Below, one piece after another: positions 1 to 64,000 of a stretch of DNA of 64,000 bases. The translations under genes were made by a program, and so were the position numbers. The DNA lies in contig JAPPHY010000003.1 in the NCBI GenBank assembly GCA_028877205.1, positions 64,083 to 128,082 of the forward strand, in the 5' to 3' direction. Source of the stretch: Chloroflexota bacterium (GTDB lineage: Bacteria; Chloroflexota; Dehalococcoidia; Lucifugimonadales; UBA2985). Numbering within the stretch: the stretch's first letter is position 1; each line of letters begins with the position of its first letter. Below the pieces are notes generated by a model. That model had not been told where the DNA came from. It was given only the letters and a program-made list of their open reading frames with translations, and searched no databases.

Positions 1-1495
1 TCATGTCGCCGAGGTAGGCGCTGGCAATCAGAGCTGCCGAAAAGACGAACTTGAAGTTGGACTCCGGCATGAACTGCGGGTCGCTGGCGTGCAGGCTGAG
101 GAAGTCGTCTGCAAGGTCGCGCACCTGGTTCGCCCGCTGGGCGGGTGTATGGACGGACTGAACCCTTTCCATCAGCACATCGATGGCCCCTGCTCGGCGC
201 CTCATTCCCGGGGTATTGAGCAGCAGTTTGGGCAGTGACTTTACGATGTAAACACTGAGAGCGCGTTCCTTGTACTTCAACAGGTCGTCTATGAGGTCCT
301 GGGACTCGACGCCCACGAAGAGCGGTGATAGCTGCGCGTTGACCACGTGTCGGGACGTTCTGCTTGCAGGCAGCGCGTCGCCGACATTCCAATTCGCCAT
401 TACTGCTCGACCGTTATTGCAGACTTTGTCCAGCTGCACCTCCAGCCGCTCACGCGAATAGGCCGGCTGCAGCGACTTCCGGAGCCTGAAGTGGTCCGCG
501 CCGTCCAGAGACGGCAGCACACCCGCCGCGCCGTAGACCTGCTCGAAGTCGTGGAAGTAGTCCCTGGTTCTCAGGTACATGCGGCCCTGTCGATGGGCCC
601 AGTGGTTGGTCTCCGGCCCTGCTATGAAGACGAGAGGTTCTTTGAAAGGGATGTTTATCTTGAAGACAGGGCCGTATTCCTTCGCAAGGTCTGCGAACAG
701 CGACGGCAGGTTGCCGTTCCTCAGCTGAGGCCTGGTCAGCAGACGCCGGACGGAAATAGAAGGGATCCTCTTGGTCAAGCCGCTGTGCCTGAGGTACGGT
801 GGCGCAAGGTTGTGGGACACCGCCTGCGCGAGCGACCTGCCAATCACGTCCAAATTACAGATGAAGGCGATACGCTCTTCGTCCTCGGCCTCAAGCGGGA
901 AGATGAAGCGGAAGATGTCGCAGGTATTGATCAGGCAGATGAGGATGATGTCCCTGGGGTCCGGGATCTCGTTGTTGAAGATTGCAACGGTGATGCGATT
1001 CTTGACGAAGTCAGCCGCCGAGAAGTCCGATGCGGAGTTGCCGGTCTCTCCGCGGAGCGTGGCGCGAGACAGAGTCCAGAAGTCGCCCTCATAGTGCTGA
1101 AGAATGTTCAGATCCACGAGCCGGTCAAGGGTGTGCTCGATGACCGAATCCGCAAGGGGAGCGAGCCGCTCAATCCAGTACTGTGTGGTGTGGTGGCCCG
1201 GTTCGGCGGCGATAGCTTCCAGGGCGGGATCGAGGGTCGGGTTGCCCGTCTCCGTCTTGTCTATCAGGAACAGCGACTCCAGATCCGTGTCTATGCGGTT
1301 CATGAGCGACAGTTCCGCAAGCACGGAGCCGATGACGACGCAATTCAGGTTCCAGCCCGGCACCTGATGGAAGTAGCCGTTCTCCTCGTTGAGGAGCATC
1401 AGGATCAATTCATCGGGCAGGCTCAACGTTATGCCCGTGCCTCGCTCCGATGCTACTGACGCAGGTCCTTGTCTTCGTTCCCTGCCGGATGCCAT
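1..1495 (-). CDS. GPP34/GOLPH3-like domain fused to a cytochrome P450-like domain (5' part only; the C-terminus runs off the left edge)
   Basis: Absent from the ORF track because no stop lies in the window. Manual minus-strand translation from ATG 1495..1493 (GGGGGTGG a few nt upstream) stays open to position 2. It reads MASGRERRQGPASV...LSLPDELILMLLNEENGYF...LAELSLMNRID (GPP34-type pattern), then ...LFADLAKEYGPVFKINIPFKEPLVFIAGPETNHW...LDGADHFRLRKSLQPAYS...DLADDFLSLH (P450 N-terminal pattern). The heme Cys loop is outside the window. Confidence 0.7.
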   Translation of the reverse strand, partial: MASGRERRQGPASVASERGTGITLSLPDELILMLLNEENGYFHQVPGWNLNCVVIGSVLAELSLMNRIDTDLESLFLIDKTETGNPTLDPALEAIAAEPGHHTTQYWIERLAPLADSVIEHTLDRLVDLNILQHYEGDFWTLSRATLRGETGNSASDFSAADFVKNRITVAIFNNEIPDPRDIILICLINTCDIFRFIFPLEAEDEERIAFICNLDVIGRSLAQAVSHNLAPPYLRHSGLTKRIPSISVRRLLTRPQLRNGNLPSLFADLAKEYGPVFKINIPFKEPLVFIAGPETNHWAHRQGRMYLRTRDYFHDFEQVYGAAGVLPSLDGADHFRLRKSLQPAYSRERLEVQLDKVCNNGRAVMANWNVGDALPASRTSRHVVNAQLSPLFVGVESQDLIDDLLKYKERALSVYIVKSLPKLLLNTPGMRRRAGAIDVLMERVQSVHTPAQRANQVRDLADDFLSLHASDPQFMPESNFKFVFSAALIASAYLGDM

Positions 1496-1782
1496 AAACC
1501 ACCCCCAAGCATTCCGCTACGCTCGCATTATACCATTCAGGCTTTAGGCGTGACAAATTTCGTAATCCTGTTCCGCGAGTCGCTGGAATAGGGCGTCTGG
1601 ACTGGCGTTGCGCCAGTATCTCGTATGGTATTAGGTCCTACGGCAAGTGCGGGCGGTTGAACGCCCCGCCTGCTGCGATATACAATCGTTGGCATAGGTG
1701 CAATCATACGAGAAGCCTTCGGGTCTCGATGTGGCGCCCAATCCTTACAGGCGAGCGGTGGAATCGCCCAGGTGACGTTAAG

Positions 1783-2538
1783 ATGCACTTGAAACACCGG
1801 GTCACCCTCTACTTCGGAGCCATTCTGCTGTCGGCCGCGCTCGCGTTATCGCTGGCCGCTTGCAGCGAACCCGAGCTGGTTGTGATCGCCACCAGCGGCG
1901 ACTACCATCCCTTCAACTTCGTCAACGACGATGGTGAGATAGACGGCCTGGAGCGTGAGATGGGTGAGGAGCTGTGCCGTCGCGCCGACCTGGCGTGCGA
2001 GTGGGTGCTGAACGACTGGGAGACCATGATCCCCGACCTTGTGGCGGAAGAGTTCGACGCTATCCTGGCCGGCATGAGCATCACCGCCGAACGGGAGGAG
2101 AGGATCGATTTTACGGAAGCCTACTACCCGCCGACGCCATCGGTGTACCTGGCGAGGGCCGGCGAAGGCGATGCCGCAATCCAGGGAACGATTGGGGCAA
2201 CCGCCAACACTATCTACTCAGACTACTTCACCGAGCAGGGCACTCCCTTCGTGTCACTGGATGGCTCGACAGACCTGGCGGATGCGCTGCTAAGCGGCGT
2301 AGTAGACGCCTCTCTCGTGGACCACGGTTACGCCGTGGAAAAGCTCGCCGAGTACGAGGGCCAAATAGCAATCGTTGGGCCGGAAGTTTCGCTCGACAGG
2401 GGCCTCGGGATCGGCGTCCGCAAGGGCGGCGGGCTGAAGGAAAAGCTCGACGAGGCCCTAGCGTCGATGAAGGCTGACGGCTCTCTGAACACGCTCCTGG
2501 TCAAGTGGGTGGGTGAGGGCTCATCCACTTTCGAGTAG
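1783..2538 (+). CDS. polar amino-acid ABC transporter substrate-binding lipoprotein (family 3 SBP)
   Basis: Internal ATG at 1783 gives MHLKHRVTLYFGAILLSAALALSLAAC, a signal peptide plus lipobox. The body has the GDYHPFNF...GLEREMGEELC...DAILAGMSITAEREE...VRKG pattern of His/Arg/Lys-type binding proteins. No permease or ATPase gene is adjacent. Confidence 0.85.
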   Translation: MHLKHRVTLYFGAILLSAALALSLAACSEPELVVIATSGDYHPFNFVNDDGEIDGLEREMGEELCRRADLACEWVLNDWETMIPDLVAEEFDAILAGMSITAEREERIDFTEAYYPPTPSVYLARAGEGDAAIQGTIGATANTIYSDYFTEQGTPFVSLDGSTDLADALLSGVVDASLVDHGYAVEKLAEYEGQIAIVGPEVSLDRGLGIGVRKGGGLKEKLDEALASMKADGSLNTLLVKWVGEGSSTFE

Positions 2539-2579
2539 GCGGCGCGTATTGATGCGGTAGAAGGCCCTGGCGGGGCGCA

Positions 2580-4337
2580 TCACGAATGCGCTTCGGGCTG
2601 CTCCCCTCCCCGGCCGGCTGCCACCCTCACGGACACGATTTCTACGTCGTGGTACTTCTGGTGGCTCACCGAGGTTGACAGGTGGCGCAGCAGGCGGAAG
2701 GAGATCTCGCGTTCGTCTGTGACTTCCGGCGCCTCGCCCAGGTAGGCGAGCCTGTCCTCCAGGTTCTCGCCCCCGGCCGCGGCGATGAACTCCACCTCGG
2801 CTTCGCGCCCCAGGCTGCGTGCCGTCGCGACCAGCCGGCGGCCCGCAGGCATATCCTGGTCCTCCGACGACATGCTGCGGAGGGTCTCCTCGCCCACGAG
2901 CACCAGCCGCTCGGCCGCGGAGGCATTCCACCCGGCGCCTATCGCAAAATCTCGCAGGAAATCGCTCACGCGCGGCAGGGTCTCGTCGTCGAGTTCAACC
3001 CGCAGTCGCTTCCTCCTTGGCCCGGTGAGCTCCAGGAACAGCATCATGATCACCGCCGCGATAGCGCCGGAGGTCATGCCGTTGCCCAGCAGAATCGCCA
3101 GAAAGCCGTCGCCCAGGAGATCGGGGAAGATCCAACCGTTCTGGAACCCCACGCCCAGCCAGAAGCTCAGTCCGGCGACAAGGGCCTTGCGATGGTCCAC
3201 GCCGTCCTGGATTACGATGCGCATTCCCTGCACGAAGAGAAGGGCAAGCAGGATCATGATGTACGCGGCCGCAACGGGCGAAGGTATGGCTATGAGCAGC
3301 GCCGCAATCTTGGGGAAGAACGCCAGGGCGAAGATGATCGCACCGATGATGATGCCCACGCGCCTTGCTCCGATGCCCGTCACCTCCGCGAGGGATATGC
3401 TCGTGGAGTACGTCGTATTGGGCAGGGTGCCGGCCAGTCCCGAAAGCAGATTGCCCGTGCCGTCCGCGTTTAGAGCGCCCTGCACAACCTGGAAATCGGT
3501 GGCCGGCGGGCGGCGGCGCGACACCCTCTGGATGGCAACGCCATCGCCTATGGTCTCGATAGCGCCCACGAGCGTCACCACGGCAAAGGCGGGAAGAAGC
3601 GCCCAGAATGCCGCATCCGGCTTCAGATCGAAGCCGGGCCAGTCGGCCAGAGGAGCACCGAACCACGAAGCGTCCTGAACAGTGCCCGTGTCGTACAAGC
3701 CGAATGGCGCGCCGACCGCGCAGCCCGCCGCGACTCCCAGCACGGGCGACCACAGGCGCAGGGACGGCGGCCCTCGAAGTATCAGTCCCGCGACCACCAG
3801 CAGCGTGGCACCGGCAGCCAGGGGAGCAGCCGCTTTGTCCGTGCCTTCGGGCACCTGCGTCAGCGAATCGAAGATGACCGGCGTAACGGTGGCGGTTATG
3901 AGCATTATGACCACGCCCGCGACCGTGGGTGTGAAGATCCGGCGGAGCAGGGACAGCCGAGCCGCCAAAAGAAACTGGAACAGCGATGAAATGACCACAA
4001 GGGTGGCCAGTTTTGCCGGCCCGGCCAGCTGAAGCGCGGCCACGCTGACCGCAATGAAGGCCCCGGACGTGCCCATTATGAGAACGTGCCCGGACCCAAA
4101 CCGCCCGATGCGCGCCGCCTGCAGCGCGGTGGTCAGGCCGCAGACCATCATCGCAGCGAACACACCCCACACCAGGTAGCTCTCCGACGCGCCGGCGATC
4201 CGCACTACGATAACGACGGTGAGGACAACCGGCGCCACAATGAGCGCTGCTGCCTGAGCCCCGGCGCCCAGCGCTACCAGCGGCGGCGGAACTTCATCCG
4301 GCTCGTAGCGGACATGCTCATTCACCAGGCTCGCCAT
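2580..4337 (-). CDS. NCS2 (xanthine/uracil/vitamin C permease) family transporter with an extra C-terminal cytoplasmic domain
   Basis: 585 aa. About 430 aa are multi-TM and Gly/Ala/Val-rich with permease-like segments (GTSGAFIAV, NTTYSTSISLAEVTG). A soluble tail of about 140 aa follows (RLRVELDDETLPRVSDFLRDFAIGAGW...EVEFIAAAGGENLEDR). Confidence 0.7.
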   Translation of the reverse strand: MASLVNEHVRYEPDEVPPPLVALGAGAQAAALIVAPVVLTVVIVVRIAGASESYLVWGVFAAMMVCGLTTALQAARIGRFGSGHVLIMGTSGAFIAVSVAALQLAGPAKLATLVVISSLFQFLLAARLSLLRRIFTPTVAGVVIMLITATVTPVIFDSLTQVPEGTDKAAAPLAAGATLLVVAGLILRGPPSLRLWSPVLGVAAGCAVGAPFGLYDTGTVQDASWFGAPLADWPGFDLKPDAAFWALLPAFAVVTLVGAIETIGDGVAIQRVSRRRPPATDFQVVQGALNADGTGNLLSGLAGTLPNTTYSTSISLAEVTGIGARRVGIIIGAIIFALAFFPKIAALLIAIPSPVAAAYIMILLALLFVQGMRIVIQDGVDHRKALVAGLSFWLGVGFQNGWIFPDLLGDGFLAILLGNGMTSGAIAAVIMMLFLELTGPRRKRLRVELDDETLPRVSDFLRDFAIGAGWNASAAERLVLVGEETLRSMSSEDQDMPAGRRLVATARSLGREAEVEFIAAAGGENLEDRLAYLGEAPEVTDEREISFRLLRHLSTSVSHQKYHDVEIVSVRVAAGRGGEQPEAHS

Positions 4338-4527
4338 GTTCTCCCATCTCGCATGCTCGAAAGCTCCGCGGCAGGTAGTTTCGCGGCTACGCCGTAGTTT
4401 GTTCCGGTTGAGGCCACGGCATCTTCGGGGCGTACCATCGGCGGACTCCGATGATTGAGGCGCGGAGTTGCGTCCACCAATACGCCGCGGCTCGGCGGGA
4501 AGGACCGGTTACGAAATCTACCTTCCG

Positions 4528-5364
4528 CTATTCCCTCGTGACTGCCACGCCGATTGCCCCCGGCCCCAGGTGAGTGCCTATCACCGGACCGAATCGTGAT
4601 TCCACTATGTTCTCCGGGGCCACCAGGTCGGCCAGCGCGCCCCTGAGCGCGCGAGCGTCGTCCGGGTCCGTTGTGTAGCTGACGTGAAGCCGGCTGATCG
4701 GCGCCAGGCTGCGGGCAAGACTCTCAATCCTGCCTACCGCCTTCCTTCTCGTTCTTGCACGCTCCACGGGATGGATAGCGCCGTCGCGGACGCTCAGGAT
4801 GGGCTTGAGCTGGAGCGCGCCGCCCATGAAGGCCTGTGCCTTTCCGATACGTCCGCCCTTGGCGAGGTACTTGAGAGTATCGACCATCACGTAGCCGGTC
4901 TGCCTTTCCACTCGCTCCTCCACCTGGTTTGCCACCTCGCGGTGGTCGTCAGAACCCTCAGCCAGACTGGCGGCCTCGAGGGCCAGCAGGCCGAGGGCGC
5001 CACCGGCCAGGAGCGAGTCCACCACGGCTATGCGGGAGGGATCCTTCGACATATCGCGGGCCTGGTTCGCAGAGTTGCAGGTCCCGCTCAGACTGGAGCT
5101 GATGTGCACCGACACCACCTCGTGACCCTCGTCCAGCAGCCGCTCGTAGACCTCCGCGAAGTCCGCGGCCGACGGCTGCGAGGTCGTGGGCAGGTCGGGC
5201 AGAGTCTGGAGGAGCTCGTAGAACCGGTCGGCGCTTATGTCAACGCCATCCCGGTACGTCTCTGTGCCCGCGTTGACGTAGAGGGGCACAACGGCAATGT
5301 CGCAGGCCAGGGCCGTGTCAGGGGGAAGATCCGAGCAGCTGTCGGTGACGATTCGTACGGACAT
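4528..5364 (-). CDS. DegV family fatty-acid-binding protein
   Basis: MSVRIVTDSCSDLPPD...VVPLYVN...TTSQPS...HISSSLSGT is the canonical DegV motif order. 278 aa. Confidence 0.9.
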   Translation of the reverse strand: MSVRIVTDSCSDLPPDTALACDIAVVPLYVNAGTETYRDGVDISADRFYELLQTLPDLPTTSQPSAADFAEVYERLLDEGHEVVSVHISSSLSGTCNSANQARDMSKDPSRIAVVDSLLAGGALGLLALEAASLAEGSDDHREVANQVEERVERQTGYVMVDTLKYLAKGGRIGKAQAFMGGALQLKPILSVRDGAIHPVERARTRRKAVGRIESLARSLAPISRLHVSYTTDPDDARALRGALADLVAPENIVESRFGPVIGTHLGPGAIGVAVTRE

Positions 5365-5596
5365 GAGACCTCCTTTGCGTTGCTAAGGATGGTAACGAAG
5401 GTCAAGGGCATTCTACCGCAATATGAAACGATTGCAAGGCTTGGCCGCGGTTGGGGCCGGCCCTTTCTGCCCTTGGGCACCTCGCGCTGCGCACTGACGA
5501 TGGGCACAAAGACTGCCCTTGACTACGGTCAACGCCGTGGTGAAGAATGCGATTAGACACCTTGCAACCGGCTTAGGGCAGAGGTAATCCCCGCAC

Positions 5597-6130
5597 ATGA
5601 CGTCACCTGCAGACAACGACCGCCCCATACCCAACAGCTACTGGGTGCTGCCGGGGAAGTTCGTCGCCGGGGAGTATCCCGGAGACATCTTCCGTTCGAA
5701 TGCGAGGGAGAAGCTGAGCGGCCTCCTTGGTGCCGGCGTCAATCGCTTCATCGATCTGACCGAGGAAGGGGAGCTGAGCTCGTACCGCGAGCTGGCGCAG
5801 GGGGAAGCGGCGAAGCTATCCCGGTCGTTCGACTGGGAGCGCCACCCCATTGTCGACAGGTCCACTCCCCACCGGACGCGGATGGTCGAGATACTGGACG
5901 CAATCGACTGTGCGATGGAGCGGGGCGAGACGGTCTACGTTCACTGCTGGGGAGGAGTTGGGCGCACGGGCACCGTGGTCGGATGCTGGCTCCGCCGCCG
6001 GGGCTACACGGGTGAGGAGGCCCTGGCCCAGATCGCGACGTGGTGGCAGGGCGTGGCGAAGCGTCATCGACGGCCGCGGTCGCCAGAGACGTCTGCACAG
6101 CGCGAGTACATTATGGACTGGGCCGAGTAG
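5597..6130 (+). CDS. Cys-based (dual-specificity/PTP-like) phosphatase
   Basis: Signature P-loop VHCWGGVGRTGTVVGC (HCxxGxxRT). 177 aa. Confidence 0.8.
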   Translation: MTSPADNDRPIPNSYWVLPGKFVAGEYPGDIFRSNAREKLSGLLGAGVNRFIDLTEEGELSSYRELAQGEAAKLSRSFDWERHPIVDRSTPHRTRMVEILDAIDCAMERGETVYVHCWGGVGRTGTVVGCWLRRRGYTGEEALAQIATWWQGVAKRHRRPRSPETSAQREYIMDWAE

Positions 6131-6149
6131 CTGGGGTGGCTGGACAGCG

Positions 6150-7091
6150 ATGAAACAACCCACGGCCAAAGATCGCTTCCGCGGCTGCCTCCTCGGCCTT
6201 GCGGCGTGCGACGCCCTCGGCACGACGCTTGAGTTTGCGGCGCCTGGCACCTTCGAGCCAATAGAGGACATGGTGGGCGGTGGACCGTTCCGGCTGCGGC
6301 CCGGCCAGTGGACTGACGACACTTCCATGGCGCTCTGCCTGGCGGCCAGCCTGCTGGAGTGCGGGGGATTCGACGCGCTGGACCAGATGCAGCGGTACGT
6401 GCGGTGGTGGCGCGAGGGCTACATGTCCTCGACGGGCCGCAACTTTGACATAGGCAACACGGTCAGGGCCTCACTGGAGCGGTTTGAGGCGACCGGCCAA
6501 TCCTACGCCGGTATAACGGACAGGAACTCTGCCGGCAACGGCTCGCTCATGCGTCTGGCACCCGTGCCGATGTACTACGCAGGTGACGCCGCCGCGGCAA
6601 TCAAACACGCTGCGCTGAGCTCCAGGACCACGCACGGCGCTCCCCAGGCCGTCGATGCCTGCCGGTACTTCGCCGGCCTGCTCGTGGGCGCGCTGAGCGG
6701 CGTTGATAAGCGCACGCTGCTGGCTCCGGGCTACTGTCCCGTCGATGGGCTGTGGGACAACGCACCGCTTGACAAGGAGATTGCGGAGGTTGCCGGAGGC
6801 TCGTTCGCCCGTAGGGAGCCGCCGGAGATCGTGGGGGCGGGGTACGTCGTCAAAGCACTGGAGGAGGCGCTCTGGGCGTTCAACAAGTTGCGCAACTTCC
6901 GCGAGGGCGCGCTGCTGGCGGTCAACCTTGGCGACGACGCCGACACGACCGGCGCGATCTATGGACAGATAGCGGGCGCGTGCTACGGCGCCGATGCCAT
7001 CCCGGCGGAGTGGCGCTCTCGGCTCGCAATGGCGGACAGGATAACCGCGATGGCGGACGCGCTATGCGAAGCGTCCGGAATCGGAGGCTGA
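6150..7091 (+). CDS. ADP-ribosylglycohydrolase family protein
   Basis: Internal ATG at 6150 gives MKQPTAKDRFRGCLLGLAACDALGTTLEF...GQWTDDTSMALC...GNGSLMRLAPV...GDDADTTGAIYGQIAGA, the typical ARH/DraG motifs. The long N-terminal extension in the ORF track overlaps the phosphatase gene and is rejected. Confidence 0.85.
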   Translation: MKQPTAKDRFRGCLLGLAACDALGTTLEFAAPGTFEPIEDMVGGGPFRLRPGQWTDDTSMALCLAASLLECGGFDALDQMQRYVRWWREGYMSSTGRNFDIGNTVRASLERFEATGQSYAGITDRNSAGNGSLMRLAPVPMYYAGDAAAAIKHAALSSRTTHGAPQAVDACRYFAGLLVGALSGVDKRTLLAPGYCPVDGLWDNAPLDKEIAEVAGGSFARREPPEIVGAGYVVKALEEALWAFNKLRNFREGALLAVNLGDDADTTGAIYGQIAGACYGADAIPAEWRSRLAMADRITAMADALCEASGIGG

Positions 7092-7133
7092 TTGGGGGCA
7101 GCGACGGTGAGGGATGTCCAAAGGGGGAACGCG

Positions 7134-7610
7134 ATGAGTCCCAAAGAGTCCAGGAGTCGTATGAAGCCAGCCAAGCAGCAGGTCGCTGGAGACGCCGACC
7201 CGAACCAGGTAGTGCTCCTTTCGGGCGGCAATCCGCAGATCGCCAAGGCCGATGGGGACGCGCCGGTGCAGGCCTACATCGCAGCGATGCCCGGCTGGAA
7301 GAGCGCCTCGGGCCGCCGCCTGGACGAGCTAATCGTGCGCAACGTGCCGGGCGTGCGCAAGGCCGTGAGGTGGAACTCGCCATTCTACGGCGTCGAAGGC
7401 CAGGGCTGGTTTCTCAGCTACCACTGCTTCGACAGGTACATCAAGGTGTGCTTCCTCTTCGGCAAGTCGCTGACTCCCATGCCTCCCGTCGACTCGAAGG
7501 ACAAGGACGCCCGCTACTACCACGTCTACGAAGACGGCCACATAGACGAGGAGCTCTTTGGGAGATGGGTGCGACAGGCGGCCGCCATTCCCGGCTGGCC
7601 CGGGTTCTGA
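7134..7610 (+). CDS. DUF1801 (YdhG-like) domain protein
   Basis: ATG at 7134 sits behind AGGGGG. The sequence ...VRKAVRWNSPFYGVEGQGWFLSYHCFDRYIKVCF... resembles the DUF1801 family as I recall it. Confidence 0.65.
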   Translation: MSPKESRSRMKPAKQQVAGDADPNQVVLLSGGNPQIAKADGDAPVQAYIAAMPGWKSASGRRLDELIVRNVPGVRKAVRWNSPFYGVEGQGWFLSYHCFDRYIKVCFLFGKSLTPMPPVDSKDKDARYYHVYEDGHIDEELFGRWVRQAAAIPGWPGF

Positions 7611-7732
7611 GGCGTACCGAACCTCGTTAGGTACCTCTGCAGCCGCAGCGCGCACCCCAAAACCCGCCTCGCCTGTAGACCGGCCGAGACGCCCCGCAGT
7701 ATGATTACTGTAAAGAAATAGCGCGAATTGCC

Positions 7733-9334
7733 ATGAAAAAGAGAGCGGTTACATTCGGAGCGGTCATCGCCGCCGTCGTAGTTGCCCTTGCCGGTCTGGG
7801 CGCTTTCGTCGTGGCGCAGATCCTGACGCATCCACCGGAGGACACCGCCAGGTTCCTGCCTGAGGAAACGGCCTTCTACGCCTCGCTGAACCTGCGGCCA
7901 GGGGTAGACCAGCTCACCCAGGCCGTGGACGTCCTCGACCGCTTCAAGGAGAACCCCGAGTTCGAGCTGAAGCTGGACGAGTTCTACGACCAGATTGAGG
8001 AGGAGCTGGGCATCGACGTCGAGGCCGACGTCTTCCCCTGGATCGGGCCTGAGGTGTCGATGGCCATCCCGAACTTCGACGGGATTGACGATGCGCCGGA
8101 CGTTGTCGCCTTCATCGGCGCCACCGATCGCGCTGCGGCCGAGGCGGCGGTCCGCAAGCTGGTCGCCCGCGCCGAGTCGGAAGACTCGCCGTTCACGGAG
8201 ACGCAGACGCGCGGCCACCTCTCGTTCATCGGCGAGGAGAGCGACGACCTGCCGAAGTACATAGTCCTCACCGACGACTACATCGTGTTCGCCACCTCGG
8301 AGGAGCTGCTGACGGACACGCTCGACAGGATGGAGCCGGACTACACCGGCCCCACCCTGCTGGACAAGCCCGGCTTCCAGGGGGCCCGGTCCGCTGCCCA
8401 GAGCCCGCGCTTCGGCATCCTGTACGTGGATTTGTCCGCGGTGCTAAGCGGCGCGGGTGAAGTGGACCTGGAGGACTTCGGTGTCCTTGGGCTGGTGGGT
8501 GACCAGGCGCCGGAATTCGTGGTGGCCTCCCTTGCTTTCTTCGACGGAGGAGTCCGGGTCGCCACTTCCTTCGACACAACCGACGACTCGCTCGTCGCGC
8601 CGTCGCCCAACACCCTGGCGTCGGCGTCGCTGGCGCCGCACGACGCGCTCGCGCTGGTGTCCTTCGTCGGGCTGCGAGAGGCGTGGGAGGCCTACGCGGA
8701 CGATACGGCCGAAATCGACGAGCTCTTCGATACGGTGGGACAGGAGCTGGGCATCGACATAGAGGACGACATACTCAGCTGGGTGTCCGGCGAGCTGGCA
8801 GCGGCCGTGCTGCTTCCCGAGGGCGCCACATTGGGCATTGAGGAGATCCACGCCAACCTCTACGTTGAGTTCGACGATCGAGAGGCCGCGCTGTCCGGCC
8901 TCGGCAAGGTGCGGACTCTGCTCGAGAGCAGCGGCCTTGCGTTCCGCGACACCAGCATCGGCGGTTACGATGCCGTGATGGCCGGCGCGGGTGATGCAGG
9001 CGACGTGCTGGGCCTCTCGCCCGGGTACGTCGTGCTGGACAGGTACGTTGTCATCGGCACGTCGGAGGAGTCGCTGCGGCAGGCGGTCGCGGCCAAGAGC
9101 GGGGAAGTCGCCACGCTGGCGCAGGCCCCGGCGTTCACTCGGCCCGTGGAGGCCGCGGGAGGCACGGCGGACTACATGGTGTACGCCAACATCGAGCGGA
9201 TAGTGGAGGCGTTGATGGCGGAGAGCGAAGAGGATGACTTCGCCCAGCTTCTTGAGCCCCTGCAGGCGATACTGCTCAGCGCAACGGCCGGCGAGGACGT
9301 GTCTACCTACGGCGCGGTGCTCACCATCGACTAG
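7733..9334 (+). CDS. membrane-anchored extracytoplasmic protein of unknown function (DUF3352-like)
   Basis: N-terminal TM anchor MKKRAVTFGAVIAAVVVALAGLGAFVV, followed by an acidic ~500-aa domain. The FLPEETAFYASLNLRPG start resembles DUF3352 proteins (from memory). Confidence 0.55.
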   Translation: MKKRAVTFGAVIAAVVVALAGLGAFVVAQILTHPPEDTARFLPEETAFYASLNLRPGVDQLTQAVDVLDRFKENPEFELKLDEFYDQIEEELGIDVEADVFPWIGPEVSMAIPNFDGIDDAPDVVAFIGATDRAAAEAAVRKLVARAESEDSPFTETQTRGHLSFIGEESDDLPKYIVLTDDYIVFATSEELLTDTLDRMEPDYTGPTLLDKPGFQGARSAAQSPRFGILYVDLSAVLSGAGEVDLEDFGVLGLVGDQAPEFVVASLAFFDGGVRVATSFDTTDDSLVAPSPNTLASASLAPHDALALVSFVGLREAWEAYADDTAEIDELFDTVGQELGIDIEDDILSWVSGELAAAVLLPEGATLGIEEIHANLYVEFDDREAALSGLGKVRTLLESSGLAFRDTSIGGYDAVMAGAGDAGDVLGLSPGYVVLDRYVVIGTSEESLRQAVAAKSGEVATLAQAPAFTRPVEAAGGTADYMVYANIERIVEALMAESEEDDFAQLLEPLQAILLSATAGEDVSTYGAVLTID

Positions 9335-9420
9335 CGGCCCGGCTCGGTCGGCGTTTCCCGGGCTGTTCGAGTGAGGCAGTTAGCTTGAGCACCACGGTCG
9401 GCTCCCGAGCGCATCACTCC

Positions 9421-9449
9421 TTGACACGAATTGGGTCTCGCGCTAGACT
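9421..9449 (+). promoter_or_regulatory. candidate sigma70-type promoter for the liv operon
   Basis: TTGACA (9421..9426), 17-nt spacer, TAGACT (9444..9449). It lies about 55 nt upstream of the livJ-like start. Confidence 0.4.
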
Positions 9450-9505
9450 GTGATTCAAGGTAACAGGCCACGTTGAACCGCAAAATCCGCTACCGTGGAG
9501 AAGAG

Positions 9506-10762
9506 ATGTTACGAAACGCGTTGATTCCCAGGATGCTCATTTCCGTACTGCTTGGCGCCGTCATGGTGGCTGCACTGGCGTGCCAGGAGGATCCCACACC
9601 CACCAGTCCCCCGCAACCGACGGCTACGGCCGCGCCAACCGATACTCCCGAGCCCACGGCTACGCCGGTGCCGGAACCCTTTACTATAGGGGTCATGGAG
9701 TCGGTCACAGGGCCGGGCGAGTCGTACGGGACGGTCATGGTGCAGGCCAAGCAGATGGCCGCGGACGAGATCAACGCGGCCGGCGGCGTCAACGGCCGTC
9801 CGCTCAACCTCATTATCGAGGACTCCAAGTGCGGCGCGGCGGACGCCATCACGGCGTACAACAAGCTCACGGACGTCGATGGCGTGAAGATCATCCTGGG
9901 CACGTCCTGCAGCGGCGCCATGCTCGGCGCAGCCCCGCTGGCGGAGCAGGACGGCGTGGTCATGCTCTCCGCTTCCGCAACCAACCCGGACATCGCAGAG
10001 GCGGGAGACTACATCTTCCGCACCGCCATCAACGACAACAAGCTGGGCGTGGACACAGGCAACACCATGTGGGCGGACGGGGCTCGCACCATAGCTTCCA
10101 TCAACGAGCTGACCGACTACGCCGAGGGCGTTCGCCGGACGACTACCGAGCGATTCGAGGCGCTGGGCGGCACGGTCAGCGCCGCCGAGTCATACACCTC
10201 GGACGCAACCGACTTCCGGAGCCAGCTGACCAAGCTGACGGAGTCCAACCCGGACGCCATCCACGTTGCGGCGCAGTCGGAGTTCACCGGCGGCACCATC
10301 GTCAAGCAGCTGCGGGAGCTTGGCTACGACGGCCCAATCTACGCTGAGAGCGTCGTAGCCGGCACGCAGGCTCTGGAGATCGCGGGAGCTGCTGCGAACG
10401 GCCTCAAGGCCATCATACCCAGCCCGGACCTGGAAACCGAGCGGGGCAAGCAGTTCCTCTCCAACTTCCGCGAGCGCTACGGCTTCATCACCCTGCCCTG
10501 GTTCCTGGGCTCCGCGTACGACGATGTCTTCATTGCGGCGGAGTGCCTTGCGATGACCGGGGACGACCAGGACGCCGACGGCTTCCGGGACTGCCTCTAC
10601 GACCTGACGTACAGCGGCGCCATCGGCGACGATTTCTCATTCGACGACAAGGGCGAGGTTGTGGGCCTTGCCAACGTGGTGGTGCAGGTGCTGCCCGTGG
10701 CCGAGAGGAACCTGGACAACCAGGGCTATGAGATCCTGGGAGCTGCGCCAAGTGTTCAGTAG
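9506..10762 (+). CDS. branched-chain amino-acid ABC transporter substrate-binding lipoprotein (LivJ/Peripla_BP_6 type)
   Basis: ATG at 9506 sits behind GGAGAAGAG. Lipobox VAALAC is followed by a Pro/Thr linker, then IGVMESVTGPGESYG...INAAGGVNGRPLNLIIEDSKC, typical of LivJ-type proteins. Confidence 0.85.
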   Translation: MLRNALIPRMLISVLLGAVMVAALACQEDPTPTSPPQPTATAAPTDTPEPTATPVPEPFTIGVMESVTGPGESYGTVMVQAKQMAADEINAAGGVNGRPLNLIIEDSKCGAADAITAYNKLTDVDGVKIILGTSCSGAMLGAAPLAEQDGVVMLSASATNPDIAEAGDYIFRTAINDNKLGVDTGNTMWADGARTIASINELTDYAEGVRRTTTERFEALGGTVSAAESYTSDATDFRSQLTKLTESNPDAIHVAAQSEFTGGTIVKQLRELGYDGPIYAESVVAGTQALEIAGAAANGLKAIIPSPDLETERGKQFLSNFRERYGFITLPWFLGSAYDDVFIAAECLAMTGDDQDADGFRDCLYDLTYSGAIGDDFSFDDKGEVVGLANVVVQVLPVAERNLDNQGYEILGAAPSVQ

Positions 10763-10815
10763 CCCTGGCAACCTCACGGGCACGGGAAGCGGAGTCCGGC
10801 CGGCCGGAGAGTGAG

Positions 10816-12186
10816 GTGCGCCTGCGGAGCAGCCGGACTTTCTGGTCCGGCGACCGCCGTGGCAGGCTGCTGGCAGCTGCGCTGGTAACGGCGGTCATCG
10901 CCTACGTAGGCTGGAAGATCGGGGAGTCGCCAAGCCAGGCGCTGCAGTTCGGATTCAACGGCCTGTCTGTCGGCGCGATCTATGCCCTGCTGGCAATGGG
11001 CTTCACCATTGTATACAGCACCGTCTGGTTCTTCGACCTCTACTACGGAGCGTCGGCGGCGATCGGCGCATACGGCGTATTCTACCTCCGCTCCAAGGAC
11101 GCCCTGAGCGGGCTGCACTCCGTTCACAACGCCTACGTCAACGTACTGTTCGCCTCAGTCGTGGCCGGCGTGGTTGCCTGGATTCTCTACGAGACCCTTT
11201 ACCGCCGGCTGAGCCACCGCTACAACAGGGAGGTCCTGCTCGCCGCCGGAGGAATTGTGTCGGCGGCGGCGGGATGCTACACCCTCGCGGTCCTGCACTA
11301 CACCGAGAACCTCAACGTGGTCCTGAGCCCGGCCGTAGGGTGTGCTGCGGCCTTGGCGACCGCCTGGCTTGTGTTCAAGGGTCTGGAGCGCGTGGTGGGG
11401 GGTGCGGGTAGGCGAATTGTCGTTGGAGTGGCGGCAGTGATGGGCCTGGCGGTCGGCGCGTTCGCTGCGCTCTACGTGGTGGGCGAGCCCGGCACCCGGC
11501 TGTACCTCAGCTGGGTGCTGTCCTGCCTGCTGGCGGGAGTAGTGGGCCTTGCATTGTACCGTGGTCTTTACGCCCACATGAGGGAGCGGGCCAGGTCTCC
11601 CCTCGTAATGCTGGTTGCCACGCTGGGTATACTGCTGGCGATCTCCGCAGCAATTGTGCTGGTGTTCGGCAGTCCGGCGCGGCCGCTCCCGGACGTGTTC
11701 GGCAGCCAGCCGCGGGAGATATGGGGTGGCACTATCAAGGACTTCAACCTCTTCACGGTCGGTGTGGCAATCGTCGCGTTCCTGGGGCTGCTGTTTCTCC
11801 TGAAACGCACGTCACTCGGAAGGGCCATACGAGCAATCGGAGACGACGAAGAGGTCTCGAAGGTTGTGGGTATCAACACCACGGTGGTGATATCCATTGT
11901 GTTCTTCATCGGGGCAGTCTATGCGGCTTTGGCGGGCGTGCTGAGCGGACACGACACGGCGATCCAGCCGCGGATGGGGCTGCTCCTTCTGCTCAAGGGG
12001 TGGATCGCGTCCGTGGTTGGCGGCATCGGGAACCTGTACGGCGCGGCGATCGGCGGGCTTGCCTTGGGCATGGTGGAGCAGTTCGGGATATGGGACCTGG
12101 CCGGCGAGTGGCGGGACGTCATTTCCTTTGTGCTGCTCATCCTATTCCTGTCCTTCTGGCCAAGGGGCCTGCTGCCCAGGAGGTAG
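10816..12186 (+). CDS. branched-chain amino-acid ABC permease (LivH-like) with extra TM segments
   Basis: NGLSVGAIYALLAMGFTIVY at the N-terminus and LivH-like C-terminal half (...GRAIRAIGDDEEVSKVVGINT...). At 456 aa it is about 115-150 aa longer than the usual ~300 aa. Confidence 0.8.
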   Translation: MRLRSSRTFWSGDRRGRLLAAALVTAVIAYVGWKIGESPSQALQFGFNGLSVGAIYALLAMGFTIVYSTVWFFDLYYGASAAIGAYGVFYLRSKDALSGLHSVHNAYVNVLFASVVAGVVAWILYETLYRRLSHRYNREVLLAAGGIVSAAAGCYTLAVLHYTENLNVVLSPAVGCAAALATAWLVFKGLERVVGGAGRRIVVGVAAVMGLAVGAFAALYVVGEPGTRLYLSWVLSCLLAGVVGLALYRGLYAHMRERARSPLVMLVATLGILLAISAAIVLVFGSPARPLPDVFGSQPREIWGGTIKDFNLFTVGVAIVAFLGLLFLLKRTSLGRAIRAIGDDEEVSKVVGINTTVVISIVFFIGAVYAALAGVLSGHDTAIQPRMGLLLLLKGWIASVVGGIGNLYGAAIGGLALGMVEQFGIWDLAGEWRDVISFVLLILFLSFWPRGLLPRR

Positions 12187-12189
12187 CGA

Positions 12190-13236
12190 GTGAAAGCTGA
12201 AGCAGGTGGGCGGCCGAGACCGGCCTGGGACCCGAGGCGCTTGCTGAGCGGCGTGCGGGGCAACCTGGAGCTGTGGGCCAACCTGATAATCCTCACTTGG
12301 GCGGTGGCATTTGCCGTGTGGCAGGGCACGGGATTTGCGATCGGCTTGGGCACTGTGTTTGCCATCTGGGGCATACTGTCGGTCAGCCTCAACCTGGTCG
12401 TTGGCTACACGGGCCTGCTGTCAGTGGGTCACATAGGCTTCTTCGGTATAGGGGCGTACGCGGTTGCAGTCCTCACCTCCACGCAGGACTACGAGCTGCT
12501 GCGTACGGGCGCAGTGCCCACCTACGAGTGGCCGTTCTTCGCGGCGCTTGTCGTTGGTGTTGGCCTTGCGGGGCTTGCGGCGCTGGTCGTGGGCGTGGTG
12601 TTCAACCGGTTCCGGGACGACATCTTTGTGCTGGTGTCGTTCGGTTTTGCAATCATCGCATTCAACTCATTCCTGAACCTCAGAGGCGTGACTCGCGGCG
12701 CGTTCGGCATTCACGAGGTGGCCAGGCCGCAGATAGGTCCGTGGGTGTTCGACGAGGAGTTCGACTTCCTGGTGCTCGCACTCGTGTGCCTGCTCCTGGT
12801 CTCGCTGGTCTCGTGGCTCATCGTGACCTCGTCATTCGGCCGCGTCCTCACCACAATCCGCGAGGACGAGCGGACGGCCGAGGTGTTCGGATACCGGGTG
12901 ACGCACTACAAGCTGGCGGTCTGGGTCATCTCGGCCATGATGGCGGCGCTGGCCGGCGGGCTGTTCGGCAGCTGGACCAGATTCGTTGACCCCAACTCCT
13001 TCATATTGCTGGAGTCCATTCTGCTGGTGTGCATAGTCATCCTTGGCGGGCTGGCGAGCATCTGGGGCTCCCTCCTGGGAGCGCTGGCGTTCGTACTGCT
13101 GGAGGAGGGGTTGCGCTTCCTGCCGTTCGTGCCCGACGTTCACGTGGGCCAGGCCAGGCAGATGACGCTCGGACTGATGCTGGTGCTGCTCATGCTGTTC
13201 AGGCCGCAGGGCCTGCTTGGGAGGTACAAGCTGTGA
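12190..13236 (+). CDS. branched-chain amino-acid ABC permease (LivM-like)
   Basis: SLNLVVGYTGLLSVGHIGFFGIGAY...TIREDERTAEVFG are typical LivM motifs. 348 aa. Confidence 0.85.
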   Translation: MKAEAGGRPRPAWDPRRLLSGVRGNLELWANLIILTWAVAFAVWQGTGFAIGLGTVFAIWGILSVSLNLVVGYTGLLSVGHIGFFGIGAYAVAVLTSTQDYELLRTGAVPTYEWPFFAALVVGVGLAGLAALVVGVVFNRFRDDIFVLVSFGFAIIAFNSFLNLRGVTRGAFGIHEVARPQIGPWVFDEEFDFLVLALVCLLLVSLVSWLIVTSSFGRVLTTIREDERTAEVFGYRVTHYKLAVWVISAMMAALAGGLFGSWTRFVDPNSFILLESILLVCIVILGGLASIWGSLLGALAFVLLEEGLRFLPFVPDVHVGQARQMTLGLMLVLLMLFRPQGLLGRYKL

Positions 13237-13994
13237 GCGAGTCAACCGGCGCCCGAAGAGACGAGTACGCGCTGGAGACGCGAGGCGTGACCAAGCGCTT
13301 CGGCGGCGTCACGGCCGTCGACGAGCTTTCGATCTCGATCCCGCGCACGGGCATGACGGCGATCATAGGGCCGAACGGCTCCGGCAAGTCCACGCTCATC
13401 AACCTTCTCAGCGGGATGCTGCCGCTGGACGGAGGCGCGATCGTGGTCGACGGTGTGGGCCTCAGGATGATCCGGGCGCACGAGATTCCAGGCCTGGGAA
13501 TCACCAGAACGTTTCAGGACGTCAGGCTGTTCGACCAGATAAGCGTGTGGGACAACATAATGGTGGTGCTCACGGAGCGGCGCCTTCTGCCGGCCTTGCT
13601 GCAGCGCACCCTCGCCCGTCACCGCGAGCGCACCCGGGCCATACTGGAGTCTGTCGGCATGTGGGAGAAGCGGGACTCGCTGGCCATGGACCTGTCCTAC
13701 GGGCAAAGGAAGCTGCTGGAGATGGGCAGGGCCCTGGCTATGGACGTCCACACCTACCTGTTCGATGAGCCCTTCGCAGGCCTGTTCCCGCAGATGCTGG
13801 AGCGGGTCAAGACGCTGCTGAGGCGGATGCGCGAAGACGGACGCGCCATCATCTTCGTTTCCCACAACATGGACTTGGTGCGGGAGTTGGCCGACCACCT
13901 GATAGTGCTGGACAGCGGCCAGCTCCTGGTGGAGGGCGACGTTGAGGAGGTGCTCTCGCGCCCGGAGGTCATAGAGGCGTACCTGGGCGTGTGA
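13233..13994 (+). CDS. branched-chain amino-acid ABC transporter ATP-binding protein (LivG-like)
   Basis: GTG at 13233 overlaps the livM stop (GTGA coupling). Walker A GPNGSGKST, signature LSYGQRKLLE, Walker B YLFDEP, and the C-terminal EAYLG tail. Confidence 0.9.
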   Translation: MSESTGARRDEYALETRGVTKRFGGVTAVDELSISIPRTGMTAIIGPNGSGKSTLINLLSGMLPLDGGAIVVDGVGLRMIRAHEIPGLGITRTFQDVRLFDQISVWDNIMVVLTERRLLPALLQRTLARHRERTRAILESVGMWEKRDSLAMDLSYGQRKLLEMGRALAMDVHTYLFDEPFAGLFPQMLERVKTLLRRMREDGRAIIFVSHNMDLVRELADHLIVLDSGQLLVEGDVEEVLSRPEVIEAYLGV

Positions 13995-14022
13995 GGTTTG
14001 GCCGCCGGACGAGACGTGTCGT

Positions 14023-14829
14023 ATGCGAGAAGTGGAAATGGACAACAGCAGCGAGGGACGACCGGCGGCGGGTGGCGACCAAAACGCAGCCCCTTTGCTA
14101 CGGCTGGAGAACGTATCGGTCAGGTACGGCGCGGTGTCCGCGCTGGCAGACGTGTCACTGGGCGTGCAGAAGGGCGAGGTTGTGGCGGTGATGGGCCCCA
14201 ATGGAGCCGGCAAGTCGACCGTGCTCAAGGCCGTCATGGGGCTGGCGCCTGTGGTGACAGGCCAGGTGTACTGGCGAGGAGCGAGGCTGTCCTCCGCCAC
14301 TCACGAAATCGTGAAGGAGGGCATTTCTTTCGTGCCACAGGGCAGGAGGCTCTTCACCCACCTCACCATAGAGGAGAACCTGGAGATGGGCTGCCACTTC
14401 CTGAAGGACAGGGCGGAGAGAGAGAGGCGGCTGGAGTCCGTCATGGAGCTGTTCCCAATCCTCCGCGAGAAGCGCCGAGACCCTGCGAGCCAGATGTCCG
14501 GTGGGCAGCAGCAGATGCTCGCACTGGGCCGCGGCCTGATGTCCGGCCCGGATGCGCTCCTCCTCGACGAGCCGACGCTCGGTCTTGCGCCCGTTATCGT
14601 GAAGGAGGTGTTCCGCAATGTCGAAGCAATCGGCAGGACGCTGGGCACCACCATCATGATCGTCGAGCACAATATCCGCGGAGTCCTGGACATCGTCGAC
14701 CGCGCCTACGTGCTGGACGCCGGCCGCCTTGTCTTCAATGGGACGCCCGAAGAGGTGCTGGAGACGGGTATCCTGACGGAGGTGTTCCTGGGCAAGGTGG
14801 AGGCGCAGATGGAGGAAGAGGAGGAGTAG
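14023..14829 (+). CDS. branched-chain amino-acid ABC transporter ATP-binding protein (LivF-like)
   Basis: Walker A GPNGAGKST, signature MSGGQQQMLA, Walker B LLLDEP. Confidence 0.9.
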   Translation: MREVEMDNSSEGRPAAGGDQNAAPLLRLENVSVRYGAVSALADVSLGVQKGEVVAVMGPNGAGKSTVLKAVMGLAPVVTGQVYWRGARLSSATHEIVKEGISFVPQGRRLFTHLTIEENLEMGCHFLKDRAERERRLESVMELFPILREKRRDPASQMSGGQQQMLALGRGLMSGPDALLLDEPTLGLAPVIVKEVFRNVEAIGRTLGTTIMIVEHNIRGVLDIVDRAYVLDAGRLVFNGTPEEVLETGILTEVFLGKVEAQMEEEEE

Positions 14830-14845
14830 GAGCCGTCGACGGCTC
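14830..14845. terminator. perfect 16-nt palindrome between convergent genes
   Basis: GAGCCGTCGACGGCTC lies immediately after the livF stop, before the convergent GH15 gene. There is no T-tract. Confidence 0.35.
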
Positions 14846-14874
14846 GCATGGGGTGAAGCGGCTGAAGCGCCGGC

Positions 14875-16710
14875 TTACGTCCGGGAGGAGGTCCGCCGGA
14901 CCCGCCGTATGCTCGTATCGGCGATGAACCTCGAGAGATTCAGAGCCGTGTGGATGAGCCCCACGTGCGAGTACCCCTGCGGGAAGTTGCCCAGCTGCTC
15001 GTTGGTGACCGGGTCGAACATCTCAGACAGCAGGCCCACGTGATTGGCCCTCTTGGTGATGATCTCGTGGAAGTAGTCGAAGCCGCGATCGGTCTGGCCC
15101 GTGTAGACGAGGTTGCCGATTAGCCAGAAACTGAGGAGTGAGAAGGCTCCTTCCGGCTGGCCGGACAAGCCATCGTCGGTCTCCTCGGGCAGGTATCTCC
15201 AGACCAACGGTCCGTCGGTCAGCTCACGCTCAACGGCATCCAGGTTCTGGCGAATGCGAGGGTCGTCTCGGCGCAGCAGGCCCAGGAACGGGATGACCAG
15301 GTTGGACGCATCCAGGGCCTCGCCGTCATATCGCTGCCGGAACGCCTTCTTGCTGTAGCTCCAGCCGGCGTTCAGGACCTCCCGGCTGATCCGGCGTGCG
15401 GTGCCCGACCAGCGACGCGCACGGCGCTGGTCTCCCAATCTGTCCGCGATGTAGGCGGCCCGGTCCAACGCCACCCAGCACATCACCTTGGAGTACACGA
15501 AGTGCTTCTGCTCGCCGCGCACCTCCCAGATGCCGCGGTCGCGACGCTGCCAGTTGGCCATGACGGTCTCCGCCAGCGACTGCACCAGCTCCCACGCCTG
15601 AGGGGGTATGTGGCCCTCCAGCAGCAACAGAGAGTGGATGGAGATTATGACCTCCCCGAATACGTCCAGCTGAAGGTGGCGCGCCGCCCCGTTGCCTATT
15701 CGCACTGGACGCGAGTCCTTGTATCCCGACAGGTGGTCCAGCGTCAGCTCCCTGAGCGATGAGCCCCGGCTGATGCCGTACACTATGCTCGTGTTGCCTT
15801 CCGTCAGCTTGCACTGGTCCAGCAGCCAGTGGATGTAGCGGTCGGCCCCGTAGTAGTCGCCGAGGCGGTATAGGATGTCAACTGTGAAGGCGGAGTCGCG
15901 CAGCCACGCGAAGCGGTAGTCCCAGTTGCGTGTGCCGCCGATGGTCTCCGGCAGGCTGGTGGTCGGCGAAGCCACTATGGCCCCCGTCTCACGAAACATC
16001 ATCAGGTGAAGCACAAGGAAGGAGCGGACTATGGCGTCCCGCCACAGGCCCTGGTAGTCCATGTGGGCAACCAGGTCCTGCCAGTAGCGGCGCGTCTGGT
16101 CCAGCTTGACAGGGGTGTTGAATCTCTCCACGCTTGTCGGGCGGCTGTGTCCGTACGCCAGCACAAAAATGGCGCTTTGTCCCGCGGACAGCGTGAAGCT
16201 AGAATATGCGCCGCCCTCATCGGCTGTCAGCGGCGTGGTTGCCAGAAGCGTCATGGTCTGGCGTCCGCCGCGCGCCTCTACCGCCGAGTTGCCGCGCAGC
16301 ATTCGGAAGGCCGGTGTGCTGCGGCCGTAGTTGTGGCGGGGCTGGAAGTCGCACCGCATCTGCACGTCACCGGAGAGGCACGTAATGACGCGATGAATCT
16401 CGTGGAGGTGCACGGGCGGCGTATCCGGGTTGTCGTCGTCACTAACGGGCATGAAGTCTGTGATGGAGACCCGGCCGTTCTCCGTGCGAAATGTGGTCTC
16501 CAGGACGTTGGTGTCGGGAAGGTACTGCTGACTGGACTCCAGGACGGCGCCCGCGGGGCTGATCTTGAACCGGCCTCCCACGTCCTTGTCCAGGATGGCG
16601 GCGAAGACGCTTGGGGAGTCGAAGCGCGGAAAGCAGCACCAGTCGATAGAGCCGTCGGTCCCGACGAGCGCTGCGGAGGACATATCCCCTATTAGACCGT
16701 ATGGGAACAT
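14875..16710 (-). CDS. glycoside hydrolase family 15 (glucoamylase/trehalase-like)
   Basis: Start chosen at ATG 16710 (MFPYGLIGDMSSAALVGTDGSIDWCCFPRFDSPSVFAAILD, the typical GH15 N-terminus). Later motifs include RNWDYRFAWLRDSAF. Confidence 0.85.
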   Translation of the reverse strand: MFPYGLIGDMSSAALVGTDGSIDWCCFPRFDSPSVFAAILDKDVGGRFKISPAGAVLESSQQYLPDTNVLETTFRTENGRVSITDFMPVSDDDNPDTPPVHLHEIHRVITCLSGDVQMRCDFQPRHNYGRSTPAFRMLRGNSAVEARGGRQTMTLLATTPLTADEGGAYSSFTLSAGQSAIFVLAYGHSRPTSVERFNTPVKLDQTRRYWQDLVAHMDYQGLWRDAIVRSFLVLHLMMFRETGAIVASPTTSLPETIGGTRNWDYRFAWLRDSAFTVDILYRLGDYYGADRYIHWLLDQCKLTEGNTSIVYGISRGSSLRELTLDHLSGYKDSRPVRIGNGAARHLQLDVFGEVIISIHSLLLLEGHIPPQAWELVQSLAETVMANWQRRDRGIWEVRGEQKHFVYSKVMCWVALDRAAYIADRLGDQRRARRWSGTARRISREVLNAGWSYSKKAFRQRYDGEALDASNLVIPFLGLLRRDDPRIRQNLDAVERELTDGPLVWRYLPEETDDGLSGQPEGAFSLLSFWLIGNLVYTGQTDRGFDYFHEIITKRANHVGLLSEMFDPVTNEQLGNFPQGYSHVGLIHTALNLSRFIADTSIRRVRRTSSRT

Positions 16711-16867
16711 ACGTGATGAGACGGCGGGACGTCCGCCGGATGCGAGTGAGTTTATCACCGCCGCCGTGCTATGCGCAACACGCACGCGGGCATGGCCTTG
16801 CGGAATACACATCACGCCCGTTGCCGCACCGGCAAGTGGATGGTACATTCACGAAGGAGGTGTCGGT

Positions 16868-17506
16868 TTGTCCACGGAGCTGGAGCGCGCCAGGGAAAGG
16901 CTGTTCAAGAGCCTTCGCAGGCAGGGCAAGTGGAAGGCTGCGCTGGATGCCATGGCACGCGTGCCCCGCGAGCTGTTCGTGCCGGAGGAGAGCCGGCCCC
17001 AGAGCTACGAAGACATACCACTGCCCATTGCGGAAGGGCAGACCATATCCCAGCCCTACATAGTTGCGCTGATGACCCACGCGCTCGACGTCCGCCCGGG
17101 CGACCGCGTGCTGGAGCTTGGTACGGGCAGCGGGTACCAGGCCGCGATCCTCTCGCTGATGGCGCGGAAGGTGTACACCGTCGAGCGGGTCGCTTCACTG
17201 GCTGAGAGCGCTTCGGCGCTCCTCCGCTCGCTGGGATACGGGAACGTGGAGGTGCACAAGGCGGGCCGGGAGCTCGGCCTGCCGGAGCAGGCTCCCTTCG
17301 ACGCCATCGTGGTCACGGCGGCAGCTCCGAGGCTGCCACGGTCGCTCATGGAGCAGCTCGCAGTGGGCGGCCGGCTCGTGATACCGGTTGGCTCTCAGCA
17401 CGAGCAGTGGCTAATGAAGGTGGTCCGAAAGAAGGGCGGCTACGCCACCAGCAGCCTGGGGTCGTGCCGCTTCGTGCCACTCCTGGGCAAGGACGCCTGG
17501 TCGTAG
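16868..17506 (+). CDS. pcm: protein-L-isoaspartate O-methyltransferase
   Basis: TTG at 16868 sits behind GGAGG. GQTISQPYIVALM and LELGTGSGYQAA (SAM motif) are present. The longer ORF-track version overlaps the GH15 gene. Confidence 0.85.
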   Translation: MSTELERARERLFKSLRRQGKWKAALDAMARVPRELFVPEESRPQSYEDIPLPIAEGQTISQPYIVALMTHALDVRPGDRVLELGTGSGYQAAILSLMARKVYTVERVASLAESASALLRSLGYGNVEVHKAGRELGLPEQAPFDAIVVTAAAPRLPRSLMEQLAVGGRLVIPVGSQHEQWLMKVVRKKGGYATSSLGSCRFVPLLGKDAWS

Positions 17507-17622
17507 CCGTTCCCGAGCGCCCCAGAAGGCGCGCGGCGGGCGTGTCGTCTGTCACAGGTGGCGGATTTGCTCTATACTAGGCTAGACTTCGGATCACAAT
17601 CCGGCGCGGAGGACTTGCGGCA

Positions 17623-18516
17623 GTGGCAACTTCACATCCCCAAGAGGCAGGCTTTTCGCCCCTGTCCAAGCTGCGCCTTCTTCTGGACTCGATACGATTC
17701 GAGCACACCATCTTCGCTCTCCCGTTCGCGTACCTCGGCATGGCACTTGCCGCGGACGGCCTGCCCACGCTCTGGCAGTTCGTATGGATCACGGTTGCTA
17801 TGGCCTCCGCTCGCACGCTGGCCATGTCCGCCAACCGCATCATAGACCGGCACCTGGACGCACAGAACCCGCGCACAGCGTCGCGTCCGCTGCCGTCGGG
17901 CAGGCTGAAGCTGTGGGAGATGCGGGCGATGGCGCTGGTATCGCTGGCCGTGTTCCTGCTGGCGGCGGGGATGCTCAACACACTCGCGCTCATCCTTGCG
18001 CCGGTGGCAGCCATCGTGGTCGTCGGCTACTCGTACACAAAGCGGTTCACCTGGACGTCGCACTTTATTCTCGGCTGGGCGGACGGCATCGCCCCCGCGG
18101 GCGGATGGATCGCGGTGACCGGCTCACTCAGCTGGGAGCCGGTGCTGATGGCGTTCGCCGTGGCCGCGTGGATCGGCGGGTTCGACATGCTCTACGCCTG
18201 CCAGGACTACGACTTCGACAGGCAGAGCGGTCTCCACTCGATACCTCAGAAGTGGGGCATTGCGGCGGCGCTGTGGTGGGCGAAGGCGATGCACGTGCTC
18301 ACAGCCGTGTCCCTCCTGGCGATAGGACCGTGGATGGGGCTTGGATTCCCGTTCTACATCGGCTGGGCGATCGCTGCGGGGCTGCTGGTGTACGAGCACA
18401 GGCTGGTGTCTCCCAACGACCTGTCAAGGCTCAACCTCGCGTTCTTCAGCGTGAACGGCTACATAGCCGTCATCGTGTTCGTGTTTACGTTTGCATCAAT
18501 CTACGTGGGGCGATAA
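17623..18516 (+). CDS. UbiA-family aromatic polyprenyltransferase (4-hydroxybenzoate/1,4-dihydroxy-6-naphthoate type)
   Basis: NRIIDRHLDAQNPRTASRPLPSG and the second Asp-rich motif YACQDYDFD. About 8-9 TM segments. Confidence 0.85.
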   Translation: MATSHPQEAGFSPLSKLRLLLDSIRFEHTIFALPFAYLGMALAADGLPTLWQFVWITVAMASARTLAMSANRIIDRHLDAQNPRTASRPLPSGRLKLWEMRAMALVSLAVFLLAAGMLNTLALILAPVAAIVVVGYSYTKRFTWTSHFILGWADGIAPAGGWIAVTGSLSWEPVLMAFAVAAWIGGFDMLYACQDYDFDRQSGLHSIPQKWGIAAALWWAKAMHVLTAVSLLAIGPWMGLGFPFYIGWAIAAGLLVYEHRLVSPNDLSRLNLAFFSVNGYIAVIVFVFTFASIYVGR

Positions 18517-18528
18517 GGTGACGGCGTC

Positions 18529-19116
18529 ATGGATCCGGTGATAGTGGGCATATCGGGAGCGAGCGGCTCGGCGATGGCGGAGCGCACGATAGACGTGCTG
18601 CTGGAGCGCGAGGTTCCCGTCATTGCCACCTGCACCAACGCGGGCCGGATGGTGTGGCAGGAGGAGATGGAGACTCCCTTCGCGTCGGCGGTGGCGCGGT
18701 GGCAGGAGTCGCCCCAATTCACCTACCACCCCATCGGTGACCTCAAGGCTCCCATAGCCAGCGGCACCACTCGCACGTCAGGGATGGTGGTTGTGCCGTG
18801 CAGCACCGGCACGCTCGCGGCCATAGCGCATGGGCTGTCATCCAACCTGCTGCAGCGCGCCGCGGACGTGTGCCTGAAGGAGCGGCGCCGGCTGGTGGTG
18901 GTGCCTCGCGAGACCCCGCTTTCGCCGATTCACCTGGAGAACATGCTGGCGCTGGCTCGGCTGGGCGTGACTGTGCTCCCGCCGGAGCCGGCGTTCTACC
19001 TCCGGCAACGGTCCGTGGAGGACGTGGTGGAGTACGTGGTGGCGAAGTCGCTGGAGGCGCTGGGGCTGGACGGGTTCATGGGCGACGACATGCGATACCA
19101 GCGGCGGAGCGACTAG
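18529..19116 (+). CDS. ubiX: flavin prenyltransferase UbiX
   Basis: VGISGASGS...VVVPCSTGTLAAIAHG...VVVPRETPLS are canonical UbiX/Pad1 motifs. Confidence 0.9.
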   Translation: MDPVIVGISGASGSAMAERTIDVLLEREVPVIATCTNAGRMVWQEEMETPFASAVARWQESPQFTYHPIGDLKAPIASGTTRTSGMVVVPCSTGTLAAIAHGLSSNLLQRAADVCLKERRRLVVVPRETPLSPIHLENMLALARLGVTVLPPEPAFYLRQRSVEDVVEYVVAKSLEALGLDGFMGDDMRYQRRSD

Positions 19117-19126
19117 GAACGGGCGC

Positions 19127-19864
19127 ATGGTGCAGCTGAAGGGCGACGACAAGGCTCGCTACGTGTCCTCGATGTTCGACGGCATCTCCGGACGCTACGA
19201 CCTGATGAACACGCTTATGACCGGGGGGATGCACCACCTGTGGCGGTGGAGGACGACGGCGGTGGCCGGACGCGCAGGCTCCGGGGAGGCACTGGACATC
19301 GCCACGGGCACGGGCGACATGGCGTGGGAGCTTGCGGATCGGCCGTCGGTGTCGCGGGTGGTTGGCCTGGACTTTGCGCCGCGTATGCTGGCCCGCGCAC
19401 GCGCCAAGACTCGCAGGCACGTGGGCGAGGCGCCGCGGGTGCACTGGGTTCGCGGCGACGCCCTCAACCTGCCCTTCTCGGACGGGCGGTTCCGCAGCAT
19501 CACCTGCGGTTTCGGCCTGCGCAACTTCTCGGACCTGGAGGCGGGCCTGCGGGAGATGGCGCGCGTGGCGGCCCCGGGCGGCCGCGTCATCATCCTGGAC
19601 ATCCTGCCGGTGACGGGCAGCGACGGGCTGAGCCGGCTGTTCCAGTGGTACTTCCGCAGGGCCGTGCCGTGGATGGGATCGCTCATAGGAGGCAGCAGGG
19701 AGGCGTACACCTACCTGCCGGACTCCGTGCAGCACTACGTGACAGCTGAAGAACTCGTAGAACTGATGGAAAGAGTCGGCCTGCGGGGCGTCGAGTTCAG
19801 GAAGATGGGGCTTGGCACGGTGGCGATCCACGCCGGCGAGAAGCCCGTCAGAGAGGCGGAGTAG
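19127..19864 (+). CDS. ubiE: demethylmenaquinone/ubiquinone C-methyltransferase (UbiE/MenG)
   Basis: VSSMFDGISGRYDLMNTLMTGGMHHLWR and ALDIATGTGD are diagnostic of UbiE/MenG. Confidence 0.9.
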   Translation: MVQLKGDDKARYVSSMFDGISGRYDLMNTLMTGGMHHLWRWRTTAVAGRAGSGEALDIATGTGDMAWELADRPSVSRVVGLDFAPRMLARARAKTRRHVGEAPRVHWVRGDALNLPFSDGRFRSITCGFGLRNFSDLEAGLREMARVAAPGGRVIILDILPVTGSDGLSRLFQWYFRRAVPWMGSLIGGSREAYTYLPDSVQHYVTAEELVELMERVGLRGVEFRKMGLGTVAIHAGEKPVREAE

Positions 19865-19866
19865 AC

Positions 19867-20535
19867 GTGAGCACCACCGAGCATCTTCGCGACAAGTACG
19901 GCTACCTGTGGGACCGGCTGTTCAACCACCCGTTCGTGGTGGGCGTCGGCAACGGCAGCCTGTCCACAGAGCGATTCCTCTTCTACATGAAGCAGGACTA
20001 CTTCTTCCTGGTGCAGTACGCACGGATGCTTGCGCTGGCGGCGGCCAAGGCACCTGACCTGGAGGGCGTGACCCGCTTCTCCGCGCTGCTGGGCGAGACG
20101 CTGAACACGGAGATGGAGCTGCACCGCTCGTACTGCCGCAGGTTGGGAGTCTCGGCGGAGGAGCTTGCCGCCGTGCGACCTGCGCCGGTCACGCTGGCGT
20201 ACACCGACTACCTGCTGCGCGTGGCCTACGAGGGCACGCTGACCGATGTCATCGCCAACCTGCTACCGTGCCAGTGGGGCTACTACGAGACGGGACTGCA
20301 CCTGGCCCGCACAGGCGACACCTCCGAGGCGAACCCGTACGCGGAGTGGATCACCATGTACTCGGATCCGGAGTTCGGCGCGTTCGTGGCGTGGCTGCGC
20401 GAGCTCCTGGACTCGCTGACAGCGAACGCGGACGAAGCGGAGGTGCGCAGGCTGGAGGACCACTTCCTCACCGCAACCCGCTACGAGTACCTCTTCTGGG
20501 AGATGTCGTATAACCTGCAGGACTGGCCCGTGTAG
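19867..20535 (+). CDS. tenA: TenA-family aminopyrimidine aminohydrolase (thiaminase II)
   Basis: GTG start 3 nt after the ubiE stop. HPFVVGVGNGSLSTERFLFYMKQDYFFL and the C-terminal YEYLFWEM are TenA-type. Confidence 0.8.
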   Translation: MSTTEHLRDKYGYLWDRLFNHPFVVGVGNGSLSTERFLFYMKQDYFFLVQYARMLALAAAKAPDLEGVTRFSALLGETLNTEMELHRSYCRRLGVSAEELAAVRPAPVTLAYTDYLLRVAYEGTLTDVIANLLPCQWGYYETGLHLARTGDTSEANPYAEWITMYSDPEFGAFVAWLRELLDSLTANADEAEVRRLEDHFLTATRYEYLFWEMSYNLQDWPV

Positions 20536-20556
20536 GAGGGGGAGGGGCGGCCACAT

Positions 20557-20621
20557 CTTCCGTTTATCCCCGCATCAAGTGCAGGGCAGGCTCTGAGCTT
20601 GTCGAGGGACATGAACGGAAG
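20557..20621. repeat. intergenic hairpin repeat, copy C
   Basis: CTTCCGTT...AACGGAAG arms enclose GCAGGGCAGGCTCTGAGCTTGTCGAGGG. That core resembles the cores of the copies at 24368 and 33839. Confidence 0.5.
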
Positions 20622-20711
20622 ACGGGGCGAGCAGCGGCGCGTGCCTGCGCTCGCGTTGACACCCCATAGGCCATCTGATAGGCTTCAACTACTGCCATCT
20701 TCTAGCGCAAA

Positions 20712-21659
20712 ATGATACTTGTCACCGGCGCCACGGGTTTCGTGGGAAGGAACGTGGTCAGGGCGCTGCGAACCCGCGGCAGAGACGTGCGCTGCCTCGT
20801 TCGCAGCCCCGGTCGGGCGCGCCGGATTGTCGACTACGGCGTCGAGCTTGCCTACGGCGACGTGACCGATCCTCCTAGCGTGGCGCGGGCGATGGACGGC
20901 GTCGATGCCGTGGTGCACCTGGTGGCCGTCATCCGCGAGCGGGGCCGCCGCACTTTCGACCTAGTGAACCGCCAGGCTACGGAGACTGTGGCCTACGAAG
21001 CCAGATTGGCGGGCGTGAGGCACATGGTTCACGTCAGCGCCATCGGCGCGCAGGAGGACCCGGCGTATCCTTACCTGAACTCCAAGTGGCAGGGTGAGCA
21101 GGCCGTTCTGAGGAGCGGAGTAGTCTACACCATCATTAGGCCCTCGCTCCTGTTCGGTGAAGGAGACGAGTTTGTCAACACGCTAGCGGGAATGGTGAGG
21201 GCCTTCCCCATCGTGCCCGTTGCGGGGACAGGCAAGACGGTGTTGCAGCCGATATCCGTAGAGGAGGTGGGAGCCATCGTGGCGGAAGTGGCCGGCGACC
21301 CTCGCTTTGGCGGCAGGACGATAGAGATAGGCGGCCCGCAGCGCCTGACCTACGACGAGATCGTCGACGTGGTCAAGAGGACGCTGGGCGTTCGGCGACT
21401 CAAGGTGCACATTCCGCTGTCGCTGATGTTCGCAGCCGTACGGGTCATGGAGGCGGTGATCCCCAACCCACCGGCAACCACGAACCAGCTGCGAATGCTC
21501 GCGCTGGACAACGTAACGGACGAGCCGCCGGTCGAGAGCGTGTTCAGGATCAAGCCCCGCACGCTGGAGGGTAACGTGGGGTACATTCGAACTATGTCAT
21601 ACCTGGAGGCCCTGAGAGTTGCGCTTGGATTCATGCCGGGCCGCATAAGGGGCGGGTAG
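20712..21659 (+). CDS. NAD(P)H-binding SDR-family protein (NmrA/NDUFA9-like)
   Basis: MILVTGATGFVGRNVVRAL Rossmann motif. 315 aa. Confidence 0.8.
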   Translation: MILVTGATGFVGRNVVRALRTRGRDVRCLVRSPGRARRIVDYGVELAYGDVTDPPSVARAMDGVDAVVHLVAVIRERGRRTFDLVNRQATETVAYEARLAGVRHMVHVSAIGAQEDPAYPYLNSKWQGEQAVLRSGVVYTIIRPSLLFGEGDEFVNTLAGMVRAFPIVPVAGTGKTVLQPISVEEVGAIVAEVAGDPRFGGRTIEIGGPQRLTYDEIVDVVKRTLGVRRLKVHIPLSLMFAAVRVMEAVIPNPPATTNQLRMLALDNVTDEPPVESVFRIKPRTLEGNVGYIRTMSYLEALRVALGFMPGRIRGG

Positions 21660-21669
21660 GGAGAGTCGA

Positions 21670-23046
21670 TTGAGGTACGCTGAGGCCATAGAGCGCATCA
21701 TGGGCATGGTGGACTACGAGCGTCCCGCCACCATCCCGGGCGGCCGCGCCCGCTACGACCTGGAGCGTATCGGCGCGCTGCTGGAGAGGCTGAGCAGCCC
21801 GCACCTGGGCGTGCCCACCGTGCATGTCGCGGGGACCAAGGGAAAAGGGAGCACAACCGCAATGGTCGCGTCGATATTGGATGCGGCCGGGTTCTCGACT
21901 GGGCTGTTCACCTCGCCGCACCTGCACACGTTTCGCGAACGGATACGCGTCGGCGGCCGGCCCATCCCGGAGGACGAGTTCGCCGGACTGGTTGAGACTC
22001 TGTGGCCTGCCGTGGAGGAGATGCGGCGGGCCGGCCACGGCCGCGTGACCGTGTTCGAACTGCTCACGGCGATGGCATTCCGCTGCTTCCGCGAGCGCGG
22101 CGTCGATGCGCAGGTCATCGAGGTGGGCCTGGGCGGCAGGCTGGACTCGACGAACGTGGTCCAGCCGATGGCGTGCGGCATCACCGCGCTCGGGCTGGAC
22201 CACACGGAGGTGCTTGGCGATACGCTGGCGGAGATCGCGATGGAGAAGGCCGGCATCATCAAGAGTGGCGTGCCCGTAGTGTGCTCGCCTCAGAGACCGG
22301 AGGCCCTGGAAGTGGTGCGCAAGGCCTGCGAGGCCCAGGAGTGCAGCCTGATCATGGCCGGCGAGGATGTACGCTGGTCGCCGGAGAGTGCCACGTTGGA
22401 CGGGCAGGTATTCACCTTGGAGACGCCGAGGCGCACGTATCGCCTTGCGATTCCGCTGCTCGGTGAACACCAGATGGAGAACGCGGCGGTCGCCGTCGGG
22501 CTGGTCGAGGCGCTCGCGGAGGGCGGCATCGACGTGGGCCGAGAGGCGATCGAGGAGGGGCTACGGCGCGTGGAGTGGTCCTGCCGCCTGGAGGTGCTGC
22601 GCCGCGAGCCGCTGGTCATTGCGGACGGCGCCCACAACCCACACTCGGCAGCGCGCTTGGCGGAGGCCATGCGGTCGCTGGTGCCCGGGCGGCGGCTGAC
22701 GCTGGTGGTCGGCGTTTCGCGCAACAAGGACGTGGACGGGGTGGCCTACGAACTCAGCAGGCTCTCGCCCGCGGAGGTGTTGGCCACGCGCTCCCGCCAT
22801 CCGAGGTCGGCGGAGCCTGCACTGCTGGCGCGGGAGTTTGAGCGATACGGTGCGCTATCCCGCACGGCCGCCTCTGTGGCCGACGCTGTGGACGAGGCTG
22901 TAGCGTTGGCGTCGGAGGGTGACGTTATACTGGTAACAGGCTCGCTGTTCGTGGCCGCGGAGGCCAGGGAGCACGCGTTGGGCATCGAGCCGGAGTTGTA
23001 CCCTGTATTCGATACGCTTGCGGCGCCTGCGCCGCGCGGGATGTAA
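21670..23046 (+). CDS. folC: bifunctional folylpolyglutamate synthase/dihydrofolate synthase
   Basis: HVAGTKGKGST P-loop, GLFTSPHL, EVGLGGRLDSTN and DGAHNPHSA are present. Confidence 0.85.
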   Translation: MRYAEAIERIMGMVDYERPATIPGGRARYDLERIGALLERLSSPHLGVPTVHVAGTKGKGSTTAMVASILDAAGFSTGLFTSPHLHTFRERIRVGGRPIPEDEFAGLVETLWPAVEEMRRAGHGRVTVFELLTAMAFRCFRERGVDAQVIEVGLGGRLDSTNVVQPMACGITALGLDHTEVLGDTLAEIAMEKAGIIKSGVPVVCSPQRPEALEVVRKACEAQECSLIMAGEDVRWSPESATLDGQVFTLETPRRTYRLAIPLLGEHQMENAAVAVGLVEALAEGGIDVGREAIEEGLRRVEWSCRLEVLRREPLVIADGAHNPHSAARLAEAMRSLVPGRRLTLVVGVSRNKDVDGVAYELSRLSPAEVLATRSRHPRSAEPALLAREFERYGALSRTAASVADAVDEAVALASEGDVILVTGSLFVAAEAREHALGIEPELYPVFDTLAAPAPRGM

Positions 23047-23087
23047 ACGAGCGCGGCGAGCGCCAACATTCAGACGAGAGGTTTGCT

Positions 23088-24338
23088 ATGAACACGGACA
23101 GAGTGAGAGTTGTGGTAACGGGCATGGGCGCAGTCACGCCATTGGGGTCGTCGGTGGAGCAGTTTTGGGACGGGCTGGTTGCAGGCCGTTCGGGCATCGG
23201 CCCCATCACGCTGTGCGACACCACGAACTATCCCACGCGCATAGCCGGTGAGATCCCGGACTTCGAGCCGGACAAGTACATCAACTCGCGCGAGTCCCGC
23301 AGGATGGCGCGCTTCAGCCAAGTGTCCCTTGCCGCGGCGTACATGGCGATGGAGGACGCATCGCTGGATCTGGAGCGCGAGGACTCGGAGAGGATAGGCG
23401 TGCTGCTGGGCAACGGCGCCGGCGGCCTCTCGACGACGCAGGACGCGTGCGAGGCCATGAACGAGAAGGGGGCCATGCGCATCAACCCGTTTTTCATACC
23501 CATGATGCTGCCCAACATGGCGGCGGCCAACGTGGCCAGACTGGTCGGGGCCAAGGGGTACAACTCCACGGTGGTCACGGCCTGCGCGGCCTCCAACCAG
23601 GCCATCGGCGAGGCGGCCGAGGCCATTCGACGGGGCGCCGTGGACGTGGTGCTGGCCGGCGGCTCCGAGGCGAGCATCAGCGAGATTGGCCTGTCCGGCT
23701 TCTGCATCCTCAAGGCGCTGAGCACGCACAACGACGAGCCGGAGAGGGCGAGTCGCCCGTTCGACGCCAACCGCGACGGCTTCGTGCCGGCCGAGGGCGC
23801 GGCCATCCTGGTGCTGGAGAGCCTGGAGCATGCCCTGGAGCGCGGCGCTCCCATCCTTGCGGAGGTGGCCGGCTACGGCGCATCGAGCGATGCCTTTCAC
23901 GCCGTGCAGCCGGACGAGAACGGCGAGGGCGCCTGCCGGGCTATGCGGTGGGCCCTGGAGAACGCGGGGATAACTACCGCGGAGGTCGACTACATCAACG
24001 CGCACGGCACGTCGACGCCGCTGAACGACGCGGTGGAGACAATGGCCATCAAGAGCCTGTTCGGCGAGCGGGCCTACGCGGTGCCGATCAGTTCCACGAA
24101 GTCGATGATCGGGCACGCGCTGGGCGGCGCGGGCGCGCTGGAGGCTGTGGCGTGCGTGAAGACTATCCTGGACGGGATCATTCACCCGACGGTGAACCAG
24201 GAGACGCCGGACCCGGCCTGCGACCTGGACTACGTGCCCAACGAGGCGCGACGGCAACCTGTGAACGTGGTGCTCTCGAACAGCTTTGGCTTCGGGGGCC
24301 AGAACACCTGCATAGTGCTACGCCGGTTCGCAGGGTAG
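23088..24338 (+). CDS. fabF: beta-ketoacyl-ACP synthase II
   Basis: RVVVTGMGAVTPLG, active-site TACAAS, INAHGTSTP, and NSFGFGGQNTCIV. Confidence 0.95.
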   Translation: MNTDRVRVVVTGMGAVTPLGSSVEQFWDGLVAGRSGIGPITLCDTTNYPTRIAGEIPDFEPDKYINSRESRRMARFSQVSLAAAYMAMEDASLDLEREDSERIGVLLGNGAGGLSTTQDACEAMNEKGAMRINPFFIPMMLPNMAAANVARLVGAKGYNSTVVTACAASNQAIGEAAEAIRRGAVDVVLAGGSEASISEIGLSGFCILKALSTHNDEPERASRPFDANRDGFVPAEGAAILVLESLEHALERGAPILAEVAGYGASSDAFHAVQPDENGEGACRAMRWALENAGITTAEVDYINAHGTSTPLNDAVETMAIKSLFGERAYAVPISSTKSMIGHALGGAGALEAVACVKTILDGIIHPTVNQETPDPACDLDYVPNEARRQPVNVVLSNSFGFGGQNTCIVLRRFAG

Positions 24339-24367
24339 GGGAATTTCCCGCTCATTCGGTTTGACAA

Positions 24368-24456
24368 GCTCACCCCGGATCAGGTACGGGGCAGGCTTGA
24401 GCCGGGAAACTGGTGGCCCGCTCACCCTGAGCCGAGTCTAAGGGCGCGAGCGGGAA
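24368..24456. repeat. intergenic hairpin repeat, copy A
   Basis: GCTCACCCCGGATCAGGTACGGGGCAGGC...CCGCTCACCCTGAGCCGAGTCTAAGGGCGCGAGCGGGAAGC. It is nearly collinear with the copy at 33839..33934. Confidence 0.6.
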
Positions 24457-24510
24457 GCGGGGATCTACGCCGTCTCAGACGCCTAGCAACGCCGCCAACC
24501 GCTGTACGCC

Positions 24511-24933
24511 TCATTCAGCTCGGGTTGGGTCCGACTGCGTTGCCCCTGAGGCTCCGCCGAAAACGGCCGCCAGAGCGCCATCGAAGGTCATGATCTGCCG
24601 GATGCCGCGCCGGCGGCAGCTTGCCAGGTGGCAGAGATCGCGGGACTGCAGGTCAGGGTACCGGTCATGGAGCTGCCTGGCCAGGGTCACGTCTGCAGCC
24701 TCCAGTGGCCACACCTCGACCACGGCGCTTGCAATGAGCATCATTGCTGCATCGAACACCAACAGCCGTCCTGCGGGCAGGTACAAGTGTGCCAACTCCT
24801 GCAGTACCTCCGCCGAGGTACATAACGGCGTTCCGCTCTCGTTGGCCTCGACGAAGAAGTCCTGGGCCGACTGCTGAAGAGGGTGGAACTGTCCGACCGC
24901 GTACATGAATACGTTGGTATCGACGAATATCAT
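24511..24933 (-). CDS. vapC: PIN-domain toxin (VapC-like)
   Basis: ATG at 24933 gives MIFVDTNVFMYAV...SAEVLQE...RDLCHLA, with PIN acidic residues. It overlaps the upstream antitoxin stop by 4 nt (ATGA). Confidence 0.8.
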   Translation of the reverse strand: MIFVDTNVFMYAVGQFHPLQQSAQDFFVEANESGTPLCTSAEVLQELAHLYLPAGRLLVFDAAMMLIASAVVEVWPLEAADVTLARQLHDRYPDLQSRDLCHLASCRRRGIRQIMTFDGALAAVFGGASGATQSDPTRAE

Positions 24934-25205
24934 GTGCCGGAAGATCCCATAGCCCTCGCCTTGTTGATTGCTCGCAGGTGCTCGCTCCAGCCCGGCTCCG
25001 TCCCGGGGCCCTCTAGCTGGTCGCACCATCGAAAAAATGACCTGACATCCTCTGGCGACTCGAAGAGCCTGACGCTGCGACTGGCCTCCAGGCGCTCGCG
25101 CGCAGCCACACGCAGCCATTCACTAAGGGACATGCCTTCGCGCCTTGCTTGGTCAACATAGCGCTCCCGGTCGTCGTCCGGCATCACAAGCTGCACTCGG
25201 GCCAT
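24930..25205 (-). CDS. vapB: ribbon-helix-helix (CopG/VapB-like) antitoxin
   Basis: MARVQLVMPDDDRERYVDQARREGMSLSEWLRVAARERLE is the RHH beta-strand plus two helices. It is translationally coupled to the PIN gene. Confidence 0.75.
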   Translation of the reverse strand: MARVQLVMPDDDRERYVDQARREGMSLSEWLRVAARERLEASRSVRLFESPEDVRSFFRWCDQLEGPGTEPGWSEHLRAINKARAMGSSGT

Positions 25206-25233
25206 GGTGTCCTTTCGCCTGCTCTTCAGGTGT

Positions 25234-25252
25234 TGTGTAACAATTTTACACA
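25234..25252. promoter_or_regulatory. perfect inverted repeat; candidate operator of the RHH antitoxin
   Basis: TGTGTAA-CAATT-TTACACA lies 29 nt upstream of the vapB start. A further GTTACAC sits at 25275..25281. Confidence 0.5.
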
Positions 25253-25440
25253 TCGTTCGCGCGAGAAGTCAAACGTTACACGCCTCGGCATCACTCCACC
25301 TGAGCGAGGAGTGCTTGTGCGAGCTTCTCTCCTGGTCGGCCCCACACGCGCTTGATGCCGAACCTCTGCCGCTGCACCGATTGAATGCTGTGCAGCGGCG
25401 GTTGGCCGCAAAGGGCATGCTAGGAACCGAATGTTGGGTA

Positions 25441-25469
25441 TTGACAAAGTAACACGCTATTGATATGTT
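25441..25469 (+). promoter_or_regulatory. candidate promoter of the fur-family gene with an overlapping GATA-N3-TATC palindrome
   Basis: TTGACA (25441..25446), 17 nt, TATGTT (25464..25469) in an AT-rich island. GATATGTTATC overlaps the -10, and GATAGAAAGTATC lies further downstream. Confidence 0.4.
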
Positions 25470-25531
25470 ATCCTGCTTTCTGAAATGTCGAAGCCACTTT
25501 ATGGTGAATAGAGACGATAGAAAGTATCAAT

Positions 25532-25966
25532 ATGGATGTTGAGAAGGTGCCCACAAGTCTGATGGCGTCACTGCAGTCCCTGGGCTATAAGGCCACTGCT
25601 CCCAGAAAGGCGATAGCCGATCTCCTGGAGCAGAAGCATCAGGGCTTCACCGCCGAGGCGCTCAGTGAAGAGCTGCCTTCGGTAAGCAGGGCGACGGTAT
25701 ATCGAAACATCAAACTCTTTATTGAGGCAGGGGTGGTCTGCAGGCTCACCCTGATGGATGGTTCCCACGTGTACAGCGTCTCCCGGACTGATCATCACCA
25801 CCATCACTACGTATGCATGGACTGCGGCAAAGTGGAGGAGTTCAGGGCAAGTGCGGTCGAGCAGTTCGTGAGGTCCATCGCCGCCGAACTTCCGGGGCAG
25901 GTCGTGGACCACCGAATCGAGCTGTACGTGGCCTGTGATCGCTGTCCGGCCGAGCAGGCGGGGTAA
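25532..25966 (+). CDS. zur: Fur-family metalloregulator, probably Zur
   Basis: Winged-helix N-terminus, HHHHHYVCMDCGKVEEF and C-terminal CDRC (structural Zn site). It sits directly upstream of a ZnuA-type gene. Confidence 0.8.
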   Translation: MDVEKVPTSLMASLQSLGYKATAPRKAIADLLEQKHQGFTAEALSEELPSVSRATVYRNIKLFIEAGVVCRLTLMDGSHVYSVSRTDHHHHHYVCMDCGKVEEFRASAVEQFVRSIAAELPGQVVDHRIELYVACDRCPAEQAG

Positions 25967-26098
25967 CGCGCTTGGTTCCCACCGACCGAGATTCACCGAA
26001 ACGGGTTACTACATGAGACAACCTTGCAAAAGTGCCGCGTGCAAGATCAGGAAACAGCAAACTGGAATAGCTACACCTGAGCAGAAGGAGAACTATCG

Positions 26099-28402
26099 AT
26101 GGAACTGATACTCAATCGCACTGGAAGCCTGAGACGACTTGCGCAGACGCTGGCGTTGGGCATTGCCCTGTTCGCCCTCATGTTCTTGGGCGCCTGTGCA
26201 GGCGACGAGCCAACCGAGGCACCTCAGCCGACCGCCACTTCTACCAGCGCCCCGGCAACTGTTGTGGCAACCCCCACGGACGCACCTCCGCCCACGGAGG
26301 CTGCCGCTCCCTCAGGCCCGCAGCTCCAGGTGGTTGCCACCTCCAACATTGTGGCCGACTGGGCCGGGGTGGTAGGTGGTGATAGGGCTGAGGTCTTCAG
26401 CCTTCATCCATCGGGTGGCGATCCGCACAATCTCGTGCCGGGAGCAGGCGACGTTGCCAAGGTGGCCGACGCAGACGTTGTGTTGTCCATCGGGCTTGGC
26501 CTTGAGGCAGTCTGGTTGGAGGACCTGGTGCATAACGCCAGTGCAGATCCATCTAGGGTAGTTGCGCTTGGCAACGGCGTCGATCCTCTGGAGTTCGTGG
26601 AGACGGGCGGCCACGGCCACGATGATCACGATGATCACATGGATGAGGGCGGCGGTGAGCTGCTGGGGCGCCTGCTCATAGGCGATGGAGAGCTTGGGAA
26701 TCTCTCCGTTATTGACCTGGAAACGGGAGACGTGGACCAGGACCACTTTGACCTGGGCTCACGCGCCGGCCGGATATACGCAACCAAGAGCGGACGCTAC
26801 GCAATAGCCGTTTCCTCAGACGCCAATACGGCGCATGTGTTCGATGGCGGCATATACATGGAGCCGCATGGAGACCACTTCGACCTGGTCGAGGGCGACG
26901 TACGCAAGCTCCCCATCGACCTGAGCGGAGACCGGCCTGTCCACATGTACGTCGGCGGCGAGTGGGCCGCGGTCTACTACGACGGTTCCGGCGACTTCGT
27001 GCTGATCAATGAGCACGAGCTTGAGGAAGAGGGAGACTCCTACGTGCCGGTCAGTATGAACGCCGGTGCCCACCACGGCGCCGTGGTGCCGCTGGAAGGC
27101 GACCTGTTCGCAGTGACAATCCAGCACCCGGACTTTGACCAGAACCCCCAGGACTACCGATTACCCATCGGCGCCGAGATCTGGGATCTGGACGGCAACG
27201 TCCTCCATCGCGCGGAAGGCTGCCCCGACCTCCACGGCGACGCCGGCAACGGGCACATGGCCGTGTTCGGCTGCACCGGCGGGGTGCTGATGGTAGAGGC
27301 GCACGGCGGCGACTACGAACACGATTTCATTTCAGCTCCGGCCGGATCTCCCGAGGACTTTCGGCTCACATCCGTGTGGGGCTACTACGGCCTGGACCAC
27401 TTCTTCGCTCTGGGCTCGGCGGTGGGGCTGTACGTCGTGGAGCCGGAAGAGGGAGAGATGGAGATGCTCATCCCAGCTACAGAGGCTCTCCGCCCGATCC
27501 AGGTCCACCTTGGCCCTGGCGGTGAGACTCTGTTGGTGGTCATGAGTGACGGCGAGCTGCGAGTGTACGACGCCCACGACGGAGAACTGCGGGCGTCCAA
27601 GCGAGACTTTCTCACAGCGCCGGTGGAGACGGGCTTCTGGGCGCGACCTCACCTGGCCACCGCGCCTGGCGCAATCTTCATCACGGACTCGGTGGGAGGC
27701 GAAGTCCTGCAGCTGGACGAGCACGACCTGGAGGTGGTCAGGCACTGGGACGTGGCGGGAGTGCCCACCAAGATTGCTTTCGTTGGAATTATGGGTGAGG
27801 CTGAAGGCCACGAGGAGCATGGCCATGAAGAGGAAGGCCAGGACGAGCATGGCCACGAAGGGCACGACCACGGGCCTCTCGATCCCCATTTCTGGTTCGA
27901 TCCGAATCGAGTCAAGATTGCTGTCTACGATATAGCAGCTCGGCTCTCGGCACTTGACCCTGAGGGCGCTAGCTACTACTACCGGAACGCAGCGGACTAC
28001 GCGGTGCAGCTTGACGAGCTTCACACATGGATTCAGGAGCAGGTCAGCGTGGTGGCGCCGGAGCGCAGGCTGCTGGTTACGTCCCACGACACCTTCGCGT
28101 ACTTTGCAGATGTCTACGGGTTTGAGGTAATCGGTGCCCTCATTCCCTCCCTGGCGCCCGACGTGGAGCCCTCTGCGGAGCACCTTGCGGAAGTGGTCGA
28201 GGTGATCCGTGAGCACAACGCGCCGGCTGTATTCAGCGAAACGACGGTCAGCGGGAGGCTGCCGGAGGCCGTGGCTAGGGAGACTGGAGCGGAGTTTGCC
28301 CAGCTCTATGCGGACTCTCTGGGCGAAAGGGGCAGCCCGGCCGGCACGTACCTCGGTATGGTGCGAACAAACGTGGAGGTCATGGTCGGGGTGTTGAGGT
28401 GA
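26099..28402 (+). CDS. ZnuA/TroA-type metal-binding lipoprotein with a ~385-aa beta-propeller-like domain nested in the His-rich loop
   Basis: Lipobox FLGAC. N-lobe LQVVATSNIVADWAGVVGG...GGDPHNL. His/Asp run GHGHDDHDDH (26609..26640). Insert. Second His/Glu run EGHEEHGHEEEGQDEHGHEGHDHG (27803..27874). C-lobe PHFWFDPNRV...TSHDTFAYFADVYG...VFSETT. Confidence 0.8.
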   Translation: MELILNRTGSLRRLAQTLALGIALFALMFLGACAGDEPTEAPQPTATSTSAPATVVATPTDAPPPTEAAAPSGPQLQVVATSNIVADWAGVVGGDRAEVFSLHPSGGDPHNLVPGAGDVAKVADADVVLSIGLGLEAVWLEDLVHNASADPSRVVALGNGVDPLEFVETGGHGHDDHDDHMDEGGGELLGRLLIGDGELGNLSVIDLETGDVDQDHFDLGSRAGRIYATKSGRYAIAVSSDANTAHVFDGGIYMEPHGDHFDLVEGDVRKLPIDLSGDRPVHMYVGGEWAAVYYDGSGDFVLINEHELEEEGDSYVPVSMNAGAHHGAVVPLEGDLFAVTIQHPDFDQNPQDYRLPIGAEIWDLDGNVLHRAEGCPDLHGDAGNGHMAVFGCTGGVLMVEAHGGDYEHDFISAPAGSPEDFRLTSVWGYYGLDHFFALGSAVGLYVVEPEEGEMEMLIPATEALRPIQVHLGPGGETLLVVMSDGELRVYDAHDGELRASKRDFLTAPVETGFWARPHLATAPGAIFITDSVGGEVLQLDEHDLEVVRHWDVAGVPTKIAFVGIMGEAEGHEEHGHEEEGQDEHGHEGHDHGPLDPHFWFDPNRVKIAVYDIAARLSALDPEGASYYYRNAADYAVQLDELHTWIQEQVSVVAPERRLLVTSHDTFAYFADVYGFEVIGALIPSLAPDVEPSAEHLAEVVEVIREHNAPAVFSETTVSGRLPEAVARETGAEFAQLYADSLGERGSPAGTYLGMVRTNVEVMVGVLR

Positions 28403-28565
28403 GCTTCTACTTCAAACTACAAGGAAGGAGCACGTCGCCCGTGGGCCTGACTGTTGAGTTCGAAGGCCCACGGCCCTGGGCCAAGTAAGTGCCGGGGGTC
28501 CTGGGGGTAGAGACGGGCAATCTGGAAAGTAACACACTCGGGAAGTCAGATTGTAAGGAGGAGAG

Positions 28566-28751
28566 ATGGAAGAGCTTAAGGCCTATTCGGTGAAGCTGCG
28601 GAGGATGGTGACCATCAAGGACCCGGAGATAGTGACCCTGAAGAATGGACGGAAGGCCGTCCGCGGTGTCGCGGCGGAAGATCCGTCCAGTAGGGTCATG
28701 AGAATCGTGAATGCCGAGCAAGCGGAGAAGATTCGAGAGTCGCTGGGCTGA
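28566..28751 (+). CDS. small conserved-looking protein resembling a Cys-less DUF5679-type zinc-ribbon protein
   Basis: ATG sits behind AAGGAGGAGAG. The 61-aa product is MEELKAYSVKLRRMVTIKDPEIVTLKNGRKAVRGVAAEDPSSRVMRIVN... Its spacing matches the A-Y-C-V-K-C...T-(L/M)-K-N-G-R...G-V-C-P-x-C family I recall, but all four Cys are replaced. Confidence 0.5.
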   Translation: MEELKAYSVKLRRMVTIKDPEIVTLKNGRKAVRGVAAEDPSSRVMRIVNAEQAEKIRESLG

Positions 28752-28785
28752 TCGGGGCCGCCTCCGACCAGACAATAGCGGTATC

Positions 28786-28821
28786 GCAGCCTTGGCCCTG
28801 GAACTCTAGGGCCAAGGCTGC
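28786..28821. terminator. 13-bp perfect hairpin between convergent genes
   Basis: GCAGCCTTGGCCC-TGGAACTCTA-GGGCCAAGGCTGC lies between the small gene (+) and the RHH paralogue (-). There is no T-tract. Confidence 0.5.
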
Positions 28822-28868
28822 AGTCAATGAGTTGTGCGCTTTACTCACGCGCGGTAAGTGAGGCTCAT

Positions 28869-29096
28869 TCAGCGCGGGCTCAAGTCCGGCTCATCTATCT
28901 CGTCCATCTCGTTGCACCCGTGGAACAATGCCCAAAGGTCCTCCGGTGACTCGAGACGCATGACGCTTCTACCGGCCTCGATGCGCTCGCGTGCTGCGTC
29001 CAGCAGCCACGCGTCAAGGGACATGCCCTCGCGCCGCGCCTGGTGGACAAAGCGCTCCTGGTCCTCGTCGGATATCACAAGTTCCACTCTGGCCAT
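28869..29096 (-). CDS. orphan ribbon-helix-helix antitoxin paralogue
   Basis: MARVELVISDEDQERFVHQARREGMSLDAWLLDAARERIE is clearly paralogous to the antitoxin at 24930..25205. There is no room for a toxin gene downstream: 47 nt separate it from the hairpin. Confidence 0.65.
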   Translation of the reverse strand: MARVELVISDEDQERFVHQARREGMSLDAWLLDAARERIEAGRSVMRLESPEDLWALFHGCNEMDEIDEPDLSPR

Positions 29097-29177
29097 ACTG
29101 TCACCTCGTTTGCGCAATCGAGAGTGTGTAACGCTCCTCTATGCTGACGGGAGTTGAGTCAATCGCAACGCCCCCAA

Positions 29178-30533
29178 TCACCCCGCCGCCGCTCGCAGCG
29201 CGCGAGCCAACGGCTCTTCCTGGCCGGGGAGCACGGTGCGCGGGTCGATGACCACCCGGTCGTCCTCGATGCGTGCAACGACGGGCGGTTCACCCGCGCG
29301 CAGTCTGGCCGCGAGTGCCTGCGCATCACCCGCGTCGACCGTGAGCAGCCACGTCGGGAGCGTCTCGCCGGGCAGGCTGCCGCCTCCCACTGTCGACAGG
29401 CCGCGCTCGACGCTGCCAATGCCGCCTGCGGCCTCCTGTAGCCTGCGGGCCGCCGCCTCCAGGCCGTCGAGCGGCGCGGCCATCATCCTCCACACCGGTA
29501 TCGCTTCCACGGCCTCGCCCTTCAGATAGTGCACGAGTGTTGCCGTTAGGGCCGCCAGGCTGAGCTTGTCGATTCGCATAGCGCGGGCCAGTGGGTGGGC
29601 AGCCAGGAGCGACACCGCCTCTCGCTTGCCCACAATGATGCCGGCCTGCGGACCCCCAAGGAGCTTGTCGCCGGAGAAGCAGGCGAGGTCGACGCTCGCG
29701 GTCACGCTCTGCTGCACCATCGGCTCGTGCGCCAGCCCAAAGCGAGCCGTGTCCAGCAGGCATCCGCTGCCCAGGTCGTGGATCACCGGCACTCCGTGTC
29801 GCGCGCCCATCTCCACCAGCTCGTCGACGGTCGCCTCGTGGGTGAATCCGGTGATGACGAAGTTGCTGGAGTGGACCTTCAGGAGCGCGCCCGTTTCGGC
29901 GCAGATCGCGTCCTCGTAGTCGGCGGCGTAGGTACGGTTGGTGGTGCCCACCTCCCGCAGGACGGCGCCGCTACGATTGAGCACGTCCGGAATACGAAAC
30001 CCGCCGCCGATCTCCACGGCCTCGCCTCGGGATACGACGACCTCTCTGCCGTGCGCGATTGCCGAAAGCGCGAGCAGCACGGCGGAGGCGTTGTTGTTGA
30101 CGACCAGGGCGGCCTCCGCACCCGTCAGGCGGCGCAGGACGCTCGACACGTGGGCCTGCCTCGAGCCGCGTGTGCCATCGTACAGGTCAAGCTCCAGGTC
30201 GGAGTAGGACGTTGCCACGCGTGCGACGGCCTCGGCTGCGGCGTCGCTGAGCGGCGCGCGGCCGAGGTTGGTGTGCAGCACGACGCCCGTGGCGTTGATC
30301 ACGGCCGATGGCGATGCGGCTAGCAGCCGTGAGGCTTGGGCGCACACGTCATAGACGAGCTCATCAAGCGGGGGTGGCGGGACGCCATCCGCCACGCCAC
30401 GGCGAGCGTCCTCCAGACGCTCGCGTGCCAGTGCGGCAACCGTATCGTGCGAGGCTTCAACGGCCAGGGCGCGCAGGCGTGCGTCGGACAGGAGCCTGTC
30501 GACGCTCGGTATGCGTCTGTAGCCGGTTGACAT
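29178..30533 (-). CDS. selA: L-seryl-tRNA(Sec) selenium transferase
   Basis: RRIPSVDRLL N-terminus, INATGVVLHTNLGRAPL, and FSGDKLLGGPQAGII (PLP lysine motif). 451 aa. Confidence 0.9.
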   Translation of the reverse strand: MSTGYRRIPSVDRLLSDARLRALAVEASHDTVAALARERLEDARRGVADGVPPPPLDELVYDVCAQASRLLAASPSAVINATGVVLHTNLGRAPLSDAAAEAVARVATSYSDLELDLYDGTRGSRQAHVSSVLRRLTGAEAALVVNNNASAVLLALSAIAHGREVVVSRGEAVEIGGGFRIPDVLNRSGAVLREVGTTNRTYAADYEDAICAETGALLKVHSSNFVITGFTHEATVDELVEMGARHGVPVIHDLGSGCLLDTARFGLAHEPMVQQSVTASVDLACFSGDKLLGGPQAGIIVGKREAVSLLAAHPLARAMRIDKLSLAALTATLVHYLKGEAVEAIPVWRMMAAPLDGLEAAARRLQEAAGGIGSVERGLSTVGGGSLPGETLPTWLLTVDAGDAQALAARLRAGEPPVVARIEDDRVVIDPRTVLPGQEEPLARALRAAAG

Positions 30534-30552
30534 GGGCTGGAGAGGAGGCCGC

Positions 30553-31938
30553 CTAGCTCCCGGCGGAGCCCCGCCGATCGTCCTCGGCCTCGCGAGCCAG
30601 GGCCAGGATCTCCTCGGCCGAGAAGAAGGTGCGCCGCTGGCCCACCAGCGTGTCGCTGTCGCGGTCGTAGGAGCCGTCGTACGATGCCTGAATGTGGTCG
30701 TAGACGTGCTTGACGGCGCGGCTCACGGTGGAGTAGGTGCCCTCCTGCCCGGTCTCCTCCTTGACCTTGCGATTGAGGACCGAGACGATGCCGTCCATGC
30801 CAGATAGAGCGCCGATTCGGTGCTGCTCGACGGCCTCGTCGCCCACCATCGCGGCATCGAACGGAAGGTAGATGGGCCCGCCGCCCGCGTCGTCGGAGCG
30901 GCGCACCCCGGTCTGGTGTATGCCGGCCTGCGTGGAGAACACCTCGCCGATGATTGGCTGCTTGGGCGGGATGGTGCACACCTCGGTCGTGATCAGGTCC
31001 CTGATGCGCGCGACCACGTCCAGCCTGAAGCCCGGGTCGCCGTACTCGCGAATGTAGCTGGCCATAACCTGCTCCAGAGCAGTGTTGCCCGTCCTCTCGC
31101 CCAGGCCCGCAAAGGCGACGTTCACGCGCCGGCAGCCGTAGCGCAGGGCGGCCATGCTGTTGGCGGTGGCCATGCCGAAGTCGTTGTGGCCGTGGAACTC
31201 GAGCTCCGCGCCGGTCTCCCGCACAAGCGTTGAGATGAGGCGCGGGATGCCGACGGGCAGCGGCGCGTACGGGTCGGGCGAGCCCCATCCGATGGTGTCG
31301 CAGATGCGGAACTTCGCCCAGTTGTCGGTCTCGTCGAGCACGCGCTGCATGAACGGAATGACGAAGCCGTGGATGTCCGCCTTCGTGGTGTCCTCCAGGT
31401 GAATGCGGGGACGGATGCCGTTCTCGCAGGCGGTGAGGATGGGCGCGAGGTACTTCTCCACGGCCTCGGCCTTGCTGCGGTACTTCAGCTTGTCGAAGAT
31501 GTGGTGGTCGGAGCTGGAGGCGAGCATGCCAGTCTCCTTGATGGAGCCGCGGGAGACGTCCACCAGATCCCTGATGTCCTTGGGGATTGCCCTCGTCCAG
31601 GTGGTGACCTGCGGGAACGCGTACTCGCGCTCCAGCAGGCGCTCCAGTGCCCATAGGTCGCGCTGCTGATAGATGAACACCTCGATCTGCTCGATGATGC
31701 CGGTGCCGTTGTCCAGTTCGTGGAGCAGGTCGAAGTAGCGCAGGCGCGCGTCGACGGGAAAGAGCGCGAAGTGCGGGTCCTGGGCGCCGTCGCGCAGCGT
31801 GGTGTCGGTGATGAGCTTAGGGTGCGTCTTGTCGGTGACGGACGGAATGGGCGCGGGCTTATCCTCCATGGGCAGGGGTGGGAACCTGCCCGCGTAGTTG
31901 TAGTAGCGTATTTCCGGGTCTATGTGATACTCCGCCAT
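30553..31938 (-). CDS. HMGL-like (homocitrate/isopropylmalate synthase family) enzyme, possibly Re-citrate synthase
   Basis: DTTLRDGAQ...HLEDTT...EFHGHNDFGMATANS are the DRE-TIM metal-site motifs. It has a long N-terminal extension and no LeuA regulatory domain. Confidence 0.7.
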   Translation of the reverse strand: MAEYHIDPEIRYYNYAGRFPPLPMEDKPAPIPSVTDKTHPKLITDTTLRDGAQDPHFALFPVDARLRYFDLLHELDNGTGIIEQIEVFIYQQRDLWALERLLEREYAFPQVTTWTRAIPKDIRDLVDVSRGSIKETGMLASSSDHHIFDKLKYRSKAEAVEKYLAPILTACENGIRPRIHLEDTTKADIHGFVIPFMQRVLDETDNWAKFRICDTIGWGSPDPYAPLPVGIPRLISTLVRETGAELEFHGHNDFGMATANSMAALRYGCRRVNVAFAGLGERTGNTALEQVMASYIREYGDPGFRLDVVARIRDLITTEVCTIPPKQPIIGEVFSTQAGIHQTGVRRSDDAGGGPIYLPFDAAMVGDEAVEQHRIGALSGMDGIVSVLNRKVKEETGQEGTYSTVSRAVKHVYDHIQASYDGSYDRDSDTLVGQRRTFFSAEEILALAREAEDDRRGSAGS

Positions 31939-31967
31939 GACTTCCTCCTCCCTCGTCGTGGCCGTGC

Positions 31968-33719
<1,752 letters not shown>

Positions 33720-33838
33720 GTTGCCTCCTTGCACCGGAAGACGGGAGGTATGGGGGCTGACTCTATATTAGCCCAAAGCGAGCAGGCTAGACAATCCCTG
33801 GTGCGCCGAAGGCAGCCCGCTCAAATGGTTCGACTGGG

Positions 33839-33934
33839 GCTCACCCCGGAATCGGGTACGGGGCAGGCCATGAGCGGGCTGAGGTGACTCACCGTCCGCT
33901 CACCCTGAGGTTGTCGAAGGGTGTGAGCGGGAGC
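33839..33934. repeat. intergenic hairpin repeat, copy B
   Basis: GCTCACCCCGGAATCGGGTACGGGGCAGGC...CCGCTCACCCTGAGGTTGTCGAAGGGTGTGAGCGGGAGC. The internal imperfect inverted repeat is CCGCTCAC/GTGAGCGG. Confidence 0.6.
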
Positions 33935-33947
33935 AGTTGGGCGGCCC

Positions 33948-34511
33948 CTACTCCCCCGCAACAAGCCCCAGCTGCCCCGCGACCGGCTTAAGCGCATCAA
34001 CCACAAACTCGATGAGCTCGTCCAGCTCAACGCCGAGGTCTGCCGCGCCCTCCACCAGGTCGTCGCGGTTCACGTTGCGGGCGAAGGCCTTGTCTTTCAT
34101 CTTGCGGCGCACGGCGCGCGCGTCCGTGTCGGCCAGGCTCTTGGTCGGCCGCACCAACGCCACCGCGGTCACGAAGCCGGACAGCTCGTCGACGGCGAAG
34201 AGCGCCTTCTCCATCAGGCTCTCGCGTGCGACGCCGGTGTGGTTGCCGTGGGAGAGGACTGCGCGGACGATCACGTCCGGGTAGCCGCGCTCCCGCAGGA
34301 TGGCGGCGCCGAACTCCGGGTGCTGGTCGTCGGATGGGCAGGCGTCCCAGTCGAAGTCGTGGAGCATACCGGCAATGCCCCACGTCTCCTCGTCCTCGCC
34401 CACGCTGCGGGCGTAGGCGCGCATCGACGCCTCAACCGCCACGCAGTGCTTGAGCAGCCTCTCCGACTGTGCGAACTCCTGCACCAGTGCCCATGCGGTG
34501 TCTCTGTCCAT
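33948..34511 (-). CDS. HD-domain phosphohydrolase
   Basis: ATG at 34511 sits behind AAGGAGG. LLKHCVAVE...GMLHDFDW carries the H...HD motif. Confidence 0.8.
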   Translation of the reverse strand: MDRDTAWALVQEFAQSERLLKHCVAVEASMRAYARSVGEDEETWGIAGMLHDFDWDACPSDDQHPEFGAAILRERGYPDVIVRAVLSHGNHTGVARESLMEKALFAVDELSGFVTAVALVRPTKSLADTDARAVRRKMKDKAFARNVNRDDLVEGAADLGVELDELIEFVVDALKPVAGQLGLVAGE

Positions 34512-34545
34512 GTCATCCTCCTTGCGGGGGAGTGCCGTCAGCGGC

Positions 34546-35394
34546 TCAGTCGCTGGGGCCCTCATCAGACGGCGGCTCCTCCTTTGGGTCGCACTTGCGC
34601 GCCGTGGTGATGAACCCTGTGTGCGCGATCATGCGGTGCGCCGGCCTGACGCTGCGCCTCGTCACCGACCACGGCCGAGTGAGCACCTCCACCGTTTCCA
34701 TCATCTCGAAGTTGGGATTCTCGGCCAGCGCCTCGTATAGCTGGTACACCTGTAGTATGGTCGGCAGGTAGCCCAGGAAGATGCCGCCGGGAGCCAGCGA
34801 CGTGGCCGCGTGCGGCACAACGTGCCACGGCTCCGGCACGTCCAGCACGATGCGGTCCAGCCCGGTCTCCTCGACGCCCTCGTAAACGTCCTTCAGCCTG
34901 ACCTCCAGGTTGGCCGCCTGAGGCACCAGCGTCCGGATGTTGGCGCCTGCGCCGTCCACCAGCTCCGGCCTGACCTCGTAGGTGGTCACGTGCCCGTGCT
35001 CGCCGACGGCCCTGAGCAGCGCGATGGTGAGCGCGCCGGAGCCAAGGCCGGCCTCCAGCACGTGTGCGCCAGGAAAGATGTCGCCGTGCATGAGTATGGC
35101 GCCCAGGTCCTTGGCGTATATCACCTGCGTCTGGTGCGGCATCTCCTCCACGAAGTCGCCGAGCGTGGGCGAGAAAGCCAGCAGCACGTGTCCCGTGGTG
35201 GTGTTCAGGCGGGCGCCCTGGCTGCGGCCGATCAGGTCGTTGTGGTCGATCGCACCCACGTGGGTGTGGAACGACTTGTAAGGCTCCAGCGTTATCAGGT
35301 AACGCCTGCCGCGCCTGTCCACCAGCAGGGCGGGATCACCCTCGGCGAACGGGCGACGACCGTTCCGTTCGTCAGAATCGTTGTGCGAGGTCAT
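34546..35394 (-). CDS. trmI: tRNA (adenine(58)-N1)-methyltransferase TrmI
   Basis: FHTHVGAIDHNDLIG...TQVIYAKD...VLEAGLGSGALT...LDVPEPW is GCD14/TrmI-type. Confidence 0.85.
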   Translation of the reverse strand: MTSHNDSDERNGRRPFAEGDPALLVDRRGRRYLITLEPYKSFHTHVGAIDHNDLIGRSQGARLNTTTGHVLLAFSPTLGDFVEEMPHQTQVIYAKDLGAILMHGDIFPGAHVLEAGLGSGALTIALLRAVGEHGHVTTYEVRPELVDGAGANIRTLVPQAANLEVRLKDVYEGVEETGLDRIVLDVPEPWHVVPHAATSLAPGGIFLGYLPTILQVYQLYEALAENPNFEMMETVEVLTRPWSVTRRSVRPAHRMIAHTGFITTARKCDPKEEPPSDEGPSD

Positions 35395-35415
35395 GCGTGG
35401 GAGCCGCGGAGTCGG

Positions 35416-35874
35416 CTAGAGCCGGTCCAGCTCCTCCAGGATCTCGCTGGGATTGGGCAGGCCCTGCGTGTACACCTTCTTGAACCGGATCACGCCCTCT
35501 TTGTCGATGATGATGACGGCGCGCATGGTGACGCCCCGCTCCTCGTTGTAGATGCCGAACAGCTGCGACACGTGGCCCTTGGGGTGGAAATCGGCCAGGA
35601 GTGGGTAGGGCAGGTTGCCCAGCCCCGTTGCGAAGGCCCTCTGCGTTGGTGCGCTGTCGACGCTCATGCCCAGAACCTGGGCATCCTTCTCCTCGAACCG
35701 GCGGTTCTCCAGCCGGAACCCGGAGCACTGGTGCGTTCAACCGCCTGTGAAGGACATGACGTGGGTCTGCAGGACCACGTTCTTCTGTCCCAGGTATTGG
35801 CTCAGGGTGATGTCCTCGCCCGTGTGGGAACGGAGGGTGAAGTCGGGCGCCTTATCTCCTACTTCTGCCGGCAT
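35416..35874 (-). CDS. AhpE-like 1-Cys peroxiredoxin with selenocysteine (in-frame UGA at 35739..35737)
   Basis: ATG at 35874 sits behind GGAGG. ORFs 35737..35958 and 35416..35667 are in the same frame. The joined product is MPAEVGDKAPDFTLRSHTGEDITLSQYLGQKNVVLQTHVMSFTGG-U-THQCSGFRLENRRFEEKDAQVLGMSVDSAPTQRAFATGLGNLPYPLLADFHPKGHVSQLFGIYNEERGVTMRAVIIIDKEGVIRF... The UGA falls where AhpE-type enzymes have the peroxidatic Cys (AFTGIC). Confidence 0.75.
35698..35723 (-). other. candidate bacterial SECIS hairpin
   Basis: The mRNA 13 nt after the UGA reads CCGG-GUUC-[CGGCUGGA]-GAAC-(CG)-CCGG. That is two 4-bp stems with a 2-nt bulge and an 8-nt G-rich loop. Folded by eye only. Confidence 0.4.
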
Positions 35875-36010
35875 GGGAGGCCTCCTGAAGTTGATGCGTG
35901 CATTATACCCGAACGGGCTGCCTCTTGCGATGCGGGGAGCGCGACACGCCCCGCTCACGCTCGAATCCAGCGCGGGCGGGGCGGTTCGTCAAATACCGTT
36001 GCGAGGCAGG

Positions 36011-37249
36011 TTAGGTGGTGGAGCGCTCGCTTCGCGGGTCCTTGGCCAGGCCCTGGGACGTGCGGTCGATTATGACTGCCAGGATGACGATGCCCAGGCC
36101 GGCCAGAAGGCCCTTGCCGAGCTCCAGCTGGGATATGCCGTCGAACACGGCGGTGCCAAGGCCCGGCGCGCCCACCAGTGCGGCTATCACCGCCATTGCA
36201 AGCGCCATCATGATGGTCTGGTTGACCCCGGCCATTATCGTGGGCCTTGCCAGCGGCAGCTGGATCTTTATCAGAAGCTGCCACGGCGTGGTGCCGAACG
36301 CCCTTGCGGCCTCAATCAGCTCGGGCGACACCAGGCGGATGCCCAGGTTCGTGAGCCTCATGGCGGGAGGTATGGCGTAGACCATGGTCGCCATAACCGC
36401 CGGGGACTTGCCGATTCCCAGGAAGAATATGACCGGGATGAGGTACACGAACGCCGGCATAACCTGCATCAGGTCCAGCATGGGCCGCATTGCGGCCTGA
36501 AACCGGTCGCTCTTGGCCATAACGATGCCAAAGGGGATGGCCACACCAACCGACATCCCGGTTGCGGTTCCGACGACGGCCATTGTGCGCATGGCGTCGT
36601 CCCAGAGGTCGAAGATCACAATGCCGGCCAAGCCTGCCACCGACATGACGGCTACGTGCGTGCCGCTGGTCTTCCACGCCACCAGGGCGACGCACCCAAT
36701 GGTGAGCCACCAGGGCAGCGCTATGAGACCTCTTTCCAAGGGGACCAGTATCTTGTTCATGCCGTTCCTGACCGACTGGAAGAATGGCCGCCACCGCTCC
36801 ACCATCCAGTCGACCCTGTCGTCCAGCCAGTTGTCCAGCCCGCCTGGGCGGACCTCCAGGCCCAGGACGTTCACTGAGAGCGGCTTCACGACCGTCTCCC
36901 GCTCGTTCACCATGACCTCCTGCCCGGGAGCGCGGAACGGGAACGAGTCCGCCGGGCCCATGATGGCAACCAGCGTGAACAGCGTCACCACCAGGCTGCC
37001 GGCGACTCGCCACGGCCAAGAGTTCAGCGACTTCAGGGTGTGCCACACTATTGCTCCCATGGCAACGACAAAGAGCCAGAGAAAGAGCCTCGGAAAGAAG
37101 TTCGTTATTGTGGGGCCCTCCAGGTGATTCCAAAGGTCCCAAATCAGGTAGGCGGCCACGACCGCAAGGCCGAATCGAAGCCCCCACTGGCGGAGAGGCG
37201 CTGTGCCGCTCCATGTTCGGACTGTGCTCATGCTACGAGGAATATCCAT
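36011..37249 (-). CDS. proW: glycine betaine/proline-type ABC transporter permease (ProW/OpuAB-like)
   Basis: The C-terminal half carries the BPD permease core (...AMRTMAVVGTATG...LIEAARAFGTTPWQLL...), behind an N-terminal extension of about 190 aa. ATG sits behind GGGAGGAAG. Confidence 0.85.
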   Translation of the reverse strand: MDIPRSMSTVRTWSGTAPLRQWGLRFGLAVVAAYLIWDLWNHLEGPTITNFFPRLFLWLFVVAMGAIVWHTLKSLNSWPWRVAGSLVVTLFTLVAIMGPADSFPFRAPGQEVMVNERETVVKPLSVNVLGLEVRPGGLDNWLDDRVDWMVERWRPFFQSVRNGMNKILVPLERGLIALPWWLTIGCVALVAWKTSGTHVAVMSVAGLAGIVIFDLWDDAMRTMAVVGTATGMSVGVAIPFGIVMAKSDRFQAAMRPMLDLMQVMPAFVYLIPVIFFLGIGKSPAVMATMVYAIPPAMRLTNLGIRLVSPELIEAARAFGTTPWQLLIKIQLPLARPTIMAGVNQTIMMALAMAVIAALVGAPGLGTAVFDGISQLELGKGLLAGLGIVILAVIIDRTSQGLAKDPRSERSTT

Positions 37250-37320
37250 GTCTTCCTCCCTACGCTGTCTGGCCGGATCGTCCGGGTTGTCATACTGCGT
37301 TCGAGTTCGCTATGGCGTCC

Positions 37321-38604
37321 TCAGCGTACCACGCTCTCGCGGCTTGCTTCTGCTGCCTGGTGGTTCCTGGCAAGGCTGGCCAGGAGGGCGGTCCTCGGAA
37401 TGACTCCCAGAAGTCTGCCATCCTCGTCCACGACGGAAATGGGATGCTCAGTAGCAGCCGCCAGGGGTACCAGGTCGTCAATCGAGGTCTCCGGCGGTAC
37501 TCGCGGGCTGGCTGCCGACTCAGGGTAGTCCAGGTCCTGCAGGCGTGAAACCCCCCTGCTGGCAGCCTCTGCCGCCTGTCCTGCTGTGATCACTCCCATG
37601 AAGCCATCCGCCGAGTCCACCACCGCCGCTATGTCCACGCCGGCTTCGCGCATGGCGACCAGTGCGGATTCCGGCGGCTGGGTTGCCAGCGCCTTGGCGG
37701 CCGGGTCTTCCATGATGCTGGCGGCTCCCATGAGGCGGGTCTTGGAGACGTCCCGGATGAAGTCCTCAACGTAGGCGTCTGCGGGCCTCTCCACTATGTC
37801 CTCGGGTGCGCCCATCTGAATGATCTTGCCGTCCCGCATGATGGCAATGCGCGTGCCGAGCTTCAGAGCCTCATCGAGGTCGTGCGTGATGAAGATTATC
37901 GTCTTCTGAATGCGCTGCTGCAGGTTGAGCAGCTCATCCTGCATCTCCCGCCGGATTAGGGGGTCGAGGGCGCTGAAGGGTTCGTCCATGAGGAGTATTT
38001 CGGGGTCCACGGTTAGTGCGCGCGCCAGGCCCACACGCTGTTGCATACCGCCGCTGAGCTCCGTGGCGAAGGCGTTCTCCCAGCCCTGGAGTCCCACGAT
38101 CTCAAGGGACTGGCGGGCGCGTTCGTATCGGTCACGCTTGTTCATGCCCTGGACCTCCAGGCCCCAGGCGGCGTTGTCGATAATGGAGCGATGGGGGAGC
38201 AGCCCGAAGTGCTGGAAGACCATGGCGGACTTGCGGCGGCGGAATTGGGTGAGCTCCTTGTCGTTGTACTTGAGGACGTCCTCGCCGTCGATCCAGATTT
38301 CGCCTGAGGTTGGCTCGATGAGGCGGATGAGGCATCGAATGAGCGTGGACTTGCCGCTGCCGGAGAGGCCCATGACCACGAAGATCTCCCCGCGCTCCAC
38401 GTCGAAGCTGACGTCCTGGAGCGCAATCACGCATCCCAGCTCGGCCTGTATGTCGGCCTTGGATCGTCCCTCGTACTCTGGCGTCATCACCCGCTCGGGC
38501 AACGGCCCGAACACCTTCCAGAGATCCCGCACCGAGATCCTGTTTCCGGTGATGTCGGGCGTTAAGATAGCTGCATCCGGCTGCTGGCCGTTCTCGCTGC
38601 TCAT
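37321..38604 (-). CDS. proV: glycine betaine/proline-type ABC transporter ATP-binding protein with tandem CBS domains (ProV/OpuAA-like)
   Basis: ATG at 38604 sits behind AGGAGG. Walker A GLSGSGKST, signature LSGGMQQRVGLAR, Walker B LLMDEPFSALD, and a CBS-pair tail. Confidence 0.9.
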   Translation of the reverse strand: MSSENGQQPDAAILTPDITGNRISVRDLWKVFGPLPERVMTPEYEGRSKADIQAELGCVIALQDVSFDVERGEIFVVMGLSGSGKSTLIRCLIRLIEPTSGEIWIDGEDVLKYNDKELTQFRRRKSAMVFQHFGLLPHRSIIDNAAWGLEVQGMNKRDRYERARQSLEIVGLQGWENAFATELSGGMQQRVGLARALTVDPEILLMDEPFSALDPLIRREMQDELLNLQQRIQKTIIFITHDLDEALKLGTRIAIMRDGKIIQMGAPEDIVERPADAYVEDFIRDVSKTRLMGAASIMEDPAAKALATQPPESALVAMREAGVDIAAVVDSADGFMGVITAGQAAEAASRGVSRLQDLDYPESAASPRVPPETSIDDLVPLAAATEHPISVVDEDGRLLGVIPRTALLASLARNHQAAEASRESVVR

Positions 38605-38789
38605 AATCAACCTCCTACCAGGGCTCGAGGTCTGACTCGCCAATCGAGGCCGTCCCCTCGCCGCTCCGTCGCTCCCTGCGACTCCCGAAACCGGTGAACC
38701 TGGTGGATCCGTGCCTCCGCCGGGTTCACTGCGGAGCGCCGGTCTGAGTGCGCTTCCACTTTACCCCCGGAGGCCGTACGTGGAAGGGG

Positions 38790-39398
38790 TCATGCCTGAG
38801 CGGCAACCCCTCCCATGAATATGCGCCACATCTCGGCGCGCCTCTCTGCCAGCCTGGGCAGGTAGCTGTTGAGGGCCCAGAGGGTGGCGGTGCTCTGCAC
38901 CAGCCCCAGGAAGGCCGTTGCCGCCGCCTGAACGTCCACGTCCGGCCTTATGCTGCCCTCGAGCTTGCCGTCTTCCAGGACCTCCTGAAGGAACTCAAGA
39001 TAGTGGGTGAGCATCAGCGCCACACGGCTCTGCAATCCAATGCCATCGAAGCCTGTGGCCTCCGAAATTATGATGAATGAAACGGCGCCCCGGCCCTCCA
39101 CGTCGCTGAGGTGGGCCTCCAGAATGCGTTCCAGGTTCTCCTTCGCGGGCGCATCCTCCACGCGTGCGACTCGGAGCGTGCCCATCAGGCTCTCTTCTAT
39201 GTCGTCGATGAGCAGCGTCAGGATCTCGCGCTTGCTCTGGAAGTGGCGATAGATAGCCCCCTCGGTCACGCCCACGGCCTCAGCTATGGCGTCAATTGTG
39301 ACGCTCTCCATACCCTCGGAGGTGATGAGGTCCCGAGCAGCGTCGATGATCTGACGCCGTCGTACACTGGTGCTCTGTCTGTCTATACGAATAGCCAT
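38790..39398 (-). CDS. TetR-family transcriptional regulator
   Basis: The HTH region is RRRQIIDAARDLITSEGMESVTIDAIAEAVGVTEGAIYRHFQSKREIL. Confidence 0.9.
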   Translation of the reverse strand: MAIRIDRQSTSVRRRQIIDAARDLITSEGMESVTIDAIAEAVGVTEGAIYRHFQSKREILTLLIDDIEESLMGTLRVARVEDAPAKENLERILEAHLSDVEGRGAVSFIIISEATGFDGIGLQSRVALMLTHYLEFLQEVLEDGKLEGSIRPDVDVQAAATAFLGLVQSTATLWALNSYLPRLAERRAEMWRIFMGGVAAQA

Positions 39399-39410
39399 GA
39401 ACTAATGAAA

Positions 39411-39426
39411 GTAAGCGTTTGCTTAC
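39411..39426. promoter_or_regulatory. palindrome; candidate TetR operator
   Basis: GTAAGC-GTTT-GCTTAC lies 13 nt upstream of the TetR start, in the divergent intergenic region shared with the Cache lipoprotein gene. Confidence 0.45.
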
Positions 39427-39645
39427 AAGATAGTCGCATGTCGCGTTATTGTCAACCCCCGCGTCAAACCCTGACTTGGCAGGCGCCTTCCTCCGCTGCA
39501 CCTTCGTGAAAGTTGACTGCATTCTCTACGCTCGTTTATGCTTTCCTTAGGGAACGACGGCAGAGTTGGCATACTCACTCCAGAGAAGGTTCTGATCCCG
39601 AACGCCGCTACACCCCAGCACCCCTTGTACAAGGAGAGAACCTCG

Positions 39646-40548
39646 ATGAACCGCAGAACCATTTTCACCACAGCCACTGCGGCACTCCTCCTGATGCTGC
39701 TCGCTATTCTGCCTGCCTGCGACACGGGCGAGCCGACGTCCGTTCCGGGAATGGACTCGGAGCGCGACGCGCCCCTCAAGTCAGACAACGACGCCTACAC
39801 CCAGCACTTCGTCAGGCAGGCCATCGACATGTACGAGTCGGACGGCCTGGATGCGACTCTGGAATACTACAACACCCAGGAGAGCGTGGACGGCCAGTGG
39901 TACCTGTTCATCTACAACGATGACGATATTGCGCTGGCGCACGCGGTTAATCCGGCTCTCGTGGGCCGCCCTGCGTCGGAGGCTGTAGGCCCCAACGGCT
40001 ACCCCGCGGGCGAGGCTATAGCAGCGGTCGCTGACGAAGCCGGGTCATGGTTCACCTACACATTCCCTAACCCGCAGACGGGCGCGTCTGAGACCAAGCA
40101 TTCGTGGACGGTGCGTCACGATGGGCTGTTCTTCGGCTCGGGCTGGTACGAGCCCGGCACGCCCAAGTACGACCCTCCCGCCTACACGCAGGACTTCGTG
40201 CGGCAGGCCATCTCCCTGTACGACGCGCTCGGCCGCGATGCCGCCGTCGATTACTACAATACCGAGGAGAGCGTGGACGGCCAGTGGTACGTGTTCATCG
40301 TCGGCGAGGACGGGCGAACGATCGCACACTTCAATCCCATGTTCATCGGACGGGACCCGGACGAGCGAATCGACGCCGTCGGGTACTTCTACGGCGACGA
40401 CCTGTTGGGCGCCGAGGAGTCCGGCCGGTGGATCACATACGTGCTGACGAATCCAGAGCAGGGCGCAGAGAGGCGGAAGCACACTTGGGCCGTGCTCCAC
40501 GACGGCCTGATCTTCGCCTCCGGCTGGTACGAACAGCGCGACACATGA
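39646..40548 (+). CDS. lipoprotein made of two tandem single-Cache (sCache_2-like) domains
   Basis: ATG at 39646 sits behind AAGGAGAG, with lipobox AILPAC. Two units of about 125 aa recur: YTQ(H/D)FVRQAI..Y(E/D)..G.DA...YYNT(Q/E)ESVDGQWY(L/V)FI...GW(F/I)TY...P..G....KH(S/T)W.V.HDGL.F.SGWYE. Confidence 0.65.
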   Translation: MNRRTIFTTATAALLLMLLAILPACDTGEPTSVPGMDSERDAPLKSDNDAYTQHFVRQAIDMYESDGLDATLEYYNTQESVDGQWYLFIYNDDDIALAHAVNPALVGRPASEAVGPNGYPAGEAIAAVADEAGSWFTYTFPNPQTGASETKHSWTVRHDGLFFGSGWYEPGTPKYDPPAYTQDFVRQAISLYDALGRDAAVDYYNTEESVDGQWYVFIVGEDGRTIAHFNPMFIGRDPDERIDAVGYFYGDDLLGAEESGRWITYVLTNPEQGAERRKHTWAVLHDGLIFASGWYEQRDT

Positions 40549-40603
40549 CGCGGGCTCTGTGCACAGGGCTCATTCTTGACGGCAAGTTGCCTAGACTCTG
40601 CAT

Positions 40604-41134
40604 ATGCAGGAAGCGGCCGGAATCAGCAAGCGCGTGAACGCCGGGACACTATCGATAGGTGCACGTGCGGTCCTGGTGGCATTAATCGCGGGACTCGCCG
40701 TAATGGCGGCCTGCACTTCATCGGAAGGCCTGGACGGGACGTCAACGTCCGCCGGTCCGCAGCCGGGCCAGCAGACCTTCGAGACGGTCTGTGCGGCGTG
40801 CCACGGAGCGGTAGGAGAGGGCCAGCCAAACTGGCACATTCGTAAGTCCGACGGCACTCTACCGGCTCCTCCGCTAAACGGCACGGGCCACACATGGCAT
40901 CACGCCGACGGCCTTCTCTTTCGGATAGTCAGCAAGGGCGGTGAGCTCTGGGAAGACCCGAGCCTGCCTGATCTCAAGAGCGGCATGCCCGGCTTCGAGA
41001 TGCAGCTCTCCCGCGAGGAGATCATCGCCGTCCTCGAGTACGTCAAGAGCCTCTGGGTGGACAGGCAGGCCCGCGGCGTGTCCATAGTGGAGCACCAGTC
41101 CCGCATCAGCGAGGCAGACCCGTTTCCTCAGTGA
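40604..41134 (+). CDS. membrane/lipid-anchored class I c-type cytochrome
   Basis: Lipobox-like LAVMAAC, heme motif CAACHG, and a distal Met in KSGMPGF. Confidence 0.8.
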   Translation: MQEAAGISKRVNAGTLSIGARAVLVALIAGLAVMAACTSSEGLDGTSTSAGPQPGQQTFETVCAACHGAVGEGQPNWHIRKSDGTLPAPPLNGTGHTWHHADGLLFRIVSKGGELWEDPSLPDLKSGMPGFEMQLSREEIIAVLEYVKSLWVDRQARGVSIVEHQSRISEADPFPQ

Positions 41135-41264
41135 ACAAGCCTTCGCGAAGCCGAATTCGACGTCAACAGACGAAAGGGCGCTTGCTATAATGTCGCCCGC
41201 CGGCGTCCGCGGTGGACTAACTCGTGGGAGTGGACGCGGCAGAGGACACGTGACCGAAAGCGAT

Positions 41265-42020
41265 ATGCGTAAGCGAAGCGGGACGCAGGCCGCGCCAAAG
41301 CTGCACGACGTTCGCCTCGGCGGCGACACCATCCGCTTTGAGCTGCGGCGCAGCGCCCGTCGCACCAGGACCATCAACATCAGGGTGGAAGGAGACCGTG
41401 TAGTCCTGGCAGTGCCCGTCCGCACGCCCCTTAGCGAGGCGCGTGACATCGTACGCAAGCGCGCGACCTGGATCCTGGACCATCTCGCCAGGACGCCGGT
41501 ACAGCCACCACAGCTGCTGGTCGAAGGCCGCGGCGAGCTGCCGTTCATGGGTCGGAGCGTTCCAGTGATGGTCGAGCCTTCGGCGGTACGCTCGGCGGCG
41601 GCGCGGCTGGTCGATGACACACTGCGCGTCAATGTGCCGCCTGCACTCGACGCCGAACTGCGCGACGAATCCGCGAGGCACGCGGTCGTCGAATGGCTGC
41701 GAGTGCAGGCGGCGGAGAAGCTGCCGGTTGAAGTGGAGCGGTGGTGGCCCAGGCTGGGCACGGGAGAGCATGCGCGCGTACGTATTGGCAATCAGCGTCG
41801 GCAGTGGGGCAACTGCTCTGCGGAGGGCGTCATTCGCTTCAGCTGGCGTGTGATGATGCTGGAGCCGGAGCTTATCGAGTATGTGGTGGTGCACGAGATG
41901 GCGCACCTCACGCGGATGGACCATTCGAAGGAATACTGGGCGCTGGTGGCGCGCGCGATGCCGGACGCTGCGGACCGGCGGCGAAGGCTGCGGGAGGTGC
42001 AGGACACGCTGCCGCTGTGA
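41265..42020 (+). CDS. YgjP-like (DUF45, M48-related) metal-dependent hydrolase
   Basis: WGNCSAEGVIRFSWRVMMLEPELIEYVVVHEMAHL...HSKEYW is the typical DUF45 C-terminal HExxH block. Confidence 0.8.
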   Translation: MRKRSGTQAAPKLHDVRLGGDTIRFELRRSARRTRTINIRVEGDRVVLAVPVRTPLSEARDIVRKRATWILDHLARTPVQPPQLLVEGRGELPFMGRSVPVMVEPSAVRSAAARLVDDTLRVNVPPALDAELRDESARHAVVEWLRVQAAEKLPVEVERWWPRLGTGEHARVRIGNQRRQWGNCSAEGVIRFSWRVMMLEPELIEYVVVHEMAHLTRMDHSKEYWALVARAMPDAADRRRRLREVQDTLPL

Positions 42021-42035
42021 GGCGGCGATGGTCTG

Positions 42036-42811
42036 TCAGGCGTGGTCAGGCGTGCAGTACACCATCTCCATGGGCAGGCCGCGTGAGTCGCGCGGCGGCA
42101 CTGCCGGCAGGGTGGCGAGTGTTCCGCGGCCACTCTTCCAGAGCCAGCCTGTGACCGCAGCCGCGAGCGCGTCTAGTATGTCGTCTCTGGCAACCTGGCT
42201 TCGACTTGTGCCATCAATCATCTCTAGGAACATGCTGCGAACCGGTGGCAGGCGGTGTCCAAGCACGCGGAGGCGTTCATACTCACCAGGCCGCTCATCC
42301 TTGCCAAGCCGCTTCTTCTTGTTGTGGCTCATCGGCTTCCCCTCGTTCAGCGCCCAGAAGCAGACCTCTGGGTGCACCTCCCGAATCGGCGGTCGCGGTG
42401 CCCCTATATTGGCAGTAAGCAGGGTGTCTAATTCCGCAATCTTGCGCGCGATATGAAATGACTGCTGGCTGAGGCCCCTCTCGGCAAACTCTCGCTCTAT
42501 GCAGGAAGCAGCCTTGTAGCTGTTGGTGCACATTGCGACTCGCGCTGTCAGGCGCGTTGGTGTAGTGAACACGCTTGAGGCTCTGCGCTTCAGAACACAA
42601 CGCGCCTCATCATCACACGCACGGCGCGTTCCGTCCTCTGACAGGCCGATTGGCATGTCCACGAACACTAGCTTTGCGTCTGAGTTGCACTCCAGCAGCT
42701 TCTCGAAAGTCTTGAACACGCCGCATCGGACGAGGCTGCCATTCCAGTCCAGCGCTACGCTGAACAGCCGGCCGGGCACCCGTCCACGCCAACGAACACG
42801 CTCTGCGACAC
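42036..42811 (-). pseudogene. DUF429 (RNase H-like fold) gene with an apparent 1-nt deletion near codon 15
   Basis: GTG at 42811 sits behind GGGAGGA and gives VSQSVFVGVDGCPAGCSA-stop. The long ORF (42036..42779) continues in the +1 frame as ...FSVALDWNGS. Restoring one G (GGCTGTTC to GGCTGGTTC) yields GVDGCPAGWFSVALDW, the DUF429 N-terminal consensus. Confidence 0.6.
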
Positions 42812-42985
42812 GTGGTCCTCCCTTCCCAATTCCTCGAACTAGTCGGCGAGCTCATCATATCACGTATGGGTAGCGTTCCCCTCGCGCTACAATTGACGGC
42901 GGAAGTCTGCGCCGTTACAATGATGTATCTCTCGTTGCACGGGCGGCCGGAACGGTCGAATCCGTGCCAAGGTGACGACGAACGA

Positions 42986-43543
42986 ATGAGAATCGGCCTG
43001 ATCTCGGATACGCACACCCCGGGAACCGGCAAGGAGCCGCCCCCGGAGGTTGCAATGGCTTTCGAGGGCGTGGACCTCATCCTCCACGCGGGCGACATAT
43101 ACATATCCTCCTGCCTCGACTGGCTGGAGCGCATTGCTCCCGTGACGGCGGTTGAGCTTGGCTCCAAGGCCCACTTCGAGGATGACCCGCGCGTAGAAGA
43201 AAAGCGCGTGTTCGAGCTGGAAGGCTACACCTTCGCAATGGTGCACGACCTCATCATACCCGGCATGGGTGGTGAGGTGATGCAAGGCACCCTTCCGCGT
43301 CAGTTCACATCCGAGGGCAGCCTGCCCAAGGCGCTGGAGGGCGTGTTCGGCGCACCCATCGACATCGTGGTATTCGGCCACACTCATCACGCCGTGATTG
43401 AGAAGCACCAGGGCGTCCTGCTGGTCAATCCCGGCAGTCCCACGCTGCCAAAGCAGGTGCGCCGCCTAGGCGAGGTGGGTATCCTGGAGCTTACGCCAGA
43501 GGGCCCGGAGGCCACCATAGTAAATTTGACAGACTATCGGTAG
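42986..43543 (+). CDS. YfcE/MJ0936-family metallophosphoesterase
   Basis: MRIGLISDTH...ILHAGD...VVFGHTHH...NPGS is the calcineurin-like motif order. Confidence 0.85.
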   Translation: MRIGLISDTHTPGTGKEPPPEVAMAFEGVDLILHAGDIYISSCLDWLERIAPVTAVELGSKAHFEDDPRVEEKRVFELEGYTFAMVHDLIIPGMGGEVMQGTLPRQFTSEGSLPKALEGVFGAPIDIVVFGHTHHAVIEKHQGVLLVNPGSPTLPKQVRRLGEVGILELTPEGPEATIVNLTDYR

Positions 43544-43671
43544 CACGCAGTATAGCCAGGGCCGGGCCGGCACCACCACCTCCTCAGCCGGCGGTCGCAC
43601 GGCAGATCATCGGCGAGACACAGCCGCCATTCGATAACCCGAAACAACACATCTCGGCAGGAGGTGAGAGA

Positions 43672-46335
43672 ATGTTGGAGACCGAAACCAGGGTGGCGAC
43701 CGCGCCCAGAGCGCTGGACGGCATCCGCGTCCTGGACTTCACGTGGGTTCGAGCAGGCCCGTGGTGCAACAGGTGGCTGGGCGCACTCGGCGCGGAGGTC
43801 ATCAAGGTGGAGTGGCCTCAGAGCCCCAACACCCGCGGCATCGGCGGGCAGCCCGTGCCCGGATTCGAGCCGACACTGAATACCGGCGGCCACTTCAGCG
43901 ACACCAACGCCAACAAGCTCAGCATTACGCTGAACACCCGCACGCCTCGCGGCCAAGACCTGGTCAGGCGGCTCGTCTCCGTGTCCGACATCGTGATCGA
44001 GAACTTCGCCTATGGAGTTCTCGACCGGTGGGGCCTGGGCTACGAGGACATGAAGAAGCTCAGGCCGGACATCATCTACCTGTCCATGTCGGGATTCGGC
44101 CACACCGGCCGCGACCGCGACTACCAAACGATGGGGCCGATCGCGCAGGCCCTGTCCGGCCTGACGTACACCTCCGGCCTGCCCGGTGAGCAGCCCGCGG
44201 GCTGGGGCTGGTCCTACATGGACGACACCGGCGGCTACTTCGGCGCCATCTACGCACTGAGCGCGCTGTACCACCGCAACGTGACGGGCGAGGGCCAGCA
44301 CGTAGACCAGTCGCAGTGGATCACAGGCGTCCCCCTGAACGGCGCTGTGTTCCTCGACATCCAGGCCAACGAGCGCTCCTCGGTTCGGGAGGGCTATCCG
44401 CCCGGCAACCGCGCCCACTGGCCCGGGACGCCCCTCACGAACGCCTACCGGGAGCGCACGGTTGCGCCCCACAACTCGTATCGCACGAGCCCCGGCGGCT
44501 ACAACGACTACACCACCATCGTGTGCGTGACGGACCGAGAGTGGCAGAACCTGGTGGAGGTCATGGGATCGCCGCCGTGGGCCAAGGACTCGAAGTTCGA
44601 CACGCTTGCGGGCAGGCTGGCGAACCAGGGGGAGCTGGACGCCGGCATCGAGGCGTGGACGTCCACGCTGGACAAGTACGACATCATGGAGCGGTGCCAG
44701 AGGGCAGGAGTGCCCTCAATGCCCGTCCAGAGCAACGAGGACCGCTTCGAGAACGACGCGCAGCTTCAGGCCCGCGAGATGTTTCAGGACATGACGCACC
44801 CCGTGATCGGCACATGGCCGTTGCAGAACGCGCCGTTCAAGATGTCGGAGACGCCTGCGTACAACCACCAGACCGGCCCGCTGGTCGGCCAGCACAACAA
44901 GGACGTGTTCGAGGGTCTGTTGGGCATAAGCCACGAGGAGTTGGTGGACGGCTTCGAGGACGGCACCTTCTGGCCGAAGGATCTCGACCGCACGCCGTAC
45001 CCGTACCTGCAGGAGATGATCGACGACGGGACGTCCCCGGACTGGGCGGGCATGCCCAAGGGTCCGCTTCCGGCGCCCGCACCAATACGCACGCCGGACG
45101 CTGAGACGGGTCCGTTCGGAGGCCTGCGCGTGCTGGAGCTTTCGGACGAGAAGGGGCAGTGGGCCGGTAAGATCATGGGCGACCTCGGCGCCGACGTCAT
45201 CAAGATAGAGCCTCCCGGAGGCGAGTGCACCCGCACGGTGGGGCCGTTCTACCAGGACGTGCCAAACCGCGAGAAGAGCCTCTACTTCTGGCACTACAAC
45301 ACGTCCAAGCGCGGCATCACGCTGGACCTGGAGACCGAGGACGGGCGGCGGCTGTTCCGCCAGTTGGCTGACGGCGCGGACGTGATTCTGGAGACGTTCA
45401 ATCCGGGCTACATGGACTCGCTCGGCCTGGGGTACGACGACCTGAAGGAGAGCAACCCAGGCCTGATCATGTGCTCGCTGACCTCGTTCGGTCAGACGGG
45501 GCCGTGGAAGGACTACGTGGGCAACGACCTGCTGCACCTGGCGGCGGGCGGCCAGATGGCCTGCTGCGGCTACACGGAGGAGGACCTGCCGGGTGCGCCT
45601 CCGATCGCGCCGGGTGGTGGCCAAGCGTGGCACACCGGCAGCCACTTCGCCAACATCGCCATCATCGCCGCGCTCATGCATCGCACGCGCACCGGCCGCG
45701 GCCAGTACATCGACACCTCCGTCCACGAGTCGCTCGCACTCACCACTGAGATGCACGTCAACACCTGGATTTACAACAAGCAGGTGGTGCAGCGCCAGAC
45801 GGGTCGCCACGCCGCCGCCCAGCCCAACCAGCGTTCCCAGCACATGTGCGGCGACGGCAAGTTCGTCAACGTTGGCGCTCAGATCGTCACCCGCATCACG
45901 GGCGAGCAGCTCAAGGTGCTGCGCGGCTGGTACGAGGAGCTTGGCCTCCCCGTCGACCTGATCGACGAGAAGGAACGGAACCCGGAGGTCATCACGGACA
46001 ACGAGCTGTTCATGATGCTGCTGGCCAGCGCCACCCGCGACCAGATCTACCACGGCGGGCAGAAGCGGGGCTTCAACCTCGGCGCAGTCCGCTCCCCGGA
46101 CGAGGTGATGGAGGACCCACACCTAGAGGACCGCGGATTCTGGACGGCGGTTGAGCAGCCGCAGGTTGGCAAGAGCTTTCTGCATCCCGGCCCGGCGGGC
46201 ATATTCAACGGTTCGCCGTGGCGCATCTCCCGGCGCGCTCCCATGATCGGTGAGCACAACGAGGAAGTGCTGTGCGGAGAGCTGGGCCTGAGCCGAGCGG
46301 AGCTCGCGGTCCTGGCCGAGAGCGGAGTGGTCTAA
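43672..46335 (+). CDS. fusion of two family III (CaiB/BaiF) CoA-transferase modules
   Basis: Module 1 is LDGIRVLDFTWVRAGPWCNRWLGALGAEVIKVE. Module 2 starts near residue 480 with FGGLRVLELSDEKGQWAGKIMGDLGADVIKIEPPGG. 887 aa in total. Confidence 0.85.
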   Translation: MLETETRVATAPRALDGIRVLDFTWVRAGPWCNRWLGALGAEVIKVEWPQSPNTRGIGGQPVPGFEPTLNTGGHFSDTNANKLSITLNTRTPRGQDLVRRLVSVSDIVIENFAYGVLDRWGLGYEDMKKLRPDIIYLSMSGFGHTGRDRDYQTMGPIAQALSGLTYTSGLPGEQPAGWGWSYMDDTGGYFGAIYALSALYHRNVTGEGQHVDQSQWITGVPLNGAVFLDIQANERSSVREGYPPGNRAHWPGTPLTNAYRERTVAPHNSYRTSPGGYNDYTTIVCVTDREWQNLVEVMGSPPWAKDSKFDTLAGRLANQGELDAGIEAWTSTLDKYDIMERCQRAGVPSMPVQSNEDRFENDAQLQAREMFQDMTHPVIGTWPLQNAPFKMSETPAYNHQTGPLVGQHNKDVFEGLLGISHEELVDGFEDGTFWPKDLDRTPYPYLQEMIDDGTSPDWAGMPKGPLPAPAPIRTPDAETGPFGGLRVLELSDEKGQWAGKIMGDLGADVIKIEPPGGECTRTVGPFYQDVPNREKSLYFWHYNTSKRGITLDLETEDGRRLFRQLADGADVILETFNPGYMDSLGLGYDDLKESNPGLIMCSLTSFGQTGPWKDYVGNDLLHLAAGGQMACCGYTEEDLPGAPPIAPGGGQAWHTGSHFANIAIIAALMHRTRTGRGQYIDTSVHESLALTTEMHVNTWIYNKQVVQRQTGRHAAAQPNQRSQHMCGDGKFVNVGAQIVTRITGEQLKVLRGWYEELGLPVDLIDEKERNPEVITDNELFMMLLASATRDQIYHGGQKRGFNLGAVRSPDEVMEDPHLEDRGFWTAVEQPQVGKSFLHPGPAGIFNGSPWRISRRAPMIGEHNEEVLCGELGLSRAELAVLAESGVV

Positions 46336-46378
46336 CAGCGCCCATCGCTCAACCGGAGCTTGGCATAGACTCGATGCG

Positions 46379-46408
46379 GCAGCCCCTCTCACGCGTGAGA
46401 GGGGCTGC
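46379..46408 (+). terminator. 13-14 bp perfect GC-rich hairpin after the CoA-transferase gene
   Basis: GCAGCCCCTCTCACGCGTGAGAGGGGCTGC. There is no T-tract. Confidence 0.5.
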
Positions 46409-46464
46409 TGTCGCGACTGCCCAGGTGTGACGCGCCGACGATTGCGTCTTACAATGGTGAGGTC

Positions 46465-47466
46465 ATGGAGAGCGTAAACGTCCTGGTAGGCTGGGCACTG
46501 CCGCCGCCGCTGATGGAGCGGATAGCAGCCGTTGACCCTCGCGTGCGCCTCCTCAATGACCCATACCTGGACATCCCAAGACCGCCTGTGTGGCCGCCGT
46601 TCTACTTCCCGGAGCAGCTCCTACCGCTCTTCCCCAGTGCCCAGGTGGTCTTCACCTCCAGGCTGCCGCCGGATGCGCTGAGCCTGGCGCCCGGACTCCG
46701 ATGGCTGCAGCTTCTCAGCGCGGGCGCAGACGTGGCAATCGGCGACGGTTCTGCCTGGGGCGGCATCCAAGTCACCACAGCGAGGGGCGTGCAGGCCATA
46801 CCGCTGTCGGAGTGGGTGGTGGGCGCGATGATCGCGCTGAGCAAGCGGTTCCCCGGAGCCGTCCGTGCCCAGGACCGCTGCGAGTACTGGAAGTTCCTGG
46901 GAGGCGAGCTTGCGGAACGGACAGTTGGCATCCTCGGCATGGGCAGCATCGGAGGCAGGGTGGCGCGCCTGTGCAAGGCGCTGGACATGCGCGTCCTGGG
47001 AATGCGCCGCTCCGTCACCGAGGCGCGGGAAAGCCCCGGCGAGGCCGATCTGCTCGTGCCGCCGCGCGACCTTCCGTTTCTTCTGCGCGAGAGCGACTTC
47101 CTGGTGCTCTGCCTGCCGAGGACTCGCGAGACCGCGGGCCTGATAGGCCCGGCCGAGTTCCGCCAGATGAAGGAGGGGGCCTGCCTGATCAACGTGGGCC
47201 GAGGCGGCATCGTGGACGAGGATGCGCTGGTTGAGGCGGTGCGGTCCGGCCGCCTCGCGGGTGCGGCGCTGGACGTGTTCGCGCAGGAGCCGCTGCCGCC
47301 TGAGAGCCCTCTGTGGAGCGAGCCTCGAATTCTGATGACTGCCCACAACGCCGCAAACTCGCACCGGTACGAGGAGCGCGGCACCGAGCTGTTCCTCGAG
47401 AACCTGCGCAGGTTCCTGGACGGCCGCGAGCTGCTCAACGTATACGATCGCGAACGCGGCTACTGA
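46465..47466 (+). CDS. D-isomer-specific 2-hydroxyacid dehydrogenase
   Basis: The NAD motif is VGILGMGSIGGRVA, followed by ...NVGRGGIVDE...AALDVF..EPLP....L...P....T.H. Confidence 0.85.
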   Translation: MESVNVLVGWALPPPLMERIAAVDPRVRLLNDPYLDIPRPPVWPPFYFPEQLLPLFPSAQVVFTSRLPPDALSLAPGLRWLQLLSAGADVAIGDGSAWGGIQVTTARGVQAIPLSEWVVGAMIALSKRFPGAVRAQDRCEYWKFLGGELAERTVGILGMGSIGGRVARLCKALDMRVLGMRRSVTEARESPGEADLLVPPRDLPFLLRESDFLVLCLPRTRETAGLIGPAEFRQMKEGACLINVGRGGIVDEDALVEAVRSGRLAGAALDVFAQEPLPPESPLWSEPRILMTAHNAANSHRYEERGTELFLENLRRFLDGRELLNVYDRERGY

Positions 47467-47529
47467 GAGAGACGTAAGACCGGCAGATCGCAGCGTCGTG
47501 CGACCGGCGCGCTCTTGGGTCGTTAACTG

Positions 47530-47563
47530 ACAGGGCCGGGGAGCTTACGCCCACCGGCCCTGT
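47530..47563. terminator. 10-bp hairpin between convergent genes
   Basis: ACAGGGCCGG-15 nt-CCGGCCCTGT, followed by ACATTTTCC. Confidence 0.45.
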
Positions 47564-47587
47564 ACATTTTCCCTATAGGGATCGGCG

Positions 47588-48469
47588 CTAGTTCTGCTGC
47601 CTGCTTTGCCTCAGGTAGTAGCCGCCGGCTGCCATCAGGACGAGTGCCACTGCCACCAGGCCGATCATGAGACCGGAGGTGGGGGCAACGTCACCGACCA
47701 CGGGAGGCAGAGGTGTGGGCGTAGCCGTCGGCGGGCTGGTAGCCGTCGGCGGTCGCGTGGCGGTCGGAATGGGGGTAGCCGTGGGAACGCCCGGCAGTGG
47801 TGTTGACGTGGGCAACGGCGTGGGCGTTGGAGGTGCGGGGAATCCCACAACCGCAAAGTGACTCAGCCGGCTCACAGAGGTCGAAATCGTCCCGTTGACC
47901 ACGTCGACGGAGGAGGTGAGACGCGACCACGTTTGGAATGCCGAGTCGTACTTGTATATTGCCAGCCTGGCGGGATTGCTGTCCGCGGCCGAGAGGTCTG
48001 CCTCGGAATACTTGATCGTGATGGTGGCAGCGCTATCGAAGCGGACACTCGCCATGCTGGCGCCGGCCTCGTCGTAGCCTGTCAACTCGAAGAGCGTGTC
48101 ACCGAATGAGCCGCCGTCCGGCGCGGGCGCCTCCGCGTCCCTGGCCGTCGTGGGCTCATACACCAGATAGCCGGCTGCCCTGGGGCCGGATGCCGGGATG
48201 GAGACGGTGACCTTGCCATCCGGGGAGGACAGGGTTTCCGCAGTGCCGGGTGTAAGCGCGACCATTGCCCCGCCGTCAGGCACCGGAATCTCCGGGGCCG
48301 GGGCTTCCTCTGTGGCTTCGCCGTCCGTGCTGGTGGTGCCCGCGTCCTGTGCGCTGGCGCTCTGCGGGCTGCCGGCCCAGGCGGTAAGGTAAAGTGATGC
48401 GACCAGTGCGAGTATTCCTACGACGATGAGGGTGTAGAGCAACCCCTTCGACTCTCTTAGTGCAGGCAT
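47588..48469 (-). CDS. cell-surface protein with an N-terminal signal/anchor, Pro/Thr-rich stalk and C-terminal TM anchor
   Basis: N-terminal LLYTLIVVGILALVASLYL. The C-terminus is PTPTPLPTSTPLPGVPTATPIPTATRPPTATSPPTATPTPLPPVVGDVAPTSGLMIGLVAVALVLMAAGGYYLRQSRQQN. Confidence 0.6.
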   Translation of the reverse strand: MPALRESKGLLYTLIVVGILALVASLYLTAWAGSPQSASAQDAGTTSTDGEATEEAPAPEIPVPDGGAMVALTPGTAETLSSPDGKVTVSIPASGPRAAGYLVYEPTTARDAEAPAPDGGSFGDTLFELTGYDEAGASMASVRFDSAATITIKYSEADLSAADSNPARLAIYKYDSAFQTWSRLTSSVDVVNGTISTSVSRLSHFAVVGFPAPPTPTPLPTSTPLPGVPTATPIPTATRPPTATSPPTATPTPLPPVVGDVAPTSGLMIGLVAVALVLMAAGGYYLRQSRQQN

Positions 48470-48770
48470 ATTGCCCTCCTGGCGTCCGTATCTGCTATCG
48501 ACAACTCGAGTCTGTCACCGGCAGGGAAGGCTCGCAGGTGCGCGGTACAACCTCTCCGCCGTCACTCTGGCGAAAGCTAGCGGTAAGCCTACTACAAGAC
48601 GGTGCCTTAGTCAAGACGTAGTGAGTGCATTTGTGAAGAGTATGCGAATGGGGGCGTCACGGGCTGGGCCGTTCAGCCTATCGACTCGGCGCCCCGTCGA
48701 TGTGTACGGCTAGCCGCCCCTGTGCTATGCTACGGCCCTGTCTGTGGACACTTGGCGCTGTGAGGCCAAC

Positions 48771-49715
48771 ATGACACCCACCAAGATCCTGGTCACAGGT
48801 GGCGCGGGGTTCATCGGTTCCCACGTCGTGGACCGGCTCCTTGAGCTGGGTCACAACGTGGCGGTGGTCGACAACCTCGCCTCCGGCAGCGCGGCGAACC
48901 TCTCGCCGGCCGCCACACTGTTTGAAACGGACATCTCAGGCCTGGCTCTCGACGACGTGCTCCGCGCCGAGAGGCCGGAGGTGGTCTGCCACTACGCCGC
49001 CCAGATAAGCGTTACGCACTCCATGCGAGACCCCGTGGCGGACGCCAGCACCAACATACTGGGCTCGCTGAACCTGCTACAGAGCTGCGTGCGAAATGGC
49101 GTGCGAAAGGTGGTCTACACCTCCAGCGGCGGGGCCATCTACGGCGAGCCGCAGTACCTCCCGTGCGACGAGGACCATCCCGTGCAGCCGCTCTCTTACT
49201 ACGGCGCATCCAAGTACGCGGTCGAGAAGTACCTCTACGTCTACCGGCAGGCCCATGGGCTGGACTACACAGCGCTCCGGCTCGGTAACGTCTACGGACC
49301 GCGGCAGGACCCCACGGGAGAGGCCGGGGTGGTCGCCATCTTCGCTCAGGCTATGCTGGAGGGCAGGCCCATAACCATTTTCGGCACGGGTGAGCAGGAG
49401 CGGGACTTCGTCTACGTGCGAGACGTGGCGGAGGCCAGCGTGGCGGCCCTTGAGCGGGGAGACGGCGAGGCGTACAACATCGGCACCGGCGCCGGAACTT
49501 CGATCAACCGCATCTACGCGCTGCTGAAGGAGGGCGCCGGGTACTCGGAGGAGGCGTCCTACGGCCCGGCGCGGCCCGGCGACGTGTTCAGGATCTACCT
49601 GGACATCGCGAGGGCCCGCGAAGGACTGGGGTGGGAGCCACGGTACACGCTGGAGGACGGGCTGCGTGAGACGGTGCAGTGGTTTAGGGGCGGCGGGGGT
49701 AAGGGGAATGAGTGA
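48771..49715 (+). CDS. NAD-dependent sugar-nucleotide epimerase (GalE-like)
   Basis: ILVTGGAGFIGSH and the YGASKYAVE catalytic YxxxK are present. Confidence 0.85.
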   Translation: MTPTKILVTGGAGFIGSHVVDRLLELGHNVAVVDNLASGSAANLSPAATLFETDISGLALDDVLRAERPEVVCHYAAQISVTHSMRDPVADASTNILGSLNLLQSCVRNGVRKVVYTSSGGAIYGEPQYLPCDEDHPVQPLSYYGASKYAVEKYLYVYRQAHGLDYTALRLGNVYGPRQDPTGEAGVVAIFAQAMLEGRPITIFGTGEQERDFVYVRDVAEASVAALERGDGEAYNIGTGAGTSINRIYALLKEGAGYSEEASYGPARPGDVFRIYLDIARAREGLGWEPRYTLEDGLRETVQWFRGGGGKGNE

Positions 49716-49733
49716 AGTGGGAGGCAAGCAGAC

Positions 49734-50768
49734 ATGCAACAGATTAGGCTCTGGGAGATAACTTCAGACCAAAAGCTTGCAGAGATTCCGGTCGACCCAA
49801 TCTCTTTGGAAGAGCGACTGGAGGATTGGCTCGCCAGCGATATCGACGTGCTGGACGCGAATCTACTGGTTATCGGGAGGCAGGTGGAAACCGACTTTCG
49901 TGGGAAGATAGACCTACTTTGCCTGGATGGGTTGGGGAATACTGTGGTCATTGAGCTAAAGAAGGAGAGGACGCCTAGGGATGTGACCGCCCAAGCCCTA
50001 GAATACGCCTCATGGGTCAAGAACCTTACTTCTGAGAGGCTGATTGAGATTGCGGACAGATACTTTGAGTCTTCTGACGCTCTGGAGGTAAAGTTCCTAG
50101 AAAAGTTTCGTGAGGAACTGCCCAGTGAACTGAACCAAGACCATCGTTCACTCATTGTTGCCGAAGAGACTGATCAGAGCACACGCAGGATCGTCCGTTA
50201 CCTGTCTGAAATGAGTGTGCGTATCAACGTGGCGACCGTAAGGCACTTCAAGGGTGCCGACGGCCGTGAGATGCTTGCCCAGGTCTACCTGATAGAGCCG
50301 GAAGTGGCAGAGGAGAGGGCAAGAGCCGCGTCTAAGCGCAAGGGGGTTACTCTGCCGAGTCTCCAAGCAGAGGCGGACGGAAACGGCATTGGCGAGATGT
50401 TTAGAAGAGTGCGAGAGGGCACGCAGGGCGTCCTACTGGCGCGACCTTATCCCGGAAGGGTCTTCTACGTAGTTCAGCTAGCCGACGGTGGGCAGCGGAC
50501 GGTTCTGATTGTTTGGTCTGAACTGCCCGAAGAAGGCGGCGGCATGAGCTTTAGAATTCACGCAACAAGATTCAATGAGTTCCGGAGTGTGAGCAAGGCG
50601 CAGCTCTTAGAGTGGCTACCTGAAAGGACCTATGGCGCGGACGTTACGGGCTGGTCGGGCAGTTCTGCCGCTGAGAAAGCGAGCGCGGAGGGCTTGGGAG
50701 GCACATTCCAGAGCGTGGAGGAAGTGGAGACGTTCCTCGCCGGGCTCAGGACGCTGAGGGAGAGCTAG
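49734..50768 (+). CDS. NucS/DUF91-like PD-(D/E)xK nuclease domain protein with a C-terminal domain of unknown function
   Basis: The PD-(D/E)xK core layout is LEDWLASDIDVLDANLLVIGRQVETDFRGKIDLLCLDGLGNTVVIELKKERTPRDVTAQALEYASW. By eye the gene is clearly less GC-rich (about 50%) than its neighbours. Confidence 0.6.
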   Translation: MQQIRLWEITSDQKLAEIPVDPISLEERLEDWLASDIDVLDANLLVIGRQVETDFRGKIDLLCLDGLGNTVVIELKKERTPRDVTAQALEYASWVKNLTSERLIEIADRYFESSDALEVKFLEKFREELPSELNQDHRSLIVAEETDQSTRRIVRYLSEMSVRINVATVRHFKGADGREMLAQVYLIEPEVAEERARAASKRKGVTLPSLQAEADGNGIGEMFRRVREGTQGVLLARPYPGRVFYVVQLADGGQRTVLIVWSELPEEGGGMSFRIHATRFNEFRSVSKAQLLEWLPERTYGADVTGWSGSSAAEKASAEGLGGTFQSVEEVETFLAGLRTLRES

Positions 50769-50852
50769 GGTTCCGCGTCGCCGTTGAACCTGCGCTCACG
50801 CGTGTAGTAACATGCAGCATAGCCACCACCCTCTCCGCTCGGCAGGTCGCGC

Positions 50853-52877
50853 ATGAACGACTTCAGGTACTCCCGATGGGACGGCACCCAGCAGGTATTC
50901 GAGCCGTCGGAAGAGGACGTCATGGAGGAGATCGCCGACGACCTCATGGGCCACGGCGACCTCATGCGCTCCCTCCGCAGCCTGTTCCAGCGCGGCATGC
51001 AGGACCCGTCCGGCAACCGCATGCAGGGCCTGCGCGACATGCTCCAGCGCCTCCGCGAGCGTCGGCAGGAGCAGCTGGGTCGCTACAACCTGGACTCAGT
51101 CCTGGACGACATCAAGGAGCGCCTGAGCAGTATCGCCGAAACTGAGCGACAGGGCATCGACCGGCGGCTGGAGGAGGCGAGGCAGCAGCAGGCTCAGTCG
51201 CCCGCCGACGAGGCCGCGCAGCGCGAGCAGCTCATGCGAATGCTGGAGGAGCGGGCCACGCGCAACCGCGAGCGGCTCGACAACCTGCCCGAAAGCCCGG
51301 CCGGCGCTATCCGCGAGCTGAACGACTACGACTTCATGGACCCGGAGGCGCAGCGCCAGTTCCAGGAGCTCATGGACTTGCTCAAGCAGCGCGTCCTTGA
51401 GAACACGTTCCAGGACATGCGACAGCAGCTTCAGAACATGACCCCCGGGGACATGGCCGCGATGCGCCAGATGCTCCGCGACCTGAATCAAATGCTGCAG
51501 GACAGGATGAGCGGGCAGGAGCCGGACTTCCAGGGATTCATGGACCGTTACGGCAACATGTTCGGCGATGACCCACCGCAGGACCTGGACGAGCTGATGG
51601 AGCAGCTGCAGAGCCGCATGGGCCAGGCGCAGTCGCTGATGAACAGCATGTCGTCGGAGATGCGGCAGGAGCTGCAGGAGCTGATGGAGGAGGCGCTCGA
51701 CGCGGAGACAATGAGCGAGATGGCGCACCTGGCGTCAGCCATGAACCGCATGTACCCGCCGGACGAAATGGCCAACCGGTATCCGTTCCTCGGCGAGGAC
51801 TCGCTCACGTATGACGAGGCTATGGAGCTGATGGGACAGCTACAAGACATGGACGAGCTTGAGAGTAGGATTCAGGAGGCGACGCGACGGGGCAACCTTG
51901 AGAACCTGGACCTGGACGAGGTGCAGGAGCTTCTCGGCGACGACGCGCGGCGCGACCTTGAGCAGCTTCAGCGCATCGCCAGGATGCTCGAGGAGGCCGG
52001 CTACGTCACGCAGAAGGGCAACCGGCTGGAGCTGACTCCCAAGGGGATTAGGCGTATAGGCCAGAAGGCCATGAAGGACATCTTCGCGCAGATTAAGCGT
52101 GACCGCGCCGGCCAGCACCAGATGCACATGCGAGGCGCCGGCGGAGAGCGCTACGGCGACACGAAGCAGTACGAGTTCGGCGACCCGTTCGACCTCCACC
52201 TGGAGCGCACCATTCGGAACGCTCTGCTAAACCGCGGGGGTGGCACGCCGGTGAAGATCGCGCCGGTGGACTTCGAGATTCACGTGCCGGAGCACTCGGC
52301 GCAGGCGTCGACCGTGCTGCTGCTCGACCAGAGCCGCTCGATGGGCATGCATGGGAGCTTCGCCGCCGCCAAGAAGGTGGCGATGGCCCTTTCGACCCTG
52401 ATACGCACGCAGTTCCCGCGGGACAGGCTCTACATCGTGGGGTTCTCCGACTACGCCGTGGAGATCACCGAGGACGAGCTCACGCAGGTAACCTGGAACG
52501 ACTGGCAGTCGGGCACCAACATGCACCACGCGCTCATGCTGTCCCGCAAGCTGCTGGCCAAGGACAAGGGAGGTACCCGCCAGATCCTCATGGTCACGGA
52601 CGGCGAGCCCACCTGCCACCTGGAGGGCGACTACTCCTACTTCAGCTACCCGCCCAGCTACCAGACAATCCGCGAGACGCTGAAGGAGGTCAGGAGGTGC
52701 ACGCAGGAGGGCATCACCATCAACACCTTCATGCTGGAGAGCAGCGCCTACCTGGTGGACTTCGTGGACAGGATGATGCGAATCAACCGCGGCCGCGCCT
52801 TCTATTCGGGCCCCGGCAGCCTTGGGCAGTACGTGCTGGTGGACTACATGTCGAACCGCAGACGGCGCATCGCCTGA
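50853..52877 (+). CDS. large coiled-coil/acidic protein with a C-terminal von Willebrand factor A domain
   Basis: MIDAS VLLLDQSRSMG...SGTNMHHAL...MVTDGEPT. The N-terminal ~450 aa are Gln/Glu/Arg/Met-rich and helical. Confidence 0.75.
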   Translation: MNDFRYSRWDGTQQVFEPSEEDVMEEIADDLMGHGDLMRSLRSLFQRGMQDPSGNRMQGLRDMLQRLRERRQEQLGRYNLDSVLDDIKERLSSIAETERQGIDRRLEEARQQQAQSPADEAAQREQLMRMLEERATRNRERLDNLPESPAGAIRELNDYDFMDPEAQRQFQELMDLLKQRVLENTFQDMRQQLQNMTPGDMAAMRQMLRDLNQMLQDRMSGQEPDFQGFMDRYGNMFGDDPPQDLDELMEQLQSRMGQAQSLMNSMSSEMRQELQELMEEALDAETMSEMAHLASAMNRMYPPDEMANRYPFLGEDSLTYDEAMELMGQLQDMDELESRIQEATRRGNLENLDLDEVQELLGDDARRDLEQLQRIARMLEEAGYVTQKGNRLELTPKGIRRIGQKAMKDIFAQIKRDRAGQHQMHMRGAGGERYGDTKQYEFGDPFDLHLERTIRNALLNRGGGTPVKIAPVDFEIHVPEHSAQASTVLLLDQSRSMGMHGSFAAAKKVAMALSTLIRTQFPRDRLYIVGFSDYAVEITEDELTQVTWNDWQSGTNMHHALMLSRKLLAKDKGGTRQILMVTDGEPTCHLEGDYSYFSYPPSYQTIRETLKEVRRCTQEGITINTFMLESSAYLVDFVDRMMRINRGRAFYSGPGSLGQYVLVDYMSNRRRRIA

Positions 52878-53040
52878 GGCGGGGAGCCTCCACCGTCACC
52901 CTCGCGTATGCGAAGGGCCGGCGAGATAGCGGCGCTCATCTCCCGCAACCACTCCTGCGAAAGCAGGAGTCCACGGCAGGTAAGGCATAGCAGGATGGAT
53001 TCCTGCTTCCGCAGGAATGGGGGAGGTGACCCTCCCCTAC
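52878..53040. repeat. intergenic hairpin repeat, copy D (three stacked hairpins)
   Basis: ACTCCTGC-GAAA-GCAGGAGT (52951..52970), ATTCCTGC-TTCC-GCAGGAAT (52999..53018) and GGGGAGG-TGAC-CCTCCCC (53020..53037). Also CACCGTCACCCTCGCGTATGCGAAGGGCCGGCGAG, which is related to copies A and B. Confidence 0.55.
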
Positions 53041-53648
53041 ACCCTGGCGAGGAACTCAAGCGCCGCGCGGTTGAACTCGTCCGGCTGCTCGTTGTTGATG
53101 GTGTGGCCGCCCTCCAGCACCACCAGCTCGGCGTTGGGCATCTCCGCCGCCATCTCCTCGCCGTGCTCCGGCGGGAAGATGTGGTCGTCGGTGGCCTGCA
53201 CCACCAGCGCGGGAACCGTGATGGCCGAAAGCTCCCCGAGGCGGCGGGGGAAGTACACCGATCCGGGGCGGCCGCCTTCGCGCCCCCTGGCCGTGGCACT
53301 TACGATCAGCGCGGCGCGGCACATGCTCTGGTATCGCATGAGGAACTCGATGAGCAGCATGCCGCCGTAGGACACGCCGCCGAGGTACGCCTGCTCAAGG
53401 CCCAGGCTGTCCATCAGCTGCTTCATGTCCTCCACCCACAGATCGGACCTCTGCGGAACGTCGACGGGGGTGGACTGGCCGCAGCCGCGGCGGTCGTATC
53501 GAATCACCCTGTACTGCCGCGAAAGCGCGTCGACCTGGGGGTCCCACTCCGTCACATCGCTGAATCCTCCGTGCCCGAGCAGGATCGGGTAGCCGTCGCC
53601 CGTCTCCTCGTAGTAGAGCTCTACGTCCTTCAGCTTGGCTAATGGCAT
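53037..53648 (-). CDS. alpha/beta-fold hydrolase
   Basis: ATG at 53648 gives MPLAKLKDVELYYEETGDGYPILLGHGG...GVSYGG (nucleophile elbow)...DDHIFP...GGH. The longer ORF-track version overlaps rph. Confidence 0.8.
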   Translation of the reverse strand: MPLAKLKDVELYYEETGDGYPILLGHGGFSDVTEWDPQVDALSRQYRVIRYDRRGCGQSTPVDVPQRSDLWVEDMKQLMDSLGLEQAYLGGVSYGGMLLIEFLMRYQSMCRAALIVSATARGREGGRPGSVYFPRRLGELSAITVPALVVQATDDHIFPPEHGEEMAAEMPNAELVVLEGGHTINNEQPDEFNRAALEFLARV

Positions 53649-53662
53649 GACTTCTCGCGGCG

Positions 53663-54385
53663 CTACAGGCCGGCTAAGACGCTCCTCTGAATCTCCAAGT
53701 GCTCCCGGATGCCCTTCTCCGCAAGCGAAAGCAGGCCGTCCATGGCCTGCCGTGAGAAGGCGTTTCCCTCCGCCGTGCCCTGAACCTCGATGAAGTCGCC
53801 CTCGCCGGTCATCACCACGTTGAAGTCCACGTCCGCGCGGGAGTCCTCGTCGTAGCAGAGGTCCAGGATGGCCTCGCCGTCCACCAGCCCCACGCTCGTG
53901 GCCGCCACGGCGGTAGTTAGCGGCACGGACGCAATGGCGCCGGTCTTGACCATGTATGCGAGCGCTTGGTACAGCGCGATGTAGGCGCCGGTAATGGCTG
54001 CGGTCCGCGTTCCGCCGTCGGCCTGCAGCACGTCGCAATCGATGGTTATCGTGCGCTCGCCAAGCCCCTTCATCTCGACCACGGCCCTGAGGGAGCGGCC
54101 GATCAGTCGCTGGATCTCCTGCGTGCGGCCATCCACCCGGCCGGCCTCACGCTCCCTTGCGCGCCTGGTGAGCGTGGAGCGGGGCAGCATGCCGTACTCG
54201 GCGGTGACCCACCCGCGGCCCTGGCCTCTGAGGAACAGAGGCACCCGATCCTCCACCGATGCCGTGCAGATCACCCTGGTCTCTCCGACCTCGATCAGGG
54301 CGGAGCCCTCAGGGAACGCCATGTAGGACGGCGTTATCTTCACCTCGCGCGGCTGGTCGTTGGCCCTGCCGTCAACCCTGAACAT
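53663..54385 (-). CDS. rph: ribonuclease PH
   Basis: [14 protein letters not shown]...[17 protein letters not shown]...[14 protein letters not shown]...[12 protein letters not shown]. Confidence 0.95.
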
Positions 54386-54434
54386 GCGGTGGCTTCCTCC
54401 TTGCGGCCGCTAAGTATAGCATACGCAGCCCAGA

Positions 54435-56879
54435 CTACCGCTCCGTCCGGACGCTCAGGCTCGCCCCGTCCGACACAATCTCGACGCTGCCGTGGTCCCT
54501 GGTGAGGAAGACGCGATCCTCGCCCAGGGCGTCCGAAAGCGACTGCACCACCTCATTATGTGGGTGGCCAAAGCGGTTGTCTGCGCCCACCGATATGACG
54601 GCCACCTGCGGAGATACCTCCTCCAAGAACTCAGCAGTGGTCGACGTGCGGCTGCCCTGGTGGCCCACCTTCAGCACCGTGCTGTCCAGGTGCATCGAGC
54701 GCCGAATCATGTACCTCTCCACATCCCAGTGAATGTCGCCGGCCAGCAGGAACGAGGTGTCGCCATAGACGAGGCGTGTCACCACGGAGGCATTGTTGAC
54801 GTCCGATGACGTTCCCACCAGCATTCTCTCAGGCGGGTAGAGCACCTCCAGGACCAGCCCGTGGTCAAGCCGGATGCGCTGGCCGGCCTGCGCCTGCACT
54901 ACATGACCTGCTCCCGCATCCACAGCGGCGCGCCAGGATGCGTACTCAGACGAGGAATGGTCTACCTCTCGCTCCATCACCAGCGCCGCATCGTAGCGGC
55001 GCAGCGCCTCCGCAAGTCCAGCGGCGTGGTCGGAGTGCGGGTGGGTGAGCACCACCATGTCCAGGCTGCTGTCCCAGAACGGCACTCGCTCGCCGAGCAG
55101 GTTCAGCAGGCGCTTGGGGTCCGGCCCGCCATCGACCAGCACCTGCCGTCCTCCCGGCGTGACGATGAAGATGGAGTCGCCCTGTCCCACGTCAAGGAAC
55201 GTTACGTGGAGCTTGCCGTCGGGACGCTCCAGCACTGCGGCCCACGCGGCCACAGTTGCCAGCAACGCGATCGCGACAATTGACCACACGCCAATGCCGC
55301 CGAGCCGGCCGGGGCCACCCGGTTCCGCTCCGGGCATGGCCAGCAGCTCTGACTGAGAGGGCGCCGGTCGGAGTATCCTGGACACTGGCCGTAGCAGCAC
55401 CACGCCGGTCAACGCCGCGTAGTATGCCACGACGAGAGGCGCGCCCATCCACCCAACGCGGACTGCCGAGCCAGGAGTGGCGTCGAACAGTTCCACCACC
55501 TGCTTCAGGTAAGTGAGGCACAGCCATGCGAGCCAGCCCACCGGCTTCGCGACGCTTGGGTCGATTAAGCCAAGTACCGACGTCAGGAGCGCGGAGCCCA
55601 GGATAAACGGCATCGCGGGCATGGCGAGGAGGGTTGCCGGCAGGCTGACCAGCGACACGTAGTGGAAGTAGTAGGCCACCAGCGGGAGCGTCGCCAAGGT
55701 CGCAGCCACGGAAGCGGCAACAGCATAGGTGAGCTCGCGGCTCCAGGCCCGCTCCTGGCTTGCGGGCACCGCCTGGAGCAGGCGCGCCTCGATCGGAGGC
55801 GCGAGGAGCACCAGGCCTGCCATCGCGGCGAAGCTGAGCTGGAACGAGACGCGGGTCAGTATCCCCGGCTCCAGGCCAACCATGAGCGCGGCCGCCGCCG
55901 CCAGCGCGGGCATCCCGCTGTTCTGCCTGCCCAGGTACAGGCCCGCAAGGTACACGCTGCCCATGATCGCAGCCCTCTGCACGGAGGGCGACATGCCCGA
56001 AAGCAGGGCGTACATCCATACGGCGGCCAGAGGCGCCAGCACGTAGACCTGGCCCCGTGCTCCGAGCGCCCATCGGCTGAGGGCCAGCGAAATGGCAAGG
56101 AACACCCCGACGTGCAGGCCGGAAATCGCCAGGAGGTGAGACGTGCCGGTCTCACGAAACGCCTGGACTAGTTCTGTGGGCATGGCGCTGCGGATTCCCA
56201 GCAGGATTGCCTGCGCCATCGCGCCCTGAGGCTCGGAGAGAGACTGCTTCAGGCTGCGTGACAGGCCGTACCGAAGGCGATACACGGCTCGCATCAGCGG
56301 GTTACCCTCACCCTCACCGGTGAGTTCCATCTCCGGGTACAGCATCACCGAGTGGATGCCCTGGCTTGCCAGGTAGTCGCGGTAGTCGAAGTCTTGGAAG
56401 TTCTCAGGCTGCTCGATACGCCCCGTCACGACCAGCCGGTCGCCGTAGCGGATTAGCGGATCGCGACCACCCTCCTGGAGCGATGGAGAAGGCCTTGCGG
56501 TCACCAGTAGGCCTCCCCCGGACTCCTGCCAGTCGCCGTCCTGCATCACCCTCTCTACGCCAAGTCGGAGGTGCCAGCCGGACGAGCGGTGGTCCGGGTC
56601 GGCGATTACCACACCCTCCACCGCGACGCTCCCCCAGCCGTTGTAGTCTTGAATGGGGTGCGAGACCTCGCTTCCCGATTCAGCGCTCACTCTCAGCGCG
56701 CCCAGCGCGACGAGCGCGAGCACTAGGGCCGGCAGCAAGGGCCGCGCTCGCAGCGTAAGCAGCAGGGCCAACAGGAGCGATTCGGCCAGCACTAGGAGCA
56801 TGCCGAGCACGGGGAGGGCAGTCAGGGTGGCCAGATAGACTCCCGCCGTCCAGCCCGCCGCCAGCGGTATGAGCCTCAC
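54435..56879 (-). CDS. comEC: DNA internalization competence protein ComEC/Rec2
   Basis: Multi-TM competence domain (TGTSHLLAISGLHVG) plus a C-terminal metallo-beta-lactamase domain (FLDVGQGDS...THPHSDH). Confidence 0.9.
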   Translation of the reverse strand: MRLIPLAAGWTAGVYLATLTALPVLGMLLVLAESLLLALLLTLRARPLLPALVLALVALGALRVSAESGSEVSHPIQDYNGWGSVAVEGVVIADPDHRSSGWHLRLGVERVMQDGDWQESGGGLLVTARPSPSLQEGGRDPLIRYGDRLVVTGRIEQPENFQDFDYRDYLASQGIHSVMLYPEMELTGEGEGNPLMRAVYRLRYGLSRSLKQSLSEPQGAMAQAILLGIRSAMPTELVQAFRETGTSHLLAISGLHVGVFLAISLALSRWALGARGQVYVLAPLAAVWMYALLSGMSPSVQRAAIMGSVYLAGLYLGRQNSGMPALAAAAALMVGLEPGILTRVSFQLSFAAMAGLVLLAPPIEARLLQAVPASQERAWSRELTYAVAASVAATLATLPLVAYYFHYVSLVSLPATLLAMPAMPFILGSALLTSVLGLIDPSVAKPVGWLAWLCLTYLKQVVELFDATPGSAVRVGWMGAPLVVAYYAALTGVVLLRPVSRILRPAPSQSELLAMPGAEPGGPGRLGGIGVWSIVAIALLATVAAWAAVLERPDGKLHVTFLDVGQGDSIFIVTPGGRQVLVDGGPDPKRLLNLLGERVPFWDSSLDMVVLTHPHSDHAAGLAEALRRYDAALVMEREVDHSSSEYASWRAAVDAGAGHVVQAQAGQRIRLDHGLVLEVLYPPERMLVGTSSDVNNASVVTRLVYGDTSFLLAGDIHWDVERYMIRRSMHLDSTVLKVGHQGSRTSTTAEFLEEVSPQVAVISVGADNRFGHPHNEVVQSLSDALGEDRVFLTRDHGSVEIVSDGASLSVRTER

Positions 56880-56881
56880 GT

Positions 56882-57478
56882 CTACTTGACCGTTACCAAG
56901 TCGAGGAGGCCGTCCACGGTCTTGGGGCCGAATCCCGACACCAGGAGCAGGTCCTCGCCTCTGGAGAAGGGGCCTTCTCTGGTTCGATGCTCGATGATGT
57001 CGTCGGCCCTGCTTGGTCCGATACCGGGAAGCGCCTGCAGCTCATCGGCCGACGCCGTGTTGATGTTGACCGTGGCCTCCGCGGTGTCGACGAGCTCGCC
57101 GATTCGTGGGATATAGAAGTGGGTCTCGTCGTCCGCGCTGAGGGATGGGTTGACCCTCTGAGGATCTGCATCTGTGGTGAGGCCTCCTGCCATCGCAAGC
57201 ACGTCCTCAAGCCTGTCGCCCTGCTGAACGGAGTAGACGCCGGGGCGGTTCACGGCGCCATTGATGAAGACCTTGAGATCGGGCCTGGGAGTGGCAGTGG
57301 GAAGTGCCACCTCGATGCGGCCCGGAGACGGCTGCAACAGCAGCACCGATACTCCCGTTCCGATGGCGATGAGGCATAGGAGCAGGAGGACAAGCTGAAC
57401 GGATATTTTCAATGAGGGGCTTACTCCGATGTCACGGGCAATATATGCGTCGCACATCGACCTGTCAAGAAGATGCAT
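56882..57478 (-). CDS. comEA: ComEA-type DNA-binding competence protein
   Basis: TM anchor, SLBB-like VFINGAVNRPGVY, and C-terminal HhH INTASADELQALPGIGPSRADDII. Confidence 0.85.
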   Translation of the reverse strand: MHLLDRSMCDAYIARDIGVSPSLKISVQLVLLLLCLIAIGTGVSVLLLQPSPGRIEVALPTATPRPDLKVFINGAVNRPGVYSVQQGDRLEDVLAMAGGLTTDADPQRVNPSLSADDETHFYIPRIGELVDTAEATVNINTASADELQALPGIGPSRADDIIEHRTREGPFSRGEDLLLVSGFGPKTVDGLLDLVTVK

Positions 57479-57517
57479 GACCGACCTCTGCTTTCGTGCC
57501 GCATTGAAACATTACAA

Positions 57518-57547
57518 TTGACTTGCGCCTCAAAGCTGTGCTATATT
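57518..57547 (+). promoter_or_regulatory. candidate promoter of infC-rpmI-rplT
   Basis: TTGACT (57518..57523), 18 nt, TATATT (57542..57547), preceded by TGC (near extended -10). Confidence 0.45.
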
Positions 57548-57585
57548 CCGCGTCACTATTCCCAAATCAACGACGGGGGAAGGGC

Positions 57586-58167
57586 ATACCAAGAGAGTAC
57601 AGGACCAATCAGCGTATAAGGGTGCCGGAGGTGCTTGTCATCGACGAGCAGGGCGAGCAGCTTGGCACTATGCCCACGCTCCAAGCCGTTCAGCTCGCAC
57701 AGGAAAGAGGTCTGGATCTCGTGGAAGTAGCGCCTGCGGCCCAGCCGCCCGTGTGCCGCCTGCTGGACTACGGAAAGTTCCGCTACATACAGACCAAGAA
57801 GGAGCGCGAAGGCCGGAAGACACAGAAGGTCAATCTGTTGCGAGAGGTGCGGTTCCGGCCGCGCATCGGTGAGCACGACATGGCGGCCAAGCGCCGCATT
57901 GTCAAGAAGCTGCTCGACGAAGGCTCCAAGGTCAAGCTGACGGTCATGTTCAGGGGCAGGGAGATCACCCACCAGGACCTGGGCGTCGAGTTGCTACGCA
58001 AGACTGCCGAGGCCTTCAAGGACGAGGCCAAGCTGGAGAAGGCCCCCACCATGGAGGGGCGCAGGCTGAGCATAGTGATTTCTCCAATCAGCCAGCAGCG
58101 CGCCAAGGTCGAGAAGGAACAGGACGCCAAGGCCGTGAAAGAACAGGAGGCGGTGGCGAATGCCTAA
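57586..58167 (+). CDS. infC: translation initiation factor IF-3, probable non-canonical AUA start
   Basis: The IF-3 body is ...[20 protein letters not shown]...[14 protein letters not shown]...FRGREITH. The only in-frame start-like codon at the homologous N-terminal position is ATA 57586, sitting 4 nt after GGGGGAAGGG. The TTG at 57523 lies inside the promoter. Confidence 0.8.
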
Positions 58168-58357
58168 GCTGAAGACTCACAAGGGGGCCAAGGCCCGGTT
58201 CCACGTGACGGGCACCGGGAAGGTGCTGCGAATGAAGGGCCACAGGAGCCACCTGCGACGCAAGAAGCCCGCCAGGGTGCACAGGCTCTACCACAAGAAG
58301 CACGAGGTCAGCTCCTCGGATCTGAACAGGATCCACAAGGTGCTGCCCTATCTGTAG
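58160..58357 (+). CDS. rpmI: 50S ribosomal protein L35
   Basis: [22 protein letters not shown]... It overlaps the infC stop. Confidence 0.95.
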
Positions 58358-58375
58358 ACCGCACGGAGATACATC

Positions 58376-58750
58376 GTGGCCAGAATCAAGCGCGGCGTAG
58401 CCGCAAGGCAACGGCACAAGAAGCTGCTCAAGATGACCAAGGGTCATCGAGGAGGCAGGCACAACCTCTACCGGCAGGCGAAGGAGTCGCTGCTGAGCGC
58501 GCTCAGCCATGCCTACAACCACCGGCGCGAGCGCAAGGGCGACATGCGGCGCCTCTGGATCACCCGCATCAACGCCGCGGCCCGCGAGCACGGTCTGTCC
58601 TACAGCCGGCTGGTTCACGGACTTGGCCAGGCGCAGGTGGCGGTGGACCGCAAGATTCTTGCGGACCTGGCGGTCAGAGACCCGGATGCCTTCGCACAGC
58701 TCGCTGCAATTGCCAAAGAGGCCGCTGCGCCGGCGGCCGCCTCCGCCTGA
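58376..58750 (+). CDS. rplT: 50S ribosomal protein L20
   Basis: MARIKRGVAARQRHKKLLK...YRDRRERKR-like...INAAAR. Confidence 0.95.
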   Translation: MARIKRGVAARQRHKKLLKMTKGHRGGRHNLYRQAKESLLSALSHAYNHRRERKGDMRRLWITRINAAAREHGLSYSRLVHGLGQAQVAVDRKILADLAVRDPDAFAQLAAIAKEAAAPAAASA

Positions 58751-58982
58751 CCGCGATTTTCGGTTTGCCCCGGCCTCACGCGGGAATCCGGCGCCTACCA
58801 TCCTGACGATTGCTTGCTCGGTTAGTCGCCAACTTCCGCTTCTGCTCTACACATCTCTAACAGCCTGTGGGACGCTAACTCGCTCCTGTTCTCCGGATAC
58901 TCTTGGCCTTGCGGTCGGGGTGGGCCCATTGCGGCCTAACCACGGTTGAGCCTGCCCCCGTGATGGCCTATGCTGTCCTCAG

Positions 58983-60245
58983 GTGATGCCGATGCATGTA
59001 TTCTGGGCAGTGCTCCGCTATGCCGCGTTTGCGCTCGTCGCGTTGCTGCTGCTCACTGGCAGGGGCGCCCTTAACTTTTCGCCCGTCGACGAGCTGGCGG
59101 CGTCCCATCGCTACTCCCTTGTCCAGTGGGAGCTTGCCACCTTTCCGGAGAAGTGGCTGTACCGCCTCGGGCTGATGCTCCCCGGCAACTCGCTGGACAG
59201 GAAGGCCGAGGAGGAGTTGGTACGGGAGTTCTTCGAGCTGGCCGACCGACGGCGGGGCCTCGAGGAGGCCATCAGGGTCGCACGCGCAGGCGCGGAGACC
59301 GGCAATCTAGACTCTCTGCGTGCCCAGCTCGCTGCGGTGGAGGCCGACCAGGCCGCCATCCGCAACAGGGTGGAGGAGATCATGGAGGGGGAGATCGACT
59401 CGATCGTGTTCGAGGAGGGGCTGCACGTCGGAGGGCCTCTGAGCGCGTTCGGCGTCCACTTCCCGCCCGTGGACTTTCGAGTCCAGGCCTCGCCTCCCGT
59501 GACCATCGTCTCCCCGCGCGACCGCATCGAAAGGCTTGAGGACGTGCTGCTCAGGCCGGACACGGCCGTCGAGGACAGGGAGGTGCTGGAAGAGGCGGTT
59601 CTCGATGAGCGCAATCAGTCCGCCCTGGTTATCTCCACTGGAGGAGTGGCGACGGTCCCTGCCGTAATCTCGCCCAACTTCTCCATGCACGGCACGCTGG
59701 TCACGGCGGCCCACGAGTGGATGCACCACTACCTGTTCTTCTTCCCGCTGGGCCAGGGGTACGGCAGAAACGCCGAGCTGACGACGCTCAACGAGACGGT
59801 CGCCAACATCGTCGGTGCTGAGGTCGGGAAACTCGCGTACGAGCGGTTCAGGCTGAGGCAGGAGGACACGCCTCCCACACCTGAGGAGACTCCGCCTCCG
59901 CCTGAGGAGAAGCCATTCGACTTCCGAGCTGAGATGCGCGCCACTCGGCTAAGGACTGAGGAGCTACTGGCTGCGGGCCTGATCGATGAAGCGGAGCGCT
60001 ACATGGAGGAGCGAAGGCTGTTCCTGGCCGACAACGGCTACTACATCCGCAAGCTGAACCAGGCCTACTTCGCCTTCCACGGCTCGTACGCCGACAGCGC
60101 GGCGTCGATCAGCCCCATCGACGGGCAACTCAGGGCGATTCGAGAGGCGAGCGACTCGCTGGGCGATTTCGTGCGGACGGTGGCCTCCGTCTCAAGCCAC
60201 GACGAGTTCCTGAAACTGCTGGCGGAGCTCGGCATCGAGAGCTGA
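58983..60245 (+). CDS. membrane-anchored putative zinc metallopeptidase (HExxH)
   Basis: N-terminal TM AAFALVALLLL and a single HExxH (AAHEWMHHY). I recognise no further family. Confidence 0.5.
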   Translation: MMPMHVFWAVLRYAAFALVALLLLTGRGALNFSPVDELAASHRYSLVQWELATFPEKWLYRLGLMLPGNSLDRKAEEELVREFFELADRRRGLEEAIRVARAGAETGNLDSLRAQLAAVEADQAAIRNRVEEIMEGEIDSIVFEEGLHVGGPLSAFGVHFPPVDFRVQASPPVTIVSPRDRIERLEDVLLRPDTAVEDREVLEEAVLDERNQSALVISTGGVATVPAVISPNFSMHGTLVTAAHEWMHHYLFFFPLGQGYGRNAELTTLNETVANIVGAEVGKLAYERFRLRQEDTPPTPEETPPPPEEKPFDFRAEMRATRLRTEELLAAGLIDEAERYMEERRLFLADNGYYIRKLNQAYFAFHGSYADSAASISPIDGQLRAIREASDSLGDFVRTVASVSSHDEFLKLLAELGIES

Positions 60246-60270
60246 GACGCTCACCGGTCAGACTGCGGCT

Positions 60271-61074
60271 CTAGCCTGATTTGTCCCGCTTGTCCCCGGT
60301 CTCCTCCGCGGCTGTGGCCGCACTCCCTGACGGCCGAGAAACAGACTGGAGGTCCCCGTACCTGCCTCTGGCATGGTTCCATCTGACGGAGAGCAAGTCC
60401 CTCAGCATCAGGAAGCTGTCCCTGACCGGCTTCACCTTGCTGCCCTCACGGAAGTACCAGTCGATGGGCACCTCATGGATGCGCATGCCCATTCTGCGGG
60501 CCAGGAAGAGCACCTCCACGTCGAATCCGAAACCAACCGCGCGCTGGAGCGGAAAGAGGGCCTCCGCCGCTCCGGCAGCGAAGCACTTGAAGCCGCACTG
60601 CGTGTCGGAGAGGCCGGGCACGGCGAGCAGCCGCACCATCCCGTTGTAGGCGCGACCCATCGCGTGCCGCGAAGACGGCTCGCCGATGCGCCGGGAGCCA
60701 GGCGCTTCGCGTGAGCCGATAGCCACCTCGAAGTCGACCAGCTGCGGCGGCAGGAACCGTTCCACCTGCTCGATGGGCATCGAGAGGTCTGCGTCGGCCA
60801 GGAACCGGAACTCGCCGCGGGCCTCTAGCATACCCGCCCGCACGGCCGAGCCCTTGCCTCCGTGGGCCAGCCTGACGAGTCGAATCTCGCTGTGCTCGCT
60901 GGCGGCCGCCTCCACCAAAGCGGCCGTTCCGTCTACGCTGCCGTCGTCCGCGACCACCACCTCCCACGAGTAGTCCCGGGAGCCCGCGTAGGCGGCCACG
61001 GTGTCCAGAGTCTGGGCTATCCGTGCCTCCTCGTTGTAGGCGGGTATCACGATGGAGAGGAAGGGCTGCGCCAA
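60271..61074 (-). CDS. family 2 glycosyltransferase (polyprenyl-phosphate hexosyltransferase-like)
   Basis: LSIVIPAYNEE...VVVADDGSVDGT...LADADLS (DxD). Confidence 0.85.
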   Translation of the reverse strand: MAQPFLSIVIPAYNEEARIAQTLDTVAAYAGSRDYSWEVVVADDGSVDGTAALVEAAASEHSEIRLVRLAHGGKGSAVRAGMLEARGEFRFLADADLSMPIEQVERFLPPQLVDFEVAIGSREAPGSRRIGEPSSRHAMGRAYNGMVRLLAVPGLSDTQCGFKCFAAGAAEALFPLQRAVGFGFDVEVLFLARRMGMRIHEVPIDWYFREGSKVKPVRDSFLMLRDLLSVRWNHARGRYGDLQSVSRPSGSAATAAEETGDKRDKSG

Positions 61075-61089
61075 GGCACCAACTCCCGC

Positions 61090-61575
61090 TCAGTCCACCT
61101 GGTCCAGGCGGAAGGCCGAGTGCAGGGCGCGGACGGCGTCCTCCACTCTGTCCTCCTGCACAATGCAGGTGATGCGAATCTCGGAGGTGGTGATCATCTC
61201 GATGTTCACGTCGGCCTCGTACAGGGCGCGGAACATGCGCGCTGCGTATCCGGGGTTGTGCTGCATGCCCGTGCCCACGATGCTGACGTTGCCCAGGTTG
61301 GCGTCGCTGACGCAGCCGCGGGCGCCCATGCCCTCGGCCACCGGCTGCACGATCTCCATCGACGCCGCCAGGTCGGCGCGTGCCACCGTGAATGTGAGGT
61401 CGGTGATCCGCTCCACGCTGGCGTTCTGGACGATTGTGTCCACGCTGATACCCTTCTCCGCCAGCGGCTCGAACAGGGACGCCGATATGCCGGGCCGGTC
61501 AGGCACTCCCAGCACCGTGATCTTGGCTACGTTCTTGTTGTGGGCTATGCCGCTAACCCGGTTGCGCGTCTCCAT
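61090..61575 (-). CDS. aspartokinase regulatory (tandem ACT) subunit
   Basis: VSGIAHNKNVAKITVLGVPDRPGISASLFEPLAEKGISVDTIVQN...VSIVGTGM is the two-ACT layout of the LysC beta subunit. It has its own ATG behind GAGAGG. Confidence 0.8.
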   Translation of the reverse strand: METRNRVSGIAHNKNVAKITVLGVPDRPGISASLFEPLAEKGISVDTIVQNASVERITDLTFTVARADLAASMEIVQPVAEGMGARGCVSDANLGNVSIVGTGMQHNPGYAARMFRALYEADVNIEMITTSEIRITCIVQEDRVEDAVRALHSAFRLDQVD

Positions 61576-61584
61576 AAATGCCTC

Positions 61585-62310
61585 TCAGTGTATGAGTGTT
61601 CCTGGCACATCCTTGAAGCTGGACGTGACCAGGATGGGTATATTGTACATTGCGCCGAGCTCGATGGAGCGGGGGTGCATCTTGGCCCCGTAGCTCGCCA
61701 GCTCCAGCATCTCCTCGTAGGTGAGGCTCTCCAGGACCCGGGCCTCCGGCACCACCCTTGGGTCGGCAGTGAAGATGCCGTCCACGTCGGTGTAGATCTC
61801 GCAGATCCTGGCCTCCAGGGCCGCGGCGAGGGCAACCGCCGTGGTGTCCGATGCTCCGCGGCCCAGGGTAGTGACCTCGCTGTCCTCGGTTGCGCCCTGA
61901 AATCCTGCCACCACCACTATCCGGTCCTCGCGCAACTCCGCGAGGATGCGGCTGGGATCGATGTCCACGATCCGGGCCCGCGTGTAGTCGGTGGAGGTGC
62001 GAATTCCCGCCTGGCCGCCGCTCAGCCCGATGGCGTTGTAGCCCAGGGCGCGCAGCGCCATGGTGACCAGCGTACACGACACGATCTCGCCTGTGGAGAG
62101 GAGAAGCGCCAGCTCCCGCGGGTCAGGATTGTCGGTCACCGTGTGGGCCTGACTGATCAGGTCGTCGGTGGTATCGCCCATTGCCGAGACGACTGCGACC
62201 ACCTGGTTGCCATCCTCGCGTGAGCGGGCGATGCGCCTGGCCGCCGACTTGATGCGCTCGGCGTCCGCCAGCGAGCTTCCGCCGTACTTCTGGACAATGA
62301 GGCTGTTCAT
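61585..62310 (-). CDS. lysC: aspartokinase catalytic (amino-acid kinase) part, ending at a TGA 9 nt before and in frame with the ACT subunit start
   Basis: ATG at 62310 sits behind GGAG. IVQKYGGSSL...VVSAMGDTTD...TTLGRGASDTTAVALAAAL...IYTDVDGIFTADPR...VTSSFKDVPGTLIH-stop. The 192-aa N-terminal extension in the ORF track overlaps thrB and is rejected. Confidence 0.85.
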   Translation of the reverse strand: MNSLIVQKYGGSSLADAERIKSAARRIARSREDGNQVVAVVSAMGDTTDDLISQAHTVTDNPDPRELALLLSTGEIVSCTLVTMALRALGYNAIGLSGGQAGIRTSTDYTRARIVDIDPSRILAELREDRIVVVAGFQGATEDSEVTTLGRGASDTTAVALAAALEARICEIYTDVDGIFTADPRVVPEARVLESLTYEEMLELASYGAKMHPRSIELGAMYNIPILVTSSFKDVPGTLIH

Positions 62311-62330
62311 GGTTCGCTCCGTGTCTCCCG

Positions 62331-63242
62331 TCAATTGCAGTCCACCACGTGCGCCCCCAGTGCGGAGGGCGACGTGATCCTGACAGTTGCCTGGTACCCC
62401 AGCTTGTCGGCTGCGTCCGCCATCTCGAAGCCGATGGTCATGAACCTCGATGCGGCCAGCGCCAGCACGCTCGATCCCCCGCCCGAAAGGAAGGCGCACA
62501 GCGCGCCGGCGCTCTCGGCGGCGCGGATGACGTACTTCATAGCGGGGAAGATCCCGGCGCGGGCTGGCTGGTGCAGCCGGTCCTGGGCGGCCACTCTCAG
62601 GTTCTCCGTGCGGCCCTGTGCGAGCGCGTTCACCAGCAGTGCCACTCTTCCGAGATTGAATACTGCGTCCTCGCGCGTGACGTCCGGGGAGAGCACAGCT
62701 CTCGCCTGCCGAGTTGGCATGGGCACGTCCGGCACGAGCACGATGGCCTTGAGCTCGGGTGGCGTGGACACTGCGTCCGCGACTATCGAGTCGCCGTTCC
62801 GAACGACCACGCGGCAGCCGCCGAGCAGGGCCGGAGCCACGTTGTCGGCGTGGCCCTCCATCCGCGCGGCCAGCTGCAGGAGACACGGCTCATCGAGCGG
62901 CCGCTCACAGAGAGCATTCGCTGCCACCAACCCGCCGACGAGGGCGGCGGCGCTGCTCCCCAGGCCGCGGGCCAGGGGTATGCGGTTCTCGCAGGTGACC
63001 GAGAGGTGCGGAGGCTCCTCACCGGCCTCGCGAAACAGGGCCTGCGCCGCGCGGTAGACCAGGTTGTCCTCCGAGCTGCTCAGGCTGTCGGCGCCCTCGC
63101 CCAAGGCTACCACGCGCGGCTCGGATGAGACCTCCACGTGTACGTCGTTCCACCAGTCGAGGGCCATGCCCAGGCAGTCGAAACCGGGACCCAGGTTGGC
63201 CGTGGTGGCGGGCACCCGCACGCTAACGCTTCGTGGACGCAT
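62331..63242 (-). CDS. thrB: homoserine kinase
   Basis: VRVPATTANLGPGFDCLG and PLARGLGSSAA (GHMP kinase motif). Confidence 0.9.
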   Translation of the reverse strand: MRPRSVSVRVPATTANLGPGFDCLGMALDWWNDVHVEVSSEPRVVALGEGADSLSSSEDNLVYRAAQALFREAGEEPPHLSVTCENRIPLARGLGSSAAALVGGLVAANALCERPLDEPCLLQLAARMEGHADNVAPALLGGCRVVVRNGDSIVADAVSTPPELKAIVLVPDVPMPTRQARAVLSPDVTREDAVFNLGRVALLVNALAQGRTENLRVAAQDRLHQPARAGIFPAMKYVIRAAESAGALCAFLSGGGSSVLALAASRFMTIGFEMADAADKLGYQATVRITSPSALGAHVVDCN

Positions 63243-63415
63243 AGCACGAGTATACAGGGCGACACGGCGCGGATTCAAGGAAGTGCCGGCCGATGGAGAG
63301 TTGCTTACGAATCTTACATTTTGGCCGGAACACTACCGCAGCCGGATTCGATGGGGTACAATAAGCGGCGGAAGTGATTCAGGGGAGCATATATGGCGTC
63401 CCCAAGGAGGTGGAG

Positions 63416-63913
63416 ATGACGACCTTCAGCAGGACAGGCGCCGGTTCAGTATACGCGCCGCGGGGCGCTCAGAAGGCCCTTGAGCAGGAGGTTATCGACC
63501 GCTTCCTTGCGCGCGCTTCGGCGCTGGGCATGACGCCCAAGCCGCTGAACATCAAGCTTCTGGGCGGCGGCCTCATGGGCCTGTGGGAGGCCGCGGGAAC
63601 CTACCGGGTGTCGTGGCGAGAGGCGGTCCGGGTGGGCATCCCGGGCGTCGCAAGCATCTCGATGCGCATGCCCCGCAGCGGCGTGTTCACGAAGTACGAC
63701 GCGAACAGGGTGCTGATGAGCGTGGAAGCGGAGGCCTACCGGCTGCCCCTGTCCACCCTGAACGAGATCGAAGAGACGGCGGTACTGGCCGAGGAGGTTG
63801 ACCCCATCCTGGCGGTGAGAGTGGCCGGCCGCTGGTTCGAGGTGTATCGCTGGCTCAAGCGGCCCTACGTGCTCTCGGACGCCGAGGCGCGGCACATGGC
63901 CGCCATTCGTTAG
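63416..63913 (+). CDS. hypothetical protein
   Basis: ATG at 63416 sits behind AAGGAGGTGGAG. The 165-aa product has non-shadow-like composition and is followed by an intrinsic terminator. No family recognised. Confidence 0.5.
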   Translation: MTTFSRTGAGSVYAPRGAQKALEQEVIDRFLARASALGMTPKPLNIKLLGGGLMGLWEAAGTYRVSWREAVRVGIPGVASISMRMPRSGVFTKYDANRVLMSVEAEAYRLPLSTLNEIEETAVLAEEVDPILAVRVAGRWFEVYRWLKRPYVLSDAEARHMAAIR

Positions 63914-63941
63914 CTGCGCGACACATTGCGGAATGAAGAGA

Positions 63942-63974
63942 GGGGCCGGGGAAGCCCCCCCCCGTGTTTTTTTT
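63942..63974 (+). terminator. intrinsic terminator
   Basis: A G-rich/C-rich hairpin (GGGGCCGGGGAAGCCCCCCCCC) is followed by T8 (63967..63974). Confidence 0.7.
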
Positions 63975-64000
63975 GGCAAACGCGCAACTGGCTGGGGGGC

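Follow-up and report, generated by a model that had tools for sequence, protein, structure and literature searches.

Why should a gene for a ZnuA-type binding protein encode some 385–390 additional residues between the two lobes of its product? The question is raised by a reading frame in a 64,000-nucleotide stretch of a Chloroflexota genome (the window), which an earlier note had tentatively read as a ZnuA-type protein with an AztD-like propeller inside its His-rich loop, that is, for a chaperone and its receptor fused domain-in-domain. Our analysis bears this out. A zinc-chaperone propeller of the AztD type is nested in the flexible loop of an AztC-like binding protein; a sequence profile, a PDB sequence search, an AF2 model and Foldseek agree on the propeller, and the insert lies within one uninterrupted open reading frame, in the D-loop position. 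The best explanation of the whole, which we consider probable, is that the product is an extracytoplasmic lipoprotein, anchored in the membrane of a monoderm member of the Dehalococcoidia that belongs to a sponge microbiome.

Results

A binding protein and a propeller in a single chain

The gene is divided as follows.

26099–28402, plus strand: fusion open reading frame, 767 aa from an ATG start, uninterrupted by stops
26099..26314, plus strand: predicted signal peptide and lipobox (FLGA-C33), then a disordered stalk rich in Pro/Thr/Ala, residues 34–72 (sequence, AF2)
26321..26602, plus strand: N-lobe, residues ~75–168, with ligand H110 in a DPH motif (Pfam ZnuA, alignment to AztC 5w56)
26603..26665, plus strand: N-side His/Asp-rich tether, residues ~169–189, GGHGHDDHDDHMDEGGGELLG, the first half of the split D-loop (AF2, conservation)
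26666..27787, plus strand: AztD-type 8-bladed beta-propeller, residues ~190–563 (NCBIfam, PDB alignment, Foldseek)
27788..27880, plus strand: C-side His/Glu/Asp-rich tether, residues ~564–594 (AF2, repeat, conservation)
27881..28402, plus strand: C-lobe with a long inter-lobe helix, residues ~592–767 (AztC/PsaA alignment, AF2)
within 27881..28402, plus strand: C-lobe ligands H597 (DPHFW), H663 (TSHD) and D739 (LYADSLG) (alignment, column statistics)

Along this one chain run the lipoprotein signal and stalk, the N-lobe, a tether, the propeller, a second tether and the C-lobe. Every blade-like string and His/Asp motif that had been quoted from the protein is found at its place, among them GHGHDDHDDH (residues 171–180) and MEPHGDHFDL (residues 254–263), and EGHEEHGHEEEGQDEHGHEGHDHG corresponds to residues 569–592. 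In the AF2 model, a helix at residues 2–32 is followed by a stretch of low confidence (pLDDT <50 for 33–67), and A32 and C33 of the lipobox reach at least 90% conservation across the fusion family. Export by the Tat route, to which an Arg pair at residues 12–13 might point, was rejected, since the consensus of the family does not keep the twin Arg. The lobes and the propeller are modeled with confidence, most 10-residue blocks having a pLDDT of at least 90, and both linkers fall below 50 (residues 167–185 on the N-side and 567–590 on the C-side). Taken with a pTM of 0.55, these low values fit flexible tethering, and the pTM suggests that a fixed orientation of propeller to lobes is absent from the model.

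A gene of such unusual length could be an artefact, either of a chimeric contig that joins a binding-protein gene to a propeller gene or of a generic YVTN/WD40 propeller, without a role in metal handling, being read as something more. Apart from the length, the only point in favor of this explanation is that Pfam, which has no AztD model, sees just a split ZnuA domain, and we find it scarcely credible. Assemblies of three independent sponge-metagenome runs show 0 differences, gaps or joints over positions 25400–28450 and are identical across both junctions (the contig of one of them, X3, ends at 28359). There are more than 120 full-length homologues (60–83% identity, mostly from Dehalococcoidia), and 56 uninterrupted fusion reading frames in other genomes share the insertion point. 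The misassembly of two genes that the earlier note had considered is excluded by the three identical assemblies and these homologues. Far from being peculiar to this gene, the architecture characterizes a large family that is conserved in Dehalococcoidia.

Nesting is also seen in a second, distant lineage, and the nested insert appears to be exchangeable between scaffolds. Metagenomic sister proteins nest ZinT in the same loop, alone or together with AztD, and one distant nested homologue adjoins CobW/COG0523, a zinc-limitation marker. In the window protein, neither Pfam nor NCBIfam detects a ZinT domain, and the AdcA profile (NCBIfam NF033605) matches the binding-protein part alone, at positions 127–290 of 517.

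The insert resembles the zinc chaperone AztD

AztD is the only profile family matched by the insert, residues ~188–565 (NCBIfam NF038015). The match covers nearly the whole profile (positions 5–354 of 356) with E-values of 2.3e-37 to 1.8e-36 and scores of 126–129 bits, below the NCBI curated cutoff of 400. A sequence search of the PDB gives 6ck1 and 6cmk at ~1e-31 with a residue-level alignment. The AF2 model places ~33 strands in residues 190–563, and the top nine Foldseek matches in the PDB are all AztD (6cmk, 6n01 and 6ck1; target TM 0.83–0.86, rmsd ~2.9 Å, E-values of 1e-26 to 1e-30), with the next propeller at 8e-14.

The metal sites of AztD from Paracoccus denitrificans (PdAztD) can be followed into the insert. 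Site 1 is represented by H282, H326 and H379, which align to His124, His167 and His218, and site 2 by H257-G258-D259-H260-F261-D262, which aligns exactly to His99, Gly100, His102 and Asp104; both sets are present in 56/56 fusion reading frames. For the C-terminal His408 of PdAztD, which is itself 68% conserved among AztDs (PMC6689063), the candidate equivalents are H571 (85/96) and H574 (87/96), both in the C-side tether. The invariant C375 and C392, found in 56/56 fusion reading frames as well, align to Cys214–Cys231 and are a candidate disulfide pair, the sole other Cys of the protein being C33 of the lipobox. The conservation of AztD-specific ligands and of this cysteine pair, along with the lead in Foldseek E-value of more than 13 orders of magnitude that AztD structures hold over all other propellers, argues against a generic propeller and supports the assignment of the insert specifically to AztD. 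The propeller fold and the AztD similarity on which the earlier note had staked its reading are thus recovered by profile, PDB and Foldseek searches alike. Its picture of AztD as a propeller with a His-rich N-terminal tail that hands zinc to AztC needs correction, as the reported donor is site 2, the His-rich N-terminal tract being reported to have no role in transfer (PMC7463823; PMC6689063). In AztD, site 2 is assembled from the N- and C-terminal strands (PMC6689063; PMC7463823).

The propeller sits at the position of the AztC D-loop, the loop required for zinc transfer from AztD. The loop, short and flexible in AztC, keeps its place here and is rich in His to either side of the insert (H172 on one, the invariant H589-x-H591-G592 of the C-side tether on the other), with the entire propeller standing between the two halves. 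Across the 56 fusions, the N-side tether measures 15–51 aa, with a median H+D+E fraction of 0.56, and the C-side tether 20–75 aa. The two tethers of the window protein, ~20 and ~30 residues long, hold 11 His together, and the C-side one is partly encoded by a repeat with a 15-nt period (27796–27870, repeat family D2).

The lobes and their metal

The reading of the lobes as ordinary ZnuA-type N- and C-lobes split by the insert agrees with Pfam, in which ZnuA (PF01297) matches at 261.7 bits (cutoff 29) in two stretches. When the insert is spliced out, one continuous match to positions 1–275 of 277 of the AztC profile (NCBIfam NF040870) is obtained, and AztC is also the best PDB match of the lobes. 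No family scores higher than AztC, although its 238–249 bits stay below the NCBI equivalog cutoff of 350. The modeled two-lobe fold (inter-lobe helix at 621–650, lobe blocks mostly at pLDDT ~80–97) finds AztC, YfeA, PsaA and TroA in Foldseek.

H110, H597, H663 and D739 align to the ligand positions of AztC (His138, His204 and Asp279 with an N-lobe His) and PsaA. The three His ligands are present in 56/56 fusion reading frames, and H110 is invariant. At the fourth position, 26 of 96 family members have Asp, including all of this gene's sub-lineage, and 70 have Gly. We assign this ligand to D739, the equivalent by alignment of AztC Asp279 and PsaA Asp280, because the entry for the PsaA D280N mutant (4uto versus 4utp) fixes the position. 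S718, in an ETTVS motif, was also considered and was rejected, since PsaA D280N places the ligand in the (L/I)(Y/F)xDS(L/I) motif; with D739 as fourth ligand, the description of a "Ser-substituted 3-His site" in this protein is withdrawn.

The lobes score 249 bits with the AztC profile, 232 with Deinococcus MntC and 91 with ZnuA, and because the MntC score is near that of AztC, the metal specificity of the lobes is unproven. A metal other than zinc (manganese, iron, nickel or cobalt), with a neighboring regulator that is Fur or Mur and not Zur, would be compatible with these scores and with the many Mn/Fe proteins, such as PsaA and YfeA, among the top PDB matches. His3Asp sites such as that of TroA can, in addition, bind several metals. 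We nevertheless judge a metal other than zinc to be very unlikely. The third ligand, H663, is a His, where Mn/Fe-type proteins such as PsaA have Glu; the sole profile match of the insert is a zinc chaperone, both of whose zinc sites are intact; and of the sister architectures, those that nest ZinT and the one that adjoins COG0523 are both zinc-linked. His-rich loops are also described as indicative of zinc specificity, His/Asp/Glu-rich ones marking the zinc-specific members (PMC7463823).

A Fur-family gene and a candidate operator lie upstream

Three features precede the fusion gene.

25441..25472, plus strand: promoter-like site, TTGACA, 17 nt, TATGTT with extended TG (promoter scan)
25461–25472, plus strand: palindromic Fur-box-like motif TGATATGTTATC, overlapping the promoter-like site (motif scan, conservation)
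25532..25966, plus strand: Fur-family metalloregulator of 144 aa; structural-site motifs CxxC...CxxC (Pfam FUR 8.2e-28)

The best PDB matches of the regulator are Fur (3.9e-20), Streptomyces coelicolor Zur (3.2e-16) and Mycobacterium tuberculosis FurB (7.8e-14). Fur is also its best NCBIfam match, and these two matches are a further point on the side of a non-zinc metal. By NCBIfam and PDB similarity the subtype is ambiguous, and we treat the protein as a candidate Zur. Most related loci likewise have a Fur-family gene immediately upstream of the fusion.

Upstream of the Fur gene, the related loci L001–L007 conserve TTGACA and TGATAT..TATC. TGATATGTTATC is unique in the window, but 39 of 100 shuffles contain at least one match once a mismatch is allowed, so that rarity alone is weak. 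TGATATNNTATC, taken as a regulon marker, has one site in the window, where the chance expectation with one mismatch allowed is 0.55, and its significance comes from conservation across genomes. TGATATGTTATC is a candidate autoregulated operator that may serve a two-gene unit of the Fur-family gene and the fusion.

Relatives encode a transporter downstream

The absence of an adjacent znuBC pair, to which the earlier note had drawn attention, holds for this genome's lineage but not for many relatives, in which ATPase and permease genes lie directly downstream. ABC_tran and ABC-3 genes follow the fusion gene in loci L007, L033, L081, L008–L020 and others, and in L081 the stop codon of the fusion overlaps the start codon of the next gene. 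In the window genome, the fusion gene is paired only with the Fur-family regulator, and tblastn, run with partner genes taken from a relative, finds neither an ABC-3 permease nor a cognate ATPase in the 64-kb window. No ABC ATPase or ABC-3 permease partner occurs within ±10 kb in the eight closest relatives (group A), and no permease on a group-A chromosome is among the best 120 of 5470 ABC-3 matches. All eight group-A loci, L053 and ~22 group-D loci have the Fur-family and fusion genes with no adjacent ATPase and permease pair, three group-D loci have the permease only, and the distant nested homologues P0286 and P0297 have no adjacent ABC-3 genes.

These loci without an adjacent pair would suit a fusion that is an orphan in this lineage, serving as a surface lipoprotein for zinc capture, buffering or storage with no delivery to an ABC permease. 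The many potential zinc sites (two in the propeller, one in the lobes and 11 tether His) would suit it too, as would the fourth ligand, which in group A and L053 is Asp as opposed to the Gly of transporter-linked lineages. Such an orphan, including its forms as a "zincophore-like" tethered sink or as a sensor partner of a Fur-family regulon, seems to us unlikely. The lobes keep all features of a functional cluster A-I binding protein, the inter-lobe helix and the ligands among them, and relatives of group B, themselves in ABC operons, have lobes 62–70% identical to these. Orphan binding-protein genes that serve a permease encoded elsewhere are, moreover, common.

Discussion

A proposed mechanism

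We propose that an AztC-like binding protein and an AztD-like metallochaperone are combined in one chain that probably serves zinc import. The architecture and fold, the conservation of the ligands and of the family, and the operon contexts are what the analysis shows; zinc as the metal, its intramolecular transfer and the regulation are what we infer. The His-rich tethers and the two propeller sites, which are described as high-affinity, would capture scarce Zn(II). Site 2, located on an extension formed by the N- and C-terminal strands of the propeller, where the tethers attach, could then swing into the cleft between the lobes, and zinc would pass from it to H110, H597, H663 and D739 via ligand exchange. 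The loaded binding protein should dock on an ABC-3 permease/ATPase, which many relatives encode downstream; in this genome, the permease, which we did not find, may be encoded elsewhere, or it may not be encoded at all. Expression is probably repressed by the Fur-family (Zur-like) regulator at the box that overlaps the −10 element.

Complex formation between AztD and AztC is reported to be slow and rate-limiting (PMC6689063), and we propose that nesting makes this encounter intramolecular. P. denitrificans can grow in zinc-limited medium without AztD (PMC6689063), so the benefit of fusing it is one that we can only infer.

Comparison with known systems

Counterparts of both the AztC scaffold and AztD of the P. 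denitrificans AztABCD importer (PDB 5w56/5w57, 6ck1, 6cmk) are present here. The likeness extends to the His3Asp set, the 8-bladed propeller with site 1 (three His), site 2 (HxxHxD) and the Cys pair, the His-rich flexible segments, the nearby Fur-family gene and, in relatives, the adjacent ABC ATPase and ABC-3 permease. Whereas AztD is a separate, periplasmic protein that forms a transient complex with its partner, here it is nested in the D-loop of AztC within one polypeptide, a lipoprotein of a monoderm. Identity is ~25–28% to AztD and ~35% to AztC, below the NCBIfam cutoffs, and no aztA or aztB genes are adjacent in the window genome.

AdcA of streptococci (ZnuA-like with a C-terminal ZinT; PDB 7jj9) is similarly a cluster A-I lipoprotein of Gram-positive/monoderm bacteria with an accessory zinc domain covalently joined to the binding protein, an arrangement that raises the local concentration of the chaperone (PMC7858048; PMC6689063). 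In AdcA, however, a lipocalin-like ZinT stands end-to-end in tandem, whereas here an AztD propeller is inserted domain-in-domain in the loop. ZnuA has the same cluster A-I fold and a His/Asp/Glu-rich loop before the DPHxW motif, and in the Gram-negative ZnuA–ZinT pair this loop is, as here, the interaction site for an accessory zinc protein; the transporter-linked fusion relatives resemble ZnuA in their His3 site, where Gly occupies the Asp position. In contrast to the short disordered loop peptide of ZnuA, the window protein has a folded domain of ~375 residues, and its lobes fit the ZnuA profile less well than that of AztC (91 versus 249 bits).

We found no description of an SBP–AztD fusion in the AztD/AztC papers covered, although an earlier mention in the original AztD paper (Handali 2015) is possible. 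The nesting of AztD in the loop of AztC is conserved but apparently undescribed, and metal hand-off of this kind is otherwise apparently known only between two separate proteins.

Implications

A broader picture, which we offer tentatively and hold at somewhat less than even odds, is that nested AztD is both an intramolecular relay and a swappable cassette, the tether repeats acting as recombination joints, and that the Asp-bearing, transporter-less sub-lineage has perhaps become a surface trap for zinc that works autonomously. The repeat-encoded tethers would have allowed AztD of different types, as well as ZinT, to be exchanged among Chloroflexota binding-protein scaffolds. For work on the evolution and engineering of domain insertions, such apparent cassette exchange via linkers of low complexity offers a useful example.

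Extracytoplasmic transfer of zinc from protein to protein is understood in very few systems, and the complex in which AztD passes zinc to AztC is transient, docking models being all that is known of it. A covalent chimera of AztC and AztD that occurs naturally could provide a stable, stoichiometric object for the geometry of transfer, and with it the D-loop-in-pore model could be put to a natural test. Marine and sponge-associated Dehalococcoidia, SAR202 among them, have the family in abundance; in these bacteria zinc acquisition is currently annotated only as "ZnuA" because Pfam, lacking an AztD model, leaves the insert invisible to its annotation. Through this insertion of one domain into another, monoderms, which are unable to retain a soluble periplasmic chaperone, may have found a solution to that problem parallel to the one seen in AdcA.

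A nested AztC-like/AztD-like fusion

The gene at the center of this analysis is one open reading frame with an ATG start:
26099-28402, + strand, fusion gene of 767 codons

Pfam assigns only ZnuA to its product, in two stretches (261.7 bits) separated by an unannotated gap of ~390 residues. AztD is not modeled in Pfam, and probably for this reason the homologues are publicly named just 'ZnuA' or 'zinc ABC transporter substrate-binding protein'. Against NCBIfam, the flanks match the AztC family best (1.1e-70) and residues 198-562 match AztD (1.8e-36) over profile positions 5-354 of 356; AztD is the sole match when the insert is searched alone. phmmer against PDB sequences finds AztD of P. denitrificans and C. 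koseri (~1e-31), and the lobes with the insert spliced out have AztC (5w56, 4.3e-39) as their top PDB match. Both parts score below the NCBI curated cutoffs (249 vs 350 bits for the AztC part, 129 vs 400 bits for the AztD part), and we therefore describe the protein as an AztC-like/AztD-like fusion and not as orthologues; by these cutoffs, neither part is an equivalog of its best-matching family.

AF2, run with 96 homologues, gave a model (mean pLDDT 83, pTM 0.55) that is confident in the lobes and the propeller, with most blocks at pLDDT of at least 90, and leaves three segments disordered: the stalk after the lipobox (33-67) and the two linkers rich in His (167-185 and 567-590). AztD crystal structures take the best nine places among the Foldseek matches in the PDB (target TM 0.83-0.86, rmsd ~2.9 Å, E 1e-26 to 1e-30), after which come cluster A-I binding proteins including AztC; the next propeller follows at 8e-14. 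The earlier note had tentatively read the insert from sequence as an AztD-like propeller. Every string that it quoted is found where it was placed, and its assignment is borne out both by the NCBIfam match and by the AztD-type propeller that AF2 and Foldseek give.

Misassembly of two genes, which the earlier note had considered, is excluded. Three independent sponge-metagenome run assemblies span 25400-28450 with 0 differences and 0 joints (the X3 contig ends at 28359), and uninterrupted homologues likewise rule out this explanation. The protein database holds >120 full-length homologues (60-83% identity), and a scan of species-representative genomes gives ~60 loci, nearly all in Dehalococcoidia MAGs, including SAR202 and sponge-derived bins. 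All 56 fusion ORFs extracted are uninterrupted and share a common insertion point, in the order N-tether, GRLL(I/V)(G/A)D ... AFVG, C-tether, H-x-H-G-x-x-DPHFW. We conclude that the nested fusion is real and conserved.

Metal sites and insertion point

Based on an alignment to P. denitrificans AztD (PdAztD), in which chain numbering equals published numbering, the reported zinc ligands (PMC6689063) can be located in the insert. Site 2, His99-Gly100-x-His102-x-Asp104 in PdAztD, corresponds to H257-G258-D259-H260-F261-D262, within the string MEPHGDHFDL of the earlier note; site 1 (His124/His167/His218) corresponds to H282/H326/H379, and the cysteine pair Cys214/Cys231 to C375/C392. Among 96 family members, each of these residues is either invariant or conserved at 90% or more, and 56/56 fusion ORFs from other genomes have them. 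The fourth site-2 ligand in PdAztD is the C-terminal His408; here the last propeller strand leads straight into the His-rich C-side tether, where 85-87 of 96 sequences keep H571 and H574.

In the lobes, H110 (DPH), H597 (DPHFW) and H663 (TSHD) are invariant, and the fourth ligand is D739, in an (L/I)(Y/F)xDS motif whose position is fixed by the PsaA D280N mutant entry; the protein therefore has the His3Asp set of AztC. At the third ligand position it has His, whereas Mn/Fe-type relatives have Glu. The N-terminus has a conserved lipoprotein signal, FLGA-C33, followed by a Pro/Thr-rich stalk, consistent with anchoring in the membrane of a monoderm Chloroflexota cell.

The propeller splits the segment between the N-lobe strand (...VDPLEF) and the ligand motif (...GHDHGPLDPHFW). 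In the alignment this segment is the AztC 'D-loop', EEPGGGHYHYIDGKAVFHAGAHDPHAW in 5w56, so that nesting in a His-rich loop, as first proposed, holds with the D-loop as its position. Zinc transfer from AztD reportedly requires the D-loop and its His residues; the published docking model has the D-loop entering the AztD pore, placing site 2 ~10 Å from the AztC site, and site 2 lies on an extension formed by the N- and C-terminal strands of AztD (PMC6689063; PMC7463823). Because of this geometry, nesting at the D-loop would join the two surfaces thought to meet in the transient AztC-AztD complex.

Apparent exchange of inserts between scaffolds

Two insert types, mutually 36-39% identical, occupy the one loop position. 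Type 1, that of the window, keeps 70-89% identity in scaffolds with lobes anywhere between 31% and 88% identical to the window's, and type 2 is found in scaffolds 53-88% identical to the window's. That one insert type occupies scaffolds of 31-88% identity argues for transient docking of the insert and not for a rigid co-evolved interface, matching the non-stable complex reported for the two-protein AztC-AztD system. The locus L053 (7964-10525) is a clear chimera: in its lobes it matches L006, a close relative of the window, at 91% identity, but in its insert at only 36%. L043 and L052 carry inserts 85% identical to the L053 insert and lobes 67-70% identical to the L053 lobes. Similarity of L053 to the window's closest relatives (group A) reaches on both sides into the His-rich tethers, and the apparent breakpoints fall inside these linkers. 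Tethers vary from 15 to 51 (N-side) and from 20 to 75 (C-side) residues and are partly encoded by 15-nt-period repeats; recombination within such linker-coding repeats would be the simplest explanation.

A separate observation concerns L054 (10187-11302, Acidimicrobiia MAG), an insert-less substrate-binding protein (SBP) 70-73% identical to the window's lobes, with an ATPase and permease ~80% identical to those of the Dehalococcoidia locus L081 and a loop of ~100 residues of near-perfect MHDDHADHDDEE repeats. This suggests that the transporter has passed laterally from one phylum to another, and a loop of this long, His-rich kind may have been a landing pad for insertion.

Gene neighborhood

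The fusion gene is preceded, after 132 nt, by a regulator:
25532-25966, + strand, Fur-family gene directly upstream

No promoter- or terminator-like site was found between the two. Upstream of the Fur gene lies the sole strong + strand promoter-like site (TTGACA, 17 nt, TATGTT), which the palindrome TGATATGTTATC overlaps, and both are kept there in relatives. The window contains no ABC-3 permease or cognate ATPase, in agreement with the earlier remark that znuB and znuC are not adjacent. Group A (L001-L006, L010) has the Fur and fusion genes only. In group B (L007, L033, L081; lobes 62-70% identical) the fusion is followed directly by an ABC ATPase and ABC-3 permease, with overlapping stop and start codons in L081 and a Fur gene upstream in L007 and L033. 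Group C (14 loci) likewise has fusion, then ATPase and permease; in group D (~22 loci) the scaffold is another, ZnuA-like one (lobes 31-39% identical), and most of these loci lack ABC genes next to the fusion. The fourth lobe ligand (codon 739, 28313-28315) is Asp in 8/8 transporter-less group-A genes and in the transporter-less L053; across loci L001-L065 the column is Gly in transporter-linked groups B, C and E and in insert-less relatives, which would give a ZnuA-like His3 site.

The Fur-fusion pair sits in a variable island, because the FolC-FabF...SelA flanks recur in only one relative, L005, where they enclose a variable region of 12.5 kb. Direct repeats of 211 nt (73% identical) bracket the pair and encode paralogous antitoxin-like ORFs, one with a PIN toxin and the other an orphan. 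Nearby features are:
24511-24933, - strand, PIN toxin
25012-25222 and 28903-29113, direct repeats
29178-30533, - strand, SelA (selenocysteine synthase)
35416-35874, - strand, AhpC/TSA-family ORF

The last is split by an in-frame TGA (35737-35739) at the peroxidatic-Cys position (...SFTGG*THQC...), and gene callers break it into 45-aa and 83-aa fragments. This TGA, together with SelA at a distance of ~5 kb, makes a selenocysteine-containing peroxiredoxin the probable product.

Related architectures

Scanned in full by HMMER with the insert as query, 1.84 billion representatives yielded 629 AztD-like clusters, most of them stand-alone (~400-470 aa). P0242 and its cluster members (Deltaproteobacteria MAGs) are stand-alone 417-aa AztD proteins with a signal peptide, 65% identical to the type-1 insert, and may represent either its donor lineage or a secondary excision. 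A second nested lineage (~50 clusters, 696-760 aa) has lobes of 283-300 bits against AztC and inserts of 226-254 bits against AztD, the inserts being 27-31% identical to the window's; one member carries a Chloroflexi annotation and one has a CobW/COG0523 gene as its neighbor. ZinT alone is nested in the loop of an AztC-like SBP in P0454 (520 aa), and ZinT and AztD are nested there in series in P0286 (L082:1779-4466) and P0409 (~895 aa; precomputed Pfam ZnuA-ZinT-ZnuA). P0459 is a tandem AztD-ZinT protein (591 aa) whose AztD part, at 414 bits, exceeds the NCBI cutoff.

Other multidomain proteins were also seen. Dehalococcoidia loci L057 (9536-12520), L058 and L059 encode ~990-1000-aa ORFs with two tandem AztD-like propellers and without SBP lobes; P0266 (Diplonema papillatum KAJ9458053.1, 2432 aa, 'Histidine-rich membrane protein KE4-like') has five AztD-like stretches; and bacterial P0241 (1094 aa) has three N-terminal repeats, then a type-1 AztD domain 70% identical to the window's insert.

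Relation to known systems

The AztD structure paper analyzed 577 homologues and their gene neighborhoods and mentions fusion solely for ZinT in AdcA (PMC6689063). The literature searched for AztD, or for ZnuA with 'propeller', describes no SBP-AztD fusion, a passing mention in the 2015 discovery paper being possible; the nested fusion is apparently new to the literature. AdcA, an SBP with a C-terminal ZinT, is parallel in concept, but here the chaperone fold differs and the topology is domain-in-domain. Functionally, AztC and AztD would both be present in one chain. We propose that this protein would bind zinc, transfer it intramolecularly, be regulated by zinc and may have a permease partner in this genome. 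Because an ATPase and permease adjoin the fusion in groups B and C, the family, taken together, clearly supplies cluster A-I importers with their binding protein.

Follow-up and report, generated by a model that had tools for sequence, protein, structure and literature searches.

Two minus-strand open reading frames, 35737..35958 and 35416..35667, stand in the mechanical ORF list of the window (i.e., the whole 64-kb stretch of DNA that was analysed), and a sequence-only reading had taken them for the two halves of a single peroxiredoxin gene. Both ORFs are present and lie in a common frame, and the gap between them consists, as that reading had it, of the TGA at 35739..35737 plus 69 nt, i.e., 23 sense codons. 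Translation through the TGA yields 152 residues, and this TGA, codon 46, is the sole interruption of the frame from ATG 35874 to TAG 35416 (Table 1). With Cys substituted for this stop, the product matches PF00578 (AhpC/TSA) with an E value of 2.8e-31 and scores 108.5 bits, where the cut-off is 26; the aligned part covers residues 5-131 and profile positions 1-123 of 124. Since the match extends across the read-through product, the locus holds one peroxiredoxin gene, not two. The start codon, too, is found where it had been placed, behind a Shine-Dalgarno sequence at a spacing of 6 nt, and relatives share this start site, M-x-x-(E/Q/D)-V-G. Farther upstream lies an exact TATAAT hexamer that may serve as a -10 box; it lacks a good -35 partner (fewer than 4/6 of the -35 positions match) and for this reason escaped the consensus scan.

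Table 1. Genes, signals and predicted RNA structures at the peroxiredoxin locus, in window coordinates
Feature	Position	Strand	Remarks
AhpE-like peroxiredoxin CDS, predicted to contain selenocysteine	35416..35874	-	152 codons; ATG 35874..35872; stop TAG 35418..35416
In-frame TGA, codon 46, predicted selenocysteine	35737..35739	-	peroxidatic position (FTGG-U)
Shine-Dalgarno AGGAGG	35881..35886	-	6 nt before ATG 35874; direct sequence reading
TATAAT hexamer, possible -10 box	35902..35907	-	28 nt 5' of ATG
Val39 (GTC)	35758..35760	-	Pro position of PxxxTxxC/U motif; aligned to MtAhpE Pro38
Cys50 (TGC), candidate resolving residue	35725..35727	-	sole cysteine of the protein; U46-x-x-x-C50 pair
Hairpin HP1, predicted SECIS	35689..35725	-	+12..+48 nt from UGA; RNAfold
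HP1 lower stem	35725..35722 with 35692..35689		CUCC pairs with GGAG; internal loop above
HP1 upper stem	35716..35712 with 35702..35698		CCGGC pairs with GCCGG
HP1 apical loop	35711..35703	-	UGGAGAACC; 9 nt, three G
Hairpin HP2	35666..35684	-	+55..+73 nt from UGA; overlaps codons D64 to M70; AUGCCCAG-GUU-CUGGGCAU, 8 bp, GUU loop (consensus fold)
selA, L-seryl-tRNA(Sec) selenium transferase	29178..30533	-	451 aa; TIGR00474
TrmI/GCD14-type tRNA methyltransferase gene, downstream	34546..35394	-	PF08704 E 3e-29; PF14801 E 3e-15

A complete selA gene lies 4.9 kb from the peroxiredoxin gene (5 kb in the sequence-only reading) and matches TIGR00474 with an E value of 7e-166 and a score of 552.5 bits (cut-off 267.9) over profile positions 1-454 of 455. 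To our knowledge, selA has no role apart from the synthesis of selenocysteine (Sec). It is the only gene of the Sec machinery found in the window, so that the machinery on which the earlier proposal depends was located in part: selB and selD were not found in NCBIfam scans of 20 large window ORFs, which returned selA only; ARAGORN reported no tRNA in the window; and a whole-window scan gave no Rfam family, hence neither a tRNA-Sec nor a curated SECIS element. Nor did ARAGORN find a tRNA-Sec in the sequences flanking 60 related loci.

AhpE-like relatives and the active site

In a PDB search, the entries that match the protein best all belong to M. tuberculosis AhpE (MtAhpE, Rv2238c; PDB 1XVW, 1XXU, 4X0X, 5C04), the founding member of the AhpE subfamily, with E values of 1e-28 to 1e-26, whereas non-AhpE subfamilies are weaker (Prx1-type 4e-18, BCP 1e-13). 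MtAhpE, with 153 aa, and the window protein, with 152 aa, are collinear over residues 4-137, and 53 of the 134 aligned residues are identical (39.6%). Thr42, Cys45 and Arg116 of MtAhpE correspond to Thr43, codon 46 (UGA) and Arg118 of the window protein. The sequence-only reading had asserted that the TGA falls on the peroxidatic Cys, and this is what the alignments show: the Cys-containing homologues have their C exactly at the TGA position. The residues around it are also conserved, with Thr at U-3 in 71/71 Sec genes and an Arg118 that is invariant across the protein alignments. The AhpE-like label given earlier is justified because the AhpE entries top the solved relatives and the active-site residues align.

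While the two proteins are collinear, we note several differences between the window protein and MtAhpE. First, the window protein has a predicted Sec46 where MtAhpE has Cys45. Second, the Pro of the PxxxTxxC motif, which is Pro38 in MtAhpE, is absent from the window protein, which carries Val39. The residue at U-7 in the 71 Sec genes is P in 28, V in 26, I in 13, L in 3 and A in 1, i.e., a non-Pro residue (V/I/L/A) in 43/71. Third, MtAhpE is a 1-Cys enzyme, whereas the window protein has an extra Cys at U+4, so that its active-site motif reads T-G-G-U and then T-H-Q-C, i.e., TxxU and UxxxC. This additional Cys occurs in 12 of the 71 Sec genes, all of them from the window's own clade, and its presence suggests that the mechanism may differ from that of 1-Cys AhpE. 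Two other family assignments were considered and rejected. The thiol:disulfide oxidoreductase family termed 'Prx-like' is defined by a UxxC motif (PMC1088965), in contrast to the TxxU/UxxxC motif of the window protein, and the PrxU profile (NCBIfam NF040737) gave 63.5 bits vs. an equivalog cut-off of 270.

Conservation of the TGA codon and the genetic code

A scan with one genome per species yielded 562 relatives, the best 80 of which were re-aligned by tblastn and read at codon 46. Among these best 80 of 562 species-level relatives, the codon is TGA in 70 and TGC in 10. Most of the TGA-carrying genomes come from Dehalococcoidia and other Chloroflexota, with about 20 Thermoanaerobaculia/Acidobacteriota, one Armatimonadota MAG and one Planctomycetota MAG; they thus represent four phyla, and their protein identity to the window descends to 44%. 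In all 70 of them a full-length frame of 147-161 codons could be rebuilt, with the frame kept on both sides of the TGA, and the same TGA is present in the closest relatives, four independent MAGs whose proteins are 94-96% identical to that of the window. A pseudogene produced by a nonsense mutation, or a sequencing or assembly error in which TGA stands for TGC or TGT, would accord with the splitting of the gene by gene callers and with the presence in public databases of just an 83-98 aa C-terminal fragment. However, because TGA and full-length frames recur across independent genomes, with the flanking residues conserved down to 44% identity, both error and decay can be excluded for practical purposes, and the conserved RNA structure 3' of the TGA, described below, is a further argument against them. 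The orthologues therefore bear the sequence-only reading out: the TGA is shared by 70 of the best 80 relatives, and each Sec clade has some hairpin 3' of the UGA.

An intact gene could still be decoded in some way other than with Sec, either because the lineage has a variant code in which TGA means Trp or Gly, or because a near-cognate tRNA for Trp or Cys reads the codon with no need of the Sec machinery. Some public gene calls indeed give W here (P0001, P0004, P0006-P0011 and others) and one gives G (P0135), and selB, selD and selC are not seen within the window. However, TGA terminates 17 of the 44 likely genes in the window, and the genetic code is therefore standard; no other window gene requires read-through. 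Catalysis would be lost with Trp or Gly as the peroxidatic residue, and homologues have Cys there. In addition, selA is intact and the SECIS-like hairpin is conserved. Together these points make non-Sec recoding very unlikely. A screen by GC3 for a second TGA-interrupted gene in the window produced 25 candidates and no second case; apart from the peroxiredoxin ORF itself, these were off-frame shadows or ordinary same-frame neighbouring genes. With high confidence, though from sequence evidence, we propose that the minus-strand stretch 35874..35416 is one intact AhpE-type peroxiredoxin gene with a selenocysteine encoded by a recoded UGA.

Conserved RNA structures 3' of the UGA

The sequence-only reading had described a hairpin with a G-rich apical loop, beginning 13 nt after the UGA, at a distance usual for bacterial SECIS elements. 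RNAfold recovers this hairpin, HP1, including the G residues of its apical loop; its start, however, is 12 nt after the UGA rather than 13. Bacterial SECIS elements of the E. coli fdhF type are likewise hairpins located inside the coding sequence soon after the UGA, and their apical loop contains G. In HP1 this loop lies 26-34 nt from the UGA, and the usual loop distance in bSECISearch is 16-37 nt. We take HP1 to be the likely SECIS of the peroxiredoxin gene because it occupies the position expected of a bacterial SECIS.

When the 76 nt after the UGA were folded and compared with dinucleotide shuffles, the difference was not significant (z = -0.57). Since such a shuffle is uninformative in a gene of 65% G+C, it was replaced by synonymous resampling, in which the codons are redrawn with each locus's own codon usage while the protein sequence is kept. 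Against this control, the +9..+75 segment folds at -32.1 vs. -20.3+/-3.2 kcal/mol and HP1 at -19.4 vs. -10.3+/-2.4 kcal/mol, and in both cases 0/200 resamples are as stable. The resampling gives p<=0.01 in 41 of the 71 Sec genes, and in 31 of the 34 genes of the window's group. The same region stands out at synonymous sites: in the 34 genes, synonymous-codon identity is 0.73 over codons 50-62 vs. 0.45 upstream and 0.49 downstream, and the top 12 of 138 sliding windows ranked by this identity all begin at codons 49-60.

Covariation was examined in the same group. Pairing of HP1 is observed in 75.9% of cells in the 34 window-group genes, compared with 38-54% for slid partners; shuffles give 70.2% paired, and 0/500 of them reach the observed value. 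Compensatory changes, i.e., changes on both sides of a pair, occur at 8 of 13 pairs in this group (n=34), with examples such as CUCC/GGAG to CUCU/AGAG and CCGG/CCGG to CAGG/CCUG. RNAalifold returned no consensus pairs for HP1 on the whole 34-sequence set, because the register of the upper stem shifts among the sequences, but it recovered both HP1 and the second hairpin, HP2, on the window's own clade. An HP1-equivalent hairpin of the same geometry and different sequence is present in Thermoanaerobaculia, where it is 95% paired and includes a C-G to G-C swap. Elsewhere among the Sec clades the hairpins are smaller (+11..+31), and some hairpin lies within +10..+50 in every Sec clade. The compensatory changes, together with a stability beyond that of 200/200 synonymous resamplings, thus uphold the earlier claim of a conserved hairpin at the SECIS position.

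HP2 begins 6 nt 3' of HP1. Its pairs form in 87.3% of cells over 68 distinct Sec genes, compared with 17-43% for slid controls, and compensatory changes are found at 7 of its 8 pairs in the same 68 genes. The arrangement of 8 bp and a GUN loop, with compensatory changes, is seen in Sec forms of four phyla, and compensation persists despite a change in the protein, as in CCGAG/UUCGG of Thermoanaerobaculia. All 8/8 pairs form in 39 of the 71 Sec genes, but in only 1 of 12 Cys genes, or 2 of 16 after four more were added. Synonymous sites in this region are nearly fixed, with GAU at D64 in 0.98 and GGC at G69 in 0.87, whereas other Asp codons vary (0.58-0.88). The amino-acid sequence DAQVLG, however, supplies about 5.9 of the 8 pairs by itself, and two Sec clades are without HP2. 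In the canonical bacterial SECIS model there is no second hairpin, in contrast to the HP2 conserved 3' of HP1 here. We treat HP2 as probably accessory to HP1, and not as the SECIS, because its distance from the UGA exceeds what the canonical model allows and because it is missing in two Sec clades.

Sixteen Cys-form genes were subjected to the same resampling, and 14 of them gave no folding signal (p 0.13-0.97); these 14 either fall outside the Sec clades or belong to an AT-rich genome. The two others, L081 and L088, are Cys forms with FT(G/S)GC that are nested inside a Sec clade and have kept both hairpins, from which it follows that the hairpins are not strictly tied to the UGA. This is the main caveat, and we infer that L081 and L088 may be recent TGA-to-TGC conversions with relic SECIS elements. 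Alternatively, the hairpins may not be SECIS elements at all, but general mRNA structure or a by-product of high-G+C codon bias on the FEEK and DAQVLG stretches, with the recoding driven in some other way. The two Cys forms would fit such an origin, as would the share of HP2 pairs given by the protein sequence, the Sec clades lacking HP2 and the missing HP1 consensus of RNAalifold over all 34 sequences. However, none of the 200 resamples that preserve protein and codon usage matches the observed stability, D64 is fixed as GAU at 98% while other Asp codons vary, and compensatory changes are found even where the protein is altered. The 14 Cys forms without structure and the occurrence of a hairpin within +10..+50 in every Sec clade argue in the same direction, so that a structure unrelated to Sec decoding has only a slim chance of being the explanation.

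A stronger reading, that HP1 and HP2 form a bipartite recoding signal in which both would be needed for efficient Sec insertion, so that the bacterial SECIS would here have a new architecture, is tentative and in our view unlikely. HP2 covariation and the near-fixed synonymous sites speak for it; the absence of HP2 from two Sec clades, its retention in two Cys forms and the roughly 6 of 8 pairs that come from the protein sequence speak against it.

Proposed decoding, chemistry and relation to known selenoproteins

The scheme that follows is inferred from what is established about Sec decoding in bacteria and about the chemistry of peroxiredoxins; this applies to the insertion of Sec, the binding of SelB, the part played by HP2, and the catalytic cycle with its reductant. 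With the ribosome at UGA codon 46, HP1, located 12-48 nt 3', would be positioned at the mRNA entry channel, where it would recruit SelB-GTP with Sec-tRNA(Sec), leading to insertion of Sec instead of termination. The tRNA(Sec) would be charged via SelA, whose gene lies in the window. HP2 probably assists, e.g., by keeping HP1 stable or in place, or by delaying the ribosome, although it is not universal among the Sec forms. In the resulting enzyme, the Sec46 selenolate, activated by Thr43 and Arg118, would attack the hydroperoxide and form a selenenic acid. In the window clade only (12/71 genes), Cys50 of the UxxxC pair probably resolves the selenenic acid as a selenenylsulfide, which would then be reduced by a thioredoxin-like reductant. 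In the other clades, an external thiol would need to resolve the selenenic acid.

Sec peroxiredoxins as a kind have been known since 2001-2005 and constitute an abundant bacterial selenoprotein family. PrxU of Eubacterium acidaminophilum is reportedly an experimentally characterised Sec-peroxiredoxin, described by Sohling et al. in 2001. PrxU likewise has Sec at the peroxidatic position and an AhpC/TSA fold, but it belongs to a different subfamily, with a profile of 233 positions. The closer match is the family named 'Prx, TxxU' in surveys, which counted 43 genes in the Sargasso Sea (PMC1088965) and 253 in the GOS data (PMC2398784). A third survey, from 2006, gives 12 such genes in completed genomes with 5 independent Cys-to-Sec events, and it counts 3 selenoproteins for Chloroflexi, their families unnamed in the text consulted (PMC1794560). 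This family and the window protein share the AhpC/TSA domain (pfam00578 / COG1225) with numerous Cys homologues, Sec at the peroxidatic T-x-x-U (F-T-G-G-U in the window) and a hairpin with an apical G. However, the surveys assigned no Prx subfamily, whereas the window protein is AhpE-like. The sequence-only reading was therefore right that a selenoprotein of this kind was known, but the family is 'Prx, TxxU' and not 'Prx-like, UxxC'; the 'Prx-like' families of the surveys have UxxC motifs and form a separate group (PMC1088965, PMC2398784). A 2026 review lists Sec peroxiredoxins with a 'PxxxTxxU' motif, in which the Pro differs from the Val of the window protein (PMC13188914).

In the searchable literature, we found no description of the AhpE-subfamily assignment, of the predominance of Sec over Cys in Dehalococcoidia and Thermoanaerobaculia, of the non-Pro motif (43/71), of the UxxxC pair or of the second hairpin, and no paper linking selenoproteins with SAR202. 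The window gene would represent the AhpE subfamily in a naturally occurring Sec form, whose active-site motif lacks Pro and to which one clade adds the UxxxC pair. Such an enzyme would lend itself well to studies of how Sec and Cys compare as the catalytic residue of peroxiredoxins. The finding does not overturn current understanding.

The mis-annotation that the sequence-only reading had anticipated is indeed present, and systematic, in public records, which show C-terminal fragments of 83-99 aa. Such fragments are deposited in NCBI, IMG, ENA and Tara under the names 'redoxin domain-containing protein' or 'AhpC'. Examples are MQF99396.1 (98 aa, 'redoxin domain-containing protein [SAR202 cluster bacterium]'), MBH42969.1 (98 aa, 'alkyl hydroperoxide reductase [Chloroflexi bacterium]'), an IMG entry of 83 aa ('alkyl hydroperoxide reductase subunit AhpC') and Tara entries of 252 nt that are flagged as complete genes. 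Many relatives in protein databases are only such C-terminal fragments, and others carry W at the UGA (TGA under code 4). As a consequence, selenoproteins and antioxidant capacity are undercounted in Dehalococcoidia/SAR202-type Chloroflexota and in Thermoanaerobaculia. The Sec:Cys ratio of 70:10 among the best 80 of 562 relatives suggests that these lineages are probably selenium-dependent; these uncultured organisms probably need selenium for at least peroxide defence by the Sec peroxiredoxin.

The TrmI-type gene downstream starts 22 nt past the peroxiredoxin stop, and because the gap is so short the two genes are probably co-transcribed. The same gene order is also found with a Cys-form orthologue in L082-L084, and the TrmI-type gene is a conserved neighbour that stands outside the Sec mechanism.

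Hairpins downstream of the UGA and Cys forms

The second hairpin downstream of the UGA (HP2) overlaps codons D64 to M70 of the peroxiredoxin gene and is strongly conserved, with compensatory changes in four phyla. The canonical bacterial SECIS model does not include such an element. HP2 is absent from two Sec clades and is kept in two Cys forms, i.e., orthologues with TGC at the Sec position. The Cys-form genes of the related loci L081 and L088 carry both downstream hairpins, i.e., the predicted SECIS hairpin and HP2, at full strength, as judged by folding against synonymous-codon resampled sequences (p 0.005–0.01). Both genes appear to have switched from Sec to Cys recently and to retain their SECIS elements as relics.

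Features located in the window and at related loci L081 and L088
Feature	Position	Strand	Remarks
HP2 hairpin	35666..35684	-	8 bp, GUN triloop, 55–73 nt after UGA
Val39 codon of peroxiredoxin	35758..35760	-	replaces supposedly universal Pro of PxxxTxxC/U motif
TrmI/GCD14-type tRNA methyltransferase gene	34546..35394	-	start 22 nt past peroxiredoxin stop
767-aa ORF	26099..28402	+	AztC-like zinc ABC substrate-binding and AztD-like metallochaperone matches
887-aa ORF	43672..46335	+	two tandem family-III CoA-transferase (formyl-CoA transferase/CaiB-like) units
Cys-form (TGC) gene	L081:3001-3462		protein P0013; nested in Sec clade
Cys-form (TGC) gene	L088:521-979		protein P0003; nested in Sec clade

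Active-site motif and public gene calls

At the Pro position of the motif, 43 of the 71 Sec genes have Val, Ile, Leu or Ala, as do their nearest Cys forms (HIFSFTGGC, HVYSFTGGC). In public calls of relatives (proteins P0001, P0004, P0006–P0011, P0014, P0015, P0021 and P0022), the Sec position is given as Trp, which is the result of TGA being translated under code 4. A single NCBI entry, P0135, reads F-T-C-G-G-T-H-Q-C around this position; judged from the protein sequence, the Gly there could stem from a TGA translated under code 25, and a Cys stands two positions ahead of it.

Gene neighbourhood and other ORFs

The order peroxiredoxin to TrmI/GCD14-type gene is also found at L082-L084:3518-4276, beside the Cys-form orthologue of a low-G+C relative, and the pair thus constitutes a conserved gene neighbourhood. 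By its closest genomes, the organism belongs to the Dehalococcoidia (Chloroflexota); its G+C content is ~65%. Across window positions 1..64000, no tRNA genes were found and no Rfam families were matched at the gathering threshold.

Within the 767-aa ORF, the AztC-like matches fall in two stretches, the best of which covers residues 578–764, and the AztD-like match covers residues 198–562, an arrangement which suggests that the binding protein carries the AztD domain as a fusion or an insertion. The CoA-transferase units of the 887-aa ORF span residues 11–425 and 478–887.
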